NCBI GenBank assembly: GCA_963707915.1
Contig: OY970178.1
Location: forward strand, 2,080,001-2,144,000
Direction of reading: 5' to 3'
DNA: 64,000 nt
Source: Candidatus Eiseniibacteriota bacterium
GTDB taxonomy: Bacteria; Eisenbacteria; RBG-16-71-46
Part shown: one piece after another, positions 1 through 64,000 of the stretch
How the letters are laid out: the number at the start of each line of letters is the position of its first letter
Position numbering within the stretch: position 1 is the stretch's first letter
Translations under genes and position numbers: made by a program
The notes under the pieces: model-generated
The model's input: the letters and a program-made list of their open reading frames with translations, nothing else
What the model was told of the DNA's origin: nothing
The model's database searches: none

Positions 1-150
1 GTCGGCCTCGCGCCACGAGAGATTGGGCAACGGCCGCAGCTTCGGGTCGCGCACGTCGGCGACGGTGACGCGGGCCTGCGGCAGGCGCGAGGCGAGATCG
101 GTGGCGATGACGCGCCCCTGCGCGCCGCCGCCCAGGACGAGGATGTTCAT
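1..150 (-). CDS. Rossmann-fold oxidoreductase, saccharopine dehydrogenase-like (5' part, runs off window)
   Basis: Manual translation from ATG at 150: MNILVLGGGAQGRVIATDLASRLPQARVTVAD (GxGxxG plus beta2 Asp); GGAGG upstream. Confidence 0.65.
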   Translation of the reverse strand, partial: MNILVLGGGAQGRVIATDLASRLPQARVTVADVRDPKLRPLPNLSWREAD

Positions 151-402
151 GCGTGCAGCCCTCCGGTGGCCGACGGGCTACCGCCCGGTCGGGGACTGGC
201 TTGACGGTGGTGGCCGGGCCTGGGCGGAACGGGACGAACACCCTGCCGGAACGCGGGATGGACCGGACCACGGGACGCCGCAAGTTAGCAGAGAAACGGC
301 CCCGCCGCCGCATTCGACGGCTGACACCCACCCGGCGCGGTCCTACACTGATGTGCGGGAGGGGCATCCCGCCCCGCCCGCCTTCCGACGAAGGAGGCCA
401 CC

Positions 403-1137
403 ATGTCCTCCATCGACCACATCCTCGACCGGCAGGTCCGCCGCTGGGAATCGGAGAAGTCCGCCCACCTCCCCGAGCACGGCGCGCACGACCGGCCCGG
501 AACGACCCTCCAGCCCATCCTCACCGTCTCGCGCCAGCGCGGCAGCGGGGGAACCCTTCTGGCGGAGCGGCTCGCCGCCCGCTTCGGGCACACGCTGCTC
601 CACCGCGACGTGATCGACCGCATCTGCGATTCCTCGGGCTTCAAGCGCCGCATCGTCGAGTCGCTCGACGGGCACGCCCGCTCGCAGGTCCAGCTCTGGG
701 TCGAGTCCATGCTGCAGGGCGACTACGTGGACGCCAACGACTACCTCCGTGCCCTGCTCGAGGTGATCTACTCGCTCTCGCACCTCGGCGGCGTGGTCGT
801 CGTGGGGCGCGGCGCCAACTTCATCCTCGGGCCCGGTCGCGGCTTCCACCTCCGCGTCGTGGCCCCGGTCGAGGTGCGCGTGCGGAACCTCGTCGAGCGC
901 GAGGGGCTCGCCGAGCGCGACGCCCTGCGGGCGATCGAGCGGAGCGACCGCGAGCGGGCCGAGTGGATCCACAAGGCCTGCGGACGCTCGATCGACGACC
1001 CGCTCGGCTACGACCTGGTCATCAATCACCTGTCGATCTCGATGGAGTCGGCCACGAGCCTGGTGGCCGCGGCCGCGCAGGAGAAGTTCGAGAAGCTCAA
1101 GGCGGCCCGGCCCGCGGCGCCGCAGCACGCGAAGTAG
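403..1137 (+). CDS. Cytidylate kinase-like family protein
   Basis: ILTVSRQRGSGG P-loop variant, VVVGRGA, DRER, YDLVIN motifs; AGGAGG RBS. Confidence 0.85.
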   Translation: MSSIDHILDRQVRRWESEKSAHLPEHGAHDRPGTTLQPILTVSRQRGSGGTLLAERLAARFGHTLLHRDVIDRICDSSGFKRRIVESLDGHARSQVQLWVESMLQGDYVDANDYLRALLEVIYSLSHLGGVVVVGRGANFILGPGRGFHLRVVAPVEVRVRNLVEREGLAERDALRAIERSDRERAEWIHKACGRSIDDPLGYDLVINHLSISMESATSLVAAAAQEKFEKLKAARPAAPQHAK

Positions 1138-1175
1138 AGCAGGGCGCCCGCCGGGCGGAGGCCTTGCCCGCGCTC

Positions 1176-1210
1176 CCGCGTTCGCGGACCGCGGCAGTCC
1201 GCGAACGCGG
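1176..1210. terminator. Hairpin, possible terminator
   Basis: 14-bp perfect stem CCGCGTTCGCGGAC / GTCCGCGAACGCGG after the kinase-like gene; no U-tract. Confidence 0.45.
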
Positions 1211-1260
1211 AACGGGCGGGGTCAGCGCCCGCCCGCAGATGGCCTGGGGGGCGCGACACG

Positions 1261-1683
1261 GTGCGTGATACCGCTTCGCTGACTGCCTGAAACACGCGGT
1301 CCCGCGCCGCGCCCCTTGTGTCGGTATTCAAGCACCCGGCGAAACCGCGAGTCAACGGAGTTCGCAGGTTCGATCCCGGCGAACGGGATGGTTTCGCCGA
1401 CGGGGAGAATCGGCGACAATGGGGCCGCATGATGTCGCCCTGGCCCGCGCGGTGGAGCCGTCGCGCTTCACCGGACCGCCTTCGCGCACCCACCGGAGAG
1501 CCGCATGAGCCTCAGCCGCTGGTCCGTAGCCGCGCTCGCGATCGCGCTCGTCTGCCCCTTCCCCGCCATGGCCGCTGACGCCGGCGCGCTCGACTCCCTG
1601 GTCGCCGCCGAGCGCGCCTTCGCCCGGGCGTCGATCGAGAAGGGGGTGCGCGACGCGTTCCTCGAGTTCCTCGCCGAGGACGG
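1261..1683 (+). repeat. Left copy of ~422-bp direct repeat bounding the toxin island
   Basis: Aligns by eye with 12779-13200 with about 12 substitutions and one 1-nt indel. Confidence 0.95.
1505..1683 (+). pseudogene. Truncated duplicate of the 5' end of the NTF2/DUF4440-type gene
   Basis: MSLSRWSVAA...FLAEDG identical to the protein at 13022, then runs into unrelated island sequence (stop at 1771). Confidence 0.85.
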
Positions 1684-1781
1684 GCGCCGGGTCCGGCGTT
1701 TCGAGTACAGAAGGTCCGGTGTCGGGCCGCCACCGCACTTGACCGGCTGGGCTTGCCTCACAGCGGTCTAGACGTCCAGTG

Positions 1782-2228
1782 CTACCGTCGGCTGACGGGG
1801 TAACCACTGACCTCCAGATTCAGCTGTGCTTCCGCCACCTGACGCAGGAACCCCGGTTCGAACACGACACTACACGCGAACATCCGTCGGCCTCCCACGA
1901 ACAGCGCGACGTCAATAGTGCTCTCCGCTCCTGACGCCAGTAGGTCATCTATCATTCCTCGATGCCTCTTTAGATAACGTCGCGTGCTTTCTACCAGCTG
2001 CCCTGCCGTCTCTGCCTTCGCTACGCCTACAACAAGCCCGTTCTTATCTGCCACGCGCCCAAGCGCATCCGCCTCGCCCTTGCGCCATACCTTGTTGGGC
2101 CTGAGCCTTGGCCACCTCTTAGAGAACACGTCAACATCAAACCGCTCCCCAGCGCTACGCAGCACTGCACTGAACATGGCTGTCTCTCGCTTGTCGGCCT
2201 TCTCGCCCTTGCTACGTCGGAACTTCAC
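1782..2228 (-). CDS. Putative immunity protein (DUF4279-like by resemblance)
   Basis: Directly downstream of the toxin; GTG at 2228 overlaps the toxin TGA (alternative ATG at 2177); small alpha/beta protein ending LEVSGY. Confidence 0.65.
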   Translation of the reverse strand: MKFRRSKGEKADKRETAMFSAVLRSAGERFDVDVFSKRWPRLRPNKVWRKGEADALGRVADKNGLVVGVAKAETAGQLVESTRRYLKRHRGMIDDLLASGAESTIDVALFVGGRRMFACSVVFEPGFLRQVAEAQLNLEVSGYPVSRR

Positions 2229-4745
2229 ACCCCTGGCATTCGCCGGGCTCCCCGGGGCAGCAGGAAGTCGAAATAGTCGTCTCTCGGAAGCCACACAGGA
2301 ACTGGCACGGCCAACGGCGAGCGGAACCCCGGCGGGTTCTTGGGAGTCCTCAGCCAGGTCTTCCGCTTCCCCGCTCGTGGTTTGCCCTCGTCTTCCCATT
2401 GCTTACACCATCTCCGAGCCTCTTCGCGCGTCAGAACGCGGCCGTGTGGCTCATTGGGCAACACATTCTCATGGAGCCACTCCCAGAACTCCTCACTGAG
2501 GCCGAATCTCGGATCTGTCGCTCTCGGCCAAGTCCCCTCGGGGTCTGTGAAGCCCACGGGATCCCCAAACGCAAAGAGATAGAGATTCTCGCCTCCTGCC
2601 GAGAGCCCCGCCGGATCCTTGCACGTCCACCTTCCCACACCCGGATCATAGTCCCTCGCGCCGAATCTCACCAGCCCTGTTGCCGCGTCCCATAGCCCGC
2701 CGGCGTACCCGAAGCACTGGAACCCAACGTTCGTGTCCTCGAGCACACGCCCGTACGTGTCATAGTCCATCCGCTGTACGGTTTCGCCCGTGGCGGCATC
2801 CAGCACTAGCCGCACCGACCCAAGGCGGTCCGACACAATCCTGTACGTATTCCCGTTCCTCACCATGTACTCCGGCACGTTTCGCGCAGCGCCATAGACA
2901 TACCGCGCAACTACGTTCCCCACGCTGTCCAACTCAGCAACTGGTTTCAGTTGATCCTCGTAGAGCCATCCCCGCCTTAGGACTCCGTTCCATCTGCACG
3001 CGACCCGCCGACTGAGACCGTCGACAAGATACTCCATTAAGTCGCCGCTGGGGAATCCAACCGTCACCAAGTTACCGAGGGCGTCGTACGTGTAGCGGAT
3101 GGTGTCTGCACCAGTCGCCGCCGTCTTGAGTTCCCCTGCCGGTGTGTAGGCGTAGCTGGTTCCGCCGTACCTCAGTAGCCGGTCCTGCGCGTCGTACGTC
3201 GCAGTGCTGGTGTCGCTCGCGCTGCTGTGCGCCAAGCGGTTACCGTTGCCATCGTAGCTGTAGTGCTCTGTGACGCCGTCGACCGTGGCCGCCGACACGA
3301 AGCCCGAGTCTGGACTGCCGTAGGCGAAACCGTATGAACGCTCAGTGCCCTGCACCGTCTCCATCACGCCCACGACGCGCCCCAGTGAATCACGACTGTA
3401 CGTAGCCTCATACAGCGTGGTGCCGTTGGACCTCACCGTGCGCCGCCATAGCTCACCAACGTGCGAGTAGCTGTCCGTGGTCGTGACATTCCCTAGTGTC
3501 GTGCTGGAGACCAGCCCGTTGTCCAACCGTCTCGTGATGGATAGGTCGCCAGCCTGAGTCATCAGCCCGTCAGCGTCGTACGAGTAGACGACGGTGTTGC
3601 CCCCATTGACCCGCTGGCTTGCCACACGGAAGTCGCGGTCCAGCGCCACCGAAACGCTCCCGGTCGCGCGACCGCTCCAGGCTTGGATCGTGTCCACCGG
3701 ACCATCGTAGCCGTACGACAGAAATATGCTGTCCGGCGAGCTGATCGTGTGGAGCTGTCCTGTACTGAGGTAGGACAGTTGTGTGGTGCCACGGCCCATC
3801 CCGATGGCGTAGAGGCGCCCGTCGCCAGACCCGTAGCTGGCTGTCACGTATTCGCCACCGGGACGGTCGCTCCGAACCTGCACTCCGTCGTGGTCGTAGC
3901 TGTATGCGGTCACGGAGTCCGTCTCGCCAGCACCCGGCGCGACGTACGTGCTCAGCGAGTTCACACCATTGTACTCATACGCATGCTGCGGCCGCCCGGG
4001 CGGGGTTATGCCGACGAGGTTCCATTCCTCGTCATGGGACAGCGCGATGGTCCTTCCGCCCGGGAGTCGAATCTCCGTCGGCCGGTCATCAGACAGGTAC
4101 GACAAGCCAGTGACTCGACCCAGTGTGTCACGAATCGTGTTGAGGCGCCCATGTGCGTCGTAGCTGAAGCGGGCGCCTCGCCCGCCCTGATAGACGTGCG
4201 TTGGACGCCACCACGCGTCGTAGCTGCAGTAGAGGGTGGCGAGTCCCTGTACCGACACGCTCTGGACTCGACCTGCCGAGTCCACAACGGTGGTCCTGAC
4301 CCGCCCGGATGGCGAGTACTCCCTCAGGATTAGGCTGTCGGGGTTCGAGTTGAACGTCGTGCGGTACGCCGCGCGCGAGTTGATGCTGACGTCCTGCGTC
4401 CATGTCCCGGTGACCGCAGGAGGAGCGTAGTGCGAGGGCATGGTCCGCGACACCTCGACGGTCCTGGTGAGTCCACTCGGCAGGGTGGTGCGCCTGAGTC
4501 CCAGAACCGGGACTCCCATCCCAAACCGGAGGTCTGGCATGAGGCTGTCGCTGGTGACTATTCCATCCGGCGCATGGATGACCCGCCATCTGCCGTCGCT
4601 GGACTCCGTCATCGTCGTCGAGAGGCCAGCGGGGTCAATGACCTCCCGCTCCCGACTTCCGTCCCAGTTGCCTGTCACCGCATACCCAGTGACGCGCCCC
4701 TCTCCACTGGTCACTTCAACGGTCCGGCGCATGCCCTCGAAGATC
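2225..4745 (-). pseudogene. Teneurin-like YD/Rhs toxin, 3' fragment (YD repeats, Rhs core, ~100-aa C-terminal tip)
   Basis: YD repeats (YDAHGRL, YDGNGNRL, YDALGNL); Rhs core FGYAGGLWD...GARDYDP.VGRW..KDP...DPVGFTDPEG; separated from its 5' half by the IS. Confidence 0.9.
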
Positions 4746-4822
4746 GGGGTGACGTAGCCCCCGGAAGCTGACACAGAACGAGTAGCCAGTCCTCTGCTAG
4801 CCTGAACGGCACGGAGGATCTC

Positions 4823-5092
4823 ATGGCGAGCACGGGGAAGCGTTACAGCGAAGAGCAGATCATCGCGATCCTGAAGGAGGCGGACAGCGCCGGGAACGTC
4901 GGCGAGCTGATCCGGCGCCACGGGATCTCCGCCCACACCTACTACCGCTGGAAGAGCAAGTACGGTGGCCTGGAGGTGAGCGAGGCGCGGCGGCTCAAGC
5001 AACTCGAGGACGAGAACCGCCGACTTAAGCGGATCGTCGCCGACCAGACGCTGAACATCCAGATCCTGAAGGAAGCGCTGGGAAAAGACTGA
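4823..5092 (+). CDS. IS3 transposase OrfA (HTH)
   Basis: RYSEEQIIAILKEA...YYRWKSKYGGLEVSEARRLKQLEDENRRLK. Confidence 0.95.
   Translation: MASTGKRYSEEQIIAILKEADSAGNVGELIRRHGISAHTYYRWKSKYGGLEVSEARRLKQLEDENRRLKRIVADQTLNIQILKEALGKD
5080..5087 (+). other. -1 programmed ribosomal frameshift site (orfA to orfB)
   Basis: G GGA AAA G at the end of orfA; orfB lies in the -1 frame, as in IS3 elements. Confidence 0.7.
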
Positions 5093-5172
5093 CGACGGCT
5101 GCGGCCCGGCGCGCCGCCGTCCTGGAAGCCCGTTCACGCCATGCCGGACTCTCGGAGCGACGCGCCTGCACG

Positions 5173-5940
5173 GTGCTGGGTACGCCGCTGTCGGGCCAGC
5201 GCTATCGATCACGTCGCGCTCCGCAGGAGGCGCTGCGCCAGCGGCTGCGCGAGCTGGCGCTGATCCGGCTGCGCTGGGGCTATCGGCGGTTGCATCGCGT
5301 GCTCACGCGCGAGGGGCTGCGGGTGAACGTCAAGCGCGTCTACCGCCTGTACCGCGAGGAGGGTCTGGCCGTGCGGCGGCGGAAGCGCAAGCGGGTGGCG
5401 GTGGCGCGGCAACCGATGCTGGTGCCGACGCGGCTGAATGAGTGCTGGGCGATGGACTTCATGTCGGACGTGCTGTCGAGCGGACGACGCTATCGGGTGT
5501 TCAATGTGGTTGACGTGCTGAGCCGCGAGGCGCTCGCCGCCGAGGTCGACACCAGCCTGCCGGCGGCTCGGGTGATCCGGGCGCTGGAGGAGATTGCGAT
5601 CATGCGAGGCTATCCGGCGCGGATCACGCTCGACAACGGGCCGGAGTTCCGCAGCATGGCGCTGGACACCTGGGCGTACGAGCACGGGGTGGTGCTCGAC
5701 TTCATCCAGCCCGGCAAGCCGATCCAGAACAGCATGGTGGAGAGCTACAACGGTCGGATGCGTGACGAGCTGCTCAACCTGCACTGGTGGCGGAGCATCG
5801 GCGAAGCGCGCGACGCGATCGACGCCTACCGGCAGGACTTCAACGAGGCCCGGCCACACAGCGGCCTCGGTCACAAGACGCCGAGCGAGTTCGCCCGGCA
5901 CTATGCGGTAAACTCGAACCCGCAGCGGCTGGCCTCTTGA
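5173..5940 (+). CDS. IS3 transposase OrfB (DDE integrase core)
   Basis: WAMDF, VVD, LDNGPEF, PGKPIQNSMVESYNGRMRDE, RPHSGLG. Confidence 0.95.
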   Translation: MLGTPLSGQRYRSRRAPQEALRQRLRELALIRLRWGYRRLHRVLTREGLRVNVKRVYRLYREEGLAVRRRKRKRVAVARQPMLVPTRLNECWAMDFMSDVLSSGRRYRVFNVVDVLSREALAAEVDTSLPAARVIRALEEIAIMRGYPARITLDNGPEFRSMALDTWAYEHGVVLDFIQPGKPIQNSMVESYNGRMRDELLNLHWWRSIGEARDAIDAYRQDFNEARPHSGLGHKTPSEFARHYAVNSNPQRLAS

Positions 5941-5967
5941 TCTGTACCAGCGTTGGGGGCTACGTCA

Positions 5968-8900
5968 GGGGTGCTCAGCTGCTGCTGGATTCCCGTCGAG
6001 AGCGGCGCCCAATCCTCCGCCAGTCGCCCGTCACTCGCGTAGGTGAACGTATGTTGGTTACCCACGGCGTCTGTGTAGCTCTCGAGCAGACCACTGGTGG
6101 AAGTTGTAAGCGTGACGGTCGCATCCAGCGGACCACTCATCTCACTCAAGTATCCGTTTGCATCGAGCGAAAGCGTTGTGCGATGGCCGTAGGGCCCATC
6201 GATCCACAGCGGGACGCCGTTCCCGTCGCGGCCGATGGTTGTCGCCAGACCCGCCGCGTCGCGGATACTGGCCAACCGCCCCGCAGCGTCGTAGCCGAAC
6301 CGGTAGCGGATGCCTCCGGTCACTCCATCGCGCGTGTAGAGGTGTCGCCCAGCAGAATCCCCCTGCGTGGCGAACACGTACACCTCGCTGCCGTCCTTGC
6401 TTGGCACGCTGTACGCGAGCCCGTTCTCGGTGAGAGGCGGGGATTCCTTCCAGAGCATGAAGTGCCCGCCCAGGACCAGCTTGTTCTCGGGGCTGCAGGT
6501 CACGACCACGGCATGCACCAGGCTGGTCGCATCCATGGGGCCCGGTGCCTCAGCTGGCAGGGACACGGAAGGGGAATACGCGTAGACGTGCTCCACCGTG
6601 CCATCCTGGTTGCAGCGGAGCAGCAGACGCCCCCACGCAAAGGCGTAGTTGGGGGGGGAAAGCGATCGTGTCAGCAAGTAGATGGCCCCATCAGGGGCCA
6701 GCGCGATGTCGTACACCGCGCACCACGCGCTCTGGAACTCGGGTTCGTCGACGGCGGGGTAGCCGTCAAAGAACAGGCTCATGATTCCCTGGGGCGTGAC
6801 CCGGCGGACCTTGAGACCCGGACGTCCCTCGGCAATGTACAGCGCGCCGTCTCGATCGACCTCCAAGTCCTCAGGCCGCCCGATGTTCATGAGGGTCGCT
6901 CTTCCAGTCGTGTCGCTGAAGCTGGACCCACCCGCCCCGGCGTAGTCAGTGATCGTCCCGTCTGTGCCGATTCTCCTGACGCGGAAGTCTGTTGTTGACG
7001 AGTAGCTCGGACCGTTGCATTCGCCCAAGAAGAGACTCCCATCAGGGCCCAGGGCGAGAGACGAGATATGGCCGGTCCACGCGGCCTCCGTCGGCAGTCC
7101 GTCTCCACCACCCGCAACGTATCCAGCGCGTCCACCGATGACCTTGTGGATCATGCCATCAGGCGTCACAACACAGACCAGGCTCTGGTCCGGTGCCGCG
7201 TCATTGCTGGACGCGACGTAGACCGAACCGTCCGGCCCAATCGCAAGCCCGGTGATCCTGTTTGGGAAAGAGCGTTCGCGCGCGGGCCCGTCTCCACTGT
7301 ATGCGGCGCGCTGGTTCGTGCCGGCGATGCGTCTGACCATGCCGCTGCGGTCCACTCGCAGGACTGAGTACCGGCAGTCGTCTGCGATGTACAAGGCCCC
7401 ATTCGGACCGTATGCGACGCGTGTGGGATACACGGACAGCAACTCCCCCGAGTCTGGCTCGGCGGTGTCGCACAGGCCTGTCGCGAGGTTGTGCCACATG
7501 TGGCTCGGCACAGGCAGCACACCCCCATCCCCAAGGTAGACGGCACCTTCTGCCGTCGGATCGAAGGTGTGGTGTGGGCTCAGGGTCCAGCCTCCCAGGC
7601 CGTCCACAGCAGTGCCCGGCACGCCGAGGCTGATTGACTGCCGGTTCCACACGATCTGGCCGACCGCCCGGTCTCCCACCGTCAGCCCGAGCATGCCTCC
7701 CGTGTATGAGGCGTTCCCGAATGACTTCGCAAGTCGCTCCGCCGAGCCACCGGCGATCGACAGGGGGAACACATAGCCGACGCTCACCTTCGCAGTGATC
7801 GCCCGATCCACGAAGCGCCCGTAGGCGTCACGCCCATCCCACACGAGCGTCACCGGTTCCGTGGCGGACGTGATGGGACCCGGTACTCTGACTGAGTACT
7901 GCTTCCCGGCGACATCGAGATTGACGATCACCCCCTGAAGCCCGTTCGGCACCGTCTCGCCAATCACGGGGACCCGGATCGTTCGCATGACGGCATCCCC
8001 GGGCGCCCGGAAGCTCCTGTAGTTCAGGGAGTAGGGAGTGCCGGACACCGGCACACGCTCGCCCAGCGTCCTATCCTCGCACTCGATGATGGACCCCTGA
8101 ATCTCGCATGGCTCCGGGGTCTTCGACTCCATGTGCGGCACGGTCCCCGGCCTTCGCACGTAGTCCGTGAGCGGTGCCACGCTGAAGTTGCAGTCGGCAT
8201 TCGAGAACCGATCGACCGAAGTCCGACAGAGCACCGCGCCCGGGCGGTACTGGGCTGCCAGCACCTGGAGTTCGGCTGCGCCGATACCCAGGCTGTCCAG
8301 AGTCGAGGTGCTGTCACGTGATCCGTCCCCGCTCACGTCGAGTGCGGCCGTGCCAGCGCTGTCGCCAAGGACCTGGATGATGCGGGCGTCCCTGCCAGCT
8401 ACCCACCTGCCATTGCGCCGATCATAGTACCCGTAGGGCACGACAGTACCGACGGGGTAGTCGAGGAAGTTCGGGACGTAGAACACCACGGGCTTGGAGA
8501 ACACCACATCAGGGGCCGGCAGCGTGGGTTGCAGGATTCGTCCTATGGAATCGGCCTCATCCACGCTGAAGTCCACGCAGTACGTGTAGGCTGTCGCGGG
8601 GGGCAGTAGGGCTGGCATGGCCTTGGCGCCGTCCGCCCCCACGGTGTACTCGGTGAGTCGCAAGCGGATGTCGGTCAGCGCCGCGGTGTCACCGGGTGCC
8701 CGTGCGATCCGCGCCACCGTCCCCCCTTGGAACAGCACTCGGATCTCCCGGTCCCCGTTGGCATCCGTGGAGAAGCGGCCGTGCACGACCTGAAGCGAGT
8801 CGAGTTGGACCACATGCACGCGACGGCTCTTGCCGATCAGCGCAACGGTGTCCTGGATGGCGAACTCGTTCACCGCCGGCAAGCAGGCACGCTGCGCTTC

Positions 8901-10550
8901 CAGATACCCGGGCTTGCTGAAGCGCAGGGTCAACGGCGCACCGCCATTGACTACCAGGTCGAACTGGCCGTCGGCTCTGGTCGCCGTGTATCCGAATTCG
9001 TCGTGGCCAAGGACTCTCACTGTGACGTTTGGGAGCGCACCGAAGTCCCGCGCCGTGACACGCCCGCGAACAACGGCCGCCACCTCCGGCCTCAGGCTGT
9101 CTGGCACGACATCGTACTGTTGCTGAGATCCGTTCTCACCCGTGAACAGGAAGCTCACCTGGTCCAGAAACGGCGTGGTCGTGGTTGCGTTCAGGGGTGA
9201 GGGTGTGACCGTGGAGTCCGGCGGCGCACCCTCTCCGACCAGCGTGCGGAACACGTAGCGCTTGAAGCTCGTCGTGTGGCCCAGCGCATCGGTCGCGCGG
9301 AAGAAGATACCGTTGGGACCGACGTCCAAGTCCAGCGTGTCGACAAAGGTCCCAGCGGTCCCCACCGCGACCGGCTCGCCGTCCACTTCGACCACGGTGT
9401 GGGTGATGTCGCTCCACGACCCCGAGACGATCCAGAGACTATCGGTGGTCGGCGAGGTGGCCTCAGGCACGGTGAGCGTCGGAGCATGCGTGTCCCGAAT
9501 CACGGTGCGCACAAGCTCGGTCGAGTACCCCGCGCGGTTCGCGGCATGAACGGTCACCGTGTGGGCGCCCTCGGAAGACAGCGCCAGCGAGTCGGCGAAG
9601 TAGGTGGTGACCGTATCGCTCGTCACGTGCGCGGTCAGCGAGTTCACCTGCACCGTGCCGGGCGTCTCGTCGCTCACGCTGCCGCTGATCGTCACGCGGC
9701 TCGAGTCCACGAGCAGCGTATCCGTAGCCGGACGCAGCAGCGCGAGCCGGGGCGCAGTACTGTCGGTCGCCGTGACTTCGACCTGCGCGCGGGCATCCGT
9801 GCTGCCTGCCAGCGAGAGCGAATAGTCGTTGAGCGAGTCGAGTGCGACCCGCCGCGTGAGCCGGGCCGTGCCCGACCCGAACTCACTGCTGCTGATCACC
9901 TCGTCGCCGTTCAGGCCGAGGATGCCGCCGGTCACACGGTGGGTGCCATCGGGGTCGCCGTTGGTCAGGATCAGGGTGTAGGGGCCCCTCGCGCTGTCCG
10001 ACTTGGTGAACTCCCCGTCGAACTCCTGCCAGCCCGCCGGGGTGGAAGCCCGCGTGTGCGTGGCAGGCCCGTGGATCCGGTACGACGACGGGTCCGGTAT
10101 GCTCACCAGGTCCAGGCGGATGTGGCTGCCGGTTGACCCCTTCTTGACCCCCACGGTGAGTGCGTTGCTCTCCAGCGGCTCGGCCCTCTTCACCGCATAG
10201 GCCACCGTGCTGGTCACGTCCGCGGCGTTCATCAACTCCTGGTCGTTGAGGCAGAGGCTCACCTGAGCAACGCGATGGGTGCCGTTGGGGTCCCCGTTGG
10301 TGATGCGGAACTCGTACCGGCGGGAGACGTCGTAGTTGCTGAGGTCGAACGAGGTGTCCTTGACAGTCCAAGTCGGACTGCCACAAGTGAACTGACCCGG
10401 CCCGAACACCACGGTCGTCTCCGGCGGACTGCTGCTCAGACTCGTCACCCGCACCCCACCTCGCGGCAACGGCGTGCTCCCGGCCACCAGCACCAACCCC
10501 AGGAGCCCGAGCAGAACAGCCAGCGCGCGCTGCCTCCTGGCCACGTTCAC
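5968..10550 (-). pseudogene. Teneurin-like protein, 5' fragment (signal peptide, Ig-like domains, TTR/FN-plug, NHL propeller, first YD repeats)
   Basis: Hydrophobic N-terminus; VVRGRV...GYTATRADGQFDLVVNGG, ERVPVSGTPYSLNYRS, WDGRDAYG...VSVGY, GGWTLSPHH; NHL repeats (GPNGALYIAD, GPDGSVYV). Confidence 0.9.
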
Positions 10551-12691
10551 TGGAGCACCACCACTCGGTCGGTGCGCGTCACGCGCCCCTGACCCAGGCG
10601 GATGAAGTACATCCCACTACGGAGGTGCCCGGGCAGCCTCAGTCGCACCTCATGGTCTCCGGCCCCCAGATCACCGAACTCCCGTGACAGCACCCTTCGA
10701 CCCGCGACGTCGAACAACTCGAACCGCGCCGGCTCGTTGGTCTCCAAGGTCAACGCCACGCGCACCACACGGCCGCGTTCCTCGCTGCGTGCGAACCGCA
10801 GCGCTAGCGGCTTGGGCAACGGGATCTTCACGTCCACCGTGGCGAACTGGATCTCCTGCTGTTCGTCACCGACCTTGACACTCAGCCCGTACTGGGCTGC
10901 GCTTCCAACCGGCACCGTGCGGTCCTCGGCGACTAGCAGCCCGTCGGCCGCGGCTTGAAGCGCGCTCAGCGACTGCCACGCTCCATCCCCCAGGCGCCGC
11001 TGGAACAAGAACACGCGCTTGTCCGCCGTGCTGGTGCGCCAGGTGAGCTTCGCCCGCCCCGGGCCCACCTCCACGGCCTCGAGCTTGGGGACCGGCCCGG
11101 TGCGCGGCGCCTGCAGGGCCAGGAACCCCGCCAGCGCCTCGACCCGGCCGTCCACCCAGGTGGCCAGCGCGCCCCCGGCGCCGTCAGGGGCCAGCCTCAC
11201 CGCGTACTGATCGCCACCCGCCACGCAGAGCGCCACGCCGTCGTCGGCCCACTGCGGCACCCCGGCACCGGTGATCCGCCGGGCATAGATATCGCTGTTG
11301 CCGTTGCGGCGGTCCTCCCAGGCGACGATCGCCCCGCCCACGCTATCGCTGACAAGGGCGGGCATCGCCGGGGCACCGCTCGGCCCGCAGAGCTGCACGC
11401 CGCTCGTGGGCCACTCCACGTGCCCTGCGCCGCTCAACCGCTGGGCACGGATCCCGGTCGAGTCGGCCCAGGCCACGATCGCCCCGTGCGCACCGTCACC
11501 CACCGCTACGGTCTGCCGCATCCGGCCCCGAGTGGTCGAAAGCCTGACTCCGGCAGAGGGCCAGCCGGTTGCCGGCCGGCCGTTGGCACTCAAGCGCAGG
11601 GCTGAGATCCCGGGGAGCGTATCGCGCCGGCTCCCCCAGACCAGAATCGCCCCACCCTCCCCATCGCTCGTCAATGTCGGATTCGTTGGGTCCTCGCCGC
11701 TCGTGACCAGCGTGTCGCCGCCTGCCGCCGCTCCCGCAGCGAGTTCGCCCTGCGGGGTGAGGTGCTGCACATACAGGTCCGCGACCCCACGGCGGCGGTC
11801 CCGCCAAACAATCAGCGCCCCGCCTTCGCCATCGGACACCACGGCGGGGGAACTCTGGTCGGCTGGGTGGTCGCACACCGGCACCCCATCCACACCCCAC
11901 GCGGGCTCACCGGCGCTGGTCAGGCGTTGAGCGAAGATGTCCCCGGACGCGCCGGAGCGGAAGTCCGTCCACGCCACGATCACGCCACCGGCACCGTCAC
12001 TGGCGAGTGCCACCCCGTACTGCGAACCGCGGGCGACGCAGACCGGGACACCATCGGTGGACCAACCCGGCCAGAGCGAGTCTGCGGCGGCGAAGTGCTG
12101 GGCGTAGAGGTCGCCCTCCTCCATCCGGTTGTCCACCCAGACCACGATGCCACCGCCCAGCCCGTCACGAATCATGCTCGCCGCCACGCCCTGCGCGCTG
12201 CCGAGGCAGAGCCGCGACTGCAGCAGGCTGGTGTCCGGCGCGATCGTGCCATCTGCGCCCACGTGCTGGGCCTGGATCGCCAGGGAAAGCCCGCTGCGGA
12301 AGTCGGTGCAGGTGGTGCACACGCCGGGCAGGGAATCCGGCCCTGACTCCCCGCCCGCGACAATGCCCCCGCCAGGCTGCGGGGCCCCGGGCCGTACCGT
12401 GCTCGCCACTGGCGGCGTCGCCTCGCCGGGGAAGACCTGGTCGGCACCGCCCACCTCGTGCCAGCGGCCTGACCCCGGAGTTGCTCTAGGAGGCACCTGA
12501 GTGCCGCGCGCTCCGGGCTGGGGTTGATCTACCCACGGCCCACGATCGCCCGGCGCGCCGGGCGCTGGCCGCGTGGGCTGCGGGGCTTCGTTTGGCGGAG
12601 TTGGAGCCTGCGGGGCCTTGCTGCGAAGAGTCGGGGTCCAAGCAATGCAGGCAAGGGACAGGAGCAGCATCAAACCGCGGCCAGGCCCCAT
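10547..12691 (-). CDS. Secreted 7-repeat beta-propeller protein with T9SS type A/FlgD-like C-terminal domain
   Basis: ATG at 12691 with GGAGAG RBS; signal peptide; Pro-rich linker; seven DGxGGaivaWxDxR repeats; C-terminus FDVAGRRV...LRSGMYFIRL...VVVLQ; TGA overlaps the teneurin-like GTG. Confidence 0.8.
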   Translation of the reverse strand: MGPGRGLMLLLSLACIAWTPTLRSKAPQAPTPPNEAPQPTRPAPGAPGDRGPWVDQPQPGARGTQVPPRATPGSGRWHEVGGADQVFPGEATPPVASTVRPGAPQPGGGIVAGGESGPDSLPGVCTTCTDFRSGLSLAIQAQHVGADGTIAPDTSLLQSRLCLGSAQGVAASMIRDGLGGGIVVWVDNRMEEGDLYAQHFAAADSLWPGWSTDGVPVCVARGSQYGVALASDGAGGVIVAWTDFRSGASGDIFAQRLTSAGEPAWGVDGVPVCDHPADQSSPAVVSDGEGGALIVWRDRRRGVADLYVQHLTPQGELAAGAAAGGDTLVTSGEDPTNPTLTSDGEGGAILVWGSRRDTLPGISALRLSANGRPATGWPSAGVRLSTTRGRMRQTVAVGDGAHGAIVAWADSTGIRAQRLSGAGHVEWPTSGVQLCGPSGAPAMPALVSDSVGGAIVAWEDRRNGNSDIYARRITGAGVPQWADDGVALCVAGGDQYAVRLAPDGAGGALATWVDGRVEALAGFLALQAPRTGPVPKLEAVEVGPGRAKLTWRTSTADKRVFLFQRRLGDGAWQSLSALQAAADGLLVAEDRTVPVGSAAQYGLSVKVGDEQQEIQFATVDVKIPLPKPLALRFARSEERGRVVRVALTLETNEPARFELFDVAGRRVLSREFGDLGAGDHEVRLRLPGHLRSGMYFIRLGQGRVTRTDRVVVLQ

Positions 12692-12778
12692 GGTGGACTC
12701 TCCAGTCTGTGCGAGGCTGAATGAGAGAAGCGCGCTCCTCTCTGCCAGAGGAGACACATGCGACGCTTTGTAGGGTGC

Positions 12779-13200
12779 GTGCGTGATACCGTTTCGCTGA
12801 CTGCCTGAAACACGCGGTCGCGCGCCGCGCCCATTGTGCCGGTACTCAATCACCCGGCGAAACCGCGAGTCAACGGAGTTCACAGGTTCGATCCCGGCGG
12901 ACGGGCGGGTTTCGCCGACGGGGAGAATCGGCGACAATGGGGCCGCATGATGTCGCCCTGGCCCGCGCGGTGGAGCCGTCGCGCTTCACCGGACCGCTTC
13001 GCGCAACCACCGGAGAGCCGCATGAGCCTCAGCCGCTGGTCCGTAGCCGCACTCGCGATCGCGCTCGTCTGCCCCTTCCCCGCCATGGCCGCTGACGCCG
13101 GCGCGCTCGACTCCCTGGTCGCCGCCGAGCGCGCCTTCGCCCGGGCGTCGATCGAGAAGGGGGTGCGCGACGCGTTCCTCGAGTTCCTCGCCGAGGACGG
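12779..13200 (+). repeat. Right copy of ~422-bp direct repeat
   Basis: Matches 1261-1683; continues into the intact gene. Confidence 0.95.
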
Positions 13201-13906
13201 CGTCATCTTCCGTCCGCTGGCGGTCAACGGCCGGCAGGCCTGGGAATCGCGCGGCCCGGTCGCCGCTGCGCTGGTGTGGGAACCGGCCTTCGCGGAGGTC
13301 TCCGCGGCGGGGGACCTCGGCTACACGACAGGACCATGGGAGTGGCGGCCGAACGATTCGCAGCGCCCCACCGGATACGGGCACTTCGTTTCGGTCTGGC
13401 AGCAGCAGGCGGACGGGGCCTGGCGCGTGGCGGTGGACATCGGCATCGCCCACGGACCGCCGGCCCGCGGCCCGGGGAACGTGGAGCTCACGCCGGGCCC
13501 GCTCCACCGGGCGGTGCGGCGCACCGGGCCGCCGACCGACCTCGCGGCGCTCGACCTGGCCTGGACCCGCGACGCGCGCGCCCGGGGCTCGGCGGCGGCC
13601 TTCGCGCGCCGGGCCGCGCCGGACGTGCGCTATTGCCGCGACCTCCTCCCGCCGATCCTGGGACTGCCCGGCGGGCGCGAGACGCTGCGGGCCATCCCGG
13701 GCGTGACGCTCTGGTACCCGCAGGCGCAGCGGCTCGCGCGCTCCGACGACCTGGGCTGCACCTACGGGATCCTCGAGCGCCGCCGGATGGGCGGTGTCGC
13801 GCCCGACTCGAGCGTCTACCTGCACGTCTGGCGCCGCGACGGCGCCGGCCGGTGGAAGGTCGCCCTCGCGCTCGAGAGCCCGCTGCCCCAGGCGCGCGGC
13901 AAGTAG
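13022..13906 (+). CDS. Secreted tandem NTF2-like/DUF4440 family protein
   Basis: Signal peptide; AAERAFA...WEP...GDLGYTTGPW...SVW...W...D domain followed by a second degenerate copy. Confidence 0.75.
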   Translation: MSLSRWSVAALAIALVCPFPAMAADAGALDSLVAAERAFARASIEKGVRDAFLEFLAEDGVIFRPLAVNGRQAWESRGPVAAALVWEPAFAEVSAAGDLGYTTGPWEWRPNDSQRPTGYGHFVSVWQQQADGAWRVAVDIGIAHGPPARGPGNVELTPGPLHRAVRRTGPPTDLAALDLAWTRDARARGSAAAFARRAAPDVRYCRDLLPPILGLPGGRETLRAIPGVTLWYPQAQRLARSDDLGCTYGILERRRMGGVAPDSSVYLHVWRRDGAGRWKVALALESPLPQARGK

Positions 13907-13937
13907 CGGCGCGCCGGGGGGGGCGTGGCGCCGCGCC

Positions 13938-13973
13938 AGGAGCCTGTCCGAGCGGCTACCCGGACAGGCTCCT
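13938..13973. terminator. Inverted repeat between convergent genes (terminator or REP-like)
   Basis: AGGAGCCTGTCCG-N10-CGGACAGGCTCCT. Confidence 0.55.
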
Positions 13974-14541
13974 AGCCCGCGGCCTTCCGCTTCACGTCCC
14001 GGAACAGCGCGCTCATGTGCTTCCAGGCGAAGCGGGCTTCGCGGCGGCCGAGCCGCGCGAGCGGGATCCACTCCGCGCTGGCCGCGTCGTCGGCGGCGCG
14101 GGGCACGCCCGTGCGCCAGCGGCCGAGGAAGTAGGAGTTCAGGGTCGGGATCCAGCCGAAGCCCCTCAGGAAGTAGCGGTCCCAGTAGGTGCCGAGCAGC
14201 TCGACGCGCCCCAGCGTGAGCCCGGTCTCCTCACGCAACTCGCGCCGCGCGGCGCCTTCGACGCTCTCGCCGGCCTCCATGAATCCGCCCGGCACGTCGA
14301 GGCGCCCCCGGCGCGGCAGGTGCGCGCGGCGCAGGACCAGCACGGCGTCGCCCTTGAGCACGACCAGGCCCGCGCACGAGCGCGGGTAGTCGTAGATCAG
14401 GAACCCGCAGCGCGCGCAGGCGATCCGGCGCGGGCGCTCGCCCGAGGTGCGGCGCAGGGGGCGTCCGCAGCGCGCGCAGGGAAAGGTCGGCCCGGATCCC
14501 CGCGGGACGGCCCGGCCGCGCTTCGCGGTCGCGGCACTCAC
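13972..14541 (-). CDS. NUDIX hydrolase with N-terminal zinc ribbon
   Basis: CARC...CARC; Nudix box GGFMEAGESVEGAARRELREETGL; GTG overlaps the upstream stop. Confidence 0.85.
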   Translation of the reverse strand: MSAATAKRGRAVPRGSGPTFPCARCGRPLRRTSGERPRRIACARCGFLIYDYPRSCAGLVVLKGDAVLVLRRAHLPRRGRLDVPGGFMEAGESVEGAARRELREETGLTLGRVELLGTYWDRYFLRGFGWIPTLNSYFLGRWRTGVPRAADDAASAEWIPLARLGRREARFAWKHMSALFRDVKRKAAG

Positions 14542-15374
14542 GGCGCGCTCACCGTGATGACCGCCGGCAGCTCCACCGGCGGCGGCGGCGCGTCCCGCGC
14601 GGCGCGGCCGTGCTCCCACTGGCCGAAGCTCGCGTAGCGGAAGCGCGGAGCGCTCACCACCATCTCGGCCTCCAGCCCGCCGTCCATGGCCATGGCATGG
14701 GACAACTCGAGCGGCAGGCCCTTCAGCAGCAGGGCGAAGTCCCAGAGCGTGTAGCCGCCCTCGCTGGTCAGGACGACGATCCGGCCACTGCGGTCTTCGG
14801 CCACCGCCGTGCGGGCCGCGACCTGGTCGCTGTGTCGCACGCGCACCTCGCCGCCGCGGTCGAAGAGCATGAACGACTGCGCGACCTCGGTCCAGGCCAG
14901 CGAGTCGGGGTCGAGCGGGTCGCGCGTCAGGTCCAGCACGCGGATGGCAGGCCCGCCGGTGCGGGGGCCCGCCACCAGCGCGGCCTTGTAGGTGGGGTGC
15001 GTTCGTCGCGAGATGACGCGGCCGCCGCTCGCCAGCAGGCCCATGTACGAGTAGTCGCCGTAGTACTGGCCGGCGTTGAACACCGCCAGCGCGGCGCTGC
15101 GGCGCTGCCACTCCAGGATGTCCAGCGGCCGCCGCTCGGGCTCGCGGGTGAAGTGCCGCACGCGGAGGCGGACGCGCGCCGGGTCCAGGCGCAGCACGGC
15201 CACGCCGGAAGAGCCGTACCGGCAGTAGGGCTCGCCGCGCACGGTCGCGAACTCGACGCCGGGCCGCAGCGCGTGCCAGTGCGGACCGGCGGCGCGCTGC
15301 GTGACCAGGAACGCCCCCACCACCACCGCGGCGAGCGCGCTCATCCGCGCGACGGGAAAGCGCGAGCGCATCAT
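14538..15374 (-). CDS. Phosphodiester glycosidase (NAGPA/DUF2233)-like secreted protein
   Basis: Signal peptide; FNAGQY, ARTAVA, AMAMDGG motifs. Confidence 0.7.
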   Translation of the reverse strand: MMRSRFPVARMSALAAVVVGAFLVTQRAAGPHWHALRPGVEFATVRGEPYCRYGSSGVAVLRLDPARVRLRVRHFTREPERRPLDILEWQRRSAALAVFNAGQYYGDYSYMGLLASGGRVISRRTHPTYKAALVAGPRTGGPAIRVLDLTRDPLDPDSLAWTEVAQSFMLFDRGGEVRVRHSDQVAARTAVAEDRSGRIVVLTSEGGYTLWDFALLLKGLPLELSHAMAMDGGLEAEMVVSAPRFRYASFGQWEHGRAARDAPPPPVELPAVITVSAP

Positions 15375-15505
15375 GGGGACAGTGTGACGGCCGCCCGCGG
15401 GCCCGTCAACGGAGCGGGGCGTCGGCGCCCGGGCGGGTTCCGGCGGCGGCGGTCATGGAGCGAACGACCGCGGGATGACCCGCGCCGCCGGCGCCCGCCC
15501 CGCGC

Positions 15506-16594
15506 TCACCCCCCCGAGGCGTACTTGCGCAGCGCCGCGCGCACCTGGAGCAGGTCGCCGACGTTGTCCAGCGTCACGAGCCCGACCAGGCGCCCCTGTT
15601 CGAGCACGGACACCACCGGGCACTCGCGGCCGCGCATCCGCGCCACCACGGCCTCGAGCGGCTCGTCGGCGTCGGCGCTGCACGGGTTGGGGCTCATGAC
15701 CTCCCCCACCGGCACATCCAGGCCGTGGCGCTGCAGCGCCGCGACCAGCCCGGACCGGGTCAGCACGCCGCACAGCATCGCGCCTTCCAGCACCGGGAAG
15801 TCCTGCTGGCTGCCGGTCATCAGGTACTCGACCGCGCGACGCAGCGGCTCGCGCACGTCCAGGTGCCGGAAGTCGGTGAGCATCGCGGCCCGCACCGGGA
15901 GCCCGGTGAGCGAGGTGCGGGTCTGCACCAGGGCGCGCTCCTCGCCCGCGGCGATGAAGACGAACAGCGCCACGAAGGGCAGCATCCACTGGTGGAAGTA
16001 GAAGAACCCGGCGACGCCGAGCAGCAGGGCCACGCCCTGGCCGACGGCCGAGGCGATCTTCGTCGCCCGCAGGTAGGGCAGGCGCAGCGCGAGCAGGGCC
16101 CGCAGCACGCGTCCGCCGTCCATCGGGAAGGCCGGGACGAGATTGAACAGCAGCATCAGCACGTTGACCACGAGCAGCGACTCGACCAGGCCGCTGCCGA
16201 AGTGCGCGAGGTCGGTCGACCACCCGGCGATCGTCATGAGGAGCACCAGCAGCGCCGCGATCACGACGTTCACCAGCGGGCCCGCGACCGCGACCAGCAT
16301 CTCCTGCAGGGGCTTCTCGGGCATCCGCTCGAGGCGCGCCACCCCGCCGATCGGCAGCAGCACGATGTCGCGCGTGGCGATGCCGAAGCGGCGCGCCGTC
16401 AGCGCGTGGCCCAGCTCGTGCAGGACCACGCAGCCGAACACCAGCAGCAGCAGCGCCACCGCCTCGCCTGCCCGCCGGACGTCCCCGGCCAGCAGGCCCT
16501 GGTTGACGGCGATCCAGCCGATGAACAGCAGGAAGGTGACGTGCAGTTCGACACGGATGCCGAACAGGCTGCCGATGTGGACGGACCAGCGCAT
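15506..16594 (-). CDS. M50 site-2 protease with C-terminal CBS pair
   Basis: HELGH, AGPLVN, NLVPAFPMDGGR; CBS domains; GGAGG RBS. Confidence 0.9.
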   Translation of the reverse strand: MRWSVHIGSLFGIRVELHVTFLLFIGWIAVNQGLLAGDVRRAGEAVALLLLVFGCVVLHELGHALTARRFGIATRDIVLLPIGGVARLERMPEKPLQEMLVAVAGPLVNVVIAALLVLLMTIAGWSTDLAHFGSGLVESLLVVNVLMLLFNLVPAFPMDGGRVLRALLALRLPYLRATKIASAVGQGVALLLGVAGFFYFHQWMLPFVALFVFIAAGEERALVQTRTSLTGLPVRAAMLTDFRHLDVREPLRRAVEYLMTGSQQDFPVLEGAMLCGVLTRSGLVAALQRHGLDVPVGEVMSPNPCSADADEPLEAVVARMRGRECPVVSVLEQGRLVGLVTLDNVGDLLQVRAALRKYASGG

Positions 16595-16671
16595 CGCTCT
16601 CCTCCGGGACGCCTCAGTCTCGCACAAGCCTCGCGCCCCCCGCCAACCGTGCCGCGCCGTGGCGGAGGCGA

Positions 16672-16793
16672 CGGCGGTGGGGCGAGCGTTCGTTCACCCG
16701 GCCGCCCGCCTTGCGATGCGAAAGCGGTCGAGGGGATGGCTGGTGGGCGAGCGTGTGTTCACTTAGCCGTCCACCAGCCATCCCCTCGACCGC
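16672..16793 (+). repeat. Two hairpin repeats, family A (GGGC-GAGCGT-N6-AC-N3-GCY core)
   Basis: Cores at 16684 and 16749; the second is enclosed by a 25-bp stem (16724-16793) with one G-T pair. Confidence 0.7.
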
Positions 16794-16850
16794 GGGCAGA
16801 AGGCTCTTCTGCGCTGGCGACAGGAGTTCGAAGGTGCCAAGCCTGACGAA

Positions 16851-17471
16851 TCAGGCCGCGCGTTCGTCCTCGGGGGACTCGTCGTCGCCCGGCTCCCCGC
16901 CGATGCGGAAGTCCTCGGTGGGGACGTCCTCGCCCGCGTCGAAGAACGACGTCAGGGCCGCGAGGTCGCGCTGTGCGTCGGTGTAGCCCGGGTTGATCCA
17001 CAGCGCGTGCCAGAGCAGCCGCAGGGCCATCTCGAGGCTGCCGACCTCGACGCACGCCGAGCCCGCCCGGTACCACAGCACCGGGTCGTGCGGCGAGCAC
17101 GACAGCCCGCGCAGGGCGTACGAGAGCGCCTCCCGCTCCTCGCCCTCCCGCAGGGCGATCTCCGCCGCCTCGGCGAAGGCGCGCGCGGCCTCGGCATTGG
17201 GTGCCGGATCGAGCCCGGGGATGAGCAGCTCGAGCTCGCCCATCACCAGCTTCAGGGTGTGGGTCACGTAGGGCTCGAGGCCCACGGACTTGTGCGTGAG
17301 CACGCGGTCCGCCAGGTGGGCCAGCGCACGTGTCACGTCGTTCAGCGTCGGTCGCGGGGAATCGGGCACGGCAGGTCTCCTGGGGACCGGAGTCGCGCCT
17401 GCCGCTCGTTGGTCGTCGCTGGACCCACCCTTCGATGGGCACCCAGCAGGGCGCAGGCGCGGAAGACTCAC
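16851..17471 (-). CDS. TPR-like hypothetical protein
   Basis: Helical TPR-like segments (LSCSPHDPVLWYRAG...ALWINPGYTDA); start uncertain. Confidence 0.6.
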   Translation of the reverse strand: MSLPRLRPAGCPSKGGSSDDQRAAGATPVPRRPAVPDSPRPTLNDVTRALAHLADRVLTHKSVGLEPYVTHTLKLVMGELELLIPGLDPAPNAEAARAFAEAAEIALREGEEREALSYALRGLSCSPHDPVLWYRAGSACVEVGSLEMALRLLWHALWINPGYTDAQRDLAALTSFFDAGEDVPTEDFRIGGEPGDDESPEDERAA

Positions 17472-17541
17472 GGTCCTGCACTCGTTATCGGCACAATCGC
17501 GGAGGACTTGATGAAGTGGGGAAAAAGGCCGTGAAACGGCC

Positions 17542-18429
17542 TCAAAGCCTCGCGAAACGGGGCTCCGCGACCCGCAGGAACTGTTCCAGCAGGTTCCCCG
17601 CGACCCGCCGCCGGTACTCGCGGTCCGAGCGGATGTCGTCGATCGGCGCGATGTCCTCGAGCAGCGCCGCGCGCGCCGCGGCCGCGACCGCGACGCCGGG
17701 GCGGGCGCCGAGCAGCGCGCGCTCGGCCCGGGCGGCCCGCAGCGTGACGGGTGCGACGCTGCCGAGCGCCACCCGCGCGAGGTCCACGCGGCCGTCGCGT
17801 CCGACCCGCAGCAGGCCGGCGAGGACGACCTTGGAGATGCTCTGCGCGCGGCGCGTCCCCACCTTGCGGAAGAACTGCCGCGCGCGCGCGGGAGCCGGCG
17901 GCAGGCTCACGGCGGTGATCAGCTCGTCGGGCTCGAGCGCGAGGTCGCGGTAGCCGCGGAAGAGGCCGGTGAAGGGGACCTCGCGCGGGCCCCGCAGGGA
18001 GCGCGCATGCACCACGGCCTCGAGCGCCAGGAGCACGGGCAGCGAGTCGCCCGCCGGCGAGGCGTTGGCGATGTTGCCGCCCAGCGTCCCGCGGTTCTGG
18101 ATCTGCCAGGCGCCGACCTCCGCGGCCGCGGCCGCGAGCGCGGGATAGCGCCGCCGTACCTGCGCGTGTTCGCGGACCTCGCTGAAGGTGGTCAGCGCGC
18201 CGAGGACCAGCCGGCCACCCTGCCCGCGCACGCCCCGCAGCTCGCGCAGGCCACCCAGGTCGAGGAAGCGCACCCCGGGCACCACGCCCGAATTGAGCGT
18301 GACGAAGAGATCCGTGCCCCCGGCCAGCGGCACCAGCCGCCCGGTGCCGAGCGAGGCGTGCAGCAGCTTCAGCGCGTGGGCGAGGTCGCGCGGGCGGGCG
18401 ACCTCGAGCGTGGAGAGCGGCGCCCTCAT
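17542..18429 (-). CDS. Xanthine dehydrogenase family FAD-binding subunit
   Basis: AGGTDL, QIQNRGTLGGNIANASPAGD, PIDDIRS. Confidence 0.9.
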   Translation of the reverse strand: MRAPLSTLEVARPRDLAHALKLLHASLGTGRLVPLAGGTDLFVTLNSGVVPGVRFLDLGGLRELRGVRGQGGRLVLGALTTFSEVREHAQVRRRYPALAAAAAEVGAWQIQNRGTLGGNIANASPAGDSLPVLLALEAVVHARSLRGPREVPFTGLFRGYRDLALEPDELITAVSLPPAPARARQFFRKVGTRRAQSISKVVLAGLLRVGRDGRVDLARVALGSVAPVTLRAARAERALLGARPGVAVAAAARAALLEDIAPIDDIRSDREYRRRVAGNLLEQFLRVAEPRFARL

Positions 18430-19046
18430 CGCCCGGCCCCCGGCCGGCGGCGGGCCACCCCGGCCGGCGCCCGCACCGCGGCCCCCCGCCGCGCCCGGGC
18501 CGGCGTGCGCGTCGCCTTCGCCCGCGCCGCCGGCTTCGGCGCGCGCGCGGACCGCTTGCGGACCGCGGCCTGCGACTCGCGCGCCGCCGCCCTCACGGCG
18601 TTCACGATCATCTGGTAGCCGGTGCAACGGCAGAGGTTCCCGGCGAGCGCCTCGCGCACCTCGCCGTCGCCGGGCACGCGGCCCTTGGCGCGGGCGAGCA
18701 GGGCGTGCGCGGTGACCAGGATGCCGGGCGTGCAGCTGCCGCACTGCGTGCCGCCGCGCTCGACGAACGCGCGCTGGAGCACGGAGAGAGCGGGGCCCTT
18801 CGCGAGGCCCTCGACCGTCACGATCCGCACGCCGGCGGCCTGGACCGCCGGCACCAGGCAGGAGTTCACCGGCATGCCGTCCATCAACACCGTGCAGGCG
18901 CCGCACTCCCCCTCGCCGCAGCCTTCCTTGGTGCCGGTCAGCCCGCAGTCCTCGCGCAGCACGTCGAGCAGCCGCTTCATCGGCGGCACGCGGACCCGGC
19001 GCTTCCTCCCGTTGACCGTGAAGTCCAGCGTCAGCACCGCGCTCAT
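18426..19046 (-). CDS. Xanthine dehydrogenase family (2Fe-2S) subunit
   Basis: GTKEGCGEGECGAC, QCGSCTPG, GNLCRCTGY; basic Ala/Arg tail. Confidence 0.92.
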   Translation of the reverse strand: MSAVLTLDFTVNGRKRRVRVPPMKRLLDVLREDCGLTGTKEGCGEGECGACTVLMDGMPVNSCLVPAVQAAGVRIVTVEGLAKGPALSVLQRAFVERGGTQCGSCTPGILVTAHALLARAKGRVPGDGEVREALAGNLCRCTGYQMIVNAVRAAARESQAAVRKRSARAPKPAARAKATRTPARARRGAAVRAPAGVARRRPGAGR

Positions 19047-21361
19047 CGCCGCTCCTCGCGCCCGCCCAGCGCGCGCAACAGCCGCTCGGGCGTGATCGGG
19101 ATCTCGTCCACGCGCGCGCCGGTGGCGTGCGCCACGGCCGCCACGACCGCTCCCGCCGGCACGTCCATGGGCAGCTCGCCCACCCCCTTGGCGCCGAACG
19201 GCCCGCCCGAGTAGGGGTTCTCGACGATGATCACGTCGAACGGCGGCGCGTCCACCGCGGTCGGGATGATGTAGTTCGTGAGCTGGTGGTTCCAGACGCG
19301 CCCGTCCTTCCAGCGCACCTCCTCGAGCAGGGCCCAGCCCAGTCCCTGCAGCGTGCCGCCCTCGATCTGCCCGGCGCACAGCAGCGGGTGGATCGCCTTG
19401 CCGATGTCCTGCGCGGTGGTGACGCGGAGCACGCGCACCTCGCCGGTGTCCAGATCCGCCTCGACCTCGACCGCGACCGCCCCGTACGAGAAGCACGGGT
19501 ACGCGTCGCCCTGGTAGGTGTCCTCGTTCCAGACGATGTGCGCCGGCTTCTGGTAGCGGCGCTCGACGCGCAGCGGCCCGCGCCCGGCGAGGAACCGCCG
19601 CGCGATCCGCCGGAAGTCCGCGTCGCCGTCGAGCGCGCGCTCGGCGAACAGCTCGAGCCGCTCGCGCATCGCCCGGGCGCACTGCTCGAGCAGTCCGCCC
19701 ACCACCATCGTGGTGCGCGAGGCCACCGTCGGGCCGCTGTTCGGCACCCGGTCGGTGTCCGGCGTCTCGACCACCACGAGGCCCGGCGACACGCCCAGGC
19801 GCTCGGCCACCATCTGCGTGAACACCGTGATGGCGCCCTGCCCGATCTCGACGTTGGCCACCAGCACCCGCGGCCGTCCCTCGGGCGACAGGTCGAGCGC
19901 GGCGAGCGAGTTGAGCCGGACCTCGCCACCGCCGGTGAAGCCCGCCCCGTGCCAGCCCAGCGCCAGCCCGATGCCGCGCCGCAGCCGGCGCCCGCCGGGC
20001 GCGAACCGGCCCGCCCGCTCGGCACGCTCCGCGGCGGCGTTCTCGCGCGCGTAGCGGCGGCGCTTCGCCGTCCAGCCCGCGCGCTGCGCGGTGCGGTCCA
20101 GCACCTCGACCGCGCTGACGCTCTCGCGCAGGACCTGCCCGGTCGGCGTCACGTCGCCCACGACGACCGCGTTGCGCCGGCGCAGGACCAGCGGGTCGAG
20201 CCCCAGTTCCGCGGCGACGCGGTCCATGTGGCTCTCCATCGCGAACACCGTCTGCGGCACGCCGAAGCCGCGGAACGCCCCGTTGGGCGGCGTATTGGTC
20301 GCCATCGCGCGCGCGCGGATCCGCACGTTGGGGCACCGGTAGGCGCCCGCCGCGTGCAGCGCCCCGCGCGAGAGCACCACCGGCGACATCGTCACGAAGG
20401 CGCCGCCGTCCATCACCACGTCCACGTCGGTCGCGACCAGCGTGCCGTCGCGCCGGTGCCCGGTGCGCACGCGGACCACCGCCGGATGGCGCTTCGTGGT
20501 GGCCGCGATGTCCTCGAGGCGGTCGTAGACCAGCTTCACCGGCCGGCCGCTCTTCCAGGCGAGCAGCGCCGCGTGCCCGCCGATCATCGACGGGTAGTCC
20601 TCCTTGCCGCCGAAGCCCCCGCCGGTGACCGTCTGGACCACGCGGATCTTCTCCGCCGGCAGGGCGAACGCGCGCTGCAGCGCGTGGTGCACGAAGTAGG
20701 GGCACTGCATCGAGCCGCGCACCACGAGGCCGCCGTCGGCCGTGCGCTCGCCGATCACGCCGTTGTTCTCGAGGTAGAGTTGCTCCTGGTGCCCGCAGCG
20801 GTAGAGCCCCTCGACCACGACGTCGGCCTCGGCGAAGCCCGCGGCCAGCTCGCCCCGCGCGATGTTGTACTCCTTGAGGACATTGTCCGCGCCGTGGATC
20901 TTCAGCCGCGCCGCGAGGGAGTCCTCGATCGTGAGCACCGCGTCGAGCGACTCCACTTCGACCCGCACCGCACCGAGGGCGGCCTGCGCCCGTTCGGGAT
21001 CGGCGTGCGCCAGCAGCAGGATGGCCTGGTCCGCGTGCTCGATCCGGTGCGCGACCAGCAGCGGCTGGTCCTCGGTGAGGTGGGCCACGCAGTTCTCGCC
21101 CGGGATGTCCTTGTGGTCGGCGATCACCACGCCGTTCCAGTCGAATGCCGGGTCGAACTCGATGCGGCGGATGACCCCGCGCGCGACCGTGGAACGCACG
21201 GTGCGCCCGTGGAGCAATCCGGGGACCTTCAGGTCGTCCACGTAGAGGGAGCGGCCGGTGACCTTGTCCTCCCCGTCGCGCTTGGGAACGTTCGCGCCCA
21301 CGGCCGGTTCGGGCCGCAACGTGGTCTTTCGGCGGGTGCTCAGCGTGGAGGCACGGGTCAT
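19043..21361 (-). CDS. Xanthine dehydrogenase family molybdopterin-binding subunit
   Basis: GGGFGGKE, AFRGFG, GQIEGG, GAKGVGE. Confidence 0.92.
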   Translation of the reverse strand: MTRASTLSTRRKTTLRPEPAVGANVPKRDGEDKVTGRSLYVDDLKVPGLLHGRTVRSTVARGVIRRIEFDPAFDWNGVVIADHKDIPGENCVAHLTEDQPLLVAHRIEHADQAILLLAHADPERAQAALGAVRVEVESLDAVLTIEDSLAARLKIHGADNVLKEYNIARGELAAGFAEADVVVEGLYRCGHQEQLYLENNGVIGERTADGGLVVRGSMQCPYFVHHALQRAFALPAEKIRVVQTVTGGGFGGKEDYPSMIGGHAALLAWKSGRPVKLVYDRLEDIAATTKRHPAVVRVRTGHRRDGTLVATDVDVVMDGGAFVTMSPVVLSRGALHAAGAYRCPNVRIRARAMATNTPPNGAFRGFGVPQTVFAMESHMDRVAAELGLDPLVLRRRNAVVVGDVTPTGQVLRESVSAVEVLDRTAQRAGWTAKRRRYARENAAAERAERAGRFAPGGRRLRRGIGLALGWHGAGFTGGGEVRLNSLAALDLSPEGRPRVLVANVEIGQGAITVFTQMVAERLGVSPGLVVVETPDTDRVPNSGPTVASRTTMVVGGLLEQCARAMRERLELFAERALDGDADFRRIARRFLAGRGPLRVERRYQKPAHIVWNEDTYQGDAYPCFSYGAVAVEVEADLDTGEVRVLRVTTAQDIGKAIHPLLCAGQIEGGTLQGLGWALLEEVRWKDGRVWNHQLTNYIIPTAVDAPPFDVIIVENPYSGGPFGAKGVGELPMDVPAGAVVAAVAHATGARVDEIPITPERLLRALGGREERR

Positions 21362-21426
21362 CCAAATCAGGTTACGACGCCGGACGCCGGTGCTCCAAAT
21401 CGACCGCGGAGCGGTCCACCTCGACC

Positions 21427-21707
21427 GGGCACAGCGGTGGGACGCAGACGCGGCGTGGAGGGCGAGCGTGTCCGTACCTGGCTGCCCTCCGCATCGTGTC
21501 GGTCCCGCCGCCCCCCGACCGGGCACAGCGGCGGGGCCGGCGCGGTCCGGAGGGCGAGCGTGTCCGTACGTAGCCGGCCTCCGGATCGTGCCGGTCCCGC
21601 CGCCCCCGCTCGAGCACGCGGCGGGGCGCAGACACGGTCCGGAGGGCGAGCGTGTCCGTACGTAGCCGTCCTCCGGATCGTGCCGGTCCCGCCGCCCCCG
21701 CTCGAGC
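21427..21707 (+). repeat. Three tandem 92-bp hairpin-forming repeats, family A
   Basis: GAGCGTGTCCGTAC cores at 21464, 21556 and 21648; each unit is internally complementary. Confidence 0.9.
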
Positions 21708-21751
21708 GAGCAACGGACACGTCGGCCGGTCGGCCGCGCCACCCGCCCCCA

Positions 21752-21760
21752 TGCTATCCT
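21752..21760 (+). promoter_or_regulatory. Extended -10 element, probable leaderless promoter of oppA
   Basis: TGCTATCCT ends 5 nt before ATG 21766; no Shine-Dalgarno. Confidence 0.5.
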
Positions 21761-21765
21761 GCGGC

Positions 21766-23724
21766 ATGCGCCGTTCGCTGCCGTGGGTCGCGCCCATCCT
21801 CGCGGCCGTCCTCGCCGGTTGCGCGCCCGGGACCGGCGGGACCGGCCCGTCCTCGGCCGGCGGCCCGCGCTACTTCGGCAGCGTGCGCCCGCCGCGCGGC
21901 GACGTGCTGCGCTTCAACAACGGCGCCGAGCCCGAGACCATCGACCCCGCGCTGGTCTCCGGCCAGTCCGACGGACGCCTCGCCCGCGCCCTGTTCGAGG
22001 GCCTCACCACCTCCGACCCGCGAACGCTCGCGCCGCGTCCCGGGCAGGCCTCACGCTGGGAGACCAGCGCGGACGGGCTGACCTGGACGTTCCACCTGCG
22101 GCCCGGCCTGGCCTGGAGCGACGGCGCCCCGCTCACCGCACGCGACTTCGTCTGGTCGTGGCTGCGGGTGCTGCGCCCCGCGACCGCCGCGCGCAACGCC
22201 GGCCTGCTCTACGCCATCGCCGGCGCCGAAGCGTACCACCGGGGGTCCGCCGCCGACTCGACGCGCGTCGGGCTCTCCGCCCCCGACGACACCACGCTCG
22301 TGGTGCGCCTGTCATCGCCCGTGCCCTACCTGCTCGAGCTCGCCGCCTACCCGACGTGGCTGCCCGTGCCCCGCCACGCGGTCGAGCGCTGGGGCGCGCG
22401 CTGGACGCGGCCCGGGAACATCGTCTCGAACGGCGCCTTCGTGCTCGAGCGCTGGCGCCAGAACGACCGCTTCGAGTTGGCGCGGAACCCGCGCTACCGC
22501 GACGCCAAGCGCGTGCGGCTCGACCGGGTCGTGGCGTACTCCGTGGACGACCTCAGCACCTCGTCCAACCTCTACCAGTCCGGGCGGCTCGACTGGAACA
22601 CCAGCGGCTACGTGCCTTCGCCCTTCGTCCCATGGCTGCGCGGCAAGGCCGACTTCCGCAGCGCCCCCTTCCAGGCCGTCTACTTCTACTCCATGAACGT
22701 GACGCGCCGGCCGTTCGACGACGTGCGCGTGCGCCGCGCGCTGAACCTCGCGGTGGACCGCGACGCGATCGCCCGCGACCTGCTCAAGGGCACGCGCGCG
22801 CCGTGGGGCCGGCTCACGCCGCAGGGCTACCCCGGCTACCCGGCACCGCCGCCGCTGCGCCACGACCCGGTGGCGGCCCGCGCCGCGCTGGCGCAGGCGG
22901 GCTACCCCGGCGGACGGGGCTTCCCCGGGATCTCGATCCTGTTCAGCACCAGCGAGGACCACCGCCGCATCGCCGAGGCGGTGCAGGCGATGTGGACCCA
23001 GGAGCTCGGCATCCCGGTCGAGCTGCGGAACATGGAGTGGGGCTCGACCCTGCAGGCCATGACCACGCTGCAGTACGACGTGGCGCGGCGATCGTGGATC
23101 GGCGACTACCTCGACCCCGGCACCTTCCTCGAGATCATGCGCGGCGGCGACGGCAACAACCGCACCGGCTGGAGCGACGCGCGCTACGACCGGCTGCTGC
23201 TGGAGGCCCGCGGCCAGGCCGACCCGGCGCAGCGCCTGCGCGTGCTCGCCCGGGCGGAATCGCTGCTGCTGGCGGACGGGCCGGTCATCCCCATCTACCA
23301 CTACGCGACGGTCGAGCTGGTGAAGCCCTACGTGCGCGGCATCTGGTCGAATGCGCTGGACGTCCACCCGCTCGAGGACGTCTGGATCGACCACGCCTGG
23401 CGCCCGGGAACGGAGCCCAGTGCCGTGGTGATCGCCAGAATGCGGGCCGCGGAGCGACGACACGGCCGGGCACCCGCCGAAGGCGAATCGGTGGAGTGCA
23501 TGGTGCCTCTGCTCGGACTCAGGGGTGCGCCAGGCCGCGCCGCGGAGCGCAGACACGGCCGGGTGTCCGAGCGCATGGTGCCTCGGCCCGGACGTCAGGC
23601 CGCGCAAGCGCCGGGCGCGGAGCTTGCACGGCCCGATCGCGGAGCAACGGCACCATGCGCTCCGCGATCGGGCCGCGTCTGCGCTCCGCGCCCTGCCCCG
23701 CACGCCGACGGAGCGACGTCGTGA
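21766..23724 (+). CDS. oppA: Oligopeptide ABC transporter substrate-binding lipoprotein, with repeat-derived C-terminal extension
   Basis: Lipobox LAGC; EPETIDP, LFEGL, SNGAF, WIGDYLDP; family similarity ends near LEDVWID (~23390). Confidence 0.88.
   Translation: MRRSLPWVAPILAAVLAGCAPGTGGTGPSSAGGPRYFGSVRPPRGDVLRFNNGAEPETIDPALVSGQSDGRLARALFEGLTTSDPRTLAPRPGQASRWETSADGLTWTFHLRPGLAWSDGAPLTARDFVWSWLRVLRPATAARNAGLLYAIAGAEAYHRGSAADSTRVGLSAPDDTTLVVRLSSPVPYLLELAAYPTWLPVPRHAVERWGARWTRPGNIVSNGAFVLERWRQNDRFELARNPRYRDAKRVRLDRVVAYSVDDLSTSSNLYQSGRLDWNTSGYVPSPFVPWLRGKADFRSAPFQAVYFYSMNVTRRPFDDVRVRRALNLAVDRDAIARDLLKGTRAPWGRLTPQGYPGYPAPPPLRHDPVAARAALAQAGYPGGRGFPGISILFSTSEDHRRIAEAVQAMWTQELGIPVELRNMEWGSTLQAMTTLQYDVARRSWIGDYLDPGTFLEIMRGGDGNNRTGWSDARYDRLLLEARGQADPAQRLRVLARAESLLLADGPVIPIYHYATVELVKPYVRGIWSNALDVHPLEDVWIDHAWRPGTEPSAVVIARMRAAERRHGRAPAEGESVECMVPLLGLRGAPGRAAERRHGRVSERMVPRPGRQAAQAPGAELARPDRGATAPCAPRSGRVCAPRPAPHADGATS
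23448..23690. repeat. Hairpin repeats, family B (GCATGGTGCCTCT loop), inside the oppA 3' end
   Basis: Loop copies at 23498 and 23573, and an inverted copy at 23646 within a 17-bp perfect stem (23629-23675). Confidence 0.75.
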
Positions 23725-24638
23725 CCCGCTACGTCGTGCGCCGGCTGCTGCTCTTCGTCCCCACGCTGTGGGCGATCGCGACGCTGACCTTCTTCCTGGT
23801 ACGGCTCGCCCCCGGCGGGCCGTTCAACGCCGAGCGCGACATCCCGCCGGCGGCGCGCGCGGCGCTGGCGCAGAAGTACGGGCTCGACCGTCCGCTCGCG
23901 GTGCAGTACGTCACCTTCCTCGCCCGGGCCGCCCGGCTCGACTTCGGGCCCTCGTACAAGTTCCCCGCGCGCCAGGTGCGCGAGATCATCCTCGAGGGCT
24001 TCCCGGTCTCGGCCGAGCTCGGGGGCTGGGCGCTGCTGGTCGCGCTGCTCGCGGGCATCCCGCTCGGCGTCGTCGCCGCGCAGCGCCAGAACACCGCGGC
24101 CGACACCGCCGTCATGGCGGTCGCGCTGGCCGGGGTCTCGGTCCCCAGCTTCGTGCTCGGCCCGCTGCTGGTGCTGGCCTTCTCGCTCGGCCTCTGCTGG
24201 CTGCCGCCCGCGCTGTGGGAGGGGCCGCAGAGCCGCGTGCTGCCGGTGCTCACGCTCTCGGCCGCCTACGTCGCCTACGTCGCACGCCTGACGCGCGCCG
24301 GCATGCTCGAGGCGCTGCGCCAGGACTTCATCCGCACCGCACGCGCCAAGGGGTTGCCCGAGGGCGCGGTCGTGCTCAAGCACGCGCTGCGGCTGGGACT
24401 GCTGCCGGTGCTCTCCTACCTCGGCCCGGCCGCCGCGGCGGTCGTCATGGGCTCGCTCGTGGTCGAGCAGGTCTTCGCCGTGCCCGGCCTGGGCCGCACC
24501 CTGGTCTACGGCGCGTTCAACCGCGACTACACGCTGGTGATGGGCGTGGTCCTGTTCTACGCCGCGTTCCTGATGGCGCTCAACCTGCTCGTGGACCTCG
24601 CCCAGGCCTGGCTCGATCCGCGCGTGGAGCTGAGGTGA
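23721..24638 (+). CDS. oppB: Oligopeptide ABC transporter permease
   Basis: YVVRRLL, PGGPF, GLDRPL..QY, TARAKGL, NRDY. Confidence 0.9.
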   Translation: MTRYVVRRLLLFVPTLWAIATLTFFLVRLAPGGPFNAERDIPPAARAALAQKYGLDRPLAVQYVTFLARAARLDFGPSYKFPARQVREIILEGFPVSAELGGWALLVALLAGIPLGVVAAQRQNTAADTAVMAVALAGVSVPSFVLGPLLVLAFSLGLCWLPPALWEGPQSRVLPVLTLSAAYVAYVARLTRAGMLEALRQDFIRTARAKGLPEGAVVLKHALRLGLLPVLSYLGPAAAAVVMGSLVVEQVFAVPGLGRTLVYGAFNRDYTLVMGVVLFYAAFLMALNLLVDLAQAWLDPRVELR

Positions 24639-24645
24639 GCCGCGC

Positions 24646-25548
24646 ATGAGCGCCACGACCGCGCCCGCCGTGATCGCCGCCGCCGGCGGCCCGCCTCGAA
24701 GCCTGTGGTCCGACGCGCGGCGGCGGCTCGGCCGCAACCGCGCCGCCGTGGCGGCGGCGTGGCTGCTCGCCTTCGTCGCGCTCGCCTGCTTCGCCGCGCC
24801 CTGGCTGCCGGGCCTCGCCGCGCCGGCCGCGCAGGACCTTCGGCTGGGCGCGGCGGCGCCCACGGTCGCGCATCCCTTCGGCACCGACGAGCTGGGGCGC
24901 GACCTGCTCGCGCGCGTGCTCTACGGCGGGCGCATCTCGCTGCTGGTCGGGCTCGTCGGAACGATCGTGAGCCTGCTCGTGGGCGTCAGCTGGGGCGCGA
25001 TCGCCGGCTACGCCGGCGGCAAGCTGGACGAGTTCATGATGCGCACCGTGGACGTGCTCTACGCCCTGCCCAACATCTTCCTGGTCATCCTGCTGATGGT
25101 CCTCTTCAGCCGCAGCCTGCTCATGCTCTTCGTCGCGCTCGGGCTGGTCCAGTGGCTGACCATGGCGCGGATCGTGCGCGGGCAGGTGCTCTCGCTGAAG
25201 CACCAGACCTTCGTCGAAGCCGCGCGGGCGCTGGGGGCGGGTGACCGGAGCATCGTCTTCCGGCACATCGTGCCCAACGCGCTGGGCCCGGTGGTGGTCT
25301 ACGCCACGCTCACCGTGCCGGCCGTGATCCTGCAGGAGGCGTTCCTCTCGTTCCTCGGCCTGGGGGTGCAGCCGCCGGACGCCTCGTGGGGCACGCTCAT
25401 CGCCGACGGCGCCCGGGTGATGGCGCTCTTCCCCTGGCTGGTGGTCTTCCCCGGCCTGGCGCTCTCGCTCACCCTGCTGGCGTTCAACTTCCTGGGCGAC
25501 GGCCTGCGCGACGCACTGGACCCGCAGGACCGGCGGCAGGGGCGCTGA
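24646..25548 (+). CDS. oppC: Oligopeptide ABC transporter permease
   Basis: HPFGTDELGRD, EAARALGA, LSFLGLG, GDGLRDALDP. Confidence 0.9.
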   Translation: MSATTAPAVIAAAGGPPRSLWSDARRRLGRNRAAVAAAWLLAFVALACFAAPWLPGLAAPAAQDLRLGAAAPTVAHPFGTDELGRDLLARVLYGGRISLLVGLVGTIVSLLVGVSWGAIAGYAGGKLDEFMMRTVDVLYALPNIFLVILLMVLFSRSLLMLFVALGLVQWLTMARIVRGQVLSLKHQTFVEAARALGAGDRSIVFRHIVPNALGPVVVYATLTVPAVILQEAFLSFLGLGVQPPDASWGTLIADGARVMALFPWLVVFPGLALSLTLLAFNFLGDGLRDALDPQDRRQGR

Positions 25549-25749
25549 GGCGAGGCGCCGGGCCGGCGCCCCGCGGGGTCCGGGCGCCCCGGCCCCCGGC
25601 TGGTCCGTTGGTTGGCCCCGGGGTGGCCAAAGGTAGTATCATCAGGCACCTGCTTGCCTGGGCCCGGCGCACCCACCCCGGGAAGCGGACATCTACAAAG
25701 CACCTGCGGCCTCGTTCCAGCCGACACCACCGACCGAAGGGAATCACCG

Positions 25750-26541
25750 ATGAGTCGCCCCCGTCCGCGCCCGAAGCCACGTGCCGCCGCCCGCCCGGCG
25801 CCGGTCCGCACGCCCCGCATCCGCATCGTCGTCGCCGACGGCCAGGCCATCGATCGGCAGGGGCTCATGAGCCTCCTGACCGCACAGCCCGACTTCGAGT
25901 GCGTGGGCGAGGCCGCCAACGCGGGCGAGGCGATCGAGCGCTGTGCCAGCCTCCAGCCCGCCCTGCTGGTGCTGACCCTCAACCTGCCCAGCGACTCGGG
26001 CGAGACGGCCCTGCCGGTGATCCACGCCGCGCTGCCGGGCCTGCGCATCCTCGCGATCTCCGAGCGCGGGGTGGCCAACTGCCTCATCCTGAGCCCGCCC
26101 ACCCGCTCGCGGCTGGCCGCGTACTCGCACGTGCCCCGCTGCGAGAGCGGCACCGACTGCCTGCAGCTGGCGATGGCCCACGGCGCGCTCGGCACGGTGC
26201 GGCGCAGTGCCGACCCGGAGGCGCTGTTCCGGACGGTGCGCGCGGTGGCCGCCGGGCAGGCGGCCTACGAGCCGCGCACCGGCATGGCGCTCGCCCAGGG
26301 CGGCCCCGGCGTCGGCGGCGCTTCCGGCCTCTCGGTGCGCGAGATGGACGTGGCCGTGCTGCTGGCCGAAGGCCAGTCCAACAAGGAGATCTCGGCGCTG
26401 CTCTCGATCAGCGAGCCGACGGTGAAGAAGCACGTCGGGCAGATCCTGAAGAAGCTGCGCGTGCAGGACCGGCTCCAGGCGGGGCTCTTCGTGGCCCGCC
26501 ACCCGCTGATCTTCTCGCGGAACGGGACCTCGGCGGGCTGA
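25750..26541 (+). CDS. NarL/LuxR-type regulator with atypical receiver domain
   Basis: LuxR HTH LSVREMDV...SNKEIS..LSISEPTVKKH; receiver lacks the phospho-acceptor Asp. Confidence 0.85.
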   Translation: MSRPRPRPKPRAAARPAPVRTPRIRIVVADGQAIDRQGLMSLLTAQPDFECVGEAANAGEAIERCASLQPALLVLTLNLPSDSGETALPVIHAALPGLRILAISERGVANCLILSPPTRSRLAAYSHVPRCESGTDCLQLAMAHGALGTVRRSADPEALFRTVRAVAAGQAAYEPRTGMALAQGGPGVGGASGLSVREMDVAVLLAEGQSNKEISALLSISEPTVKKHVGQILKKLRVQDRLQAGLFVARHPLIFSRNGTSAG

Positions 26542-26628
26542 GCCGGCAGCGCCGCTCCGCCGCCCGCCGTGCCCCGCGGGGCGCTGTCCGCGCCCGATGG
26601 CCGCGGGGTCCCGCGTCGCGCGGCCTCC

Positions 26629-27849
26629 TCATCCTCCCGCGGGGGGATCCGGCGGCGGGACCGCGGCCACGCGCTCCTCGGCCGACATCGGCCGCGCCGC
26701 GCGCACCATGTCGCGTGCCCACTCCACCGCGCCCCACACGTTCCACAGCAGCACGCCGCGCACCACGTCGTCCCGAACGTAGTAGACCACGCCCTCGCGC
26801 AGCGGCTCGCGCCATACCGTCTCGACGCGCAGCGTCGGATCGAGGTCCCCCACGGCCTCGAAGCCCAGGTCGAACAGGTCCGAGAAGAAGGTGGGGATCC
26901 CCTCGTAGCTCCGGCCGGCGCCCGCCATGTTGGCCCCGGCGCAGCGCCCCTGCTCGCGGGCGTGGTCCCAGTGCTCGACGTGGAGGCTGCGCTGCAGCGG
27001 CGCGCACGGGAAGCGGGTCACGTCGCCGGCGGCGAAGATGTCGGGGTCGGTGGTGCACGCGAACTCGTCCACCACGATGCCGTCGTCCACGTCGAGGCCG
27101 GCCGCTTCGGCCAGGTCCACCTCGGGCTCGATCCCGATGCCGACCAGCACCGTCTGGGTGGTGATGCTGCTGCCGCTCGCCAGGCGCGCGTGGATGAGTC
27201 CCTGCCCCGCCTCGAGCGCCACGACCTTGTCCTCGGAGACCGTCTCGACGCCCGCCTGGCGGTAGCGCTCCGCCACGAACCGTCCCAGCTCGCGCGGCAG
27301 CACCCGGAAGAGCGGGTACTCGCGATCGTGCAGGAACGTCACCTCCTTGCCCACGTGGCACAGCGCCGCGGCCAGCTCGGCGCCCACGAAGCCGCCGCCC
27401 ACGACCAGCGCGTGCTCGAAACGGTCGAGCCGGCTCTCCAGGAGGAGGTAGTCCTCGAGGCCGCGCACGTAGTGCACGCCCTCCACCTCGGCCCCGCCCA
27501 CCACGAGCCGGCGCGGCTTGCCGCCGGTGGCGAGCAGCAGGCGCTCGTAGCCATGCTCGACCCCGCGCTCGTCCCACAGCAGGTGCCGTGCGGGATCCAG
27601 CTCGACCGCCTCGCGGCGCAGCAGCAACTCGACCCCGTTCTCGCGGTAGAAGCCGTCCGGGTGGACGGGCAGCTCGTCCTTGGTGGACTTGCCGAACCAC
27701 AGCCCCTTCGAGAGCGGCGGCCGGTGGTAGGGCGGGAAGTTCTCGCGCCCGAGCATCAGGATGCCGCCCTCGCGGTCGTGCGCGCGGATGCCCTCGATGG
27801 CCGAGGCGCCCGCGAGCCCGCCGCCGACGATCACGTACTTGTGGCGCAT
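26629..27849 (-). CDS. FAD/NAD-dependent oxidoreductase (ferredoxin reductase/AIF-like)
   Basis: GGGLAG, RPPLSK, ATGG, GGGFVGAE, AAGD. Confidence 0.85.
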   Translation of the reverse strand: MRHKYVIVGGGLAGASAIEGIRAHDREGGILMLGRENFPPYHRPPLSKGLWFGKSTKDELPVHPDGFYRENGVELLLRREAVELDPARHLLWDERGVEHGYERLLLATGGKPRRLVVGGAEVEGVHYVRGLEDYLLLESRLDRFEHALVVGGGFVGAELAAALCHVGKEVTFLHDREYPLFRVLPRELGRFVAERYRQAGVETVSEDKVVALEAGQGLIHARLASGSSITTQTVLVGIGIEPEVDLAEAAGLDVDDGIVVDEFACTTDPDIFAAGDVTRFPCAPLQRSLHVEHWDHAREQGRCAGANMAGAGRSYEGIPTFFSDLFDLGFEAVGDLDPTLRVETVWREPLREGVVYYVRDDVVRGVLLWNVWGAVEWARDMVRAARPMSAEERVAAVPPPDPPAGG

Positions 27850-27853
27850 GGCG

Positions 27854-28615
27854 TCAAGCTCCTTGCGGTCCGGTCTCCGGAGACCCGGGCGGCCGGCGGT
27901 AGGCGAGGTGCGACAGGTAGCCCGCGTGCAGGTCCATCAGCGCGTGGATGAGCATGCCGGCGAACAGCGAGCGCGTGATCCAGTAGACCGCGGCGAGGAA
28001 TGCCCCGACCGCCGCGGTGAGCAGGACGCCGCGGACGCCCTGGTAGGCGTGCCCCACGCCGAAGAGCAGCGACGAGACGATCACCGCGACCAGGAACGAC
28101 TGGTGGGGCGCGAAGAGCCAGGCCCAGGCCACCAGGTACCAGACCAGGTAGCCGCGGTAGAGGATCTCCTCGCAGACGCCCGCGGTCCCGGCCAGCGCGA
28201 AGAACCACGAGCGCTCCCGTTCCGTCGTGGGCAGCATGCGCTCGAGGTGCCGCGTGCGCTGGCGCACGTGCTCGAGCGCGGCGTCGTCCGCCGGCTTGAG
28301 GTAGCCCTGCCGCACCAGGACGGCCACGATGACGGCGATCCCCGCGGCCACTCCCAGCAGCCCCCCGCCGAGACGCGGCACGAGGCCGAGGCTGGTCCAC
28401 GAGCGGTGGGTCGCGAGCCACAGGGCGACGACCAGCGCGACGGACGTCCACTGCAGCAGCATCGCGCGGCGGTAGACGGCGAGCTTCACGCGGGGCAGCT
28501 CCGCCTCCGACGCGCGCCGGAGCGCGCGGAGGCCGAACGTCGCCGCCCGCACCGGGAACGCCACGGCGAGGACCAGGAAGAGCAGGTGGTCGGGCCAGCC
28601 GAGGGGCGCGGGCAT
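27854..28615 (-). CDS. CPBP (Abi/CAAX-like) intramembrane glutamic endopeptidase
   Basis: EEILYRG, FGVGHAYQG, HALMD; multiple TM helices. Confidence 0.88.
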   Translation of the reverse strand: MPAPLGWPDHLLFLVLAVAFPVRAATFGLRALRRASEAELPRVKLAVYRRAMLLQWTSVALVVALWLATHRSWTSLGLVPRLGGGLLGVAAGIAVIVAVLVRQGYLKPADDAALEHVRQRTRHLERMLPTTERERSWFFALAGTAGVCEEILYRGYLVWYLVAWAWLFAPHQSFLVAVIVSSLLFGVGHAYQGVRGVLLTAAVGAFLAAVYWITRSLFAGMLIHALMDLHAGYLSHLAYRRPPGSPETGPQGA

Positions 28616-28619
28616 GGGC

Positions 28620-29324
28620 TCAGCCCCGTCCCTTCGCCTGCCCGCCGCCGCGCCGGGACCCGGGCGTCCTCGCCGGCGCCCGCACCTCGCGGTGGCGGAA
28701 GCAGGTGACCAGGTGATCGTTCACCATCCCCGCCGCCTGCATCAGGGCGTAGACGATGGTCGAGCCGACGAACTTGAACCCGCGCCGCTTCAACTCCGCG
28801 CTCACCGCGTCCGAGAGCGCCGTGCGGGCCGGGATCTGCCGGACGGTCCGGCGGCGGTTCTGGACCGGGCACCCCCCGGTGAGGCCCCAGATGAAGCGGT
28901 CGAAGCTCCCGAACTCCCGCTGCACTTCGAGGAAGGCGCGCGCGTTGGTCACGGCGGAGGCGACCTTGAGCCGGTTGCGCACGATGCCCGGGTCGCGCAT
29001 CAGGGCGCGCAGCTTGCGCGCGTCGTAGCGCGCCACCTTGCGGGGATCGAACCGGTCGAACGCGCGCCGGTAGCCGGCGCGCTTCTCGAGGATGGTGCGC
29101 CACGAGAGCCCGGCCTGCGCGCCGTCCAGCACCAGCATCTCGAACCAGCGCCGGTCCACGTGCACCGGCACGCCCCACTCGCGGTCGTGGTACGCGCGGT
29201 AGAGCGGCGTGCTCTCACACCAGGGACAGCGCCGGCGGGACCCGCCGCGCGCCGCCGCCCGCCGGCTGCGGGGCATCGCGACCGGGGACTCCGGCGGCCG
29301 GGCATTCCCGAGGACCCGTCTCAT
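28620..29324 (-). CDS. tag: DNA-3-methyladenine glycosylase I
   Basis: RCPW..YHDREWG, QAGLSW, IVRNRLK, GFKFVG, GMVNDHLVTC. Confidence 0.92.
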   Translation of the reverse strand: MRRVLGNARPPESPVAMPRSRRAAARGGSRRRCPWCESTPLYRAYHDREWGVPVHVDRRWFEMLVLDGAQAGLSWRTILEKRAGYRRAFDRFDPRKVARYDARKLRALMRDPGIVRNRLKVASAVTNARAFLEVQREFGSFDRFIWGLTGGCPVQNRRRTVRQIPARTALSDAVSAELKRRGFKFVGSTIVYALMQAAGMVNDHLVTCFRHREVRAPARTPGSRRGGGQAKGRG

Positions 29325-29435
29325 CGCGGCGGATACTAGCAGAGGCGCGGGCCGGCGGCGCGTATCGCGCGACGGCTCGCGGAACGGTCCCGGGCGGGCG
29401 GGGAGCCCGCCCGGGATCCGGCGCCCGCCGCTTCC

Positions 29436-31685
<2,250 letters not shown>

Positions 31686-31959
31686 GACCGGTCCTCCTGG
31701 CTCTGACCGCGGCGAGCCCGGGGCCCGGCGCGATCGGTTCGGAACATGGACCTCGCCGAGAGCACGGCCCGCGGGAAGCCCGTTGGACGAGGGAAGTCTA
31801 GCACCAGGGAGGGGTATCGGCACGAGGGGCCGGCACCTTGCCCGGGAATCGCGGGGCGCCCGTGGCCGTCGCCCCGCCCGCAGGCCGGCCCGGGACCGGC
31901 AGATACGGCGGCCGCGCCCCCGGGGGACGCGGCCGCCACCTCCCGGCCTGGAGGAGGTC

Positions 31960-33618
31960 CTACTTCGCCGCCGCCTGGAGCACGTCCATCCCCTGCTTGA
32001 ACACGATGTCGGTCGGGATGTCCGCCGAGGCCAGGCCGTCGAGGTCCTTCTTCAGCTGCGGGTCCATCTGGTCGGCCTTGGGCAGGAACGCGTCCACTCC
32101 GGCGTAGTCGCCGTTCCCCTGGAGCGTCAGCACCTTCGCCGAGAACGCGTCCACCGCGGCCTGCATCTTCGCGGGGTCCACGCGGTAGGTGCCGCGGGTC
32201 GAATCGCGCGAGAAGGCCCCCTGTTCCTTGAAGAAGGCGAACTCGGCGAGGTTCGCGCGGCCGTGGGCGCTGGCGGACCCGAAGCGCACCGAACGGAACA
32301 GCCCCGCCAGGTAGGTGACGTAGTTGTCCATCAGGTCGGCGTCCGGCAGCTCGCCCATCGCCTTGAGCCGGGTGATCATGAACAGGCCCAGCACGTCGGC
32401 CTTGCCCTCCTCGAGCGCGCCGCCCAGGTCCTTCAGCGCGTCGCGCACGGTGCCCTTGCCGTCGAGCGTGTTCTTGATGCCGAGCCCGTGCGAGACCTCG
32501 TGGAACATCACGTTGGCGAAGAACGCGTCGAACTGGATGTTCGGCTTCTGGTCCGTCGCGATCAGCCGGTCGGCGATCGGCGTGAGGATCTTGTCGAACT
32601 TGGCGCGCATGGCGTTCTTGAGTTGCAGGCGCCGCGAGCCCTTCTCGAGCTGCACGGTCTCGTCGTTGGGCAGGTTGATGGCGATGGTCTTGGAGCCGGC
32701 GTTGCAGTCGCCGGCGTAGTAGACCACGTCGTAGGCGCCGAGGTCCGAGTTGCTGCCGGGCGATTCCTTCTTGTACGGCCCGGTCACCGGCAACTGCTTC
32801 TGCAGCGCACCGAGCAGCTTCGCGTAGCGGGCGAGCCTGCCGCTCCACTCCCGGTCCTTGATGAGCACGTAGCCTTCGTGCGTGCTCTTGTAGCCGTACA
32901 GCGCGTCCTCGTAGTTCTCGATCGGGCCGATGACGACGTCGATCCCGTTGGCCTTCATGTCCATCCAGGCCATGTCGCTCGGACGGTAGTCGTCGGTGAG
33001 CAGGGCCTGCGCCCGCAGCTCGAGGTACTTGCGCAGCCCCGCGTCCTCGGCGAGCGCGGCGGCTTCGCGCAGCCGGGCCACGGCACGCTCCACCTGCGGC
33101 TTGAACGCCTCGCGGTAGGGCACGGCGACGAGCGCCTTCTGCGCGTCGCGCCGGACGATGGTGTACTGGCCCTTGAGCGCCGCGCCCTTGTCCGGCGCCG
33201 CGGCGACGGCCTTCTCGAACTCCTCCTTCGTGAGGTCCGCCGGGTAGAAGCCGGCGCCGGGAGGCTTGGGCCCCACGCCGGGCAGGAACGGCGCGTTGCC
33301 GTTCAGGCGGTCCCACGGCCCGTAGTTGATCTCGGCGAAGCGGCGCAACCGGGGATCGGCGATGCCCGCGAGGAGCTTCGCCTTGTCGCCATAGGCCTCC
33401 AGCCAGAAGATCTCGTCCATCGCCTGGCAGGCGTCGATCAGGAGCGGGATCATCTGGCGCTCCTTCCCGGTGAGCTTGCCGAGGTCGGCGGTCAGCGTGA
33501 CCTCCGTGTAGGTGCTGAGCTTGGCGCCGGGCGCGGCGCCGGGCTTCGCCTTGGGGGCACACGCCGGCACGACCAGCAGCGCCGCGACGGCCAGACCGAG
33601 CCAGGATGCGTTTCTCAT
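31960..33618 (-). CDS. Peptidase M49 (dipeptidyl peptidase III-like) lipoprotein
   Basis: Lipobox VPAC; GPIENYED, AINLPND, HEVSH, LEEGKAD. Confidence 0.85.
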   Translation of the reverse strand: MRNASWLGLAVAALLVVPACAPKAKPGAAPGAKLSTYTEVTLTADLGKLTGKERQMIPLLIDACQAMDEIFWLEAYGDKAKLLAGIADPRLRRFAEINYGPWDRLNGNAPFLPGVGPKPPGAGFYPADLTKEEFEKAVAAAPDKGAALKGQYTIVRRDAQKALVAVPYREAFKPQVERAVARLREAAALAEDAGLRKYLELRAQALLTDDYRPSDMAWMDMKANGIDVVIGPIENYEDALYGYKSTHEGYVLIKDREWSGRLARYAKLLGALQKQLPVTGPYKKESPGSNSDLGAYDVVYYAGDCNAGSKTIAINLPNDETVQLEKGSRRLQLKNAMRAKFDKILTPIADRLIATDQKPNIQFDAFFANVMFHEVSHGLGIKNTLDGKGTVRDALKDLGGALEEGKADVLGLFMITRLKAMGELPDADLMDNYVTYLAGLFRSVRFGSASAHGRANLAEFAFFKEQGAFSRDSTRGTYRVDPAKMQAAVDAFSAKVLTLQGNGDYAGVDAFLPKADQMDPQLKKDLDGLASADIPTDIVFKQGMDVLQAAAK

Positions 33619-33796
33619 CGGGACTCCTCTCAGAGGATCGTGGGGATCGCTCCCGGAGGCCGGCACGCGGACCGGACGGCCGCGCCAGCGTCCGACGGAC
33701 GGGACGGAGACTAAGCCCGGAGCCGCATCGCGGCAACGGCGCGGGGCCGGGCGCGGCCCGGGAGGCGACGGGCGGGCCCGCCGCCGGGGACGCGGC

Positions 33797-34801
33797 TCAG
33801 CGCCTCGACGACTCCAGCAGGTCGCGGACCGCTTCCGGGGCGATATCCTGCATGCACCCGCACCGCCCGCCCTTGCGGCAATCGCTGCACTCGCGGTCCA
33901 CGACCAGCACGTGGGCGTCCGTGCCGAGCGGCGCCCAGCGGCCCGGATGCATGGGACGGATCGGCGGGTAGAGACCGATGGCCCGCTTGCCCAGCGCCGC
34001 GGCGACGTGGAGCGGCCCGGTGCTGGCGGCGACCAGGGCGTCGGCCTGCCCGATGAAGGAGACCAGCTCCCCGAGCGCGAACCGGCCGGTCACGTCCTCG
34101 ACCTGGGGAAGGTCGAACAGCCCGGAGCCGCGCAGGCTCTCGCCCTCCTCCCGGCTGCCGGTGACGCTGATGCGGTAGCGGTGCGCGGGGAGCAGCTCGA
34201 TCAGCCTGCGGAAGTTCTCCGTTCCCCATTCCCGGGCGCTCCCCTTCGAGCGGGGATGGAGGATGACGTGCATCTTCCTTCCGGCCTCGTCCGCCGGACC
34301 CGGGGCCCGGACGGCAGGCTGGATGCCGTAGTAGCGGGGCAGCTCGTCCAGACGGAAGGACCGGTCGATGCCCAGGGGCCGCAGGAGCTTCAGGTTGAGC
34401 TGCGCCTCGTGGAGGTCGGACCGCTTCCGCGAGAAGCGGACCCGCCGGTTGCACGTGGTCCAGTGCTGGAGCCGCCCGGCGGTGCCGATGCGGACGGGGA
34501 TCCCCGCGCGACGGGCCAGCCCCGCGATCTCCGCCCGCGGGAACGCGTGGACGATGCAGTCCGCCCCGAGTTCGCGGATCGCCCGCTCCTGCGCGCCCCG
34601 GTCCAGCGCGCGGAGCGCGGTCCAGTCGACGAATCGGTCCACGTGGCGGGACAGCTCGACCACGGGACGCACGTAGGCCGAGCCCAGGAACAGGACGTGG
34701 CAGTCCGGGAACCGTTCCTTGAGCACGCCGGCGAGCGGCAGCGTCAGCACCACGTCGCCGATACCGTCGCTCCGGGAGACGACGATCCTGGTCGGCGTCA
34801 C
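33797..34801 (-). CDS. Glycosyltransferase family 9
   Basis: DGIGDVVL, HPRS...W, STGPLHVAAALG. Confidence 0.88.
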   Translation of the reverse strand: MTPTRIVVSRSDGIGDVVLTLPLAGVLKERFPDCHVLFLGSAYVRPVVELSRHVDRFVDWTALRALDRGAQERAIRELGADCIVHAFPRAEIAGLARRAGIPVRIGTAGRLQHWTTCNRRVRFSRKRSDLHEAQLNLKLLRPLGIDRSFRLDELPRYYGIQPAVRAPGPADEAGRKMHVILHPRSKGSAREWGTENFRRLIELLPAHRYRISVTGSREEGESLRGSGLFDLPQVEDVTGRFALGELVSFIGQADALVAASTGPLHVAAALGKRAIGLYPPIRPMHPGRWAPLGTDAHVLVVDRECSDCRKGGRCGCMQDIAPEAVRDLLESSRR

Positions 34802-34841
34802 GATCGTTCCCCGGGCCGGCCCGGCGCCGGCGCGGCCGTCC

Positions 34842-35615
34842 TCATCGTGACGCCCCGCGCCAGAGCCGATCGAGCTTGAGGTACTTCATCCGCGTCGCGC
34901 GCGCCGAGATGCGCGCGATCCGGAAGCCCGCGGCCCCGTCGAGGAATCCCAGCCGGAGACCGTAGTCGAGGACGAACTTCCAGGCCGGGCTCAGGACGAG
35001 GCGCAGGGCCCCCGCCTTCTTCCCGCGCCGGAAGAGCTCCTCGGCCGCGAGGGTCGTGAACCGGTCGGCCTGGCGATGGTGGTCCTCCAGCGTGGCGTAC
35101 GAATAGTGCAGGCAGTCGCCCGCCAGCAGGACGACCTCGCCCGGGGCGAACCCCCGAAGTTCCTCGTGGAGCTCTCCCACCCACCGCGTCGTCCGGCGGT
35201 CGAACATCCGCACCTTGCGGTCGGGATACCACCCGCCGTGTCGCACCCAGTGCCCGCAGTAGTTGGTCATCCGCGCGAAGCGGCAGACCCGGAGCGTCCC
35301 CCTGCCCTTGACCTCGACGATGGCGCGCCGCAGCTCCTCGGACAGCGCCTCGTCCGCGTCGAGCGAGAGGATCCAGTCGTGCCGGGCGTGCCCGTTCGCG
35401 AGGTTCTTCTGCGCGGAGTAGCCGAGCCAGTCCTGCCGGACGAAGGTCGCCCCGTGCGAGCGGCAGATCTCCTCGGTCCGGTCGCGGGAGCCGGAATCGA
35501 CCACCACGAGGTCGTCCGCGACGCCGCGCAGGCTCTCGAGGCAGCGGCCGATGTTCCGCTCCTCGTCGCGCGTGATGACGACGGCGGACAGGGGAAGCGA
35601 AGCGGTCGTTCCCAT
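34842..35615 (-). CDS. Glycosyltransferase family 2 (WaaE/KdtX-like)
   Basis: VVDSGSRDRT, LSLDADE, GWYPD, GFLDG. Confidence 0.88.
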   Translation of the reverse strand: MGTTASLPLSAVVITRDEERNIGRCLESLRGVADDLVVVDSGSRDRTEEICRSHGATFVRQDWLGYSAQKNLANGHARHDWILSLDADEALSEELRRAIVEVKGRGTLRVCRFARMTNYCGHWVRHGGWYPDRKVRMFDRRTTRWVGELHEELRGFAPGEVVLLAGDCLHYSYATLEDHHRQADRFTTLAAEELFRRGKKAGALRLVLSPAWKFVLDYGLRLGFLDGAAGFRIARISARATRMKYLKLDRLWRGASR

Positions 35616-35629
35616 GGTCCAGGCCGGGG

Positions 35630-36472
35630 TCAGGAGCCCAGCATCAACGCCGTCACCCGGACGAACGACATCACCACGGCGAAGGCCGTGAGCGCCAGCA
35701 GCGCGAGGGCCAGGATCTGCACCAGCGGGGTCTCGCGCTTCTCGTCGTCGAAGCGCATGGCGGTCGCCGCGCCCCAGCCGCCAGCGAAGCCGCCGAGGTG
35801 CGCCCAGTTGTTCACGCCCGACATCATGAAGCCCATCACGAACATGATGATGGCCCACTGCCAGAGCTGGGTGCTCAGCATCGCGATGCGGCGGCGCCGG
35901 CTGTAGACGATGAGCGCGGCGAGCAGGCCGAAGATGCTGCCGGAGGCGCCCATCGTGGGCGCGCCGCTCAGCAGGTTCGAGGCGACGAACCCGGCCGCGC
36001 CGCCGACGGTGAAGATGATGAACGCACGTGCCGGCCCGTAGACCTCGGTGACGTTCGGGCCCAGCTGCCGGACCCACATCAGGTTGAAGAAGATGTGGAG
36101 CAGGCTGCCGTGCAGGTAGATGGCGCTGAACACGGTCCACCACCAGCCCTGGTGCCAGGCGATGCCGCCCGTCATGCCGAGCTGGTAGAGGGCGCGGGAG
36201 CCGGGCGAGAGGAAGTTGAAGAGCGCGCCGAACGCGCCGCCCCCGCCGGAGGGCTGGAGGATCGCACCGGGCTGGAGCGCGAGCGAGACGACGTAGAGCG
36301 CCACGCAGGCGCCGAAGATCACGGCGTTGAGGTCGAGCCTGCGGCCGAAGAGGCGCTGCAGCTTCGGCGTCAGGCCGTAGAACCCGGGACGCCAGGCGCC
36401 GCAGAACGGGCAGCGCTCCTCGTCCGTGCCGATGAGCTTCTCGCAGCTGGGGCAGATCATCGCGGGCGACAT
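35630..36472 (-). CDS. Rhomboid intramembrane serine protease with N-terminal zinc ribbon
   Basis: CPSC...CPFC; HIFFN, GASG, AHLGG. Confidence 0.9.
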   Translation of the reverse strand: MSPAMICPSCEKLIGTDEERCPFCGAWRPGFYGLTPKLQRLFGRRLDLNAVIFGACVALYVVSLALQPGAILQPSGGGGAFGALFNFLSPGSRALYQLGMTGGIAWHQGWWWTVFSAIYLHGSLLHIFFNLMWVRQLGPNVTEVYGPARAFIIFTVGGAAGFVASNLLSGAPTMGASGSIFGLLAALIVYSRRRRIAMLSTQLWQWAIIMFVMGFMMSGVNNWAHLGGFAGGWGAATAMRFDDEKRETPLVQILALALLALTAFAVVMSFVRVTALMLGS

Positions 36473-36591
36473 GGGGGCAGGATAAGGCAAGCGGACGCCG
36501 GGAGGCGAACGCGACGCCGGCGGCCCGGGCCCGGACGCGGCCGGCCCCGCGGGGAGCGGGGCCGGCGGGATCACCTGGTTCGGAACGGAGC

Positions 36592-37518
36592 CTAGTCTTC
36601 GGCTTCCTCGCCGCCCATCGGGCCGGCCTGGAACTTCTTCAGCTGCTCGGGGGTGAGCAGCGCGCGCACCTCGAGCATGGTCGCGGCGCGCGACTTCTGC
36701 ATCCCGGCCCGCATCTGCGCGACCTTGTCGATCTGCGCGTCGATCTTCGGACGGTCGGGGTTCTCGGCCCGCATCAGCTGCTGCAGGTCCATCGTGGCGA
36801 TGCGGATGTCGGCCTGTGCCTGCACCATCAGCCGCGCCTGCTTCGCGTGGATGGCCTCCACCTTCTTCTGCTGGTCGGCGGTGAGCTCGAGGGCCTTCAG
36901 CATCATCGGTCCGTGGCCCGGACCCATGCCGGCGCCCATCGGGCCGCCCATCGGGCCATCCTCCATGCCCCCGCCGGTCACCATGACCTTCACCTCGCGG
37001 CGCTCCATCCCGCCGCCCTGGGACGCGCAGCCCGCCATGCCCTTGCCGCTCATCTTCGCGCAACCCTTCATCTCGCCATCCGACACGACGCAGACGGCGA
37101 CGTGCTTGCCGCCCTTCATGTCGCAGCCCATCATGTCGCCGGACTTGCAGCACTCCTTGCCCTTGCCGCCCTTCATGTCGCCGGACTTGCAGCACTCCTT
37201 GCCCTTGCCGCCCTTCATGCCGCAGCCCTTCATGTCGCCGGACTTGCAGCACTCCTTGCCCTTGCCGCACTTCGTGCCGCAGCCCTTCATGTCGCAGGAC
37301 TGGCTGCAGCCACCCTTCACCGCCGCGCCCTTCATGGTGCACCCGGGCATCGCGGCGTCGGCGCCCTTCTCGGCACCGGCATGCATGGCGCAGCCCGGCA
37401 TCGCCTGCCCGGCCGGCCCGGTCTCGTCGGACTTGTCGGCTGCCAGCGCGAGGAGTGCGGGCACCGTCATCATGAGCGCGGCGACGACGGCCACGGCCTT
37501 CCAGTGAAGCTTCCTCAT
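36592..37518 (-). CDS. Periplasmic Spy/CpxP/ZraP-like protein with Cys/Met/Lys/Gly-rich repeat N-terminus
   Basis: Signal peptide; three GKGKECCKSGDM repeats; LTADQQ and LTPEQ motifs; GGAGG RBS. Confidence 0.8.
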   Translation of the reverse strand: MRKLHWKAVAVVAALMMTVPALLALAADKSDETGPAGQAMPGCAMHAGAEKGADAAMPGCTMKGAAVKGGCSQSCDMKGCGTKCGKGKECCKSGDMKGCGMKGGKGKECCKSGDMKGGKGKECCKSGDMMGCDMKGGKHVAVCVVSDGEMKGCAKMSGKGMAGCASQGGGMERREVKVMVTGGGMEDGPMGGPMGAGMGPGHGPMMLKALELTADQQKKVEAIHAKQARLMVQAQADIRIATMDLQQLMRAENPDRPKIDAQIDKVAQMRAGMQKSRAATMLEVRALLTPEQLKKFQAGPMGGEEAED

Positions 37519-37807
37519 GGACTTCCTCCGTTGTGGGCAGCGCCCGCGCAATCGCGCAGGTTCGCCGTCCTGCCTGGTACCGAACCCCCTCCCGCCGAGC
37601 CGATCGCGTGCGACGTACGGAGAGCGTTTCAATGGTCGCAGGCCCGATCCTCGCGGCGCAAGTGCAAACGCACGCGGCGACGCCATTTCCGTGCACGCCA
37701 CCCGCGATCGGGCGGGCGCCCTGACACGGCCCGGACATCCGCCTGACGAAGGCTTGCGTTTCGGCGCCGGTCGCGGCATCTTGGTCCGGTCCGCTGCGAG
37801 GCGGGCG

Positions 37808-37897
37808 CGTCGTTAGGGGTGGTCGGCCGGAACCGGCGCCGACCTGAGAGCAAACCCTCTGAACCTGATCTGGCCAAGACCAGCGTAGGGAAACGGC
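37808..37897 (+). ncRNA. TPP riboswitch
   Basis: AGGGG...CTGAGA...ACCC..GAACCTGATCTGG..AAGACCAGCGTAGGGA; P1 CGTCGTT / AACGGCG. Confidence 0.92.
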
Positions 37898-38028
37898 GAA
37901 GACAAACGAGCTCTCCGCTTGCCTTCGTGCCGTCCCTGCGCGGACGGCATCTCCGTTCCGGGCTGCACGGGCGCCGAGTCCCGCGTTCCACGCGGCCCGC
38001 GAAGAGAGCCCCCGCCGCGGGATCGCAC

Positions 38029-39432
38029 ATGTTCAGCACGAGCCCCCTCGACTGGGGGCTGATCCTCCTCTATTTCGGCTTCCTCGCCGCGGTCTGGGCG
38101 GGCGCCTTCGGGCGCCGGCTCGGGGCGCTCGACTACCTCGTGGCCGGGCGCCGGGTCACGCTGCCCGCGCTGGTCGCCACGCTGGTCGCCACCTGGTACG
38201 GCGGCATCCTGGGAGTGGGCGAGTACTCGTGGCGCTACGGGCTCGCCAACTGGCTGGTCTTCGGCGTGCCCTACTACCTCGGCGCGCTGCTCTTCGCCGT
38301 GCTCTTCGCGAAGCGCGCCCGGGACACCCGCCTCTACACCCTGCCCGACCTGCTCGACCGGGCCTACGGCCGCGGGCCCGCGTTGATGGGCGCGCTCGCG
38401 GTCTTCGTCGTGGCACAGCCCGCGGCCTACGTGCTCATGCTGGGCACGCTCTTCGCTGCCATGTTCGGGCTGCCGCTGGCGCCCTGCATCCTGGCCGCCG
38501 CACTGCTCTCGGTCTTCTACATCGACAAGGGCGGGCTCCGGGCGGTGGTCTTCACCGACCAGGTGCAGTTCGTGCTGATGTACCTGGGCTTCGCGCTGCT
38601 GCTGGTCTTCCTGGTCGCGCAGCACGGCGCGCTGCCGTTCCTGCGCGCGCACCTGCCGCCCGGCCACTTCACCTGGCACGGCGGCAATCCGCCGCAGGCC
38701 ATCTTCGTCTGGTACTTCATCGCGCTCTCGGCGCTCGTCGACCCCGGCTTCTGGCAGCGCGCCTACGCCGCCCGCGACCCGAAGGTCGCCCGCAACGCCG
38801 TGCTCTGGTCGGTCGCGTGCTGGGCGGTGTTCGACTTCATGACCACGATGGCCGGCCTCTACGCCCGCGCCCTGCTGCCCCGGCTCGCGGACCCGGTGTT
38901 CGCCTTCCCGGAGGTCGCCCGCATCACCCTGCCGCCTTTCGCGCTCGGCCTGTTCTACGTGTCCATGATCGCCACGGTGATGAGCACCATCGATTCCTAC
39001 GGGTTCATCGCCGCGGCAACCCTGAGCCGCGACGTGGCCTGGCGCATCGTGCGCGGCGACGAGGACCGCGTGGCGGGCTGGACGCGCGTCGGCCTGTGGT
39101 TCACCGCCGGCTTCGCCGCGCTGCTCGCGCTCGCCAACCCCAGCGTGATCGCGCTGTGGCACGACCTGGGCTCCATCGTCACCCCTACGCTGCTGCTGCC
39201 GGTGGGTTGCGCGCTGCTCCAGCGCGGCCGGCTGGGCCCGCGCTGGACGCTGGCGGCGATGGTCGCGCCATTCGCCTGCTCCCTCGTCTGGGTGCTGCTC
39301 GAGGCCTTCCCGCCGCCCGGTGCGACGGCGGCCTACCCCTGGTCGATCGAACCCATCTACGTCGGTCTCACCGTCTCGCTGCTGGTCTACGGCGCGGGGT
39401 GGCTCTGGCCGAAGACGGAGGTCACCCGATGA
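38029..39432 (+). CDS. Sodium:solute symporter, probable thiamine/precursor transporter
   Basis: DYLVAGR, GGLRAVVFTDQVQF, WQRAYAA, MSTIDS; downstream of the TPP riboswitch. Confidence 0.85.
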   Translation: MFSTSPLDWGLILLYFGFLAAVWAGAFGRRLGALDYLVAGRRVTLPALVATLVATWYGGILGVGEYSWRYGLANWLVFGVPYYLGALLFAVLFAKRARDTRLYTLPDLLDRAYGRGPALMGALAVFVVAQPAAYVLMLGTLFAAMFGLPLAPCILAAALLSVFYIDKGGLRAVVFTDQVQFVLMYLGFALLLVFLVAQHGALPFLRAHLPPGHFTWHGGNPPQAIFVWYFIALSALVDPGFWQRAYAARDPKVARNAVLWSVACWAVFDFMTTMAGLYARALLPRLADPVFAFPEVARITLPPFALGLFYVSMIATVMSTIDSYGFIAAATLSRDVAWRIVRGDEDRVAGWTRVGLWFTAGFAALLALANPSVIALWHDLGSIVTPTLLLPVGCALLQRGRLGPRWTLAAMVAPFACSLVWVLLEAFPPPGATAAYPWSIEPIYVGLTVSLLVYGAGWLWPKTEVTR

Positions 39433-41783
39433 GGACACCCACGCTCGCGGCCGCGCTCGCGCTCGCGCTTCTCGCACCGGGGCCCGCGGCCCCGGCGCCG
39501 CCGGTCGCGCCTGCTGCGGCCCGCCACGCGGCCCCGCGTCCCGACGACGCGCCGCAGGACACGCTGCGGCGGATCGTGCCGCTGGCCGAGGTGGTGGTGA
39601 GCACCACCCGGACCGGCGACCGCGCGCCACTGGCGCGCGCGGTGCTCGAGCGCGACGAGCTGGCGCGGCGCAACACCGGGCAGGACACCCCCATGCTGCT
39701 GGCGACGCTGCCCGGCGCCTACGCCTACTCCGACGCCGGCAACGGCATCGGCTACTCCTACCTCTCGGTGCGCGGCTTCCCCCAGCGCCGCATCAGCGTG
39801 CTCGTCAACGGCGTGCCGCTCAACGACCCCGAGTCCCACGAGGTCTACTGGATCGACCACCCGGACCTGATGGCATCGACCAGCGAGGTGCAGCTGCAGC
39901 GCGGCGTGGGCTCGGCCCTCTACGGCGGCGCCTCGCTCGGCGGCACGGTCGCGGTCGAGACCGCGCCCTTCGGCGAGGCGCCACACGCCTCCGCCACCGT
40001 GGCCTGCGGCTCGTGGGAGACCCGGCGGACCATGCTCGAGACCGACTCCGGGCGACTGCCGGGCGGCTGGAACTTCTACGGCCGGTACTCCCGCATCGAG
40101 ACCGCGGGCTACCGCGCGCAGTCCGGCTCGGATCTCTGGTCCTACGCGTTCGCCGCGCGGCGCACGCTCGGCAGCCAGTCGTTCCGCCTCAACCTCTACG
40201 GCGGGCCCGAGGAGACGCACCTCGCCTACCTCGGCGTGCCGCTCGCGTACCTGGAGGGCAGGATCAGCGGCGACGCCGACCGCGACCGCCGCTTCAACCC
40301 GCTCACCTACGACGGCGAGCGCGACCATTTCTTCGAACCGCACTACGAGTTCATCCACAACTGGGCGCCCCGCGCCGGCCTCACGGTCTCGCAGACCTGG
40401 TTCTGGTTCGACGGCGCCGGCTACTACGACGAACAGCGCGCCGGGCGCAGCCTGGAGCAGTACCGGCTCGCCCCGTGGTGGACCGCGGACTCCGCCCTCG
40501 TCCCGCGTGGCTACTACGCGCAGGACGGGGCGGGGAACCTGGTGCGCGACTCGCTGGGCCGGGCCCAGGTCACGCGCGCCGACCTGGTGCGCCGCCGCAA
40601 CGTGGCCAACCGGCACTACGGCTGGATCCCCCGGGTGCGCGTCGCGCACGCGGGCGGCACGCTCACGGCGGGCGGCGAGCTGCGCGCCCACGACGGCAGG
40701 CACTGGGGCGAGATCGTGTCCGGCGACGGGCTGCCCCCGGGCACCGCGCCGGACCGCGCCTACTACGACTACCACCCGCGCACGCTCTCGGCGTCGTTGT
40801 TCGTGCGCGAGCAGTGGCAGGCCGCTCCGCGGCTGCTCGTGACCGCCGACCTGGCGTGGCGGCACCAGGCCTACCGCATGCGCGGCGACCGCTTCGACGG
40901 CATTCGCTTCGACCAGGACTACGACTTCCTGCTGCCCCGTCTCGGGGCGAGCTTCACGCCCCGGCCCTCGACGACGCTGTTCGCCTCGTTCGCCGTGTCG
41001 GGCCGCGAGCCCGCCTTCCGCGACCTGTACGACGCCGAGGGCGTGGGCAGCGCGCCGCTCTACCGCGTCCGCGACGCGGCCGCCCAGCGCTACGAGGACC
41101 CGCTCATCCGGCCCGAGCACGTGAGCGACTGGGAGGCCGGCCTCGCCTGGCGCGGCGCGGGGGCGGCCGCCACGGTGAACCTCTTCCGCATGGACCTGCG
41201 CGACGAGCTGGTCTACGCGGGCCAATTCAACACCGACCTGGGCTACCCCATCCTCGGCAACGCGGCGCGCTCGGTGCACCAGGGCGTGGAACTCGCGGCC
41301 CGCGCCCAGCGGGCGCTGCCCGCCGGGCTGCGGCTCGATGTCGACGCGAACGCCACGTTCAGCGACAACCACTTCGTCGAGTACCGCGAGGCGTGGGGCC
41401 CGGGCCCCGGCGACGTCGTCGCCTACGACGGCAAGACGCTCGGACTGTTCCCCGAGGTGCTCGGCAACCTCGCCGCGCGGGTCGACTGGCGCGGGCTCAC
41501 GGCCGGGCTGGAGGCGCAGCACGCCGGCCGCATCTACCTCGACAACAACCAGGACCCGCTGGCCAGCATCGCCCCGCGCACCGTGTGGAACGCCGCCGCA
41601 GGCTGGAGCTTCGCGATCGGCGGGACGTCGCGCGCCGGGCTGACGCTGCGGATCGCGAACCTGTTCGACGAGCGATATTGCACCGGCGGCTACATGGACT
41701 ACGACGCGGAGGGGAACCTCGCGCCGATGTTCCTGCCGGCCGCGACGCGGGGCTGGCTCACGCAGGTGAGCGTGGGATTCTGA
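39429..41783 (+). CDS. TonB-dependent receptor, probable thiamine uptake
   Basis: Plug motifs SVRGF...VLVNGVPLND...QRG.GSALYG; C-terminal Phe; ATGA overlap with the symporter. Confidence 0.9.
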   Translation: MRTPTLAAALALALLAPGPAAPAPPVAPAAARHAAPRPDDAPQDTLRRIVPLAEVVVSTTRTGDRAPLARAVLERDELARRNTGQDTPMLLATLPGAYAYSDAGNGIGYSYLSVRGFPQRRISVLVNGVPLNDPESHEVYWIDHPDLMASTSEVQLQRGVGSALYGGASLGGTVAVETAPFGEAPHASATVACGSWETRRTMLETDSGRLPGGWNFYGRYSRIETAGYRAQSGSDLWSYAFAARRTLGSQSFRLNLYGGPEETHLAYLGVPLAYLEGRISGDADRDRRFNPLTYDGERDHFFEPHYEFIHNWAPRAGLTVSQTWFWFDGAGYYDEQRAGRSLEQYRLAPWWTADSALVPRGYYAQDGAGNLVRDSLGRAQVTRADLVRRRNVANRHYGWIPRVRVAHAGGTLTAGGELRAHDGRHWGEIVSGDGLPPGTAPDRAYYDYHPRTLSASLFVREQWQAAPRLLVTADLAWRHQAYRMRGDRFDGIRFDQDYDFLLPRLGASFTPRPSTTLFASFAVSGREPAFRDLYDAEGVGSAPLYRVRDAAAQRYEDPLIRPEHVSDWEAGLAWRGAGAAATVNLFRMDLRDELVYAGQFNTDLGYPILGNAARSVHQGVELAARAQRALPAGLRLDVDANATFSDNHFVEYREAWGPGPGDVVAYDGKTLGLFPEVLGNLAARVDWRGLTAGLEAQHAGRIYLDNNQDPLASIAPRTVWNAAAGWSFAIGGTSRAGLTLRIANLFDERYCTGGYMDYDAEGNLAPMFLPAATRGWLTQVSVGF

Positions 41784-41817
41784 CGGCGGGGACGCCGGCC
41801 GGGGCCGGCCGGTCCCG

Positions 41818-42246
41818 TCAGCCCGGCCCGGGCGGGCCCGCCGCCGCCGGGCCGCCGGGTCCGCGCGCCGCGAGCCAGTCCAGCGCGGCCTGCATGGAGC
41901 GGAACACCGCCACGGTCTTGGCGCTGCTCCGGCCCATCGAGCGGTAGGTCTCGAACATGCGGGCGAACCCGTAGACCAGGTCGTGCGGGGCGACGATGGC
42001 CAGCCTCGAGGACACTCCCGGCACGTCCATGGCCGCGGCCAGGTCGGCCAGCGCACGCACGCGCTCGCCCGACGAAACGATCAGTTCTTCGACCGGGCTG
42101 AAGTCGACGATCTCGTCGTAGCCCGCCAGTTCGCCGCGGGACCAGGCCTCGCGCTGATAGGCGAAGACGTCTTCATCCGACAGCGTCCTGGTCGCCGTGG
42201 CGACGACGACTCTGCGCTCCCGGTCGATTCGGTATTCGAGGGGCAT
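41818..42246 (-). CDS. Hypothetical protein (STAS/SpoIIAA-like)
   Basis: EIVDF...RLAIVA...YGFARMF...VFRS...ALDWL pattern; GGAGG RBS. Confidence 0.6.
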   Translation of the reverse strand: MPLEYRIDRERRVVVATATRTLSDEDVFAYQREAWSRGELAGYDEIVDFSPVEELIVSSGERVRALADLAAAMDVPGVSSRLAIVAPHDLVYGFARMFETYRSMGRSSAKTVAVFRSMQAALDWLAARGPGGPAAAGPPGPG

Positions 42247-42541
42247 CGATACCTCCGACCTTTTCGGCTGCGGCCGGGTCGCGGCCCGGGCGAGCCGCAT
42301 CGGCGAGTCTAGCACCCGGGGCCTGCGGGCTGGTTTGAAAATCGGCAGCCAGCTCCGCGGCTTGACCGACAGGTTGTCGAGGCTGTTGAGGTCGCTCCAG
42401 TGCCTTGGCCATTGGCCGGGCACTGCCAGTTAATACATTGATGGTGAACATGTTACCGCATTTAGCCGACACTCGTCACAGCGCATGAGTCGGCTTGTTT
42501 GCGTCAATGTCCTTGATCCATTATTGTATCACGGTCAATTT

Positions 42542-42553
42542 TGGCCGCGGTCA
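42542..42553. promoter_or_regulatory. Candidate TetR operator
   Basis: Near-palindrome TGGCCGCGGTCA with an adjacent CGGTCA half-site in the AT-rich region upstream of tetR. Confidence 0.35.
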
Positions 42554-42581
42554 TGTTTACATCAAGCCCAAAAGGACACCC

Positions 42582-43184
42582 ATGACTGAAGTCCTGTCCC
42601 GACGAGAGCGCAAGAAGGACGAGACCCGCCACCGGATCTTCCATGCGGCGATCGATCTCTTCCGCGAGAAGGGCTTCGAGCAGACCACGGTGGACGACAT
42701 CACCGAGAAGGCCGACGTCGCGAAGGGCACCTTCTTCAACTACTTCCGCCGCAAGGAGGCCGTGCTCGCGTTCCTCTCCGAGACCCGCCTGCAGGCCATC
42801 GAGGACAACGCCGAGGCCTTCATGGCCGCGGCCGGGCCGGCGCGGGAGAAGCTCACGGAGCTCTACCTGAACGCGGCCTCGGCCTACGAGGAAGAGGACA
42901 GCGAACTGTCGCGTTACGTGCTGCTCGAACTGATGTCGCGCTTGTTCTCTCCCACGGAGGAAGTCGTGATCCGGTGGCACGAGCAGATCGTCCAGCTCGT
43001 CACGCGGGGACAGGGGAACGGGGAGCTCCGGACGGAGCTGGACCCGCTGCGGGTCGAGGCGGTGCTCACCGGCCTCTACTACGCCACGCTCTACGAATGG
43101 GTCTGCAGCGTGCCGCCCGCCTTCTCCGTGGCCGAAGAACTGCGCGCGCGTCTCAACCTGGCGATGGAGGGCATCGCATCGTGA
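42582..43184 (+). CDS. TetR/AcrR family regulator
   Basis: LFREKGFEQTTVDDITEKADVAKGTFFNYF. Confidence 0.92.
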   Translation: MTEVLSRRERKKDETRHRIFHAAIDLFREKGFEQTTVDDITEKADVAKGTFFNYFRRKEAVLAFLSETRLQAIEDNAEAFMAAAGPAREKLTELYLNAASAYEEEDSELSRYVLLELMSRLFSPTEEVVIRWHEQIVQLVTRGQGNGELRTELDPLRVEAVLTGLYYATLYEWVCSVPPAFSVAEELRARLNLAMEGIAS

Positions 43185-44611
43185 ACCCCCGCACCCGAAC
43201 CGTCCCGTTGCTCCTCGCAGCCGCGCTGCTCCTGCCGGCCGCGGCCCTCGCCCGCCCGGCGCGCACGCCCGCGCCGGTCCCCACCGACACGCTGAGGCTC
43301 TCGCTCGACGACGCGCTGCGGCGCGCGCTGGCCGTCAGCGAGGAGATGCGCGCCGCGCGTGCGCTGGTGAACCAGACCCAGGGCCAGGTGCTCGAACAGC
43401 TCTCCCGCGCCCTGCCGCAGGTCACCGGCATGGTCACCTACAACCGGAAGCTCGAGAGCATCTTCCAGGGCGCGGTCGCCGACACCGGCATCTTCGGGCA
43501 GATCCTGAAGAACAGCTCCTTCGCCGCGGTGCACACCTGGAGCGCGGACCTGACGGCGCAGCAGCTCCTCTGGTCGGGAGGGAAGGTGGGCGCGGCGCTG
43601 AAGACCGCGAAGGCCGCGAACCGCTCGGCGCACGCCTCCGAGCAGGAGACCGCCTCGGACCTGACCTACCAGGTCCGGCAGGCCTACTACGACGCGGTCT
43701 ATGCCGGCCGGCTGGTCGAGATCGCCGAGAGCTCGCTCGCACAGGCCCGCGCGCACCTCGGCCAGGTGCGCTCCGGGCGTCGCGAGGGCAGCCGCTCCGA
43801 GTACGAGGCGCTGCGGGCCGAGGTGGACGCCGCCAACCAGGAACCGCCGGTCGTGGCGGCCCGGAACGGCCTCGATCTCGCCCGCCTCGCGCTCAAGCGC
43901 CTGGTCAACGTGCCACTGGAGCAGCCGGTCGCGCTGGTCACGCCGCTCGCCTCGCCGGACGGCACGGTGCCCGTCGTGACCGACCTCTCGACCGCCATCG
44001 ACCACCGTCCGGCCCTCGCCGCCGCCGAGTTCGAGGTCGAGGCGCGCCGCCAGGCCGTGAAGGTCTATCGCGGGCAGCACTGGCCCGACCTCTACGTCTC
44101 CTCCACGATCTCGCAGCAGGCGTTCCCGCCGGAGCTGTGGCCGAGGCGCAACGAGTTCCGCCGCAACTGGGACGCCACCGTGCGGCTCGAGGTGCCGATC
44201 TTCAGCGGCCTGCGCACCGAGGGCCAGGTGGCCCAGGCGCGGGCCCAGTACGAGACGGCGCGGGCCAGCCGCGACCGCCTGCAGGAAAGCGCCGCGATCG
44301 AGGCCGTCCAGGCCAGGGCCGAGCTCGAGCGCGCGCTCTCCGCGCTGATGGCCCGGCGCGAGACCGTGCGCCAGGCCCAGCGCGCGTGGGAGCTGGCCGG
44401 CGTGCGCTTCACCAACGGCCTGTCCACGCAGGTCGAGGTCTCGGACTCCCGGCTGCAGTTGCAGTCCGCGGAGGTCAACGAAGTGCAGGCCACGCGGGAC
44501 TACCTCGTCGCCATCGCCGCGCTGGAGCGCGCGGTGGGCCATCCGGTCCCGGTCGAGCGCAGGGCCCTCGAAGACGTCACCCCTTCCTCCAACCTTGAAG
44601 GAACTCGCTGA
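43181..44611 (+). CDS. TolC family outer membrane efflux protein
   Basis: Signal peptide; two OEP-like halves; ALERAVG near the C-terminus. Confidence 0.88.
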   Translation: MNPRTRTVPLLLAAALLLPAAALARPARTPAPVPTDTLRLSLDDALRRALAVSEEMRAARALVNQTQGQVLEQLSRALPQVTGMVTYNRKLESIFQGAVADTGIFGQILKNSSFAAVHTWSADLTAQQLLWSGGKVGAALKTAKAANRSAHASEQETASDLTYQVRQAYYDAVYAGRLVEIAESSLAQARAHLGQVRSGRREGSRSEYEALRAEVDAANQEPPVVAARNGLDLARLALKRLVNVPLEQPVALVTPLASPDGTVPVVTDLSTAIDHRPALAAAEFEVEARRQAVKVYRGQHWPDLYVSSTISQQAFPPELWPRRNEFRRNWDATVRLEVPIFSGLRTEGQVAQARAQYETARASRDRLQESAAIEAVQARAELERALSALMARRETVRQAQRAWELAGVRFTNGLSTQVEVSDSRLQLQSAEVNEVQATRDYLVAIAALERAVGHPVPVERRALEDVTPSSNLEGTR

Positions 44612-45732
44612 TGGATACGCGCCTGATGAAGCGGCTGCTGGTGATGGGTGCGCTGCTCGTCCTCGGGGCCGGTTGCGCCGCGAAACAGGACCCCAGGAAC
44701 GACGATGCGGCGGTGGCCCTGCTCGGACCGCAGGACATCGCGAAGGTGGCGCGCACGGACCTCGCCACGGGCCTGCCCGTCACCGGCACGCTCAAGCCCG
44801 CCATGGACGTGAGCCTCACCGCCCCGTACCCCGAGCTGATCGAGGCGGTGCTGGTGAAGGAGGGCGAGAGGGTCCACAAGGGCCAGCCGCTGGCGCGCCT
44901 GCGCACCGAGTCCCTCGAGCCGGCCGCGGCCGGCGCGGAGGCCCAGCGGCGCAGCGCGGCGGCCGACTACGAGCGCATGAAGAACCTGCTCAAGGAAGGC
45001 GCCGTCTCGCAGCGCGACGTGGAGGGCGCCGAGGCCCAGTTCCGGGGGGCCGAGGCGGCCGCCGCCTACGCCGACAAGCGTCTCCGGGAAGCGACCGTCC
45101 GCGCGCCCTTCGACGGGGTGGTCGCGAAGCGCCTGGTGCAGGGCGGCGACCGCCTGGGCGATGGCGGCGGGATGTTCCGGATCGTCAACACCGCGGAGCT
45201 GGAGCTGGAGGCCAACGTGCCGGGCGAGGCGGTGGGAGCGGTCCGGGTCGGCTCGCCCGTCGTGCTCGCGGCGAGCGGACTCGAGGACGTCGCCATCCGG
45301 GGCCGGGTGGCGCGCGTGAACACGACCGCCGACCCGGCCACGCGCCAGGTCCGTCTCTACGTGACCGTCCCGAACCGCGACGGCCGGCTGTTCGGCGACA
45401 TCTTCGCCAGCGGCCGCGTGCAGCTCGGCCACGTCACCGGCGTGCTCGCGGTGCCCACCACCGGCATCCGCACCGGCACGGACGGAGCGACCTACGCGTG
45501 GTTCATCGTGAACGGCGCCGCCGAGCGGCGGCCCGTCACCGCCGGCCTGCGGGACGAGGTGCGCGACCTCGTCGAGGTCGTCGGCGGCGCGAAGGAAGGC
45601 GAGACGATCATCACCGGCCCGATCGAGACGCTCACCCAGGGACAGCGGATCCAGGTCGTGGAGGACGTCACCGCCGCGCCGGTCGCGAAGCGCGGCACCC
45701 CCCGGAAGAGCACCGCCGGCAAGGGGAAGTAG
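44611..45732 (+). CDS. RND efflux periplasmic adaptor (MFP)
   Basis: Lipobox GAGC; VKEGERVHKGQPL, VRAPFDGVV. Confidence 0.9.
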   Translation: MDTRLMKRLLVMGALLVLGAGCAAKQDPRNDDAAVALLGPQDIAKVARTDLATGLPVTGTLKPAMDVSLTAPYPELIEAVLVKEGERVHKGQPLARLRTESLEPAAAGAEAQRRSAAADYERMKNLLKEGAVSQRDVEGAEAQFRGAEAAAAYADKRLREATVRAPFDGVVAKRLVQGGDRLGDGGGMFRIVNTAELELEANVPGEAVGAVRVGSPVVLAASGLEDVAIRGRVARVNTTADPATRQVRLYVTVPNRDGRLFGDIFASGRVQLGHVTGVLAVPTTGIRTGTDGATYAWFIVNGAAERRPVTAGLRDEVRDLVEVVGGAKEGETIITGPIETLTQGQRIQVVEDVTAAPVAKRGTPRKSTAGKGK

Positions 45733-45734
45733 CC

Positions 45735-48700
45735 ATGTTCCTCAGCGACCTTTCCATCAAGCGGCCGGTCCTCTCCACGATGATGATCCTGGCCCTCGTG
45801 GTGCTGGGACTGTTCTCGTTCCGACGACTCGGCATCGACCTGTTCCCGAACGTCGAGTTCCCGTTCGTGGGCATCCAGACCAACTACCCCGGCGCCTCGC
45901 CCGAGGCGGTCGAGCGCGAGGTCACGAAGAAGATCGAGGAGGCGGTCAACTCGGTCGAAGGGGTCAAGGAGATCACCTCGACCTCGGCCGAGGGCTACTC
46001 GCTCGTCTTCATCCAGTTCCGCCTGAACACGCGGGTCCAGGACGCCCTGGCCGACGTGCGCGCCAAGGTGGACGGGATCCGCCTCGACCTGCCCAAGGAG
46101 ATCGACCCGCCGGTCATCTCGCGCTACAGCACGACCTCCATGCCGATCATGAGCTTCTCGCTGCAGGGCGACGGCTGGGCCCTGCGCGACCTCACCCGGC
46201 TCGCCGAGGAGACCATCAGCCGCCGCCTGGAGAACATCTCGGGCGTCGGCGGCGTGGACGTCGTGGGCGGCGTGCGCCGCGAGATCCACGCACTGCTCAT
46301 CCCGGACCGGATGAACGCGCTGGGCGTCTCCTCCGACATGGTGATCGCGGCGCTCCAGCGCGAGAACGCCGACGTGCCCGCGGGTCGCGTCGAGAAGGGC
46401 GCACGCGAGGACCTGGTGCGCATCAAGGGCCGCATCCGCGACCCGCGCGACTTCGCCCGCATCGTCGTCACCACCCGCGGCGGCACCCCCGTGCACCTCG
46501 ACGACGTCGCCCGGGTCGAGGACTCGCAGGAGGAGGAGCGCGACATCGCGCTGGTGGACGGCCGGCGCACGGTTGCCATCGACATCCGCAAGGTCTCGGG
46601 CGGCAACACGGTGCAGATCGCCGACCAGGTCAACCGGTCCGTCGCCGAGCTCAACCGCACCCTGCCGGGCGGCGTGAAGCTCGCGGTCATCCGCGACAAC
46701 TCGGTCTGGATCCGCCACTCGGTCGAGGACGTGCGCAAGACCCTGGTCGAGGGGGCCATCCTCACGATCCTGGTCGTGTTCCTGTTCCTCAACTCCTGGC
46801 GCTCGACCGTCATCACCGGCCTGACCCTGCCGGTGTCGGTGATCTCCGCGTTCCTCGCCATCTACGCCTTCGGCTTCACGCTCAACATGATGACGCTGAT
46901 GGCCCTGTCGCTGGTCATTGGCATCCTCATCGACGACGCGATCGTGGTGCGGGAGAACATCGTCCGGCACCTCGAGCGCGGCGAGGACCACTTCACCGCC
47001 GCGCGCAAGGGCACCTCGGAGATCGGCTTCGCGGTGGCGTCCACGTCGCTGTCGATCGTCGCGGTGTTCGTGCCGGTGGCGTTCATGGGCGGCATCGTCG
47101 GGCGCATGTTCTACGCCTTCGGCATCACCGTCACCTGCGCGGTGCTGGTGTCGCTGTTCGTCTCGTTCACGCTCGACCCGATGCTCTCGTCGCGCTGGTA
47201 CGATCCGCAGGCCGAGGGCCACGACCAGCACGGCCCGGTGGGCCGGACGCTGCAGCGCTTCAACCGCTGGTTCGAGAAGGTGAGCCAGCGCTACCGCGGG
47301 ATCATCCGCTGGGCGCTCGCGCACCGGCTGCTCACGACCGGCATCGCGACCCTGTCCTTCGTGATCGCCCTGGCGATCCCCATGGTGGGGCTGGTCGGCG
47401 GGCAGTTCATGCCCACCTCCGACGACGAGGAGACCGGCGTCGGCATCGACACGCCGGTGGGCTCGTCGCTCTCCTACACCGAGGCCAAGGCGCGCGACAT
47501 CGTGCGCTACCTCAAGACCCTGCCCGAGGTGGCGTACTGCTACACCACCATCGGCGGACCCGCCTACAGCAACGCGGTGAACCGCGGGCTGGTCTTCGTC
47601 AAGCTCACGCCCAAGCGCGAGCGTCACCGCAGCCAGCGGGACATCGAGGCGCTGATCCGCCACGACCTGCCGCGCTTCAAGGGGGTGACGGCGCGCATCC
47701 TGCTCCTCGGCATGTTCGGCCAGGGCGGGCAGGCCCCCATCCTGCTCAACCTGCAGGGCCCGAACCTCACCGAGCTCGAGCGGCTGTCCGGCGAGGTCAT
47801 GACCGCCGTGCGCGACGTCCCCGGCCTGGTCGAGCTCAAGTCCACGCTCGAGGAGAAGAAGCCCGAGTGGGTGGTGAACGTGGACCGCGGCCTGGCCGCC
47901 GACCTCGGGCTCTCCGTCGGGCAGGTCGGCATGTCCCTGCGGCCGGTGCTCGCCGGGCAGAAGGCCGGGGACTGGGAGGACGAGACCGGGCTCGCCCACG
48001 ACGTGGTCGTCCGCCTCGCCCCGGAGTTCCGCACCTCGCTGGCCGACCTGGTGCGCGTGCCCGTCGCCACCGCCCAGGTGGACCCGCGCACCGGCCAGCC
48101 GGTCATGGTGCCGCTCGGGCAGGTCGCCACGCTCCAGCGCGGCGGCGCTCCCAGCCAGATCGATCACCGCAACCTCGAGCGCGTGGCCACCATCGAGGGC
48201 AACTACGAGGGACGGCCCCTGACCGAGGTTTCGAACGCGGTCACGGCCCGCATCAAGGCCCTCAAGCTGCCGCCGGGCTACCGTTTCAACTTCGGCGGCG
48301 AGCAGCAGGACTTCGTCGAGACCGTGGGATACATCACCGAGTCGCTGGTGATCGCCGTGCTGTTCGTCTACCTCATCCTGGCGGCGCAGTTCGGTTCGTT
48401 CACGCAGCCGCTCGCCATCATGTTCTCGCTGCCGCTCTCGCTGTTCGGCGTCACGCTGGCCCTCGCGCTCATGCGCAGCACGTTCAACATCATGAGCATG
48501 ATCGGCGTCATCATGCTGATGGGGCTGGTGACCAAGAACGCGATCCTGCTGGTGGACTTCGCCAACCAGGCGCGGGCGCGCGGCGTCGACCGCGCCCAGG
48601 CGCTCGTGGACGCGGGGCAACTGCGGCTGCGGCCCATCGTGATGACCACGCTCGCCATGATCTTCGGCATGCTCCCGACCGCGCTCGCGCTGGGCGCCGG

Positions 48701-48941
48701 CTCGGAGTTCCGCGCCCCCATGGCCTACGCCATCATCGGCGGGCTGATCACCTCCACGCTGCTCACGCTGATCGTGGTGCCGGTCGCCTACGCCTACCTG
48801 GACGACTTCAGCACCTGGTTCGGATCGCTCGCCCTGCGGTTCACCAAGTCCCCCGCGGAATACGCGGAGATCGTCGCGCGGCGCGGCAGGCCCACGGCCG
48901 ACGGCCCGCAGGAGCAGCCCGGGCCGACCACCGGGCGGTAG
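45735..48941 (+). CDS. RND efflux permease (AcrB/AcrD/AcrF family)
   Basis: [36 protein letters not shown]. Confidence 0.93.
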
Positions 48942-48999
48942 GACCGGGCCGCGGACGGGCGGCGACGAAGGGGCCGGGCGGGGCGCTTCCCCGCCCGGC

Positions 49000-50184
49000 T
49001 CATCTCGTCCGGGACCGGGTCGCGCCGGGTGCCGCCGCAGCGCGCGAGACGCCCGGGTCCCGAGCCATCGCGCTCGCGCGCGCCGGGTTCGTGGCGGCCG
49101 GGGAAGGACCCGCGGGGCACGCGGCAGCGCGCGCCCCGGGCCGAAGGGCCGCCCGCAGTCCCGCCACCCGCCGCGCGAGCGCGGTGAGGGCGACGTCGGG
49201 GGCGAGCGGGTCCACCCAGCGCAGCCGCGCCGTGCGCGGCAGGGGACCGGCCAGCTCCCCGCGCCACGCCTCGGCGGTGATGTCGCGGTGGGTGATGGCG
49301 TGGCGGATGGCCGTCCCCGCCGGCGCGAGCCGCGCGCGCAGGCCGAGCTCCCCGAGCCGCGCGACCAGCGCCGCGCGCGCCGACCCGCGCGCCGCCAGTT
49401 CGACGCCGGGCGGCTCCCACAGCCCGGCGAGCAGCGCGCCCTCGCGGCGTGCGACCAGCATGCGGCCCCGCCGCTCGATGAGCACGACCGCTCGGCGCAC
49501 CTTCTCGCCCGCCCGGCGCGCGGGCACCGGCGGGAACTCCGCCACGCGGCCGAGCGCGAGCGCGCGGCACCCGCGCCTCACCGGGCACTCGCCGCAGCGC
49601 GGGGCGCGCGGCGTGCACAGGGTCGCGCCCAGCTCCATCAGCGCCTGGTTCCAGTCGCCGGGCCGTCGCGCCGGGACGAGCTCGTCGGCCAGCGCCCAGA
49701 GCCCCCGCGCCCCCCGCGGCTCGCGCAGGGACACCCGCAGCGCGCCCCAGCGCGACAGGACGCGCGCCACGTTGCCGTCCAGCACCGGCAGGGAGCGGCC
49801 GAAGGCGATCGAGAGCACCGCCCCGGCGGTATAGCGCCCGACACCGGGCAGCCGGGCGAAGGCGGCCGGCTCGGACGGCACGCGGCCCCCGTGCTCGCGC
49901 ATGACCATGCGCGCGGCCTCGCGCAGCTGGCGCGCGCGACGGTAGTAGCCGAGCCCCGCCCAGGCGGTGAGCACGTCCGCCTCGCGGGCCCGGGCCAGCG
50001 AGGCGAGGCTGGGGAAGCGCTCCAGGAAGGCGTGGTAGTACGGCACCGCGGTGGCGACCCGGGTCTGCTGGAGCATCACCTCGGAGAGCCAGACCCGGTA
50101 GGGATCGCGCTCGCCGCGCCACGGCAGCGGCCGGCGGTGCGCGTCGTACCAGCGCAGCAGCGCGCGGCGCAGCGCGGCGGTCAC
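49000..50184 (-). CDS. mutY: A/G-specific adenine glycosylase
   Basis: SEVMLQQT, WAGLGYY, LPGVGRYTA, DGNV, CTPRAPRCGECP...C. Confidence 0.92.
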   Translation of the reverse strand: MTAALRRALLRWYDAHRRPLPWRGERDPYRVWLSEVMLQQTRVATAVPYYHAFLERFPSLASLARAREADVLTAWAGLGYYRRARQLREAARMVMREHGGRVPSEPAAFARLPGVGRYTAGAVLSIAFGRSLPVLDGNVARVLSRWGALRVSLREPRGARGLWALADELVPARRPGDWNQALMELGATLCTPRAPRCGECPVRRGCRALALGRVAEFPPVPARRAGEKVRRAVVLIERRGRMLVARREGALLAGLWEPPGVELAARGSARAALVARLGELGLRARLAPAGTAIRHAITHRDITAEAWRGELAGPLPRTARLRWVDPLAPDVALTALARRVAGLRAALRPGARAAACPAGPSPAATNPARASAMARDPGVSRAAAAPGATRSRTR

Positions 50185-50197
50185 CGGCCGCCGCCGC

Positions 50198-50401
50198 TCA
50201 GCGCTTCGGCTGGAAGATCGCGGCGGACACGTCCTTGAGGTCCGGCGTCCGGGTCTGTGCGCCGGTCCACGCGCTGGCGAGCGGGGTGCCGCAACGCGGG
50301 CAGGGGATCTTCGCCTCGGCGCCCTCGCCGGCGCTTGGCATCCAGCGCTCGACCTTCACCTGGCAGCCGGACGTCTGACAGAGGTACACGCAGAGAGGCA
50401 T
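50198..50401 (-). CDS. Small zinc-ribbon protein
   Basis: YLCQTSGC...CPRCG; GGGAG upstream; 14 nt upstream of mutY. Confidence 0.55.
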   Translation of the reverse strand: MPLCVYLCQTSGCQVKVERWMPSAGEGAEAKIPCPRCGTPLASAWTGAQTRTPDLKDVSAAIFQPKR

Positions 50402-50519
50402 CGCTCATCTCCCATCGGACACTCGCCGGCGCGCCGCCACGGCGCGACGGACCACCGGCGCATGATAGCCGAACGGCGCGGCGTCTGTCGCGACCCGGCC
50501 GCGGTCCCGCGGACGGGGC

Positions 50520-51527
50520 TCAGTTCAGCTCCCGGGCCAGCCAGCGCAGGATGTTGAGGGCGAACTGCTGGTTGTCGTCCACGTCCGGCCGGTTGAGGCC
50601 GATCCTCAGGCGCTCCTTCTTCATCTGCCGGGCTTCCAGTCCGAGCACGAACTGGGCGCTGAAGATCGAAGCCTCCCCGATCACCACGACGCGGCCCTTG
50701 CCGAAGCCGAACGCCAGACCCTGGCAGCGATCGACCGCCGTCACCGCCCCGGAGGTCTGCACCACCGACGTGGTGTCGGCCTTCCGGCGCGCCTCCGGTG
50801 TGGCTTCGCGCCGCGAGTCGGGGCTCATCGGCAGGTCCGAGGCCGAGGGGCCGAGCACCAGGAGGCCGGTGCTCCCGCGCGGTCCCGCGAGCGACTGCCC
50901 GGTGAAGGTCACGACCCGCTCGATGCGCTCCGCCTTGTTCCGCCCGCGCATGATCGGGTGGTCGCCCAGCATGCCCAGGGAACGCGTGAACAGGATGCAG
51001 CCCATGTTCCCGGTCTCGGGGTCGACCTGGCGGGTGTCGATCGTTCGACCCTTGCCGAAGTCCACGCCGAAGCGGACGGCGAGGCTGTCCATGGCCGAGC
51101 CGAAGGGCGCATGGTCCGCGATGAGGAGCAGCGAGCCGCCTCGCTTCACCCAGTCACGCACCGCATCGCATTCCGGGGCCCGGAAGGCGGACGCCCGCGC
51201 GGAGGCCGCCAACGGCTCCGCCGAGCCGACCGCGTCGGCGACGACCAGCACCTGGCAGGAGTCGAGCAGCCGGGACGAGAACGCCGCGGTCCCCGGGACC
51301 ACGCGCAGGCCGTCCTGCACGAGCAGGCGGGCGAACACCCGGTACGGCCCCTTCATGGTGAACTGGTTCCGGTGGGCCTCGTCGATCATCACGACCGGGT
51401 GCCGGTCGGTGAAGGCGGGCGTCGCGACCTTCGGTACGAAGGTGCCGTCCTCCACCTGGCGCTGGCCGCTGGGAGGCGCCGCGCCGACCACGAGCAACAG
51501 CCAGGCGAACACGAGTATTCGTCTCAT
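50520..51527 (-). CDS. Secreted DUF4350/class I GATase-like fold protein
   Basis: Signal peptide; IDEAH.N, GGSLLLIADH.PFG, GKGRVVVIGE, NQQFALNILRWL. Confidence 0.7.
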   Translation of the reverse strand: MRRILVFAWLLLVVGAAPPSGQRQVEDGTFVPKVATPAFTDRHPVVMIDEAHRNQFTMKGPYRVFARLLVQDGLRVVPGTAAFSSRLLDSCQVLVVADAVGSAEPLAASARASAFRAPECDAVRDWVKRGGSLLLIADHAPFGSAMDSLAVRFGVDFGKGRTIDTRQVDPETGNMGCILFTRSLGMLGDHPIMRGRNKAERIERVVTFTGQSLAGPRGSTGLLVLGPSASDLPMSPDSRREATPEARRKADTTSVVQTSGAVTAVDRCQGLAFGFGKGRVVVIGEASIFSAQFVLGLEARQMKKERLRIGLNRPDVDDNQQFALNILRWLARELN

Positions 51528-51710
51528 GCGACGGGCCCCTCCCCGGCGGCGCGGGACGCGCCGACCGAACCCGGACAGTGTAGCCGGTCGGACCGGGCCG
51601 GGTGTGGAGGATCGGTCAAGCATGGTCCCGGCGGCGTCCGCCGCACCGCGGTCGCCGCTTGAGCCGGGCGGGGCGGGCCGACTATGCTTTCCGGTCCAGG
51701 AGCCCATCCC

Positions 51711-52709
51711 ATGCCCGCCTTCGGCACCCTCACAGACACGCAGGGCCGCGTGCTTCGCGACCTGCGCATCTCGGTCACCGACCGCTGCAACCTGCGCTGC
51801 GTCTATTGCATGCCCCGCGAGGGCGTCGCCTGGATGCCGCACACCGACGTGCTGCGCTACGAGGAGATCGTCCGCGTCGCCCGCGTGGCCCTCGGGCTCG
51901 GCGTGACGGGCATCCGGCTCACGGGCGGCGAGCCGACGGTGCGCGCCGGTCTCGAAGTGCTGGTGCGCGCGCTGCGCGACCTCGATCCGGCGCTCGACCT
52001 CTCGCTGACCACCAACGGGCTCAGGCTCGTGACGCTGGCCGGGGTCCTGCGCGAAGCCGGGCTCACGCGCGTCAACGTGAGCCTCGACACGCTGGACCGC
52101 GAGCGCTTCCGGCGGATCGCCCGGCGTGACCGCCTCGCCGAGGTGCTCGCCAGCCTCGAGGCCGCGAAGCGCGCGGGCTTCTTCCCCATCAAGGTCAACG
52201 CCGTGCTGATGCGGGGATTCAACGAAGACGAGGCCGTGCCGCTCGCGCGCTGGGCGCGGGAGCAGGGCTTCGAGCTGCGCTTCGTCGAGTGGATGCCGCT
52301 GGACTCGCAGCGCTCGTGGTCCACCGAACGGCTCGTCCCGGCGGCGGAGATCCTGGCGGCCCTCGCGCGCGAGTTCCCGCTCGATCCCCTGCCGGGCGCC
52401 GACCCGAGCGCCCCCGCCGAGCTCCATCGCTACCGCGACGGCGGCGGCACCGTCGGCGTCATCGGCTCGGTGACGCGACCGTTCTGCCAGCGCTGCGACC
52501 GCATCCGGCTCACCGCCGACGGGCAGATCCGGACCTGCCTGTTCGCGCACCAGGAGCACGACCTGCGCGGCGCCCTGCGGCGCGGCGCGAACGACGAGGA
52601 GATCGCCGCCCTGCTGAAGGCCGCAGCCTGGCGGAAGGAGCCCGGGCACCTCATCAACCAGCCCGCGTTCATGCAGCCCGCCCGCGGGATGAGCCGCATC
52701 GGCGGATAG
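51711..52709 (+). CDS. moaA: GTP 3',8-cyclase (molybdenum cofactor biosynthesis)
   Basis: CNLRCVYC, TGGEP, FCQRCDRIR...C, C-terminal MSRIGG. Confidence 0.95.
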   Translation: MPAFGTLTDTQGRVLRDLRISVTDRCNLRCVYCMPREGVAWMPHTDVLRYEEIVRVARVALGLGVTGIRLTGGEPTVRAGLEVLVRALRDLDPALDLSLTTNGLRLVTLAGVLREAGLTRVNVSLDTLDRERFRRIARRDRLAEVLASLEAAKRAGFFPIKVNAVLMRGFNEDEAVPLARWAREQGFELRFVEWMPLDSQRSWSTERLVPAAEILAALAREFPLDPLPGADPSAPAELHRYRDGGGTVGVIGSVTRPFCQRCDRIRLTADGQIRTCLFAHQEHDLRGALRRGANDEEIAALLKAAAWRKEPGHLINQPAFMQPARGMSRIGG

Positions 52710-52724
52710 GGGGCCCCGGGCCCG

Positions 52725-52890
52725 GGCGGAGGGCGTGGTGCCGCTGCTCGTCGGATAGACGGGGGGCGCGGGGATGGACCAGGGCCGAGCGCATGGTGCC
52801 TCTGCTCGGCCCTGGTCCATCCCCGCGCCCCCGCGGCGTCCGCCGCTCCATCCCCGCGCCCCCCGCGGCGTCCGCCGCTCCATCCCCGCG
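52725..52890. repeat. Family B hairpin plus ~31-bp tandem repeats between convergent moaA and murB
   Basis: 29-bp perfect stem (52762-52832) around loop GCATGGTGCCTCT; TCCATCCCCGCGCCCCCGCGGCGTCCGCCGC repeated about 2.4 times. Confidence 0.8.
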
Positions 52891-52894
52891 CGCG

Positions 52895-53881
52895 CTACCG
52901 GCCCTCGGAACCCGGCGGCCGCTCGCCGAGGAACATGACCTCCTCCTCGAGCGTGACGCCGAAGCGCTCGCGCACCCGCGACTTCATCTCCTCCGCCAGC
53001 GCCAGCACGTCCGCCGCGCTCGCCCCGCCTGCGTTCACGATGATGTTCGCGTGCTTCGCGAAGACCACCGCGTCCCCCACCCGCAGGCCGCGGCAACCGC
53101 ACTCCTCGAGCAGTTGCCCCGCGGCCACGCGGCGGGTGCCGGGCGAGTGCTGCGCCCCCGGCCGCTGCCACTCGGGCGGCAGGTTCTTGAAGTACGATCC
53201 CGCGGTGGGCTCGAAATGCCAGTCCGGGTGCTTCACCCGGCGGATCTCCAGCTTCTCGTCGATCTCCCGCTGGATGGCAACGCGCTCGCCCGGGGCGAGC
53301 TGCAGCCGGCACGAGAGCAGCACGCGCGGGTCGCGCTTGAGGCGCGAGTCCCGGTAGCCGAACCCGTACCACTCCGCCGGCCGCGTCTCGACCGTGGCGC
53401 CGTCGGGAGTGGCGTGCGTGCAGTCGATGACGCGGGAACCGAGGTCCTGTCCGTAGCAGCCGGCGTTGCCGTACAACGCGCCGCCGATCGTGCCCGGGAT
53501 GCCCGCGGCGAACTCGAGCCCCGCGAGCGAGCGGTCGCGGCAGCGCTCGATGAAACCGAGGAAGTCCGCGCCGCACCCGACGCGGGCCATCGTTCCTTCG
53601 AACTCGACCTCGTCGCAGGCGTTCCGCACGACCAGCCCGCGCACGCCCGCGTCCGACACCAGCAGGTTGCTGCCGCCGCCGAGCACGAAGACCGGCAGGC
53701 CCAGCTCGTGGCCGACCTGCAGGGCCGTCACCAGCCGTTCGGGGCTGCGCGCGGCGTAGAAGAAGTCGGCGGGACCGCCGATGCGCAGCGTGGTGTGGAG
53801 CCGCAGCGGCTCGGCCGTCCGCAGCCCTTCGCCGAGCGCGTGCCGCAGGCGCGCTTCGAGGTTCGGGGCGGGATCGGTCAT
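52895..53881 (-). CDS. murB: UDP-N-acetylenolpyruvoylglucosamine reductase
   Basis: GGPAD, GGGSNLL, GIPGTIGGA..GNAG, AGSYFKN, KHAN, LEEEV. Confidence 0.93.
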   Translation of the reverse strand: MTDPAPNLEARLRHALGEGLRTAEPLRLHTTLRIGGPADFFYAARSPERLVTALQVGHELGLPVFVLGGGSNLLVSDAGVRGLVVRNACDEVEFEGTMARVGCGADFLGFIERCRDRSLAGLEFAAGIPGTIGGALYGNAGCYGQDLGSRVIDCTHATPDGATVETRPAEWYGFGYRDSRLKRDPRVLLSCRLQLAPGERVAIQREIDEKLEIRRVKHPDWHFEPTAGSYFKNLPPEWQRPGAQHSPGTRRVAAGQLLEECGCRGLRVGDAVVFAKHANIIVNAGGASAADVLALAEEMKSRVRERFGVTLEEEVMFLGERPPGSEGR

Positions 53882-54092
53882 GCCTGGGTCTCCGGGGCCG
53901 GGCCGCGGGAGCCGTCGCCCCGGAGCGGCCGATGCAAGGGCTGCATCTTAGCCCGTCGCGCGAAGGCACGGAAACGGGATGGGCCCGACGGCATCCAAAG
54001 GCCTGCGCGGCACCGCCGCGAACGCTGGCCAGCGCCGGGGAACGGGCCTATGGTGGCGATCGGAGTCCGTCCAACCAACCGAGGAGGCCGAT

Positions 54093-54320
54093 ATGAGCAG
54101 GCTGACGATCACCTATTGCGGCCAGTGAGGGTATCTTCCCAGGGCTGCCGGTCTGGCAGCCGAGATCCGTAACGGGCGGGGCATCGAGGCGGAACTGGTG
54201 AAGGGCGCCGGTGGCATCTTCGAGGTCGTCCTCGACGGGAAGACCATCTACTCGAAGCACGAGACCGGGCGATTCCCCGAGCCGGGCGAGGTGCTGGACC
54301 TGATCCCCGCCGCACGCTGA
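54093..54320 (+). CDS. SelT/SelW/SelH (Rdx) family selenoprotein, CxxU
   Basis: MSRLTITYCGQ-U(TGA 54126)-GYLPRAAGLA...GGIFEV...RFPEPGEV; GAGGAGG RBS; SECIS downstream. Confidence 0.92.
54144..54160 (+). promoter_or_regulatory. Bacterial SECIS element
   Basis: GCTGCC-GGTCT-GGCAGC hairpin; apical loop ~21 nt after the UGA and resembling the E. coli fdhF loop. Confidence 0.8.
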
Positions 54321-54339
54321 CCCGGCGCCGGTGCCGGAC

Positions 54340-54372
54340 GCGGGCCCGCCCCCTCACGGGAGGCGGGCCCGC
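54340..54372. terminator. Hairpin between convergent genes
   Basis: GCGGGCCCGCC...GGCGGGCCCGC. Confidence 0.55.
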
Positions 54373-54381
54373 TCGCTTCGC

Positions 54382-55026
54382 TCAGAAGGTCAGGCCCGCC
54401 GTGATCGAGAACAGGTGGTTGATGGATTCGAGGTTGCCGGCGACGTCGTAGATGTCGGCGAAGCCGGTCGTGTAGCGGAACTCGGTGAGGATCCGCCGCC
54501 CGCCGACCTGGATACCGGCCCCGGCGCCCAGCGCGAAGCCCAGGTCCACGGTCTTCAGTTGCGTGAGGTCCTGCGTCTGCCCGCCCGACGCGTCGGTCCG
54601 GACCTCGCCCCCGAGGCTGAACCCGACGGTCGGCCCCAGGTAGTACATGGGCTGGACCACCTCGGTCCGAAGCAGGGTGCCGCGCAGCAACACCGGGATC
54701 TCGAGGTAGTTGACGATCACGAAGCTGTCGTGCGTCCCGCCCACGTTCCCCTCGGTGTCCACGTTCTGAACGGTCGTCTTCATCCCCTTCATGCTGTAGA
54801 GCCCCTCGACCTGGATCGCGAGGTCGGGGGCGAAGCCGAAGGCGACGAACGCTCCGACCACGAGTCCGGCCTTCGTGCTCGTGTTCTGGACGTCGGCGGC
54901 CTGGCCGTGGAAATTGGAGAGGTTCAAGCCGGCCTTCACTCCCTTCTCGATGCCCAGCGCTGCGGCCGGCACCGGGACGAGGAGGACGAGGGCGAGGAAC
55001 GCGGCGGCGATACGGCGATGCGGCAT
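54382..55026 (-). CDS. Outer membrane beta-barrel protein (PorT/OMP_b-brl_2-like)
   Basis: Signal peptide; GVKAGLNLSN, YSMKG, YLEIPVL; C-terminal F. Confidence 0.8.
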   Translation of the reverse strand: MPHRRIAAAFLALVLLVPVPAAALGIEKGVKAGLNLSNFHGQAADVQNTSTKAGLVVGAFVAFGFAPDLAIQVEGLYSMKGMKTTVQNVDTEGNVGGTHDSFVIVNYLEIPVLLRGTLLRTEVVQPMYYLGPTVGFSLGGEVRTDASGGQTQDLTQLKTVDLGFALGAGAGIQVGGRRILTEFRYTTGFADIYDVAGNLESINHLFSITAGLTF

Positions 55027-55073
55027 GGTGGCCTCCGGGTCGGGGCAACGGGTCGGGATTCGTCGGGGGGAAT

Positions 55074-55688
55074 CTAGCCCGAACCCGGGGCGCGTTCCAC
55101 CTTCGGGCGGGGCAACCGCAGCAGCGCCCCCAACCCCGCGTACTGCTCGCCGCCGAGCCGGGCGAGGGGCGCGAGCCTGGTCACGTCGACGCGACCCCCG
55201 GCGAGCACGTCGTCCCTCACGTGGGCGCACAGGATCTCCCCCACGACGAAGCAGGACTCGCCGAGCTCGATCTCGCGGTCGAGCCGGCACTCCAGGCTCA
55301 CGGGCGACTCGGCCACGCGCGGCGGGCGCACGCGGTCGCAGGGCAGGGCGCCGAGCCCGGTGAGCGCCAGCTCGTCCACGTCCGCCGGCCAGTCGCCCGA
55401 GGCCTGCACGACCTGCGCGGCCATCGCCTCGGTCACCACGTTCACCACGAACTCGCGGGTCTCGCGCAGGTTGCGCAGCGTGTCCTTGGGCCCGCCGGCG
55501 CGCGGGCTGATCGAGACCCCCACGAGCGGCGGGCGGGTGGCCAGCCCGCAGAACCACGAGAAGGGCGCCGCGTTCACGCGTCCGGCCGAGTCCACCGTGG
55601 TGACGAACGCGATCGGCCGCGGCACGATGACGCTGTTCATGAAGTGCGCGAAGTGCACGCCGGAGACCGCGGCCGGGTCGATGATCAT
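55074..55688 (-). CDS. Flavin reductase-like FMN-binding protein
   Basis: PRPIAFVTT, NAAPFS, KDTLRN, SLEC, RLGG. Confidence 0.88.
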   Translation of the reverse strand: MIIDPAAVSGVHFAHFMNSVIVPRPIAFVTTVDSAGRVNAAPFSWFCGLATRPPLVGVSISPRAGGPKDTLRNLRETREFVVNVVTEAMAAQVVQASGDWPADVDELALTGLGALPCDRVRPPRVAESPVSLECRLDREIELGESCFVVGEILCAHVRDDVLAGGRVDVTRLAPLARLGGEQYAGLGALLRLPRPKVERAPGSG

Positions 55689-55990
55689 GACTTGGAGCAG
55701 CCCCGGGGCCGCGCGACCGCGACGAGCAGGTTCCTGAGGACGTTCATGGCATCGCTCCGCGATGGTCAGGGTGCGGGGGCCGACGGGCCGCCCGGTCCGC
55801 GGGAGGCTCCCCGCCCGGGCGGCGGCCCTCGCCGCCGACCCGGGGCGCGTCCTCTCCCGCCCGGACCATAGCACTCCGGCCGGCGCCGGTCAGCGGCCGC
55901 GTGGCGGGCGGCGCCCGACCGGCGCGGCCCTCCCATCGGCGCGTCCCTCCCGCTTCCCTCCCGGCCCTCCGCCCCGTATCCTCCGCGGCC

Positions 55991-56902
55991 ATGACGGTGC
56001 TGCGGGTCGAGGACGCAACGAAGGCCTTCGGGTCGACGCACGCGCTCGGCGGCGTATCCCTCGAGCTCGGCGAGGGGGAACTGCTCGGTCTGCTCGGCCC
56101 CAACGGCGCGGGCAAGACCACGCTGGTGCGGGCGCTGGCCGGGCGCGTGCGGCTGGACGGGGGCACGATCGAGCTGTTCGGCCGCCGGATGTCGGCGACC
56201 GACACCCGCGACGGCCTCGGCGTCGTGCCGCAGGAGATCGCGCTCTATCCGCTGCTCACCGCGCGAGAGAACCTCGAGGCCTTCGGCAGCTTCAACGGGC
56301 TGCGCGGTGCCGCGCTGCGCGACCGCGTGGCGTGGGCGCTCGACTGGACCGGTCTCGCCGAGCGGGCGCACGAGCCGGTCCGGCGCTTCTCGGGGGGCAT
56401 GCGGCGCCGGCTCAACATCGCCTGCGGCGTGCTCCACGAGCCGCGAGTCATCCTGCTCGACGAGCCCACCGTCGGCGTGGACCCGCAGAGCCGGGAGCGC
56501 ATCTACGACATGCTCGACCGCCTCCGCGCGACCGGCGTCTCGATGCTCCTCACCACGCACCAGCTGGACGAGGCCGAGGCCCGCTGCGAGCGCATCGTCA
56601 TCGTGGACCGTGGCCGCGTCATCGCCGCCGGCACGCTGGGCGACCTGGTGCGCGACACGGTCGGCGGCGGGCGCACCGTGACGTTGAAGCTCGACCGGGC
56701 CCCTGCCGCCCCGCTCGAGGGCCTGGCCGCCGAGGGCGACGGCACGGTCTGGCGCGGCGCCGTGCGCGACGTGGACGCGGACCTCGCCGCGGTGCTGGCC
56801 CGGGTGGCCGCCGCGGGACGCAGCGTCGTGGACCTCGAGGTCCGTCGCCCCAGCCTGCAGTCGGTCTTCCTCCACCTGACCGGACGGGAGCTGCGCGAAT
56901 GA
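55991..56902 (+). CDS. ABC-2 type exporter ATP-binding protein
   Basis: [18 protein letters not shown]. Confidence 0.92.
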
Positions 56903-58218
56903 TCCGCACGCTGTTGCGCATCCACTGGACCAACCTGCGACGCGACCGCGTGGCGCAATTGCTGACCTTCGCCGTCCCGATGGCGTTCTTCACGATGTTC
57001 GCGATGATCTTCGGTGGGCGCGGCAACGACGTCACCGGGCGCGTGCACCTCGCGGTCGTGGACGAGAGCCACACCGCCACGAGCCAACGGCTGGTGCGGG
57101 CGCTCCAGGCCGAGAAGAGCCTCGTCGTGCTGACCCGCGCGCGTCGCGACGGCGGCTCGCGCGACACCACCCGGACCCTCCTCGACCGCGCCCGTGCCGA
57201 GCGCCTGGTGCGCGACGGACACGTCCCCGTCGCGCTGGTGCTGCCCGCGGGGCTCGACACCTCGCTCGCGCGCTTCGACGGGCGCGGCGTGCCGCTCCAG
57301 TTGCTCTCCGACCCCTCCGATCCCATCGCCCCGCAGGTGGTCGGCGGGATGCTGCAGAAGATCGTGATGACCGCCATGCCGGACGTGTTCATGCAGGGCG
57401 GCATCGGCGAGTTCGAGCGCTACGCGGGCGGGCTCACACCACGCCAGCAGCAGGCGGTGGACCAGTGGCTGCCGCGGTTGCGCGGCGCGGCGGGGGGCGA
57501 TTCCACCGCCGGCCCGGCCTCCCGCACCGCGGCCGGCGGCGATTCCGCCGCCGGCGCGGCGATGTCCGGCCTGGTGCGGGTCGAGGTCGTGCCGGTGCTG
57601 GGCCGCAAGCAGGACAACAGCATCATCTCCTTCTACGCCGCCGCGATCGCCGTGATGTTCCTGCTGTTCGCCGCCAGCGCGGTGGCGGGCACACTGCTCG
57701 ACGAAGTGGACTCGGGCACGCTCGAGCGCGTGCTCTCGAGCCGCCTGGGCATGACCGGGCTGATGACCGGCAAGTGGATCTACATCACGCTGCTCGGCAT
57801 GCTGCAGATCACCGTGATGTTCGTCTACGGAATGGTCGTCTTCCGGCTCGACCTGCTCCATCACTTGCCGGGCTTCGCGGTGATGACCTTCTTCACCGCC
57901 GCCACGACCGCCGCGTTCGGGCTTCTCCTTGCCTCGCTCTGCCGCACGCGGGCGCAGCTCGCCGGCATCTCGACGCTCGTCATCCTCGTCATGTCGGCAC
58001 TGGGCGGCAGCATGTTCCCCCGCTTTCTCATGACGCCGGGGATGCAGAAGGCCGGGCTCCTGACCTTCAACGCATGGGCGCTCGACGGCTACGTGAAGGT
58101 CTTCTGGCGCGAGGCCCCGCTCACCGCGTTGCTGCCGCAGGTCGGGATGCTGGCCGCCTTCATGGTCGTCTTCCTGGCGGTGGCGCGGCTCCTCGCGCGC
58201 CGCTGGGAGCGGGTGTAG
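56899..58218 (+). CDS. ABC-2 type exporter permease
   Basis: N-terminal TM, large extracytoplasmic loop, [10 protein letters not shown]-terminal TMs. Confidence 0.88.
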
Positions 58219-58225
58219 CCGCCGC

Positions 58226-58690
58226 TCAGCGCCCCGCTTCCAGCTCCCCCACCGCCCGCAGGGCGCGCTCGCACAGCTCGGGCAGGGCGTCGCGCACCGC
58301 CGGGGTCATGGCGCCGCCGACGGTGTACGGGTCCAGCACCTCGACCGCGATGATCCGCAGCTGCCGCGGAAAGTGCAGCCCGAGGCGCTCGGCCAGGTCC
58401 AGCATCTCGGGGAAGCCGGCGAAGTGCGGCGTGGGGTTCTGGACGCGCGCCAGCGAGGCCGCGGCGATCTCGTGGACCGCGCCCGGCGCGTGGGCACCCG
58501 TGCAGGCGGCGTCGAGCACCACCGCGGCGTCGTAGCCCGCCAGCACGTCGAGCAGCGCCAGGCCGTGCAGCGCGGTGGCCTCGACGTCGGCGCGGCCCGC
58601 CAGGCGCGGCGCCAGCTCCGCCACGGCCAGGTGGCCGATGGCGTCGTCCGCCAGCAGGTCGTTGCCCAGCCCCAGCACGATGATCCTCAT
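58226..58690 (-). CDS. Hydrogenase maturation protease
   Basis: GLGNDLLADDAIG, VLDA, PH. Confidence 0.9.
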   Translation of the reverse strand: MRIIVLGLGNDLLADDAIGHLAVAELAPRLAGRADVEATALHGLALLDVLAGYDAAVVLDAACTGAHAPGAVHEIAAASLARVQNPTPHFAGFPEMLDLAERLGLHFPRQLRIIAVEVLDPYTVGGAMTPAVRDALPELCERALRAVGELEAGR

Positions 58691-58856
58691 GACGGCCGCG
58701 TCCCGCTCATGCGCCTGCCTCCCACGAACGCGGGAGCCGCCGCCGGCGCGGACGCTCCGGCGACGGCCCCCGGCTCAACGGCCGGTCGCCGCGCGGGGTG
58801 CGGCCCCGGACCTGCGAAGATCCGCAGGAGCCCCGCAACGGCGCCGGCCTGCCCGG

Positions 58857-60377
58857 CTATCTCACCTTCGGGTCGCGGCGGATCTCCTGCACCAGCCCAC
58901 GATCCGGACCGTAGAGCCGCGCGATCAGCGGCATCTCCCCCGGCAGCGCGTGCGTGGCACAGCCGAAGCACGGGTCATAGGCGCGGAACGCCATCTCGAC
59001 CATGTTCAGCAACCCGTCGTTGACCTTGCCCTTCGAGATCAGCCCCTTGGCGGCCTTGTCCACGCTCATCGCGATGCGGGCCGCGTTGTTCTGGGTCGCG
59101 ACGATGAGGTTCGCCATCTTGATGATGCCGTTCTCGTCGGTCTCGTAGTGGTGGAACAGCGTGCCGCGCGGGGCCTCGACCGCGCCGATCCCGACCGAGG
59201 GCTTCTTGGTCGGGAGGTTGCGGATGTCCGGGCTCACGATGTCCGGGTCGTTCAGCAGCTCGACCATGCTCTCGGCGGCCTGGAGCAGTTCGACGCAGCG
59301 CGCCCAGTGGTTGGCCAGCGTGTGATGCACCGGCTTCCCGCCGAGCGTGGCGTAGAGCTCTTCGTAGGCCTTCTGCGCCAGCGGCGTGGCCATGCCGTCC
59401 GAAGCGTTCAGCCGCGCCATCGGGGCCACCGCGAACAGGCTGGTGCCCGGCCCATCCACGAAGCCCTTCCAGCCCAGCGGCTTGAGGAACGGGAACTTGA
59501 TGTAGCTCCACTCCTCGACGTGCTCGTCGATGTAGTCGCGGTACTTCTGGGCCGGGAACTTGGCGTACTCCTTGCCGGCCGGGTCCACGACGCGGAGCAG
59601 GCCGTCGTAGAAGTTCACCTTGTTGTTCGCGTCCACCATGCCCATGTAGTGGGTCTTGTGGGTGTAGGCGTCGGACGTGATCAGCTTCACGTACTCCGGG
59701 TTCCCCAGGACGATCTTCTTGAAGACCTCGAGCGTGAATTCGCCGAACCCGACCGCCTCCTGCGCCAGCTCCTTGAACCGCGGCAGGTCGGAGGGCGCCA
59801 GGCCCTTGGCGACGCCGCCGGGCAGGCCGAGCACGGGGTGGATCACCTTGCCGCCGAAGTACGCGATCATCTCGCGCACGCGCCGGCGCATGCTGATGAC
59901 CTGCTTGCCGACGTCGAGCCCGACCGCTTCGATCACGCCCACGACATTGCGCTTCGCGGCGGGCGCGTCCGGCCCGACGATGAAGTCGGGGCCGCCCAGG
60001 ATGTAGACGTGCAGCGCGTGGTCCTCGAACGTGAAGGCGTTGTAGACCAGCTCGCGGATCTTCCTCCCCGCGGGCGGCGGCTCGACCTGGTAGAGGTCGT
60101 CGAGCGCCTTGGTGGCCGCCATGTGGTGCGCGGTCGGGCACACCCCGCAGATGCGGCTGGTGATCTGCGGCATGTCCTCCGCGGGCCGGCCGATGCTGAA
60201 CACCTCGAATCCCCGCAGCTCGGGGATCTGCAGGTAGGCGTGCTCGACGTCGCCCTGCTTGTCCAGGAAGATGTCGATCTTCCCGTGCCCCTCGAGGCGC
60301 GAGATCGGGTCGATGGTGATGCGTCTTCCGGCGGCCCCGGCGTCGCCCTTCGGTACGGTTCCAGTGACTGGGTTCAT
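58857..60377 (-). CDS. [NiFe]-hydrogenase large subunit, MvhA-like (group 3c)
   Basis: RLEGHG, RICGVC, VEAPRG, RAYDPCFGCATH plus C-terminal extension. Confidence 0.92.
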   Translation of the reverse strand: MNPVTGTVPKGDAGAAGRRITIDPISRLEGHGKIDIFLDKQGDVEHAYLQIPELRGFEVFSIGRPAEDMPQITSRICGVCPTAHHMAATKALDDLYQVEPPPAGRKIRELVYNAFTFEDHALHVYILGGPDFIVGPDAPAAKRNVVGVIEAVGLDVGKQVISMRRRVREMIAYFGGKVIHPVLGLPGGVAKGLAPSDLPRFKELAQEAVGFGEFTLEVFKKIVLGNPEYVKLITSDAYTHKTHYMGMVDANNKVNFYDGLLRVVDPAGKEYAKFPAQKYRDYIDEHVEEWSYIKFPFLKPLGWKGFVDGPGTSLFAVAPMARLNASDGMATPLAQKAYEELYATLGGKPVHHTLANHWARCVELLQAAESMVELLNDPDIVSPDIRNLPTKKPSVGIGAVEAPRGTLFHHYETDENGIIKMANLIVATQNNAARIAMSVDKAAKGLISKGKVNDGLLNMVEMAFRAYDPCFGCATHALPGEMPLIARLYGPDRGLVQEIRRDPKVR

Positions 60378-60437
60378 TGGCTTGCCTTCCCCGGTTTCAA
60401 CCGATCCGCCGTCGGCTTCCTGTGATCTCGCGATGGT

Positions 60438-61328
60438 TCAACGCGCACCTCCGCCGCTCCCCGCGCTGGCGAGCGCCGGCATCGCGTTGACGAGCTCCGA
60501 CCCGATGCCCAGCTTCGCGGGCGAGACGCCGAGCGCCAGCCCGATCAGCTGCGTGAAGTAGAGCACCGGCACGTTGAGGTTCGTCCCGAACTCGCTGTTG
60601 ACCTGCTTCTGGTAGCACTCGAGGTTGACCTGGCAGAGCGGACAGGCGGTGGCGATGATCGCCGCCCCGGACTGCACCGCGTTCTCCAGCAGGTTCCGCA
60701 CCAGGCTGAGCGCGGCCTCGCGGTTGGTGATCAGCAGCGCCCCCCCGCAGCAGCGCAGCTTGAGCCGGTATTCGACCGGCTCCGCGCCGACCGCGGTCAT
60801 CAGGTCCTCGAAGAACCGCGGCGACTCGACGTCCTCGTGGTCCTTCCGGGGCCGCAGGATCTGGCAGCCGTAGTAGGGCGCCACCTTGAGCCCGGCCAGC
60901 GGCCGGCGCACGCGCTTCTTGATCTCCTCGAGGCCGACGTCCTTCACCAGCACGTCGATCAGGTGACGCACCTCGGAGGTCCCCTCGAACCTCAGGTCGT
61001 CCTCGGCCAGGGCCTCGTTGATGTGCTCCTTCAGGTCCGGCTCGTGCGTCAGGTGCTTGCGTGCCGAGTACATGTTCTTGTAGCAGCCGCTGCACGGCGC
61101 GACGACGTCCAGCTTGGTCCGCTCCGCGATCGCCAGGTTGCGCGCCGAGAGCGTGTTCGCCAGCAGCTCGTCGATGTTGAAGTAGGTGGTCGCGCCGCAG
61201 CAGTTCCAGTCCTCGAGCTCCTGGAGCTCGACGTCGAGGGCGCGCGTCGTCTCCAACGCGGACTCGTGGTAGCTCCTCGCCATCTTCTCCAGCGAGCATC
61301 CCGGGAAGTACGCGTACTTCCTGGTCAT
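60438..61328 (-). CDS. hdrB: Heterodisulfide reductase subunit B-like (CCG domains)
   Basis: PGCS...NCCGA...CSGC; YGC...CCGG...ACPLC. Confidence 0.88.
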   Translation of the reverse strand: MTRKYAYFPGCSLEKMARSYHESALETTRALDVELQELEDWNCCGATTYFNIDELLANTLSARNLAIAERTKLDVVAPCSGCYKNMYSARKHLTHEPDLKEHINEALAEDDLRFEGTSEVRHLIDVLVKDVGLEEIKKRVRRPLAGLKVAPYYGCQILRPRKDHEDVESPRFFEDLMTAVGAEPVEYRLKLRCCGGALLITNREAALSLVRNLLENAVQSGAAIIATACPLCQVNLECYQKQVNSEFGTNLNVPVLYFTQLIGLALGVSPAKLGIGSELVNAMPALASAGSGGGAR

Positions 61329-61906
61329 CTCTCCTCCACCGGGACGATCTTCCGGACCATCCGTTTGAAGTTCTCCAGCCGCTTGATCCGCGGCGGCAGC
61401 ACCGGCATGCGGCCCTTCAGCATCAGGCCGGTGGCGGTCGCCGCCTCCTGCAGCATGTCCTGGAAGCCGAAGGAGAACAGGTAGGTCGTCGCCAGCACCG
61501 GCTCGTAGGACCGGCCGCTCTTCATGATGGTCTGGATGAACGTCTCCGAGAACGTCGGGCCGATCAGGTCCTTGCCGTACTCGCTGTGCCAGATCGAGTA
61601 GCGCTTGAGCGCGTACATCAGCTCGGCGATGTCGATCCCCCGCGGGCACCGCACCGTGCACATGTAGCACGACGCGCAATACCAGTAGGTGTTCGCCCGG
61701 AGCGTCTCTTCCTTCCGGTTCGCCCGGATCATCGCGATGATCCGCCGCGGCGTGTGGCTCATGAAGCCGCCGGAGGCCACCGGGCAGGACCCGGAACAGG
61801 TCCCGCACTGGATGCAGGTGTTCACCGGGTTGCCGGTGGAGGCGTGGAGGAGGTTGTCGACCTCCCCGATGAAGTCCAGCCGCTTCTCCATGGTCCCCGT
61901 GCTCAT
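61325..61906 (-). CDS. hdrC: Heterodisulfide reductase subunit C-like (2x4Fe-4S)
   Basis: CIQCGTCSGSCP and CASCYMCTVRCP. Confidence 0.88.
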   Translation of the reverse strand: MSTGTMEKRLDFIGEVDNLLHASTGNPVNTCIQCGTCSGSCPVASGGFMSHTPRRIIAMIRANRKEETLRANTYWYCASCYMCTVRCPRGIDIAELMYALKRYSIWHSEYGKDLIGPTFSETFIQTIMKSGRSYEPVLATTYLFSFGFQDMLQEAATATGLMLKGRMPVLPPRIKRLENFKRMVRKIVPVEER

Positions 61907-62325
61907 TTCTTCTCGCTTGCCTTCGCGGCCGACGCCTTCAGCAGCGCCTCGATCCGCTCCAGGAGCAACCGCGGCTCGACCGGCTTCTCCATCAACTCGT
62001 CCACCTCGACGAAGTGCGGGTGGAGCGCCTGGCTGCCGAACAGGAAGGCGATCTGCTCGCGGATGCCGGTCATGATCAGGACGGGGATCTCGCGCAGCTT
62101 GGGGTCCCGGCTCATCTTGCGCGCGATCATGACGCCCTCGGCGCCGCGCCCCATCATGATGTCGAGCAGCAGGAGGTCGTACTTCTTCTTCTGCAGCGCC
62201 GCGAGGCCGTCCTTCGGGTTGTGGGCGACGTCGACATCGTACTTCGCGGCCGTCAGGATGGACTTGATGCCATCGACGAAATCGGGATCGTCGTCGATCA
62301 TCAGCAGTTGCTTGCGATCGCTCAT
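61903..62325 (-). CDS. Single-domain response regulator
   Basis: IDDD, LLDIMM, KP. Confidence 0.88.
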   Translation of the reverse strand: MSDRKQLLMIDDDPDFVDGIKSILTAAKYDVDVAHNPKDGLAALQKKKYDLLLLDIMMGRGAEGVMIARKMSRDPKLREIPVLIMTGIREQIAFLFGSQALHPHFVEVDELMEKPVEPRLLLERIEALLKASAAKASEKK

Positions 62326-63485
62326 CGCTGGTCTCCGGGATCACGGGTGGTTGGGGCAGCCGGGGCCTCGCCGGCCGGGCGGGTGCTTTCTGCGGTATGC
62401 ACAGGCAGGCGGACGGTGAACGTCGTCCCCCTGCCGATCTCACTCTCGACCGAGATGGTGCCGTGGTGGGCCTCGATGATCCGGCGCGTGAGCGCCAGGC
62501 CCAGCCCGCATCCCGCCTCGGCGTCGGGACCGAGCTTGCCACGGTAGAACGCGTCGAAGACGGAGGGCACGTCCTCCGCCGCGATGCCGATGCCGGTGTC
62601 GGCGACCGCGACCACGACCTGGCCGGCCTCCACCGCGGCGCTCACGGTCACGCGACCCCCCGGGTGCGTGTACTTGACGGCGTTGCCGACCAGGTTGACC
62701 AGCGCCTCGGTCAGGATGGTCTCGTCACCGAGCACCGGCGGCAGCGACCCGGGGGCGGCGTCGGTGATGGTGATGTCCTTGCGGGTCGCGTGCGGCTGCA
62801 CGCTCTCGATCGCGCGGGAGATCGCCGACCGGACCGACACGGGGACGAACTCGCCGCCGATCCCCGCCGCGGGGACCGACACCGCCCGCAGCCAGCTCTG
62901 GATCATCTTGAGCAGGTCGGCGATGCGGACCTTGAGGCGTTCGAGACGCTCCTTCTGCGGCCCGCCGAGCACGGGCTCCAGCTCGGCGGTGAGCACGAAC
63001 AGGTTCTGCTGGACCGCGCTCAGCGGCGAGCGCAGCTCGTGGGAGATGATCGCCGCGAAGTTCTGCTGCAGCATCTCCTTCTCCCGGCGCAGCGAGATGG
63101 CCTCCAGCACCAGGCGCCGGCGCTCGACGCCGCGCTGGACGATCAGGCGGAGCTCGTCGGGCGTGAAGGGCTTGGGCAGGAAGTCGAAGGCCCCGCGCTT
63201 CATCGCCTCGACCGCGGACTCCACCGTCGAGTAGCCGGTGATGACGATGGTCACGATCGTCGGGTCGACCCCACGCATGCCCTCCAGCACCTCGAATCCG
63301 GAGATGCCCGGCATCATCAGGTCCACCAGGACCAGGTCCGGGGCGAACTCCGCCGCCCGCTTCAGGCCCTCGGTCCCGTCCGGGGCGGTGACGATCTCGT
63401 AGCCCCCGCCCTCCAGCACCGCGAGGCAGGAATCGAGGACGATCTCCTCGTCGTCGATGATCAGGATCCGGCTGGGCTTGTCCAC
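62322..63485 (-). CDS. Hybrid receiver-histidine kinase
   Basis: IIDDE...DLMMP...KPF; SHELRSPL; N box, DTGIG, GLGLA. Confidence 0.9.
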   Translation of the reverse strand: MDKPSRILIIDDEEIVLDSCLAVLEGGGYEIVTAPDGTEGLKRAAEFAPDLVLVDLMMPGISGFEVLEGMRGVDPTIVTIVITGYSTVESAVEAMKRGAFDFLPKPFTPDELRLIVQRGVERRRLVLEAISLRREKEMLQQNFAAIISHELRSPLSAVQQNLFVLTAELEPVLGGPQKERLERLKVRIADLLKMIQSWLRAVSVPAAGIGGEFVPVSVRSAISRAIESVQPHATRKDITITDAAPGSLPPVLGDETILTEALVNLVGNAVKYTHPGGRVTVSAAVEAGQVVVAVADTGIGIAAEDVPSVFDAFYRGKLGPDAEAGCGLGLALTRRIIEAHHGTISVESEIGRGTTFTVRLPVHTAESTRPAGEAPAAPTTRDPGDQR

Positions 63486-63487
63486 GT

Positions 63488-64000
63488 CTACGCCGCCTCC
63501 TCCAGCGACACCGGCAGGCGCACCACGAACGTGGTGCCCTCGCCGACCTTGCTCTCGACCGCGATGGTCCCGCGGTGCTCCTTGACGATCCCGTAGCTGA
63601 TCGCCAGTCCCAGCCCTGTCCCGCGGCGGGCCCCCTTGGTGGTGAAGAACGGGTCGAAGATCCGCTCCAGGTCCGCCTCCTTGATGCCGCACCCGGTGTC
63701 GGCGAACTCGAACTCGACGAAGCGGCCCGACGCGTCCACCCGCGTGGTCAGGGTCAGGCGGCCGTCCGCCGGCGTCGCCTCCGCCGCGTTGATGATCAGG
63801 TTCATGAACACCTGCTGCATCTGCGAGGGGTCCATCGGCACCGGCGGCAGGTCCTCGCCGAACCGGCGCACCAGCTCGATGTTGCGGAACAGCGGCTGGT
63901 TGGCCACCAGCGCGACGCACTCCTGCAGCACGGTGTTCACGTTGCACGGGCGCTCGTCGGGCTTGCTCTGGCGCGAGAAGTCCAGCAGCCCGCGGACGAT
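63488..64000 (-). CDS. Sensor histidine kinase (3' part)
   Basis: NLIINA, DTGCG, FDPFFTTK, GTGLGL. Confidence 0.88.
   Translation of the reverse strand: MVRGLLDFSRQSKPDERPCNVNTVLQECVALVANQPLFRNIELVRRFGEDLPPVPMDPSQMQQVFMNLIINAAEATPADGRLTLTTRVDASGRFVEFEFADTGCGIKEADLERIFDPFFTTKGARRGTGLGLAISYGIVKEHRGTIAVESKVGEGTTFVVRLPVSLEEAA

Follow-up and report, generated by a model that had tools for sequence, protein, structure and literature searches.

Bacterial teneurin-like proteins (TLPs) carry TTR and NHL domains and a YD-shell superfold which encloses a short polymorphic C-terminal toxin, and the accessible part of their structural description reports no obvious delivery machinery and an unknown route to target cells (Raoelijaona et al., Nat Commun 2026, PMC13018210). 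The survey in the same study places TLPs in six phyla, with no occurrence of Eisenbacteria, Gemmatimonadota, T9SS, or an upstream partner in its accessible text. The cassette described here shares these domains with the TLPs and also resembles them in its patchy, accessory-gene distribution, in the Sec signal peptide of the toxin, and in a small gene situated immediately downstream, which is an immunity gene there and an immunity-like ORF here. In contrast, compared with the TLPs of that accessible text, a conserved, coupled, CTD-bearing partner occurs only here, and for this copy no match to the FN-plug was obtained at E <= 0.01 (Pfam). The closest precedent is provided by the TANFOR toxins of Bacteroidetes, for which T9SS-dependent export was hypothesized by the authors (Jana, Salomon and Bosis, 2020, PMC7073777) and which, like the toxin of the cassette, possess a Sec signal, lack a CTD, and adjoin CTD-bearing predicted T9SS cargo. 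However, as far as the accessible text of that paper goes, their scaffold is the TANFOR domain and not a YD shell, their neighbors are SprB-repeat proteins, they belong to another phylum, and the link consists in a statistical neighborhood enrichment, whereas here a strict, coupled one-to-one pair with predicted binding is encountered. A published description of a T9SS-tagged propeller paired with a teneurin-like toxin was not found in the literature outside the supplementary tables of PMC13018210 and PMC7073777. We interpret a locus in the window (the whole stretch of 64,000 nucleotides that was analyzed) as a polymorphic-toxin cassette of Candidatus Eisenbacteria that is mobile and comprises three genes, for a TLP, a dedicated partner, and a likely immunity protein, in which the CTD of the partner would give access to export or anchoring, a reading to which we assign a probability of about one half.

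Rhs effectors of the T6SS share with this cassette the YD shell, the Rhs core, a C-terminal toxin, and an immunity gene. Their N-terminal region and a dedicated accessory protein, i.e., Eag-type chaperones, set the secretion route, whereas the cassette encodes no PAAR, VgrG, or chaperone, its toxin has a Sec signal, and its accessory protein would itself be exported in a Sec- and CTD-type manner. The particle of Streptomyces umbrella toxins reportedly includes a propeller adaptor and lectin subunits. According to the accessible part of their description (PMC11062931), they are similar in that a polymorphic toxin acts as a multi-protein particle, as the toxin here is predicted to do with its partner, but they differ in scaffold and in their Gram-positive host, which implies no outer-membrane step, and they have no CTD. 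In Tc (ABC) complexes, which are released by lysis (T10SS) as cited in the accessible text of PMC13018210, the toxin is likewise housed in a YD-repeat cocoon, a separate delivery subunit exists, and a propeller is located at the subunit contact. In contrast, no TcA-like pore-forming subunit is present here, and the propeller, part of TcB in the Tc complexes, is a separate CTD-bearing protein.

Composition of the cassette

The first-pass annotation of this DNA had described three minus-strand genes joined by GTGA stop/start overlaps. Both the ORFs and the overlaps were found, the TGA stop of gene 1 overlapping the GTG start of gene 2 at 10550-10547 (minus strand) and the stop of gene 2 overlapping the GTG start of gene 3 at 2228-2225 (minus strand). 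The features are:

1303..1683, no strand assigned: 381-bp direct repeat, left copy, which duplicates in truncated form the 5' end of a DUF4440 gene and the region upstream of it
1782..2228, minus: gene 3, small immunity-like ORF, 148 aa from GTG (GTGA overlap with the toxin stop)
2225..10550, minus: gene 2, the toxin gene, split by an insertion sequence
2225..4749, minus: C-terminal part of the toxin with YD shell and Rhs-associated core, ending in ~100 aa of variable tip (Pfam and TIGR03696)
4750..5967, plus: IS3-family insertion sequence splitting the toxin gene (inverted repeats, transposase profiles, GGGG flanks), with orfA at 4823-5092 and orfB at 5173-5940
5968..10550, minus: N-terminal part of the toxin with signal peptide, four Ig-like beta-sandwich domains, TTR, NHL, and the beginning of the YD shell (Pfam and AlphaFold2)
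9756..10433, minus: beta-sandwich domains 1 and 2 of the toxin (residues 40-265), where the propeller is predicted to dock (model interface and co-variation)
10547..12691, minus: gene 1, partner protein of 714 aa (P0001; repeats, TIGR04183, AlphaFold2 model, orthologues upstream of toxin homologues)
10550..10804, minus: T9SS type A-like CTD of gene 1, residues 630-714 (TIGR04183 and model beta-sandwich)
12821..13200, no strand assigned: right copy of the direct repeat, overlapping the intact DUF4440 gene at its start

The same annotation had given gene 2 a length of 2367 aa after removal of the insertion sequence, which agrees with the arithmetic (8326 - 1218 - 4 = 7104 nt, i.e., 2367 codons plus stop), and its statement that the island contains no VgrG, PAAR, or TcA stands as well, only the three genes and the insertion sequence being located between the flanking repeats. 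At this locus, Pfam and NCBIfam profiles for PAAR and VgrG domains found no match in the three genes and their neighbors, the latter being housekeeping genes.

On the evidence of its profile matches, gene 2 is a bacterial TLP with a YD shell around a variable C-terminal toxin. Pfam matches comprise TTR_TEN1-4 (PF25020; 76.5 bits, cut-off 27), NHL (PF01436; 24.5 bits, cut-off 20), TEN_YD-shell (82.8 bits, cut-off 50), RHS_repeat and, in the N-terminal part, Glucodextran_B, and TEN_NHL stays with 19.8 bits under its cut-off of 27.1. In the C-terminal part, residues 662-738 match the Rhs core (TIGR03696; 66 bits, cut-off 32.5), and for the variable tip of about 100 aa no family was assigned, weak Ntox34-like features being the only lead. 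AlphaFold2 places four beta-sandwiches in residues 1-480 (pLDDT 82.8). Homologues of the toxin number 317, with lengths of ~2300-2500 aa, and PF24329, which we take to be the FN-plug family, is listed for many of them. In a full scan with the toxin N-terminal domains for other cargo, the 271 matches were mostly the N-termini of proteins of ~2300-2800 aa, and a word-index search among proteins of 397-2000 aa yielded only 2 matches. A second cargo class sharing these domains was not found, the shorter matches that were checked (11 of the 150 listed) being TLP fragments or Ig-repeat proteins.

Gene 1 had been annotated as a protein with a signal peptide, a 7-repeat propeller, and a T9SS-type C-terminus, and the last two of these elements are borne out, the C-terminus marginally. 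Judged by eye from the translation, the N-terminus resembles a signal peptide with an Arg-containing n-region followed by a hydrophobic stretch, and residues 1-120 comprise this putative signal peptide and a Pro-rich linker. Seven repeat units start near residues 176, 232, 287, 343, 399, 449, and 503, and in the AlphaFold2 model a seven-bladed propeller extends over residues 121-515, with an Fn3-like domain at residues 536-622 and a beta-sandwich across residues 630-712. TIGR04183 matches the C-terminus with 23.8 bits, or 28.3 bits in the genome scan, a borderline pass of the cut-off of 23. Within the family the match is weak, the cut-off of 23 bits being passed only by P0001 and one of the 16 gene-1 orthologues, and a CTD-like end is matched at E <= 0.01 in 15 of these 16. 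Fold searches with the models of gene 1 and of the toxin N-terminus returned generic propeller or Ig/Fn3 matches only, at low TM-scores, and the best matches of gene 1 were sugar-binding propeller-plus-Ig enzymes (sialidases, GH43) at 0.27-0.32.

Gene 3 most likely encodes the immunity protein of the toxin. It belongs to no Pfam or NCBIfam family, its language-model features resemble DUF4279 (0.93, to be taken as a lead only), its GC3 is 0.63, and translation could also begin 17 codons further in, at an ATG at 2177.

Pairing of the propeller with the toxin

In a scan of the phylum, the toxin was encountered in 20 of 206 genomes, all from one Eisenbacteria family. That homologous toxins adjoin such propellers was found throughout, a gene-1 homologue being located directly upstream and on the same strand at 20/20 other places which hold the 5' end of the toxin gene, all within this family; the five toxin places without an upstream gene-1 homologue all lack the toxin's 5' end, and two further pairs were recovered starting from gene 1. 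An exact 4-nt stop/start overlap, read from the first start codon, exists in 10 of 20 loci, and in the remaining ones the signal peptide of the toxin starts at the gene-1 stop or within 39 nt after it. In the reverse direction, the best 21 near-full-length gene-1 matches among 89 genomes of the family comprise 18 which adjoin a toxin, one at a contig end, and two without a toxin, both of which also lack a motif specific to the partner. This N-terminal motif, C-x-D-x-x-[ST]-G, is present in 14 of 17 toxin-adjacent propellers (two of the three adjacent proteins without it are 5'-truncated) versus none of eight paralogues. In the phylogenetic tree, gene 1 of the window belongs to a clade of exclusively toxin-adjacent propellers (support 97), and six paralogues from the same genome together with one non-adjacent copy form a separate clade (support 98). 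The pairing of gene 1 and the toxin is not due to chance, and the partners constitute a specific propeller subfamily which is confined to a CTD-rich lineage.

At toxin loci of other phyla a gene-1 homologue was found in 0 of 54 cases, with flanks of up to 10 kb covered, and four toxin-bearing genomes of other phyla gave 1, 0, 0, and 0 CTD matches. Homologues labelled Gemmatimonadales, Longimicrobiales, and Gemmatimonadaceae have no partner and align from toxin residues 30-59 onward. As these partner-less homologues appear to share the toxin N-terminal domains, those domains do not exist only for docking. Among 120 listed toxin homologues (blastp, E <= 1e-3), a fused gene 1-toxin form, the Rosetta stone case, was sought and dismissed, none of them containing a gene-1-like part.

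Gene 1 and the toxin are co-inherited as one mobile unit. The three cassette genes lie between the two copies of the direct repeat (1303..1683 and 12821-13200), which are 97% identical (blastn), two genomes of the same genus (G139 and G135) have an empty, uninterrupted site from which gene 1 is missing too, and the flanking genes vary among most cassette loci. GC3 amounts to 0.81-0.82 for gene 1 and the N-terminal part of the toxin versus 0.90-0.97 for neighboring genes. Because the overall GC falls at the boundary between gene 1 and the toxin, it was considered whether gene 1 might be a native neighbor of an inserted toxin; this was discarded, as its GC3 equals that of the N-terminal part of the toxin, the empty sites lack gene 1, and the orthologues are always paired. 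An apparent joint 12997->1500 in contigs from soil runs is just the 381-bp repeat.

Identity among gene-1 proteins co-varies with identity in the toxin N-terminus but not in the shell, with Spearman coefficients (136 pairs, 17 loci) of 0.80 for toxin residues 40-265, 0.54 for residues 266-445, 0.24 for residues 446-1000, and 0.18 for residues 1001-1520, although plain physical linkage of adjacent DNA could also account for the co-variation. Modelling the propeller in complex with the N-terminal domains of the toxin predicts that they bind each other, and the controls were silent. Gene-1 residues 121-628 and toxin residues 30-480 gave a median score of 0.71 in three runs (0.69, 0.85, and 0.71) versus 0.00 for the best of three controls; by a rough calibration, custom alignments having been used, 116 of 157 solved complexes attain 0.71, as do 2 of 215 mismatched pairs. 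At least 61% of contacts are common to the runs, with a partner pLDDT of at least 76. The predicted interface includes residues 57-250 of the toxin and, in gene 1, residues 130-135, which form the private motif, and the contact would take up one propeller face in its entirety.

Export machinery and the role of the partner

Parts of a T9SS-type export apparatus are present in the genome, a canonical T9SS not being shown. In a single 2352-aa frame, SprA (TIGR04189) scores 501 bits in sum and 221.5 bits in its best piece (cut-off 200), the PorU sortase reaches 464.9 bits (cut-off 420), and directly after PorU follows a PorV-like gene (PorV model, 81.2 bits, cut-off 250). CTD matches number 78 in 3.6 Mb, 72 of them over the cut-off. 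GldK stays sub-threshold (85.1 bits versus a cut-off of 350), and GldL, GldM, and GldN were not detected in the genome with TIGR03517, TIGR03513, TIGR03523, and PF12081, profiles without match in control genomes too, which leaves absence and divergence indistinguishable; for GldM the same outcome, again with silent controls, was obtained in eight genomes of the genus. Propeller paralogues are numerous in this genome, and the idea that they serve as adaptors for other cargo was abandoned, a comparable large coupled downstream gene being found for none of the seven checked.

The claim that the propeller is a dedicated partner which carries or anchors the toxin divides into two parts. The status of gene 1 as a dedicated partner has good support, as parts of a T9SS are present, the toxins are always adjacent, and a complex is predicted; its participation in export or anchoring is something we infer. 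Genes 1 and 2 would be translated together by way of the 4-nt overlap, and the partner, Sec-exported and provided with a CTD of the kind that marks cargo to be exported across the outer membrane and attached to the surface by way of SprA/PorV/PorU, might bind the toxin in the periplasm, one face of its propeller contacting Ig-like domains 1 and 2. The partner's CTD could then open a T9SS-type export or anchoring route to the CTD-less toxin, which the partner would carry along or keep on the cell surface, where it could meet competitors. A stronger version, according to which this locus represents a branch of type IX-like secretion in which cargo hitch-hikes by means of an adaptor, the CTD-bearing propeller taking a CTD-less TLP of ~260 kDa through, or anchoring it at, SprA/PorV/PorU in a lineage without detectable GldLMN, is offered tentatively. 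The SprA pore is ~7 nm wide, and the folded YD shell with the NHL propeller has a similar or larger width, so that passage of a folded complex is doubtful. To our knowledge, hitch-hiking through a T9SS has never been demonstrated. Even so, the cassette, with its co-inherited, coupled partner that carries a tag for outer-membrane export or anchoring, is a testable candidate for TLP delivery. If delivery by the partner proved true, bacterial teneurins would have their first delivery machinery and this secretion system its first cargo adaptor, CTD-dependent secretion could move CTD-less proteins through adaptors, and in an uncultured soil phylum T9SS-type export would serve in conflict between bacteria. 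The hypothesis put forward for TANFOR toxins, as presented in the accessible text of PMC7073777, would then gain its first mechanistic model.

The propeller might instead be a targeting or adhesin subunit, displayed alone by means of its CTD, that meets the toxin outside after the latter has left by lysis or in vesicles and binds a receptor of the target cell, comparable to the lectin and propeller subunits of umbrella toxins or to the Tc A subunit. Adjacency, coupling, co-variation, and predicted binding are accounted for equally well by such a role, to which the sugar-binding propeller-plus-Ig enzymes among the best fold matches would add some weight, low as their TM-scores are, and the umbrella toxins, in the accessible part of PMC11062931, provide a precedent. 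TLPs in phyla without CTD proteins do without the partner, and export may therefore not be limiting. Against this stand the restriction of the partner to a CTD-rich lineage, which would be unexplained, the predicted occupation of a whole propeller face, at the expense of the surface available to a receptor, and the 4-nt translational coupling, which fits assembly prior to export. We regard targeting as an unlikely but serious explanation; even then, a two-component form would be defined for teneurin-like toxins.

The predicted binding to the N-terminal domains of the toxin and the tight coupling of the two genes would also be expected of a periplasmic chaperone or safety device which stabilizes the toxin N-terminus before release, the CTD serving only for disposal of the propeller. 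T6SS Rhs toxins need dedicated chaperones for their N-terminal regions. However, the toxin N-terminal domains here are ordinary beta-sandwiches and not hydrophobic segments in need of shielding, and the preservation of a CTD-like end in nearly all orthologues, together with a conserved Fn3-like spacer, is typical of displayed cargo, which makes a chaperone function quite improbable. Finally, as CTD proteins and propeller paralogues are common in this genome and as mismatched pairs occasionally pass the complex model, gene 1 might encode nothing but a surface protein, co-transcribed and carried along in the toxin cassette, that does not interact with the toxin. The invariable adjacency despite differing flanks, the private subfamily with its private motif, a co-variation specific to the first domains of the toxin, and the failure of every control in the complex modelling argue against this, and we consider it very improbable. 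A CTD-bearing partner that gives the toxin access to export or anchoring is the reading we prefer.

Interruption by an IS3-family element

The toxin gene in this genome is recently inactivated by the insertion of an IS3-family element. The ends of the element form perfect 13-nt inverted repeats (TG...CA), GGGG flanks it on both sides as a short target duplication, and its transposase matches NF033516 with 218.9 bits (cut-off 160) as well as HTH_Tnp_1 and rve. No RNA run containing the locus was found, and an uninterrupted toxin allele was not seen in the sparse, short contigs of four soil runs. The left junction of the element is also present in a contig of run X1, and another copy of the element, 100% identical, is located at G000:C1:456053-457270 (G000 being this genome).

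The cassette of propeller, toxin and small ORF

The source genome of the window is complete (3.62 Mb, 72% G+C) and belongs to a GTDB family in which some MAGs are labelled Candidatus Eisenbacteria. The first-pass annotation had described three linked minus-strand genes, and their positions, domains and GTGA at both junctions are borne out:

10547-12691, minus: gene 1, 714 aa, with a signal-peptide-like start
10550-2225, minus: gene 2, bacterial teneurin-like protein (TLP), a YD-shell toxin, interrupted at 4750-5967 by an IS3-family element
1782-2228, minus: gene 3, small ORF

The signal-peptide-like start of gene 1 leads into a disordered, Pro-rich linker (about 100 aa), after which come seven propeller repeats, an Fn3-like β-sandwich, and a C-terminal β-sandwich; the AlphaFold2 model of the protein has pLDDT 76.8. 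The C-terminal domain had been likened to a T9SS type A/FlgD-like sorting domain, and it matches the type A C-terminal sorting domain (CTD) with 23.8 bits, or 28.3 bits in the genome scan, at a cut-off of 23. Gene 2 comprises TTR_TEN1-4, Glucodextran_B, NHL, TEN_YD-shell, and Rhs-associated core domains. Gene 3 has no family match in Pfam (even at E ≤ 0.1) or NCBIfam; language-model features of window 1785-2177 are DUF4279-like (score 0.93, 29 of 30 hits), which is to be taken as a lead only.

A propeller subfamily tied to the toxin

As the source genome encodes 78 CTD matches, 72 of them above cut-off, and several paralogues of gene 1 beside a single-copy toxin, gene 1 might have been a chance neighbor, a reading that the comparative data overturn. 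The toxin occurs in 20 of 206 genomes of the phylum, all from one family. In 20 of 20 other places containing the toxin's 5' end (details worked out for 19 loci), all within the same family, the toxin is immediately preceded on its own strand by a gene-1 homolog; the five places without such a homolog all lack that 5' end. At 10 of the 20 loci an exact 4-nt overlap is obtained from the first start codon, and at the other 10 the toxin signal peptide starts at the gene-1 stop or at most 39 nt after it. Conversely, among the best 21 near-full-length gene-1 matches in 89 family genomes, 18 are situated beside a toxin, one at a contig end, and two without toxin.

In a maximum-likelihood tree of 25 proteins, gene 1 of the window falls inside a clade composed entirely of toxin-adjacent proteins (SH-aLRT 97), and six paralogues from the source genome group apart, in a clade with one non-adjacent copy (SH-aLRT 98). 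The mature N-terminus of 14 of 17 adjacent proteins carries the motif C-x-D-x-x-[ST]-G; of the three misses, two are truncated by contig ends and one is a variant. The motif occurs in none of eight paralogues and in neither of the two toxin-less look-alikes. Two paralogues of the source genome have other neighbors: the one at G000:C1:448710-450278 is followed 69 nt on by a gene for a 305-aa secreted protein with NHL-like repeats, and the one at 1333473-1334960 shares a 4-nt overlap with a 391-aa membrane-protein-like ORF.

Predicted binding and a putative route of export

Gene-1 identity was compared with that of toxin segments across 17 loci, giving 136 pairs that are not independent. Spearman coefficients are 0.80 for toxin residues 40-265, 0.54 for 266-445, 0.24 for 446-1000, and 0.18 for 1001-1520. 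A single metagenome contig shows 83-89% identity in gene 1 and 92% in toxin residues 40-265, but only 47% in residues 446-1000. Such a pattern could arise from physical linkage of neighboring DNA as readily as from co-evolution. The first 440 toxin residues are modeled as four Ig/Fn3-like β-sandwiches (pLDDT 82.8) with generic fold matches only. Complex prediction with gene-1 residues 121-628 and toxin residues 30-480, a check proposed in the first-pass annotation, gave scores of 0.69, 0.85, and 0.71 (median 0.71), the best of three controls reaching 0.00, with contact agreement of at least 61% between runs and partner pLDDT of at least 76. By a calibration that is rough because custom alignments were used, 116 of 157 solved complexes score at least 0.71, as do 2 of 215 mismatched pairs. 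The predicted interface joins one propeller face, including gene-1 residues 130-135 within the private motif, to toxin residues 57-250. The model thus supports binding, though it does not demonstrate it. Together, comparative genomics and the passing complex model strongly support a partner relationship, and we assign a probability of about 0.8 to a functional complex of the two proteins.

The CTD-bearing propeller had been proposed to be a dedicated partner carrying the periplasmic toxin across the outer membrane or anchoring it there. Adjacency, subfamily, and complex model sustain the partnership; the export role is putative but plausible, and for export or anchoring we see roughly even odds. 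Translational coupling would yield partner and toxin stoichiometrically, Sec would take both into the periplasm, the propeller face would clamp the first two toxin domains, and the partner CTD would engage the SprA/PorV/PorU route, leading to co-export of the toxin or its tethering at the surface. The main physical doubt concerns the translocon pore, which at about 7 nm is roughly as wide as a folded TLP or narrower. Chief among the rival readings is a targeting-subunit role for the partner.

With respect to the T9SS machinery, SprA is present, PorU scores above cut-off, and a PorV-like gene adjoins PorU, whereas profile searches of the source genome detected no GldL, GldM, or GldN and only a weak GldK match. 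Control genomes were silent too, and a canonical motor is neither demonstrated nor excluded. The source genome combines 78 CTD matches, SprA, and PorU with no detectable GldL, GldM, or GldN, and GldM was likewise not found in seven others of the genus; a divergent or different motor may drive CTD-dependent export in this lineage.

Toxin homologs are widespread (Gemmatimonadota, Acidobacteriota, Myxococcota, Pseudomonadota, Actinomycetota, and other phyla), and none of 54 toxin loci from other phyla has a gene-1 homolog within flanks of up to 10 kb. Four genomes of such loci contain 1, 0, 0, and 0 CTD matches. A fifth, a MAG labelled Gemmatimonadales (G209), contains 27, unlike other Gemmatimonadota checked; its label or binning may be off, and its toxin, 43% identical to that of the window, has its 5' end off the contig. 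The partner is therefore found exactly where CTD-dependent export exists, which fits an adaptor role. However, in three partner-less homologs (labelled Gemmatimonadales, Longimicrobiales, and Gemmatimonadaceae) the alignment to the toxin starts at residues 30-59, so the docking domains are not exclusive to the pair.

Published work establishes TLPs from six phyla as polymorphic toxins enclosed in a shell, with immunity genes downstream and no evident delivery machinery (PMC13018210). T9SS, Eisenbacteria, and upstream partners go unmentioned in that study. The closest precedent is provided by TANFOR toxins, which lack a CTD, are enriched beside CTD-bearing T9SS cargo, and are hypothesized to be exported by T9SS (PMC7073777). 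Literature searches on T9SS, polymorphic toxins, and bacterial teneurins yielded no description of the propeller-toxin pair. The cassette can therefore be regarded as a variation on a familiar design, in which a polymorphic toxin combines a route-defining N-terminal module with an accessory protein.

Mobility of the cassette and disruption of the toxin gene

Genes flanking the pair are mostly unrelated from locus to locus. In the window, 381-bp direct repeats (97% identical; 1303-1683 and 12821-13200) enclose gene 3, toxin, and gene 1 exactly; the left one duplicates, in truncated form, the beginning of a DUF4440 gene. Two toxin-less genomes of the same genus lack the island, left and right flanks being joined directly. 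GC3 is 0.81-0.82 in gene 1 and the N-terminal part of the toxin, 0.74 in its C-terminal part, and 0.63 in gene 3, compared with 0.90-0.97 in neighboring housekeeping genes. Repeats, joined flanks, and common GC3 thus indicate that gene 1 came in with the toxin, and repeats and empty sites suggest single-crossover integration or a cassette able to loop out. Four other loci encode a small tyrosine recombinase (about 210-225 aa) at a distance of 0.7-2 kb from the pair, assigned to PF00589 in the three copies scanned in Pfam:

L091:1098-1772, tyrosine recombinase
L093:12982-13623, tyrosine recombinase
L096:2911-3540, tyrosine recombinase
L101:15741-16367, tyrosine recombinase

A protein with HYDIN/ASH-type Ig domains adjoins the recombinase in three loci, an arrangement that may be part of cassette mobility. 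At L090:10953-11793 (G141:C35), a second gene-1-like ORF, 71% identical to residues 119-241, starts some 2.2 kb downstream of the toxin and is cut off by the contig end, perhaps representing a second cassette in tandem. Orphan shell/core fragments resembling the toxin C-terminus lie downstream of full toxin genes at L096:15031-15978 and at L104:13825-15072 and 15698-17629, a pattern typical of displaced Rhs C-terminal modules.

The toxin gene of this genome is broken by the IS3-family element at 4750-5967, which has perfect 13-nt inverted ends and is flanked by GGGG on both sides. Given these ends and flanks and a 100% identical second copy (G000:C1:456053-457270), the disruption is recent. 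A 50-bp remnant of the element's end persists at a third site (G000:C1:3453094-3453143) and, together with the identical copy, indicates that the element was active recently.

Follow-up and report, generated by a model that had tools for sequence, protein, structure and literature searches.

Teneurin-like proteins and comparable toxins

Bacterial teneurin-like proteins (TLPs) were already the subject of earlier papers (PMC5851990 and PMC6425310, as far as their accessible parts go), and in 2026 a study presented them as polymorphic toxins, with a cryo-EM structure, toxic C-terminal tips, and the immunity genes of 139 genomes (PMC13018210). The tips are typically small and variable, with about 15 kDa, and the TIP region and the Rhs protease motif are absent from animal teneurins. 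The study mentions no type IX secretion system (T9SS), sees no obvious delivery machinery, and leaves open the route of TLPs to the surface and to their targets. The sequence-only reading had called such proteins known but sparse; the family is no longer obscure.

The TLP of Bacillus inaquosorum (BiTLP; 9IFO/9PT5) shares with that of the window, meaning the whole stretch of 64,000 nucleotides analyzed here, the order of Ig-like domains, TTR, TIP, FN-plug, NHL, YD shell, and a small variable tip, as well as both cleavage motifs, a small gene directly downstream, and a hydrophobic N terminus. In contrast to BiTLP, the N terminus in the window contains two unnamed beta domains and lacks the lipoprotein cysteine. 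Compared to the published TLPs, the host, Candidatus (Ca.) Eisenbacteria, is outside the six phyla of PMC13018210, the clade possesses a dedicated upstream partner bearing a T9SS-like tail, the tip is unnamed, and the window copy is split by an insertion sequence (IS).

Animal and choanoflagellate teneurins (6FB3, 8R50) have the scaffold of TTR, FN-plug, NHL, and YD shell in common with the window TLP, in which, however, no intracellular domain, EGF repeats, ABD, or Tox-GHH were found, while the TIP region and the Rhs protease motif (PMC13018210) are present. Rhs/YD toxins, such as T6SS Rhs proteins and TccC/YenC2 of the ABC toxins, share the YD shell, the Rhs core with two Asp motifs, and an exchangeable tip with an immunity gene, and the tip family of the window also stands behind ordinary Rhs cores. 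They differ from the window TLP in its teneurin-type FN-plug and NHL cap and its predicted Sec signal, and no PAAR, VgrG, or Tc partner is present in the window cassette. The TANFOR toxins of Bacteroidetes, according to the accessible part of PMC7073777, likewise have a signal peptide, no sorting tail of their own, and T9SS-tailed proteins encoded nearby, and their T9SS export is hypothesized only. Their scaffold and phylum are unrelated to those of the window, and their link is an enrichment within 10 genes to either side, whereas the window has one orthologous partner directly upstream. On the immunity side, DUF4279 is paired with Ntox33 (PMC13304343) and classed as an immunity family (PMC9424270), and the wider FdL class is paired with BECR, VOC, and Ntox33 toxins (PMC9424270); the pairs of DUF4279/FdL-Imm5 in the accessible parts of both sources do not include the two-helix module of the window.

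The identification of a TLP as such is already known. Ca. Eisenbacteria as a TLP host, an upstream propeller partner with a T9SS-like tail, and a two-helix tip module with DUF4279-like followers were not found in the searched literature, which lay mainly outside subscription papers. The account as a whole, comprising a split TLP, relatives that are self-cutting toxin carriers, and a partner for surface display, is regarded as reasonably probable.

Identification of the window protein as a TLP

The features of the locus are listed in Table 1.

Table 1 Features of the TLP cassette in the window
Feature	Position	Strand	Remarks
Hairpin element, candidate small RNA	1248..1315	-	Conserved; outer edge of left repeat
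Left direct repeat	1261..1683	+	423 bp; truncated copy of DUF4440 gene (first 60 codons) with its upstream region
Predicted immunity gene	1782..2177	-	131 aa from ATG 2177; DUF4279-like
Tip (predicted toxin)	2225..2530	-	101 aa; module of ~50 aa, then variable Pro-rich tail
TLP 3' part	2531..4749	-	Rest of YD shell and Rhs core; TIGR03696 E 3e-18
Rhs protease residues	Arg 2656-2654; Asp 2617-2615, 2545-2543	-	Roles from PMC13018210
IS3-family IS	4750..5967	+	1218 bp; Pfam HTH_Tnp_1, rve, rve_3
IS orfA; orfB	4823-5092; about 5173-5940	+
TLP 5' part	5968..10550	-	1527 codons; ends with start of YD shell
NHL propeller	about 7484-6441	-	Limits from BiTLP alignment and PMC13018210 ranges
FN-plug	about 8243-7485	-	Limits from BiTLP alignment and PMC13018210 ranges
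Internal cleavage site, Cys and Gly-Ser	8108-8091	-	Within FN-plug
TIP	about 8828-8244	-	Limits from BiTLP alignment and PMC13018210 ranges
TTR	9086-8841	-
Two Ig-like domains	about 9758-9246	-
Two related unnamed beta domains	about 10421-9765	-
Predicted Sec signal	about 10550-10479	-	Charge and hydrophobicity only
Partner gene	10547..12691	-	714 aa from ATG at 12691
Partner layout			Hydrophobic N terminus, Pro-rich linker, then folded domains
Partner T9SS type-A-like tail	about 10804-10550	-	TIGR04183 E 3.8e-5, 23.6 bits, cut-off 23
Partner FN3-like sandwich	about 11086-10820	-
Partner beta-propeller	about 12328-11126	-	Likely seven blades; beta_prop_Msarc repeats
Right direct repeat	12779..13200	+	422 bp; continues into intact DUF4440 gene (13022-13906)

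It is nearly certain that the minus strand from 10550 to 2225 encodes a bacterial TLP. The sequence-only reading had proposed a TLP instead of an ordinary Rhs protein, with the modules in teneurin order, and TTR, TIP, FN-plug, NHL, and YD shell were indeed found in this order; the first four, which lie outside the YD repeats, correspond to those of the solved bacterial TLP. The motifs it had quoted are located where they had been placed (VVRGRV at 9074-9057, GYTATRADGQFDLVVNGG at 8993-8940, LTLRF at 8933-8919, ERVPVSGTPYSLNYRSFRAPG at 8060-7998, VWDGRDAYG at 7844-7818, AKVSVGY at 7793-7773, and LGGWTLSPHH at 7598-7569), and this agreement is far above chance. Its NHL region (about 7420 to 6620) agrees with six NHL-type blade motifs starting at 7418, the end of which, at 6489, is somewhat beyond the proposed limit; YD repeats begin near 6413. 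The upstream partner gene, the immunity gene, and the direct repeats on either side were not part of the sequence-only reading.

Pfam TTR_TEN1-4 scored over the cut-off (E 1.5e-21), FN-plug_TEN1-4 (E 0.012) and TEN_NHL (E 4e-4) gave weak matches under it, and TEN_YD-shell matched the 3' part (E 2e-23). Among solved structures, the 5' part matched the Bacillus TLP (9IFO/9PT5) with E 5e-148 and a best stretch from residue 253 to 1242, and the alignment runs unbroken through the TIP region of BiTLP; the 3' part matched 9PT5 (E 1e-71). The comparison with teneurin structures that had been recommended also gave matches of the 5' part to animal teneurins (E 7e-34 to 4e-12). On four relatives, the two parts, the joining of which had likewise been suggested, align one directly after the other and leave no large gap.

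These animal teneurin matches, together with the Rhs core, might suggest that the protein is either an ordinary Rhs protein or a special intermediate near animal teneurins. Both have next to no probability, because the alignment to the Bacillus TLP covers TTR, TIP, FN-plug, and NHL across approximately 800 residues before the shell, the bit score against this bacterial TLP is 498 compared to at most 120 against teneurins, and a TIP region and a protease motif characterize the bacterial proteins (PMC13018210). Having both, the protein is of the bacterial toxin type, and nothing in the present data puts it especially near animal teneurins; EGF, ABD, and Tox-GHH, which are among the criteria for the latter, had no Pfam match in the window TLP. 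FN-plug, NHL, and YD shell are adjacent in that order. In the intact relatives of the clade (2300-2556 aa) they form the one-frame superfold used as a criterion in PMC13018210; in the window, FN-plug, NHL, and the start of the shell are in one frame and the remaining shell follows past the IS, making this copy a broken member.

Residues of the TLP align with the catalytic R2103, D2116, and D2140 of BiTLP and with C719, G723, and S724 of its FN-plug cleavage site. Both self-cleavage motifs are kept, from which cleavage at both sites is predicted. The N-terminal beta domains had no match in Pfam or PDB; an unnamed cluster of 113 aa in the Atlas (0.92, low recognition) is at most a lead. Since three Bacteroidota TLPs without a partner contain a single copy of the beta domain, this domain is not partner specific.

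The scan revealed TLPs in Eisenbacteria, Verrucomicrobiota, Bacteroidota, Planctomycetota, Gemmatimonadota, Nitrospirota, and others, beyond the six phyla of PMC13018210. The question of which bacterial protein is closest to the animal teneurins should wait until these additional groups have been sampled.

State of the window copy

Members of the IS3 family encode orfA with a helix-turn-helix and orfB with a DDE integrase, have inverted ends of the type TG...CA, and cause target duplications of 3 to 4 bp. All of these traits were found in the window element, which has terminal inverted repeats and a 4-bp target duplication at 4746-4749 and 5968-5971. A second copy, 100% identical, is located elsewhere in the genome (G000:C1:456053-457270), and this identity together with the intact target duplication indicates a recent insertion. 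Because the IS interrupts the YD shell and splits the TLP, the window copy is likely inactive, a pseudogene. Other decayed relatives exist: the TLP of G020 contains a stop codon, and at least two more are frameshifted.

Both halves are long open frames (1549 and 995 codons), and the 3' part is recorded as a separate predicted protein of 849 aa, so that the split could be thought functional, with the 5' part as a lone adhesin, or with the 3' part and the tip expressed from a start in or next to the IS. This is very unlikely: the break sits within the YD shell, an export signal is lacking in the 3' part, the IS is recent, and no examined relative is split at the same place. An assembly artefact, either of the IS or of the direct repeats, with a gene that is intact in the organism, is scarcely credible. 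The genome is a single-contig assembly and none of the short-read contigs spans the region, but the IS has proper ends with a target duplication, the two direct repeats differ at 3% of positions, and a short-read contig (run X1) covers 4562-4779 with zero differences and crosses the left IS junction, albeit with 30 IS bases, one under the bridging rule, and from a run that may be the source sample.

C-terminal tip and predicted immunity gene

The tip module consists of two predicted helices with the invariant residues G, F, W, W, H, W, G, and P, and its model has a pLDDT of 76-89 across residues 11-50. Nine relatives, six complete ones among them, have differing tips of 88-159 aa. Relatives of the window tip stand after Rhs cleavage motifs, 26 proteins with Rhs cores elsewhere carry them, and the tip family was found behind Rhs cores at 24 loci, one of which (L135) was spurious and dropped; two of the seven matches of the tip search, P0002 (ankyrin) and P0003 (Cna-B), were dropped for the same reason. 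No match was found in Pfam, NCBIfam, Atlas, or PDB profiles, and fold searches gave a best Z of 3.1 and no Foldseek E under 0.001, which does not show a new fold. One relative contains an orphan tip module (L020).

A small cognate gene is located directly downstream and co-occurs with the tip family. An alternative GTG at 2228 would let the window gene overlap the TLP stop. Its product resembles those of genes following homologous tips elsewhere (best E 3e-14, set of 20); DUF4279 was matched by 6 of 15 aligned members of these tip-following genes, the window gene itself being unmatched. A search for direct homologues of the protein found none among 40 candidates, and its PDB profile search was blank. 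As predicted from sequence and gene order, the tip is very probably a toxin and the downstream gene the immunity gene. This pair is a small unnamed family open to direct assay.

The upstream partner gene

Partner, TLP, and the small downstream gene are on one strand. The partner stop overlaps the TLP start (GTGA), and an overlap at the second junction is possible; 11 of the 18 partner-TLP junctions examined overlap in this way. The partner is all-beta in its AlphaFold2 model (mean pLDDT 80.6), with CylK (7RON) as best fold match of the propeller (Z 30.3, rmsd 3.2, 334 aligned). Type A cargo of the T9SS is defined by a signal at the N terminus and a type A sorting domain at the C terminus. The tail of the partner is barely over the TIGR04183 cut-off in the window and gave a weak profile match to the 88-aa mirolase chain 8QB1 (E 0.087); in the relatives, it was under the cut-off in six of six tested.

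A dedicated partner is directly upstream of the TLP at 22 loci. It was present in 7 of 8 loci of relatives, in 11 of 80 TLP loci drawn from all phyla, and in 14 of the 16 members of a TLP clade with a support of 99, the contigs of the other two beginning inside the TLP; L107 was left out of this tree due to low coverage. A held-out check found a TLP behind 7 of 7 new partner genes compared to 0 of 14 lower-scoring paralogues, and the partner genes split from seven paralogues of the window genome at 100/99. Partner identity follows that of the N-terminal domains of the TLP (rho 0.60 and 0.61) more closely than that of the TLP core (0.29), although physical linkage by itself would produce such a correlation and the genomes, being related, do not count as independent. 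One TLP of the family (L023 in G015), with a different N terminus, has no partner in the DNA covered. In the genome of the window, none of 10 examined partner paralogues precedes a TLP-like giant gene, and paralogues as general carriers were rejected. Closure of the G003 contig into a circle was also rejected, as its termini do not overlap and its second partner fragment belongs to another copy. A lineage-fixed partner with a secretion tail before a TLP is a concrete, testable candidate for delivery.

Possible export routes

By homology to the tested Bacillus TLP, Sec would export the protein, cleavage would occur at the Rhs core as well as within the FN-plug, and the tip would be encapsulated in the shell and harm neighboring bacteria, while the gene pairing suggests that the DUF4279-like protein neutralizes the tip. 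The least sure step would be the binding of the propeller partner to the TLP, with its T9SS-like tail supplying export through the SprA translocon or a surface anchor. The C terminus of the TLP is the toxin, so that it cannot carry a C-terminal sorting tail, and with the lipoprotein cysteine lacking too, the tailed partner may supply export or anchor instead.

The chances of a physical role of the partner in display or export of the TLP are about even. The specific form of this role is put forward tentatively: the 250-kDa toxin carrier of Eisenbacteria may borrow a sorting tail in trans from the propeller partner, which would bind its N-terminal region and carry it through the SprA translocon or anchor it outside, maybe without the canonical Gld motor, with the two-helix toxin module being neutralized by DUF4279-like proteins. 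If true, TLPs would have a first delivery route, and hitch-hiking export by a T9SS-like system would extend to a group other than Bacteroidota.

A canonical T9SS comprises SprA together with GldK, GldL, GldM, and GldN. SprA was above the cut-off in the genome of the window; among the genomes of the family, 87 of 89 gave a match to it, which exceeded the cut-off in 78. The PorV gene of this genome adjoins a large C25 peptidase gene, and the T9SS tail profile matches 79 reading frames. GldK was found below the cut-off only, and GldL, GldM, and GldN were not found in this genome, the controls being silent as well. According to the four-of-five rule for T9SS presence, taken from the accessible part of PMC7073777, the genome would not be counted as T9SS bearing. 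Literature linking Eisenbacteria or TLPs with type IX secretion was not found in a search mainly outside subscription papers, and for piggyback export via the CTD it yielded vesicle reviews only.

Another exit does exist, since the genome contains three secretin loci with a GspF/PilC gene close to each of them, and at four loci of Bacteroidota and Kryptonia (L059, L080, L096, L102) the TLP stands behind type II secretion or pilus genes, namely secretin, GspE, or GspF genes. The TLP could thus be a toxin carrier leaving by a secretin-based system or in vesicles, and the partner a co-expressed but separately secreted adhesin or lectin that aids target contact and does not bind the TLP. Besides the T9SS motor genes not being found, this would agree with propeller lectins among the top fold matches of the partner (Z 22-24) and with close partner paralogues that stand alone. 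It is nevertheless rather doubtful, because the pairing is strict in both directions, with a partner in every clade member that has upstream DNA, and the codons mostly overlap; a fixed stoichiometry fits this better than a loose co-regulation.

Surroundings and probable mobility of the cassette

The cassette is located between two direct repeats with 96.9% identity, and the site is empty in two relatives (G004 and G005). A recombination event in which 423 bp of the host site were duplicated probably brought it in, and the IS would be a recent insertion. Long flanking repeats as a general trait found no support, with one (96 bp, L200) at 1 of 18 other loci examined, though many contigs are short; phage carriage was rejected, with a single locus in the viral collection that is outside the clade by identity (34%).

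No consensus promoter was scored at 12600-13100. The hairpin element had no credible Rfam match; SRP RNA was rejected, being located elsewhere, and so was tRNA, none of which was found. A copy truncated at the 3' end is present at 12779-12833 and points into the partner gene. The GC content of the TLP and immunity genes is 0.60-0.66 compared to 0.72 of the genome, and integrase genes are located behind the TLPs of two relatives.

A teneurin-like protein interrupted by an insertion element

The sequence-only reading assigned a two-part gene on the minus strand, 10550 to 2225, to a teneurin-like protein rather than to an ordinary Rhs protein, and every teneurin motif it quoted was found where it had been placed. 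In Pfam, the 5' part matched TTR_TEN1-4 above the cut-off and FN-plug and TEN_NHL weakly, and both parts matched the teneurin YD-shell model. Among solved structures, the bacterial teneurin-like protein (TLP) of Bacillus inaquosorum was the best match (the 5' part at E 5e-148, the 3' part at 1e-71), with animal teneurins and ordinary Rhs proteins scoring well behind; the alignment to it ran unbroken across TTR, TIP and FN-plug, that is, outside the YD repeats. The Cys and Gly-Ser of its internal cleavage site were retained in the alignment, as were the Arg and the two Asp of the Rhs protease. Sequence comparison thus confirmed the gene as a bacterial TLP.

This identification is correct and of an already-known kind; it is not new because PMC13018210 already describes the family. 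That paper covers TLPs from six phyla (139 genomes) and presents them as polymorphic toxins with a tip that is cleaved, lies inside the shell and is toxic in E. coli, with downstream immunity genes and a delivery route stated as unknown. Eisenbacteria are not mentioned in its main text or searchable supplements; T9SS terms are absent from the main text and “Por secretion” from the searchable supplements. The TLP in the window is a broken member of this family in a lineage-specific three-gene form (partner, TLP, immunity gene), which was absent from the literature searched.

A strong TLP match was present in 8 of 61 related genomes, counting the window's own genome (G000), and a weak NHL match alone in 7 more. 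In species genomes, 244 TLP stretches were confirmed in many phyla beyond the published six, and the best 80 were kept. A FastTree tree of 83 bacterial TTR-to-FN-plug regions placed the window TLP inside a 16-member clade with a support of 99.

Because the IS3-family element has inverted ends and a target duplication, a second, identical copy is present elsewhere in G000, and the two TLP parts join without a break when aligned to four relatives, with a summed length equal to that of intact relatives, the insertion is recent and this TLP copy is likely inactive. Further broken Eisenbacteria TLPs occurred at L016 (genome G020), L022/L065 and L047, one with a stop codon, otherwise with frameshifts, which suggests frequent loss or assembly error.

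Features of the cassette, its surroundings and related loci (positions without prefix refer to the window)
Feature	Position	Strand	Description
TLP, 5' part	10550-5968	minus	
TLP, 3' part and tip	4749-2225	minus	C-terminal tip of 101 aa, predicted toxin
Partner	10547-12691	minus	714 aa; beta-propeller, FN3-like sandwich, T9SS type-A-like tail; upstream of TLP
Immunity gene (predicted)	1782-2177	minus	
Direct repeats	1261-1683 (left), 12779-13200 (right)		flanking the cassette
IS3-family element	4750-5967		1218 bp; inverted ends, 4-bp target duplication
Hairpin	1248-1315	minus	truncated copy 12779-12833; further copies L151-L159
Xanthine-dehydrogenase-like cluster (presumably)	17000-21742	minus	three subunits
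SprA, PorV, PorU-like peptidase	G000:C1:3488116-3492663 and 473236-476376		
Stand-alone partner paralogue	G000:C1:2075353-2077428		about 3 kb ahead of the window start
Orphan module	L020:14030-15503		Rhs core, tip, small gene
Second partner-type gene	L017:11190-11793		genome G003, at contig end

Linkage of the partner gene to the TLP

The stop codon of the partner overlaps the TLP start. Of the 8 loci from relatives, 7 had the partner upstream of the TLP; so did 11 of the best 80 loci, four of these 11 being repeats of relatives' loci already counted. Partner-bearing loci were all in the Eisenbacteria clade, the 16-member clade of the FastTree tree, except L065, which lay outside it; in the two partner-less members of this clade, the contig starts within the TLP. 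In the reverse test, a 13-row partner profile was run against 89 family genomes, and the top 20 rows were the 13 training loci plus 7 new ones. The TLP N-terminus came next, at −4 to +9 bases, in all 7, three of whose contigs stop short of the TTR domain. A TLP was behind none of 14 lower-scoring paralogues, although for four of them the sequence available downstream was too short for a verdict. The total was 22 distinct partner-plus-TLP loci, the pair being carried by 16 of the 89 family genomes, and partner genes split at a 100/99 branch from seven paralogues, all from G000. Since kin genomes are not independent, this distribution shows a pairing that is old and stable, not one that arose repeatedly. 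A stand-alone paralogue is located near the window, and at L017 a second partner-type gene starts about 2.5 kb past the TLP and immunity genes.

Cassette mobility

The repeats around the three genes are 423 bp long, share 96.9% identity and contain the initial 60 codons of a DUF4440 gene together with the region upstream of it. The cassette site is empty in the related genomes G004 and G005, where its two flanking genes lie side by side; in G003 and G007, other genes occupy the site. No integrase gene was found within the window cassette, and one lies behind the TLP in two relatives. We infer as the simplest account that incoming DNA carrying a host DUF4440 segment would have integrated by a single crossover. 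At the related locus L020, the orphan module is located behind the TLP and its immunity gene and is followed by an IS3 element, the protein of which is 72-79% identical to that of the window element.

The tip and its immunity gene

The tip gave no match in family and fold searches. Among 1.84 billion representatives, 4 of 7 matches were real; a tip profile, scored on the top 8000 candidates, collected at least 26 proteins. Of 24 metagenome loci, 23 were real. Nearly all relatives sit behind an Rhs cleavage motif, and one is another TLP. The conserved part spans some 50 residues and is predicted to form two helices, after which some members stop directly and others carry varied, often hydrophobic tails. 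Its invariant His and aromatic residues allow a guess at nucleic-acid binding. Genes behind tip relatives resemble the immunity gene: in a set of 20, eight passed the inclusion threshold, the best at E 3e-14. Of 15 members that were aligned, 6 match DUF4279, an immunity family according to PMC9424270 and PMC13304343. Tip and immunity gene are thus a putative toxin/immunity pair, with a probably cytoplasmic target because the immunity gene lacks a signal peptide. Loci L018 and L046 share a helical tip with a DRGHxKAIxQL motif and related downstream genes, a candidate second unnamed pair.

Export route

A propeller partner with a T9SS-like tail might bind the TLP N-terminal region and so lead it through the SprA translocon or anchor it outside. 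We consider such hitch-hiking export possible but rather doubtful. SprA scored above the cut-off in G000 and matched in 87 of 89 family genomes; PorV in G000 adjoins a PorU-like C25 peptidase frame (1537 codons), and 79 frames matched the T9SS-like tail profile. PMC7073777 describes tail-less TANFOR toxins near T9SS cargo genes, a published precedent for a toxin encoded in this way. Partner identity tracks the TLP N-terminus more closely than the TLP core, but linkage alone could suffice for this correlation.

Against T9SS-type export, GldL, GldM and GldN were not detected in G000 in searches whose controls were silent as well, and GldK only below the cut-off; the Eisenbacteria T9SS may, judging from these gene matches, be reduced or divergent. 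The N-terminal beta domain also occurs in three TLPs without a partner, which argues against a partner-specific role, and L023 (G015:C46) of the same family has no partner in the flanking DNA examined. This TLP exceeds 3600 aa and carries, N-terminal to the TTR domain, 43 cysteine-rich repeats matching Dicty_CTDC, loosely like the cysteine-rich stalk of animal teneurins. An alternative to SprA export is a secretin-based route: G000 has three secretin loci with GspF/PilC genes, and at four loci (L059, L080, L096, L102) TLPs of Bacteroidota and Kryptonia immediately follow type II secretion or pilus genes, namely those for a secretin, GspF/PilC or GspE, which hints that this lineage uses type II secretion. 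Those scanned among these four TLPs contain 7-12 Ig-like repeats.

A conserved hairpin at the cassette edge

A conserved hairpin of about 68-85 nt gave matches at E <= 0.01 in 13 of the 61 genomes. In an alignment of copies from 10 of these 13, 96.9% of the pairs were kept, with two-sided changes in 4 pairs. It had no Rfam match, is often preceded by a TTGAC-type sequence and occurs in varying gene contexts; one possibility is a small RNA of Eisenbacteria that has no name so far. The edge of the cassette repeat cuts the hairpin, and the truncated copy could drive the operon.
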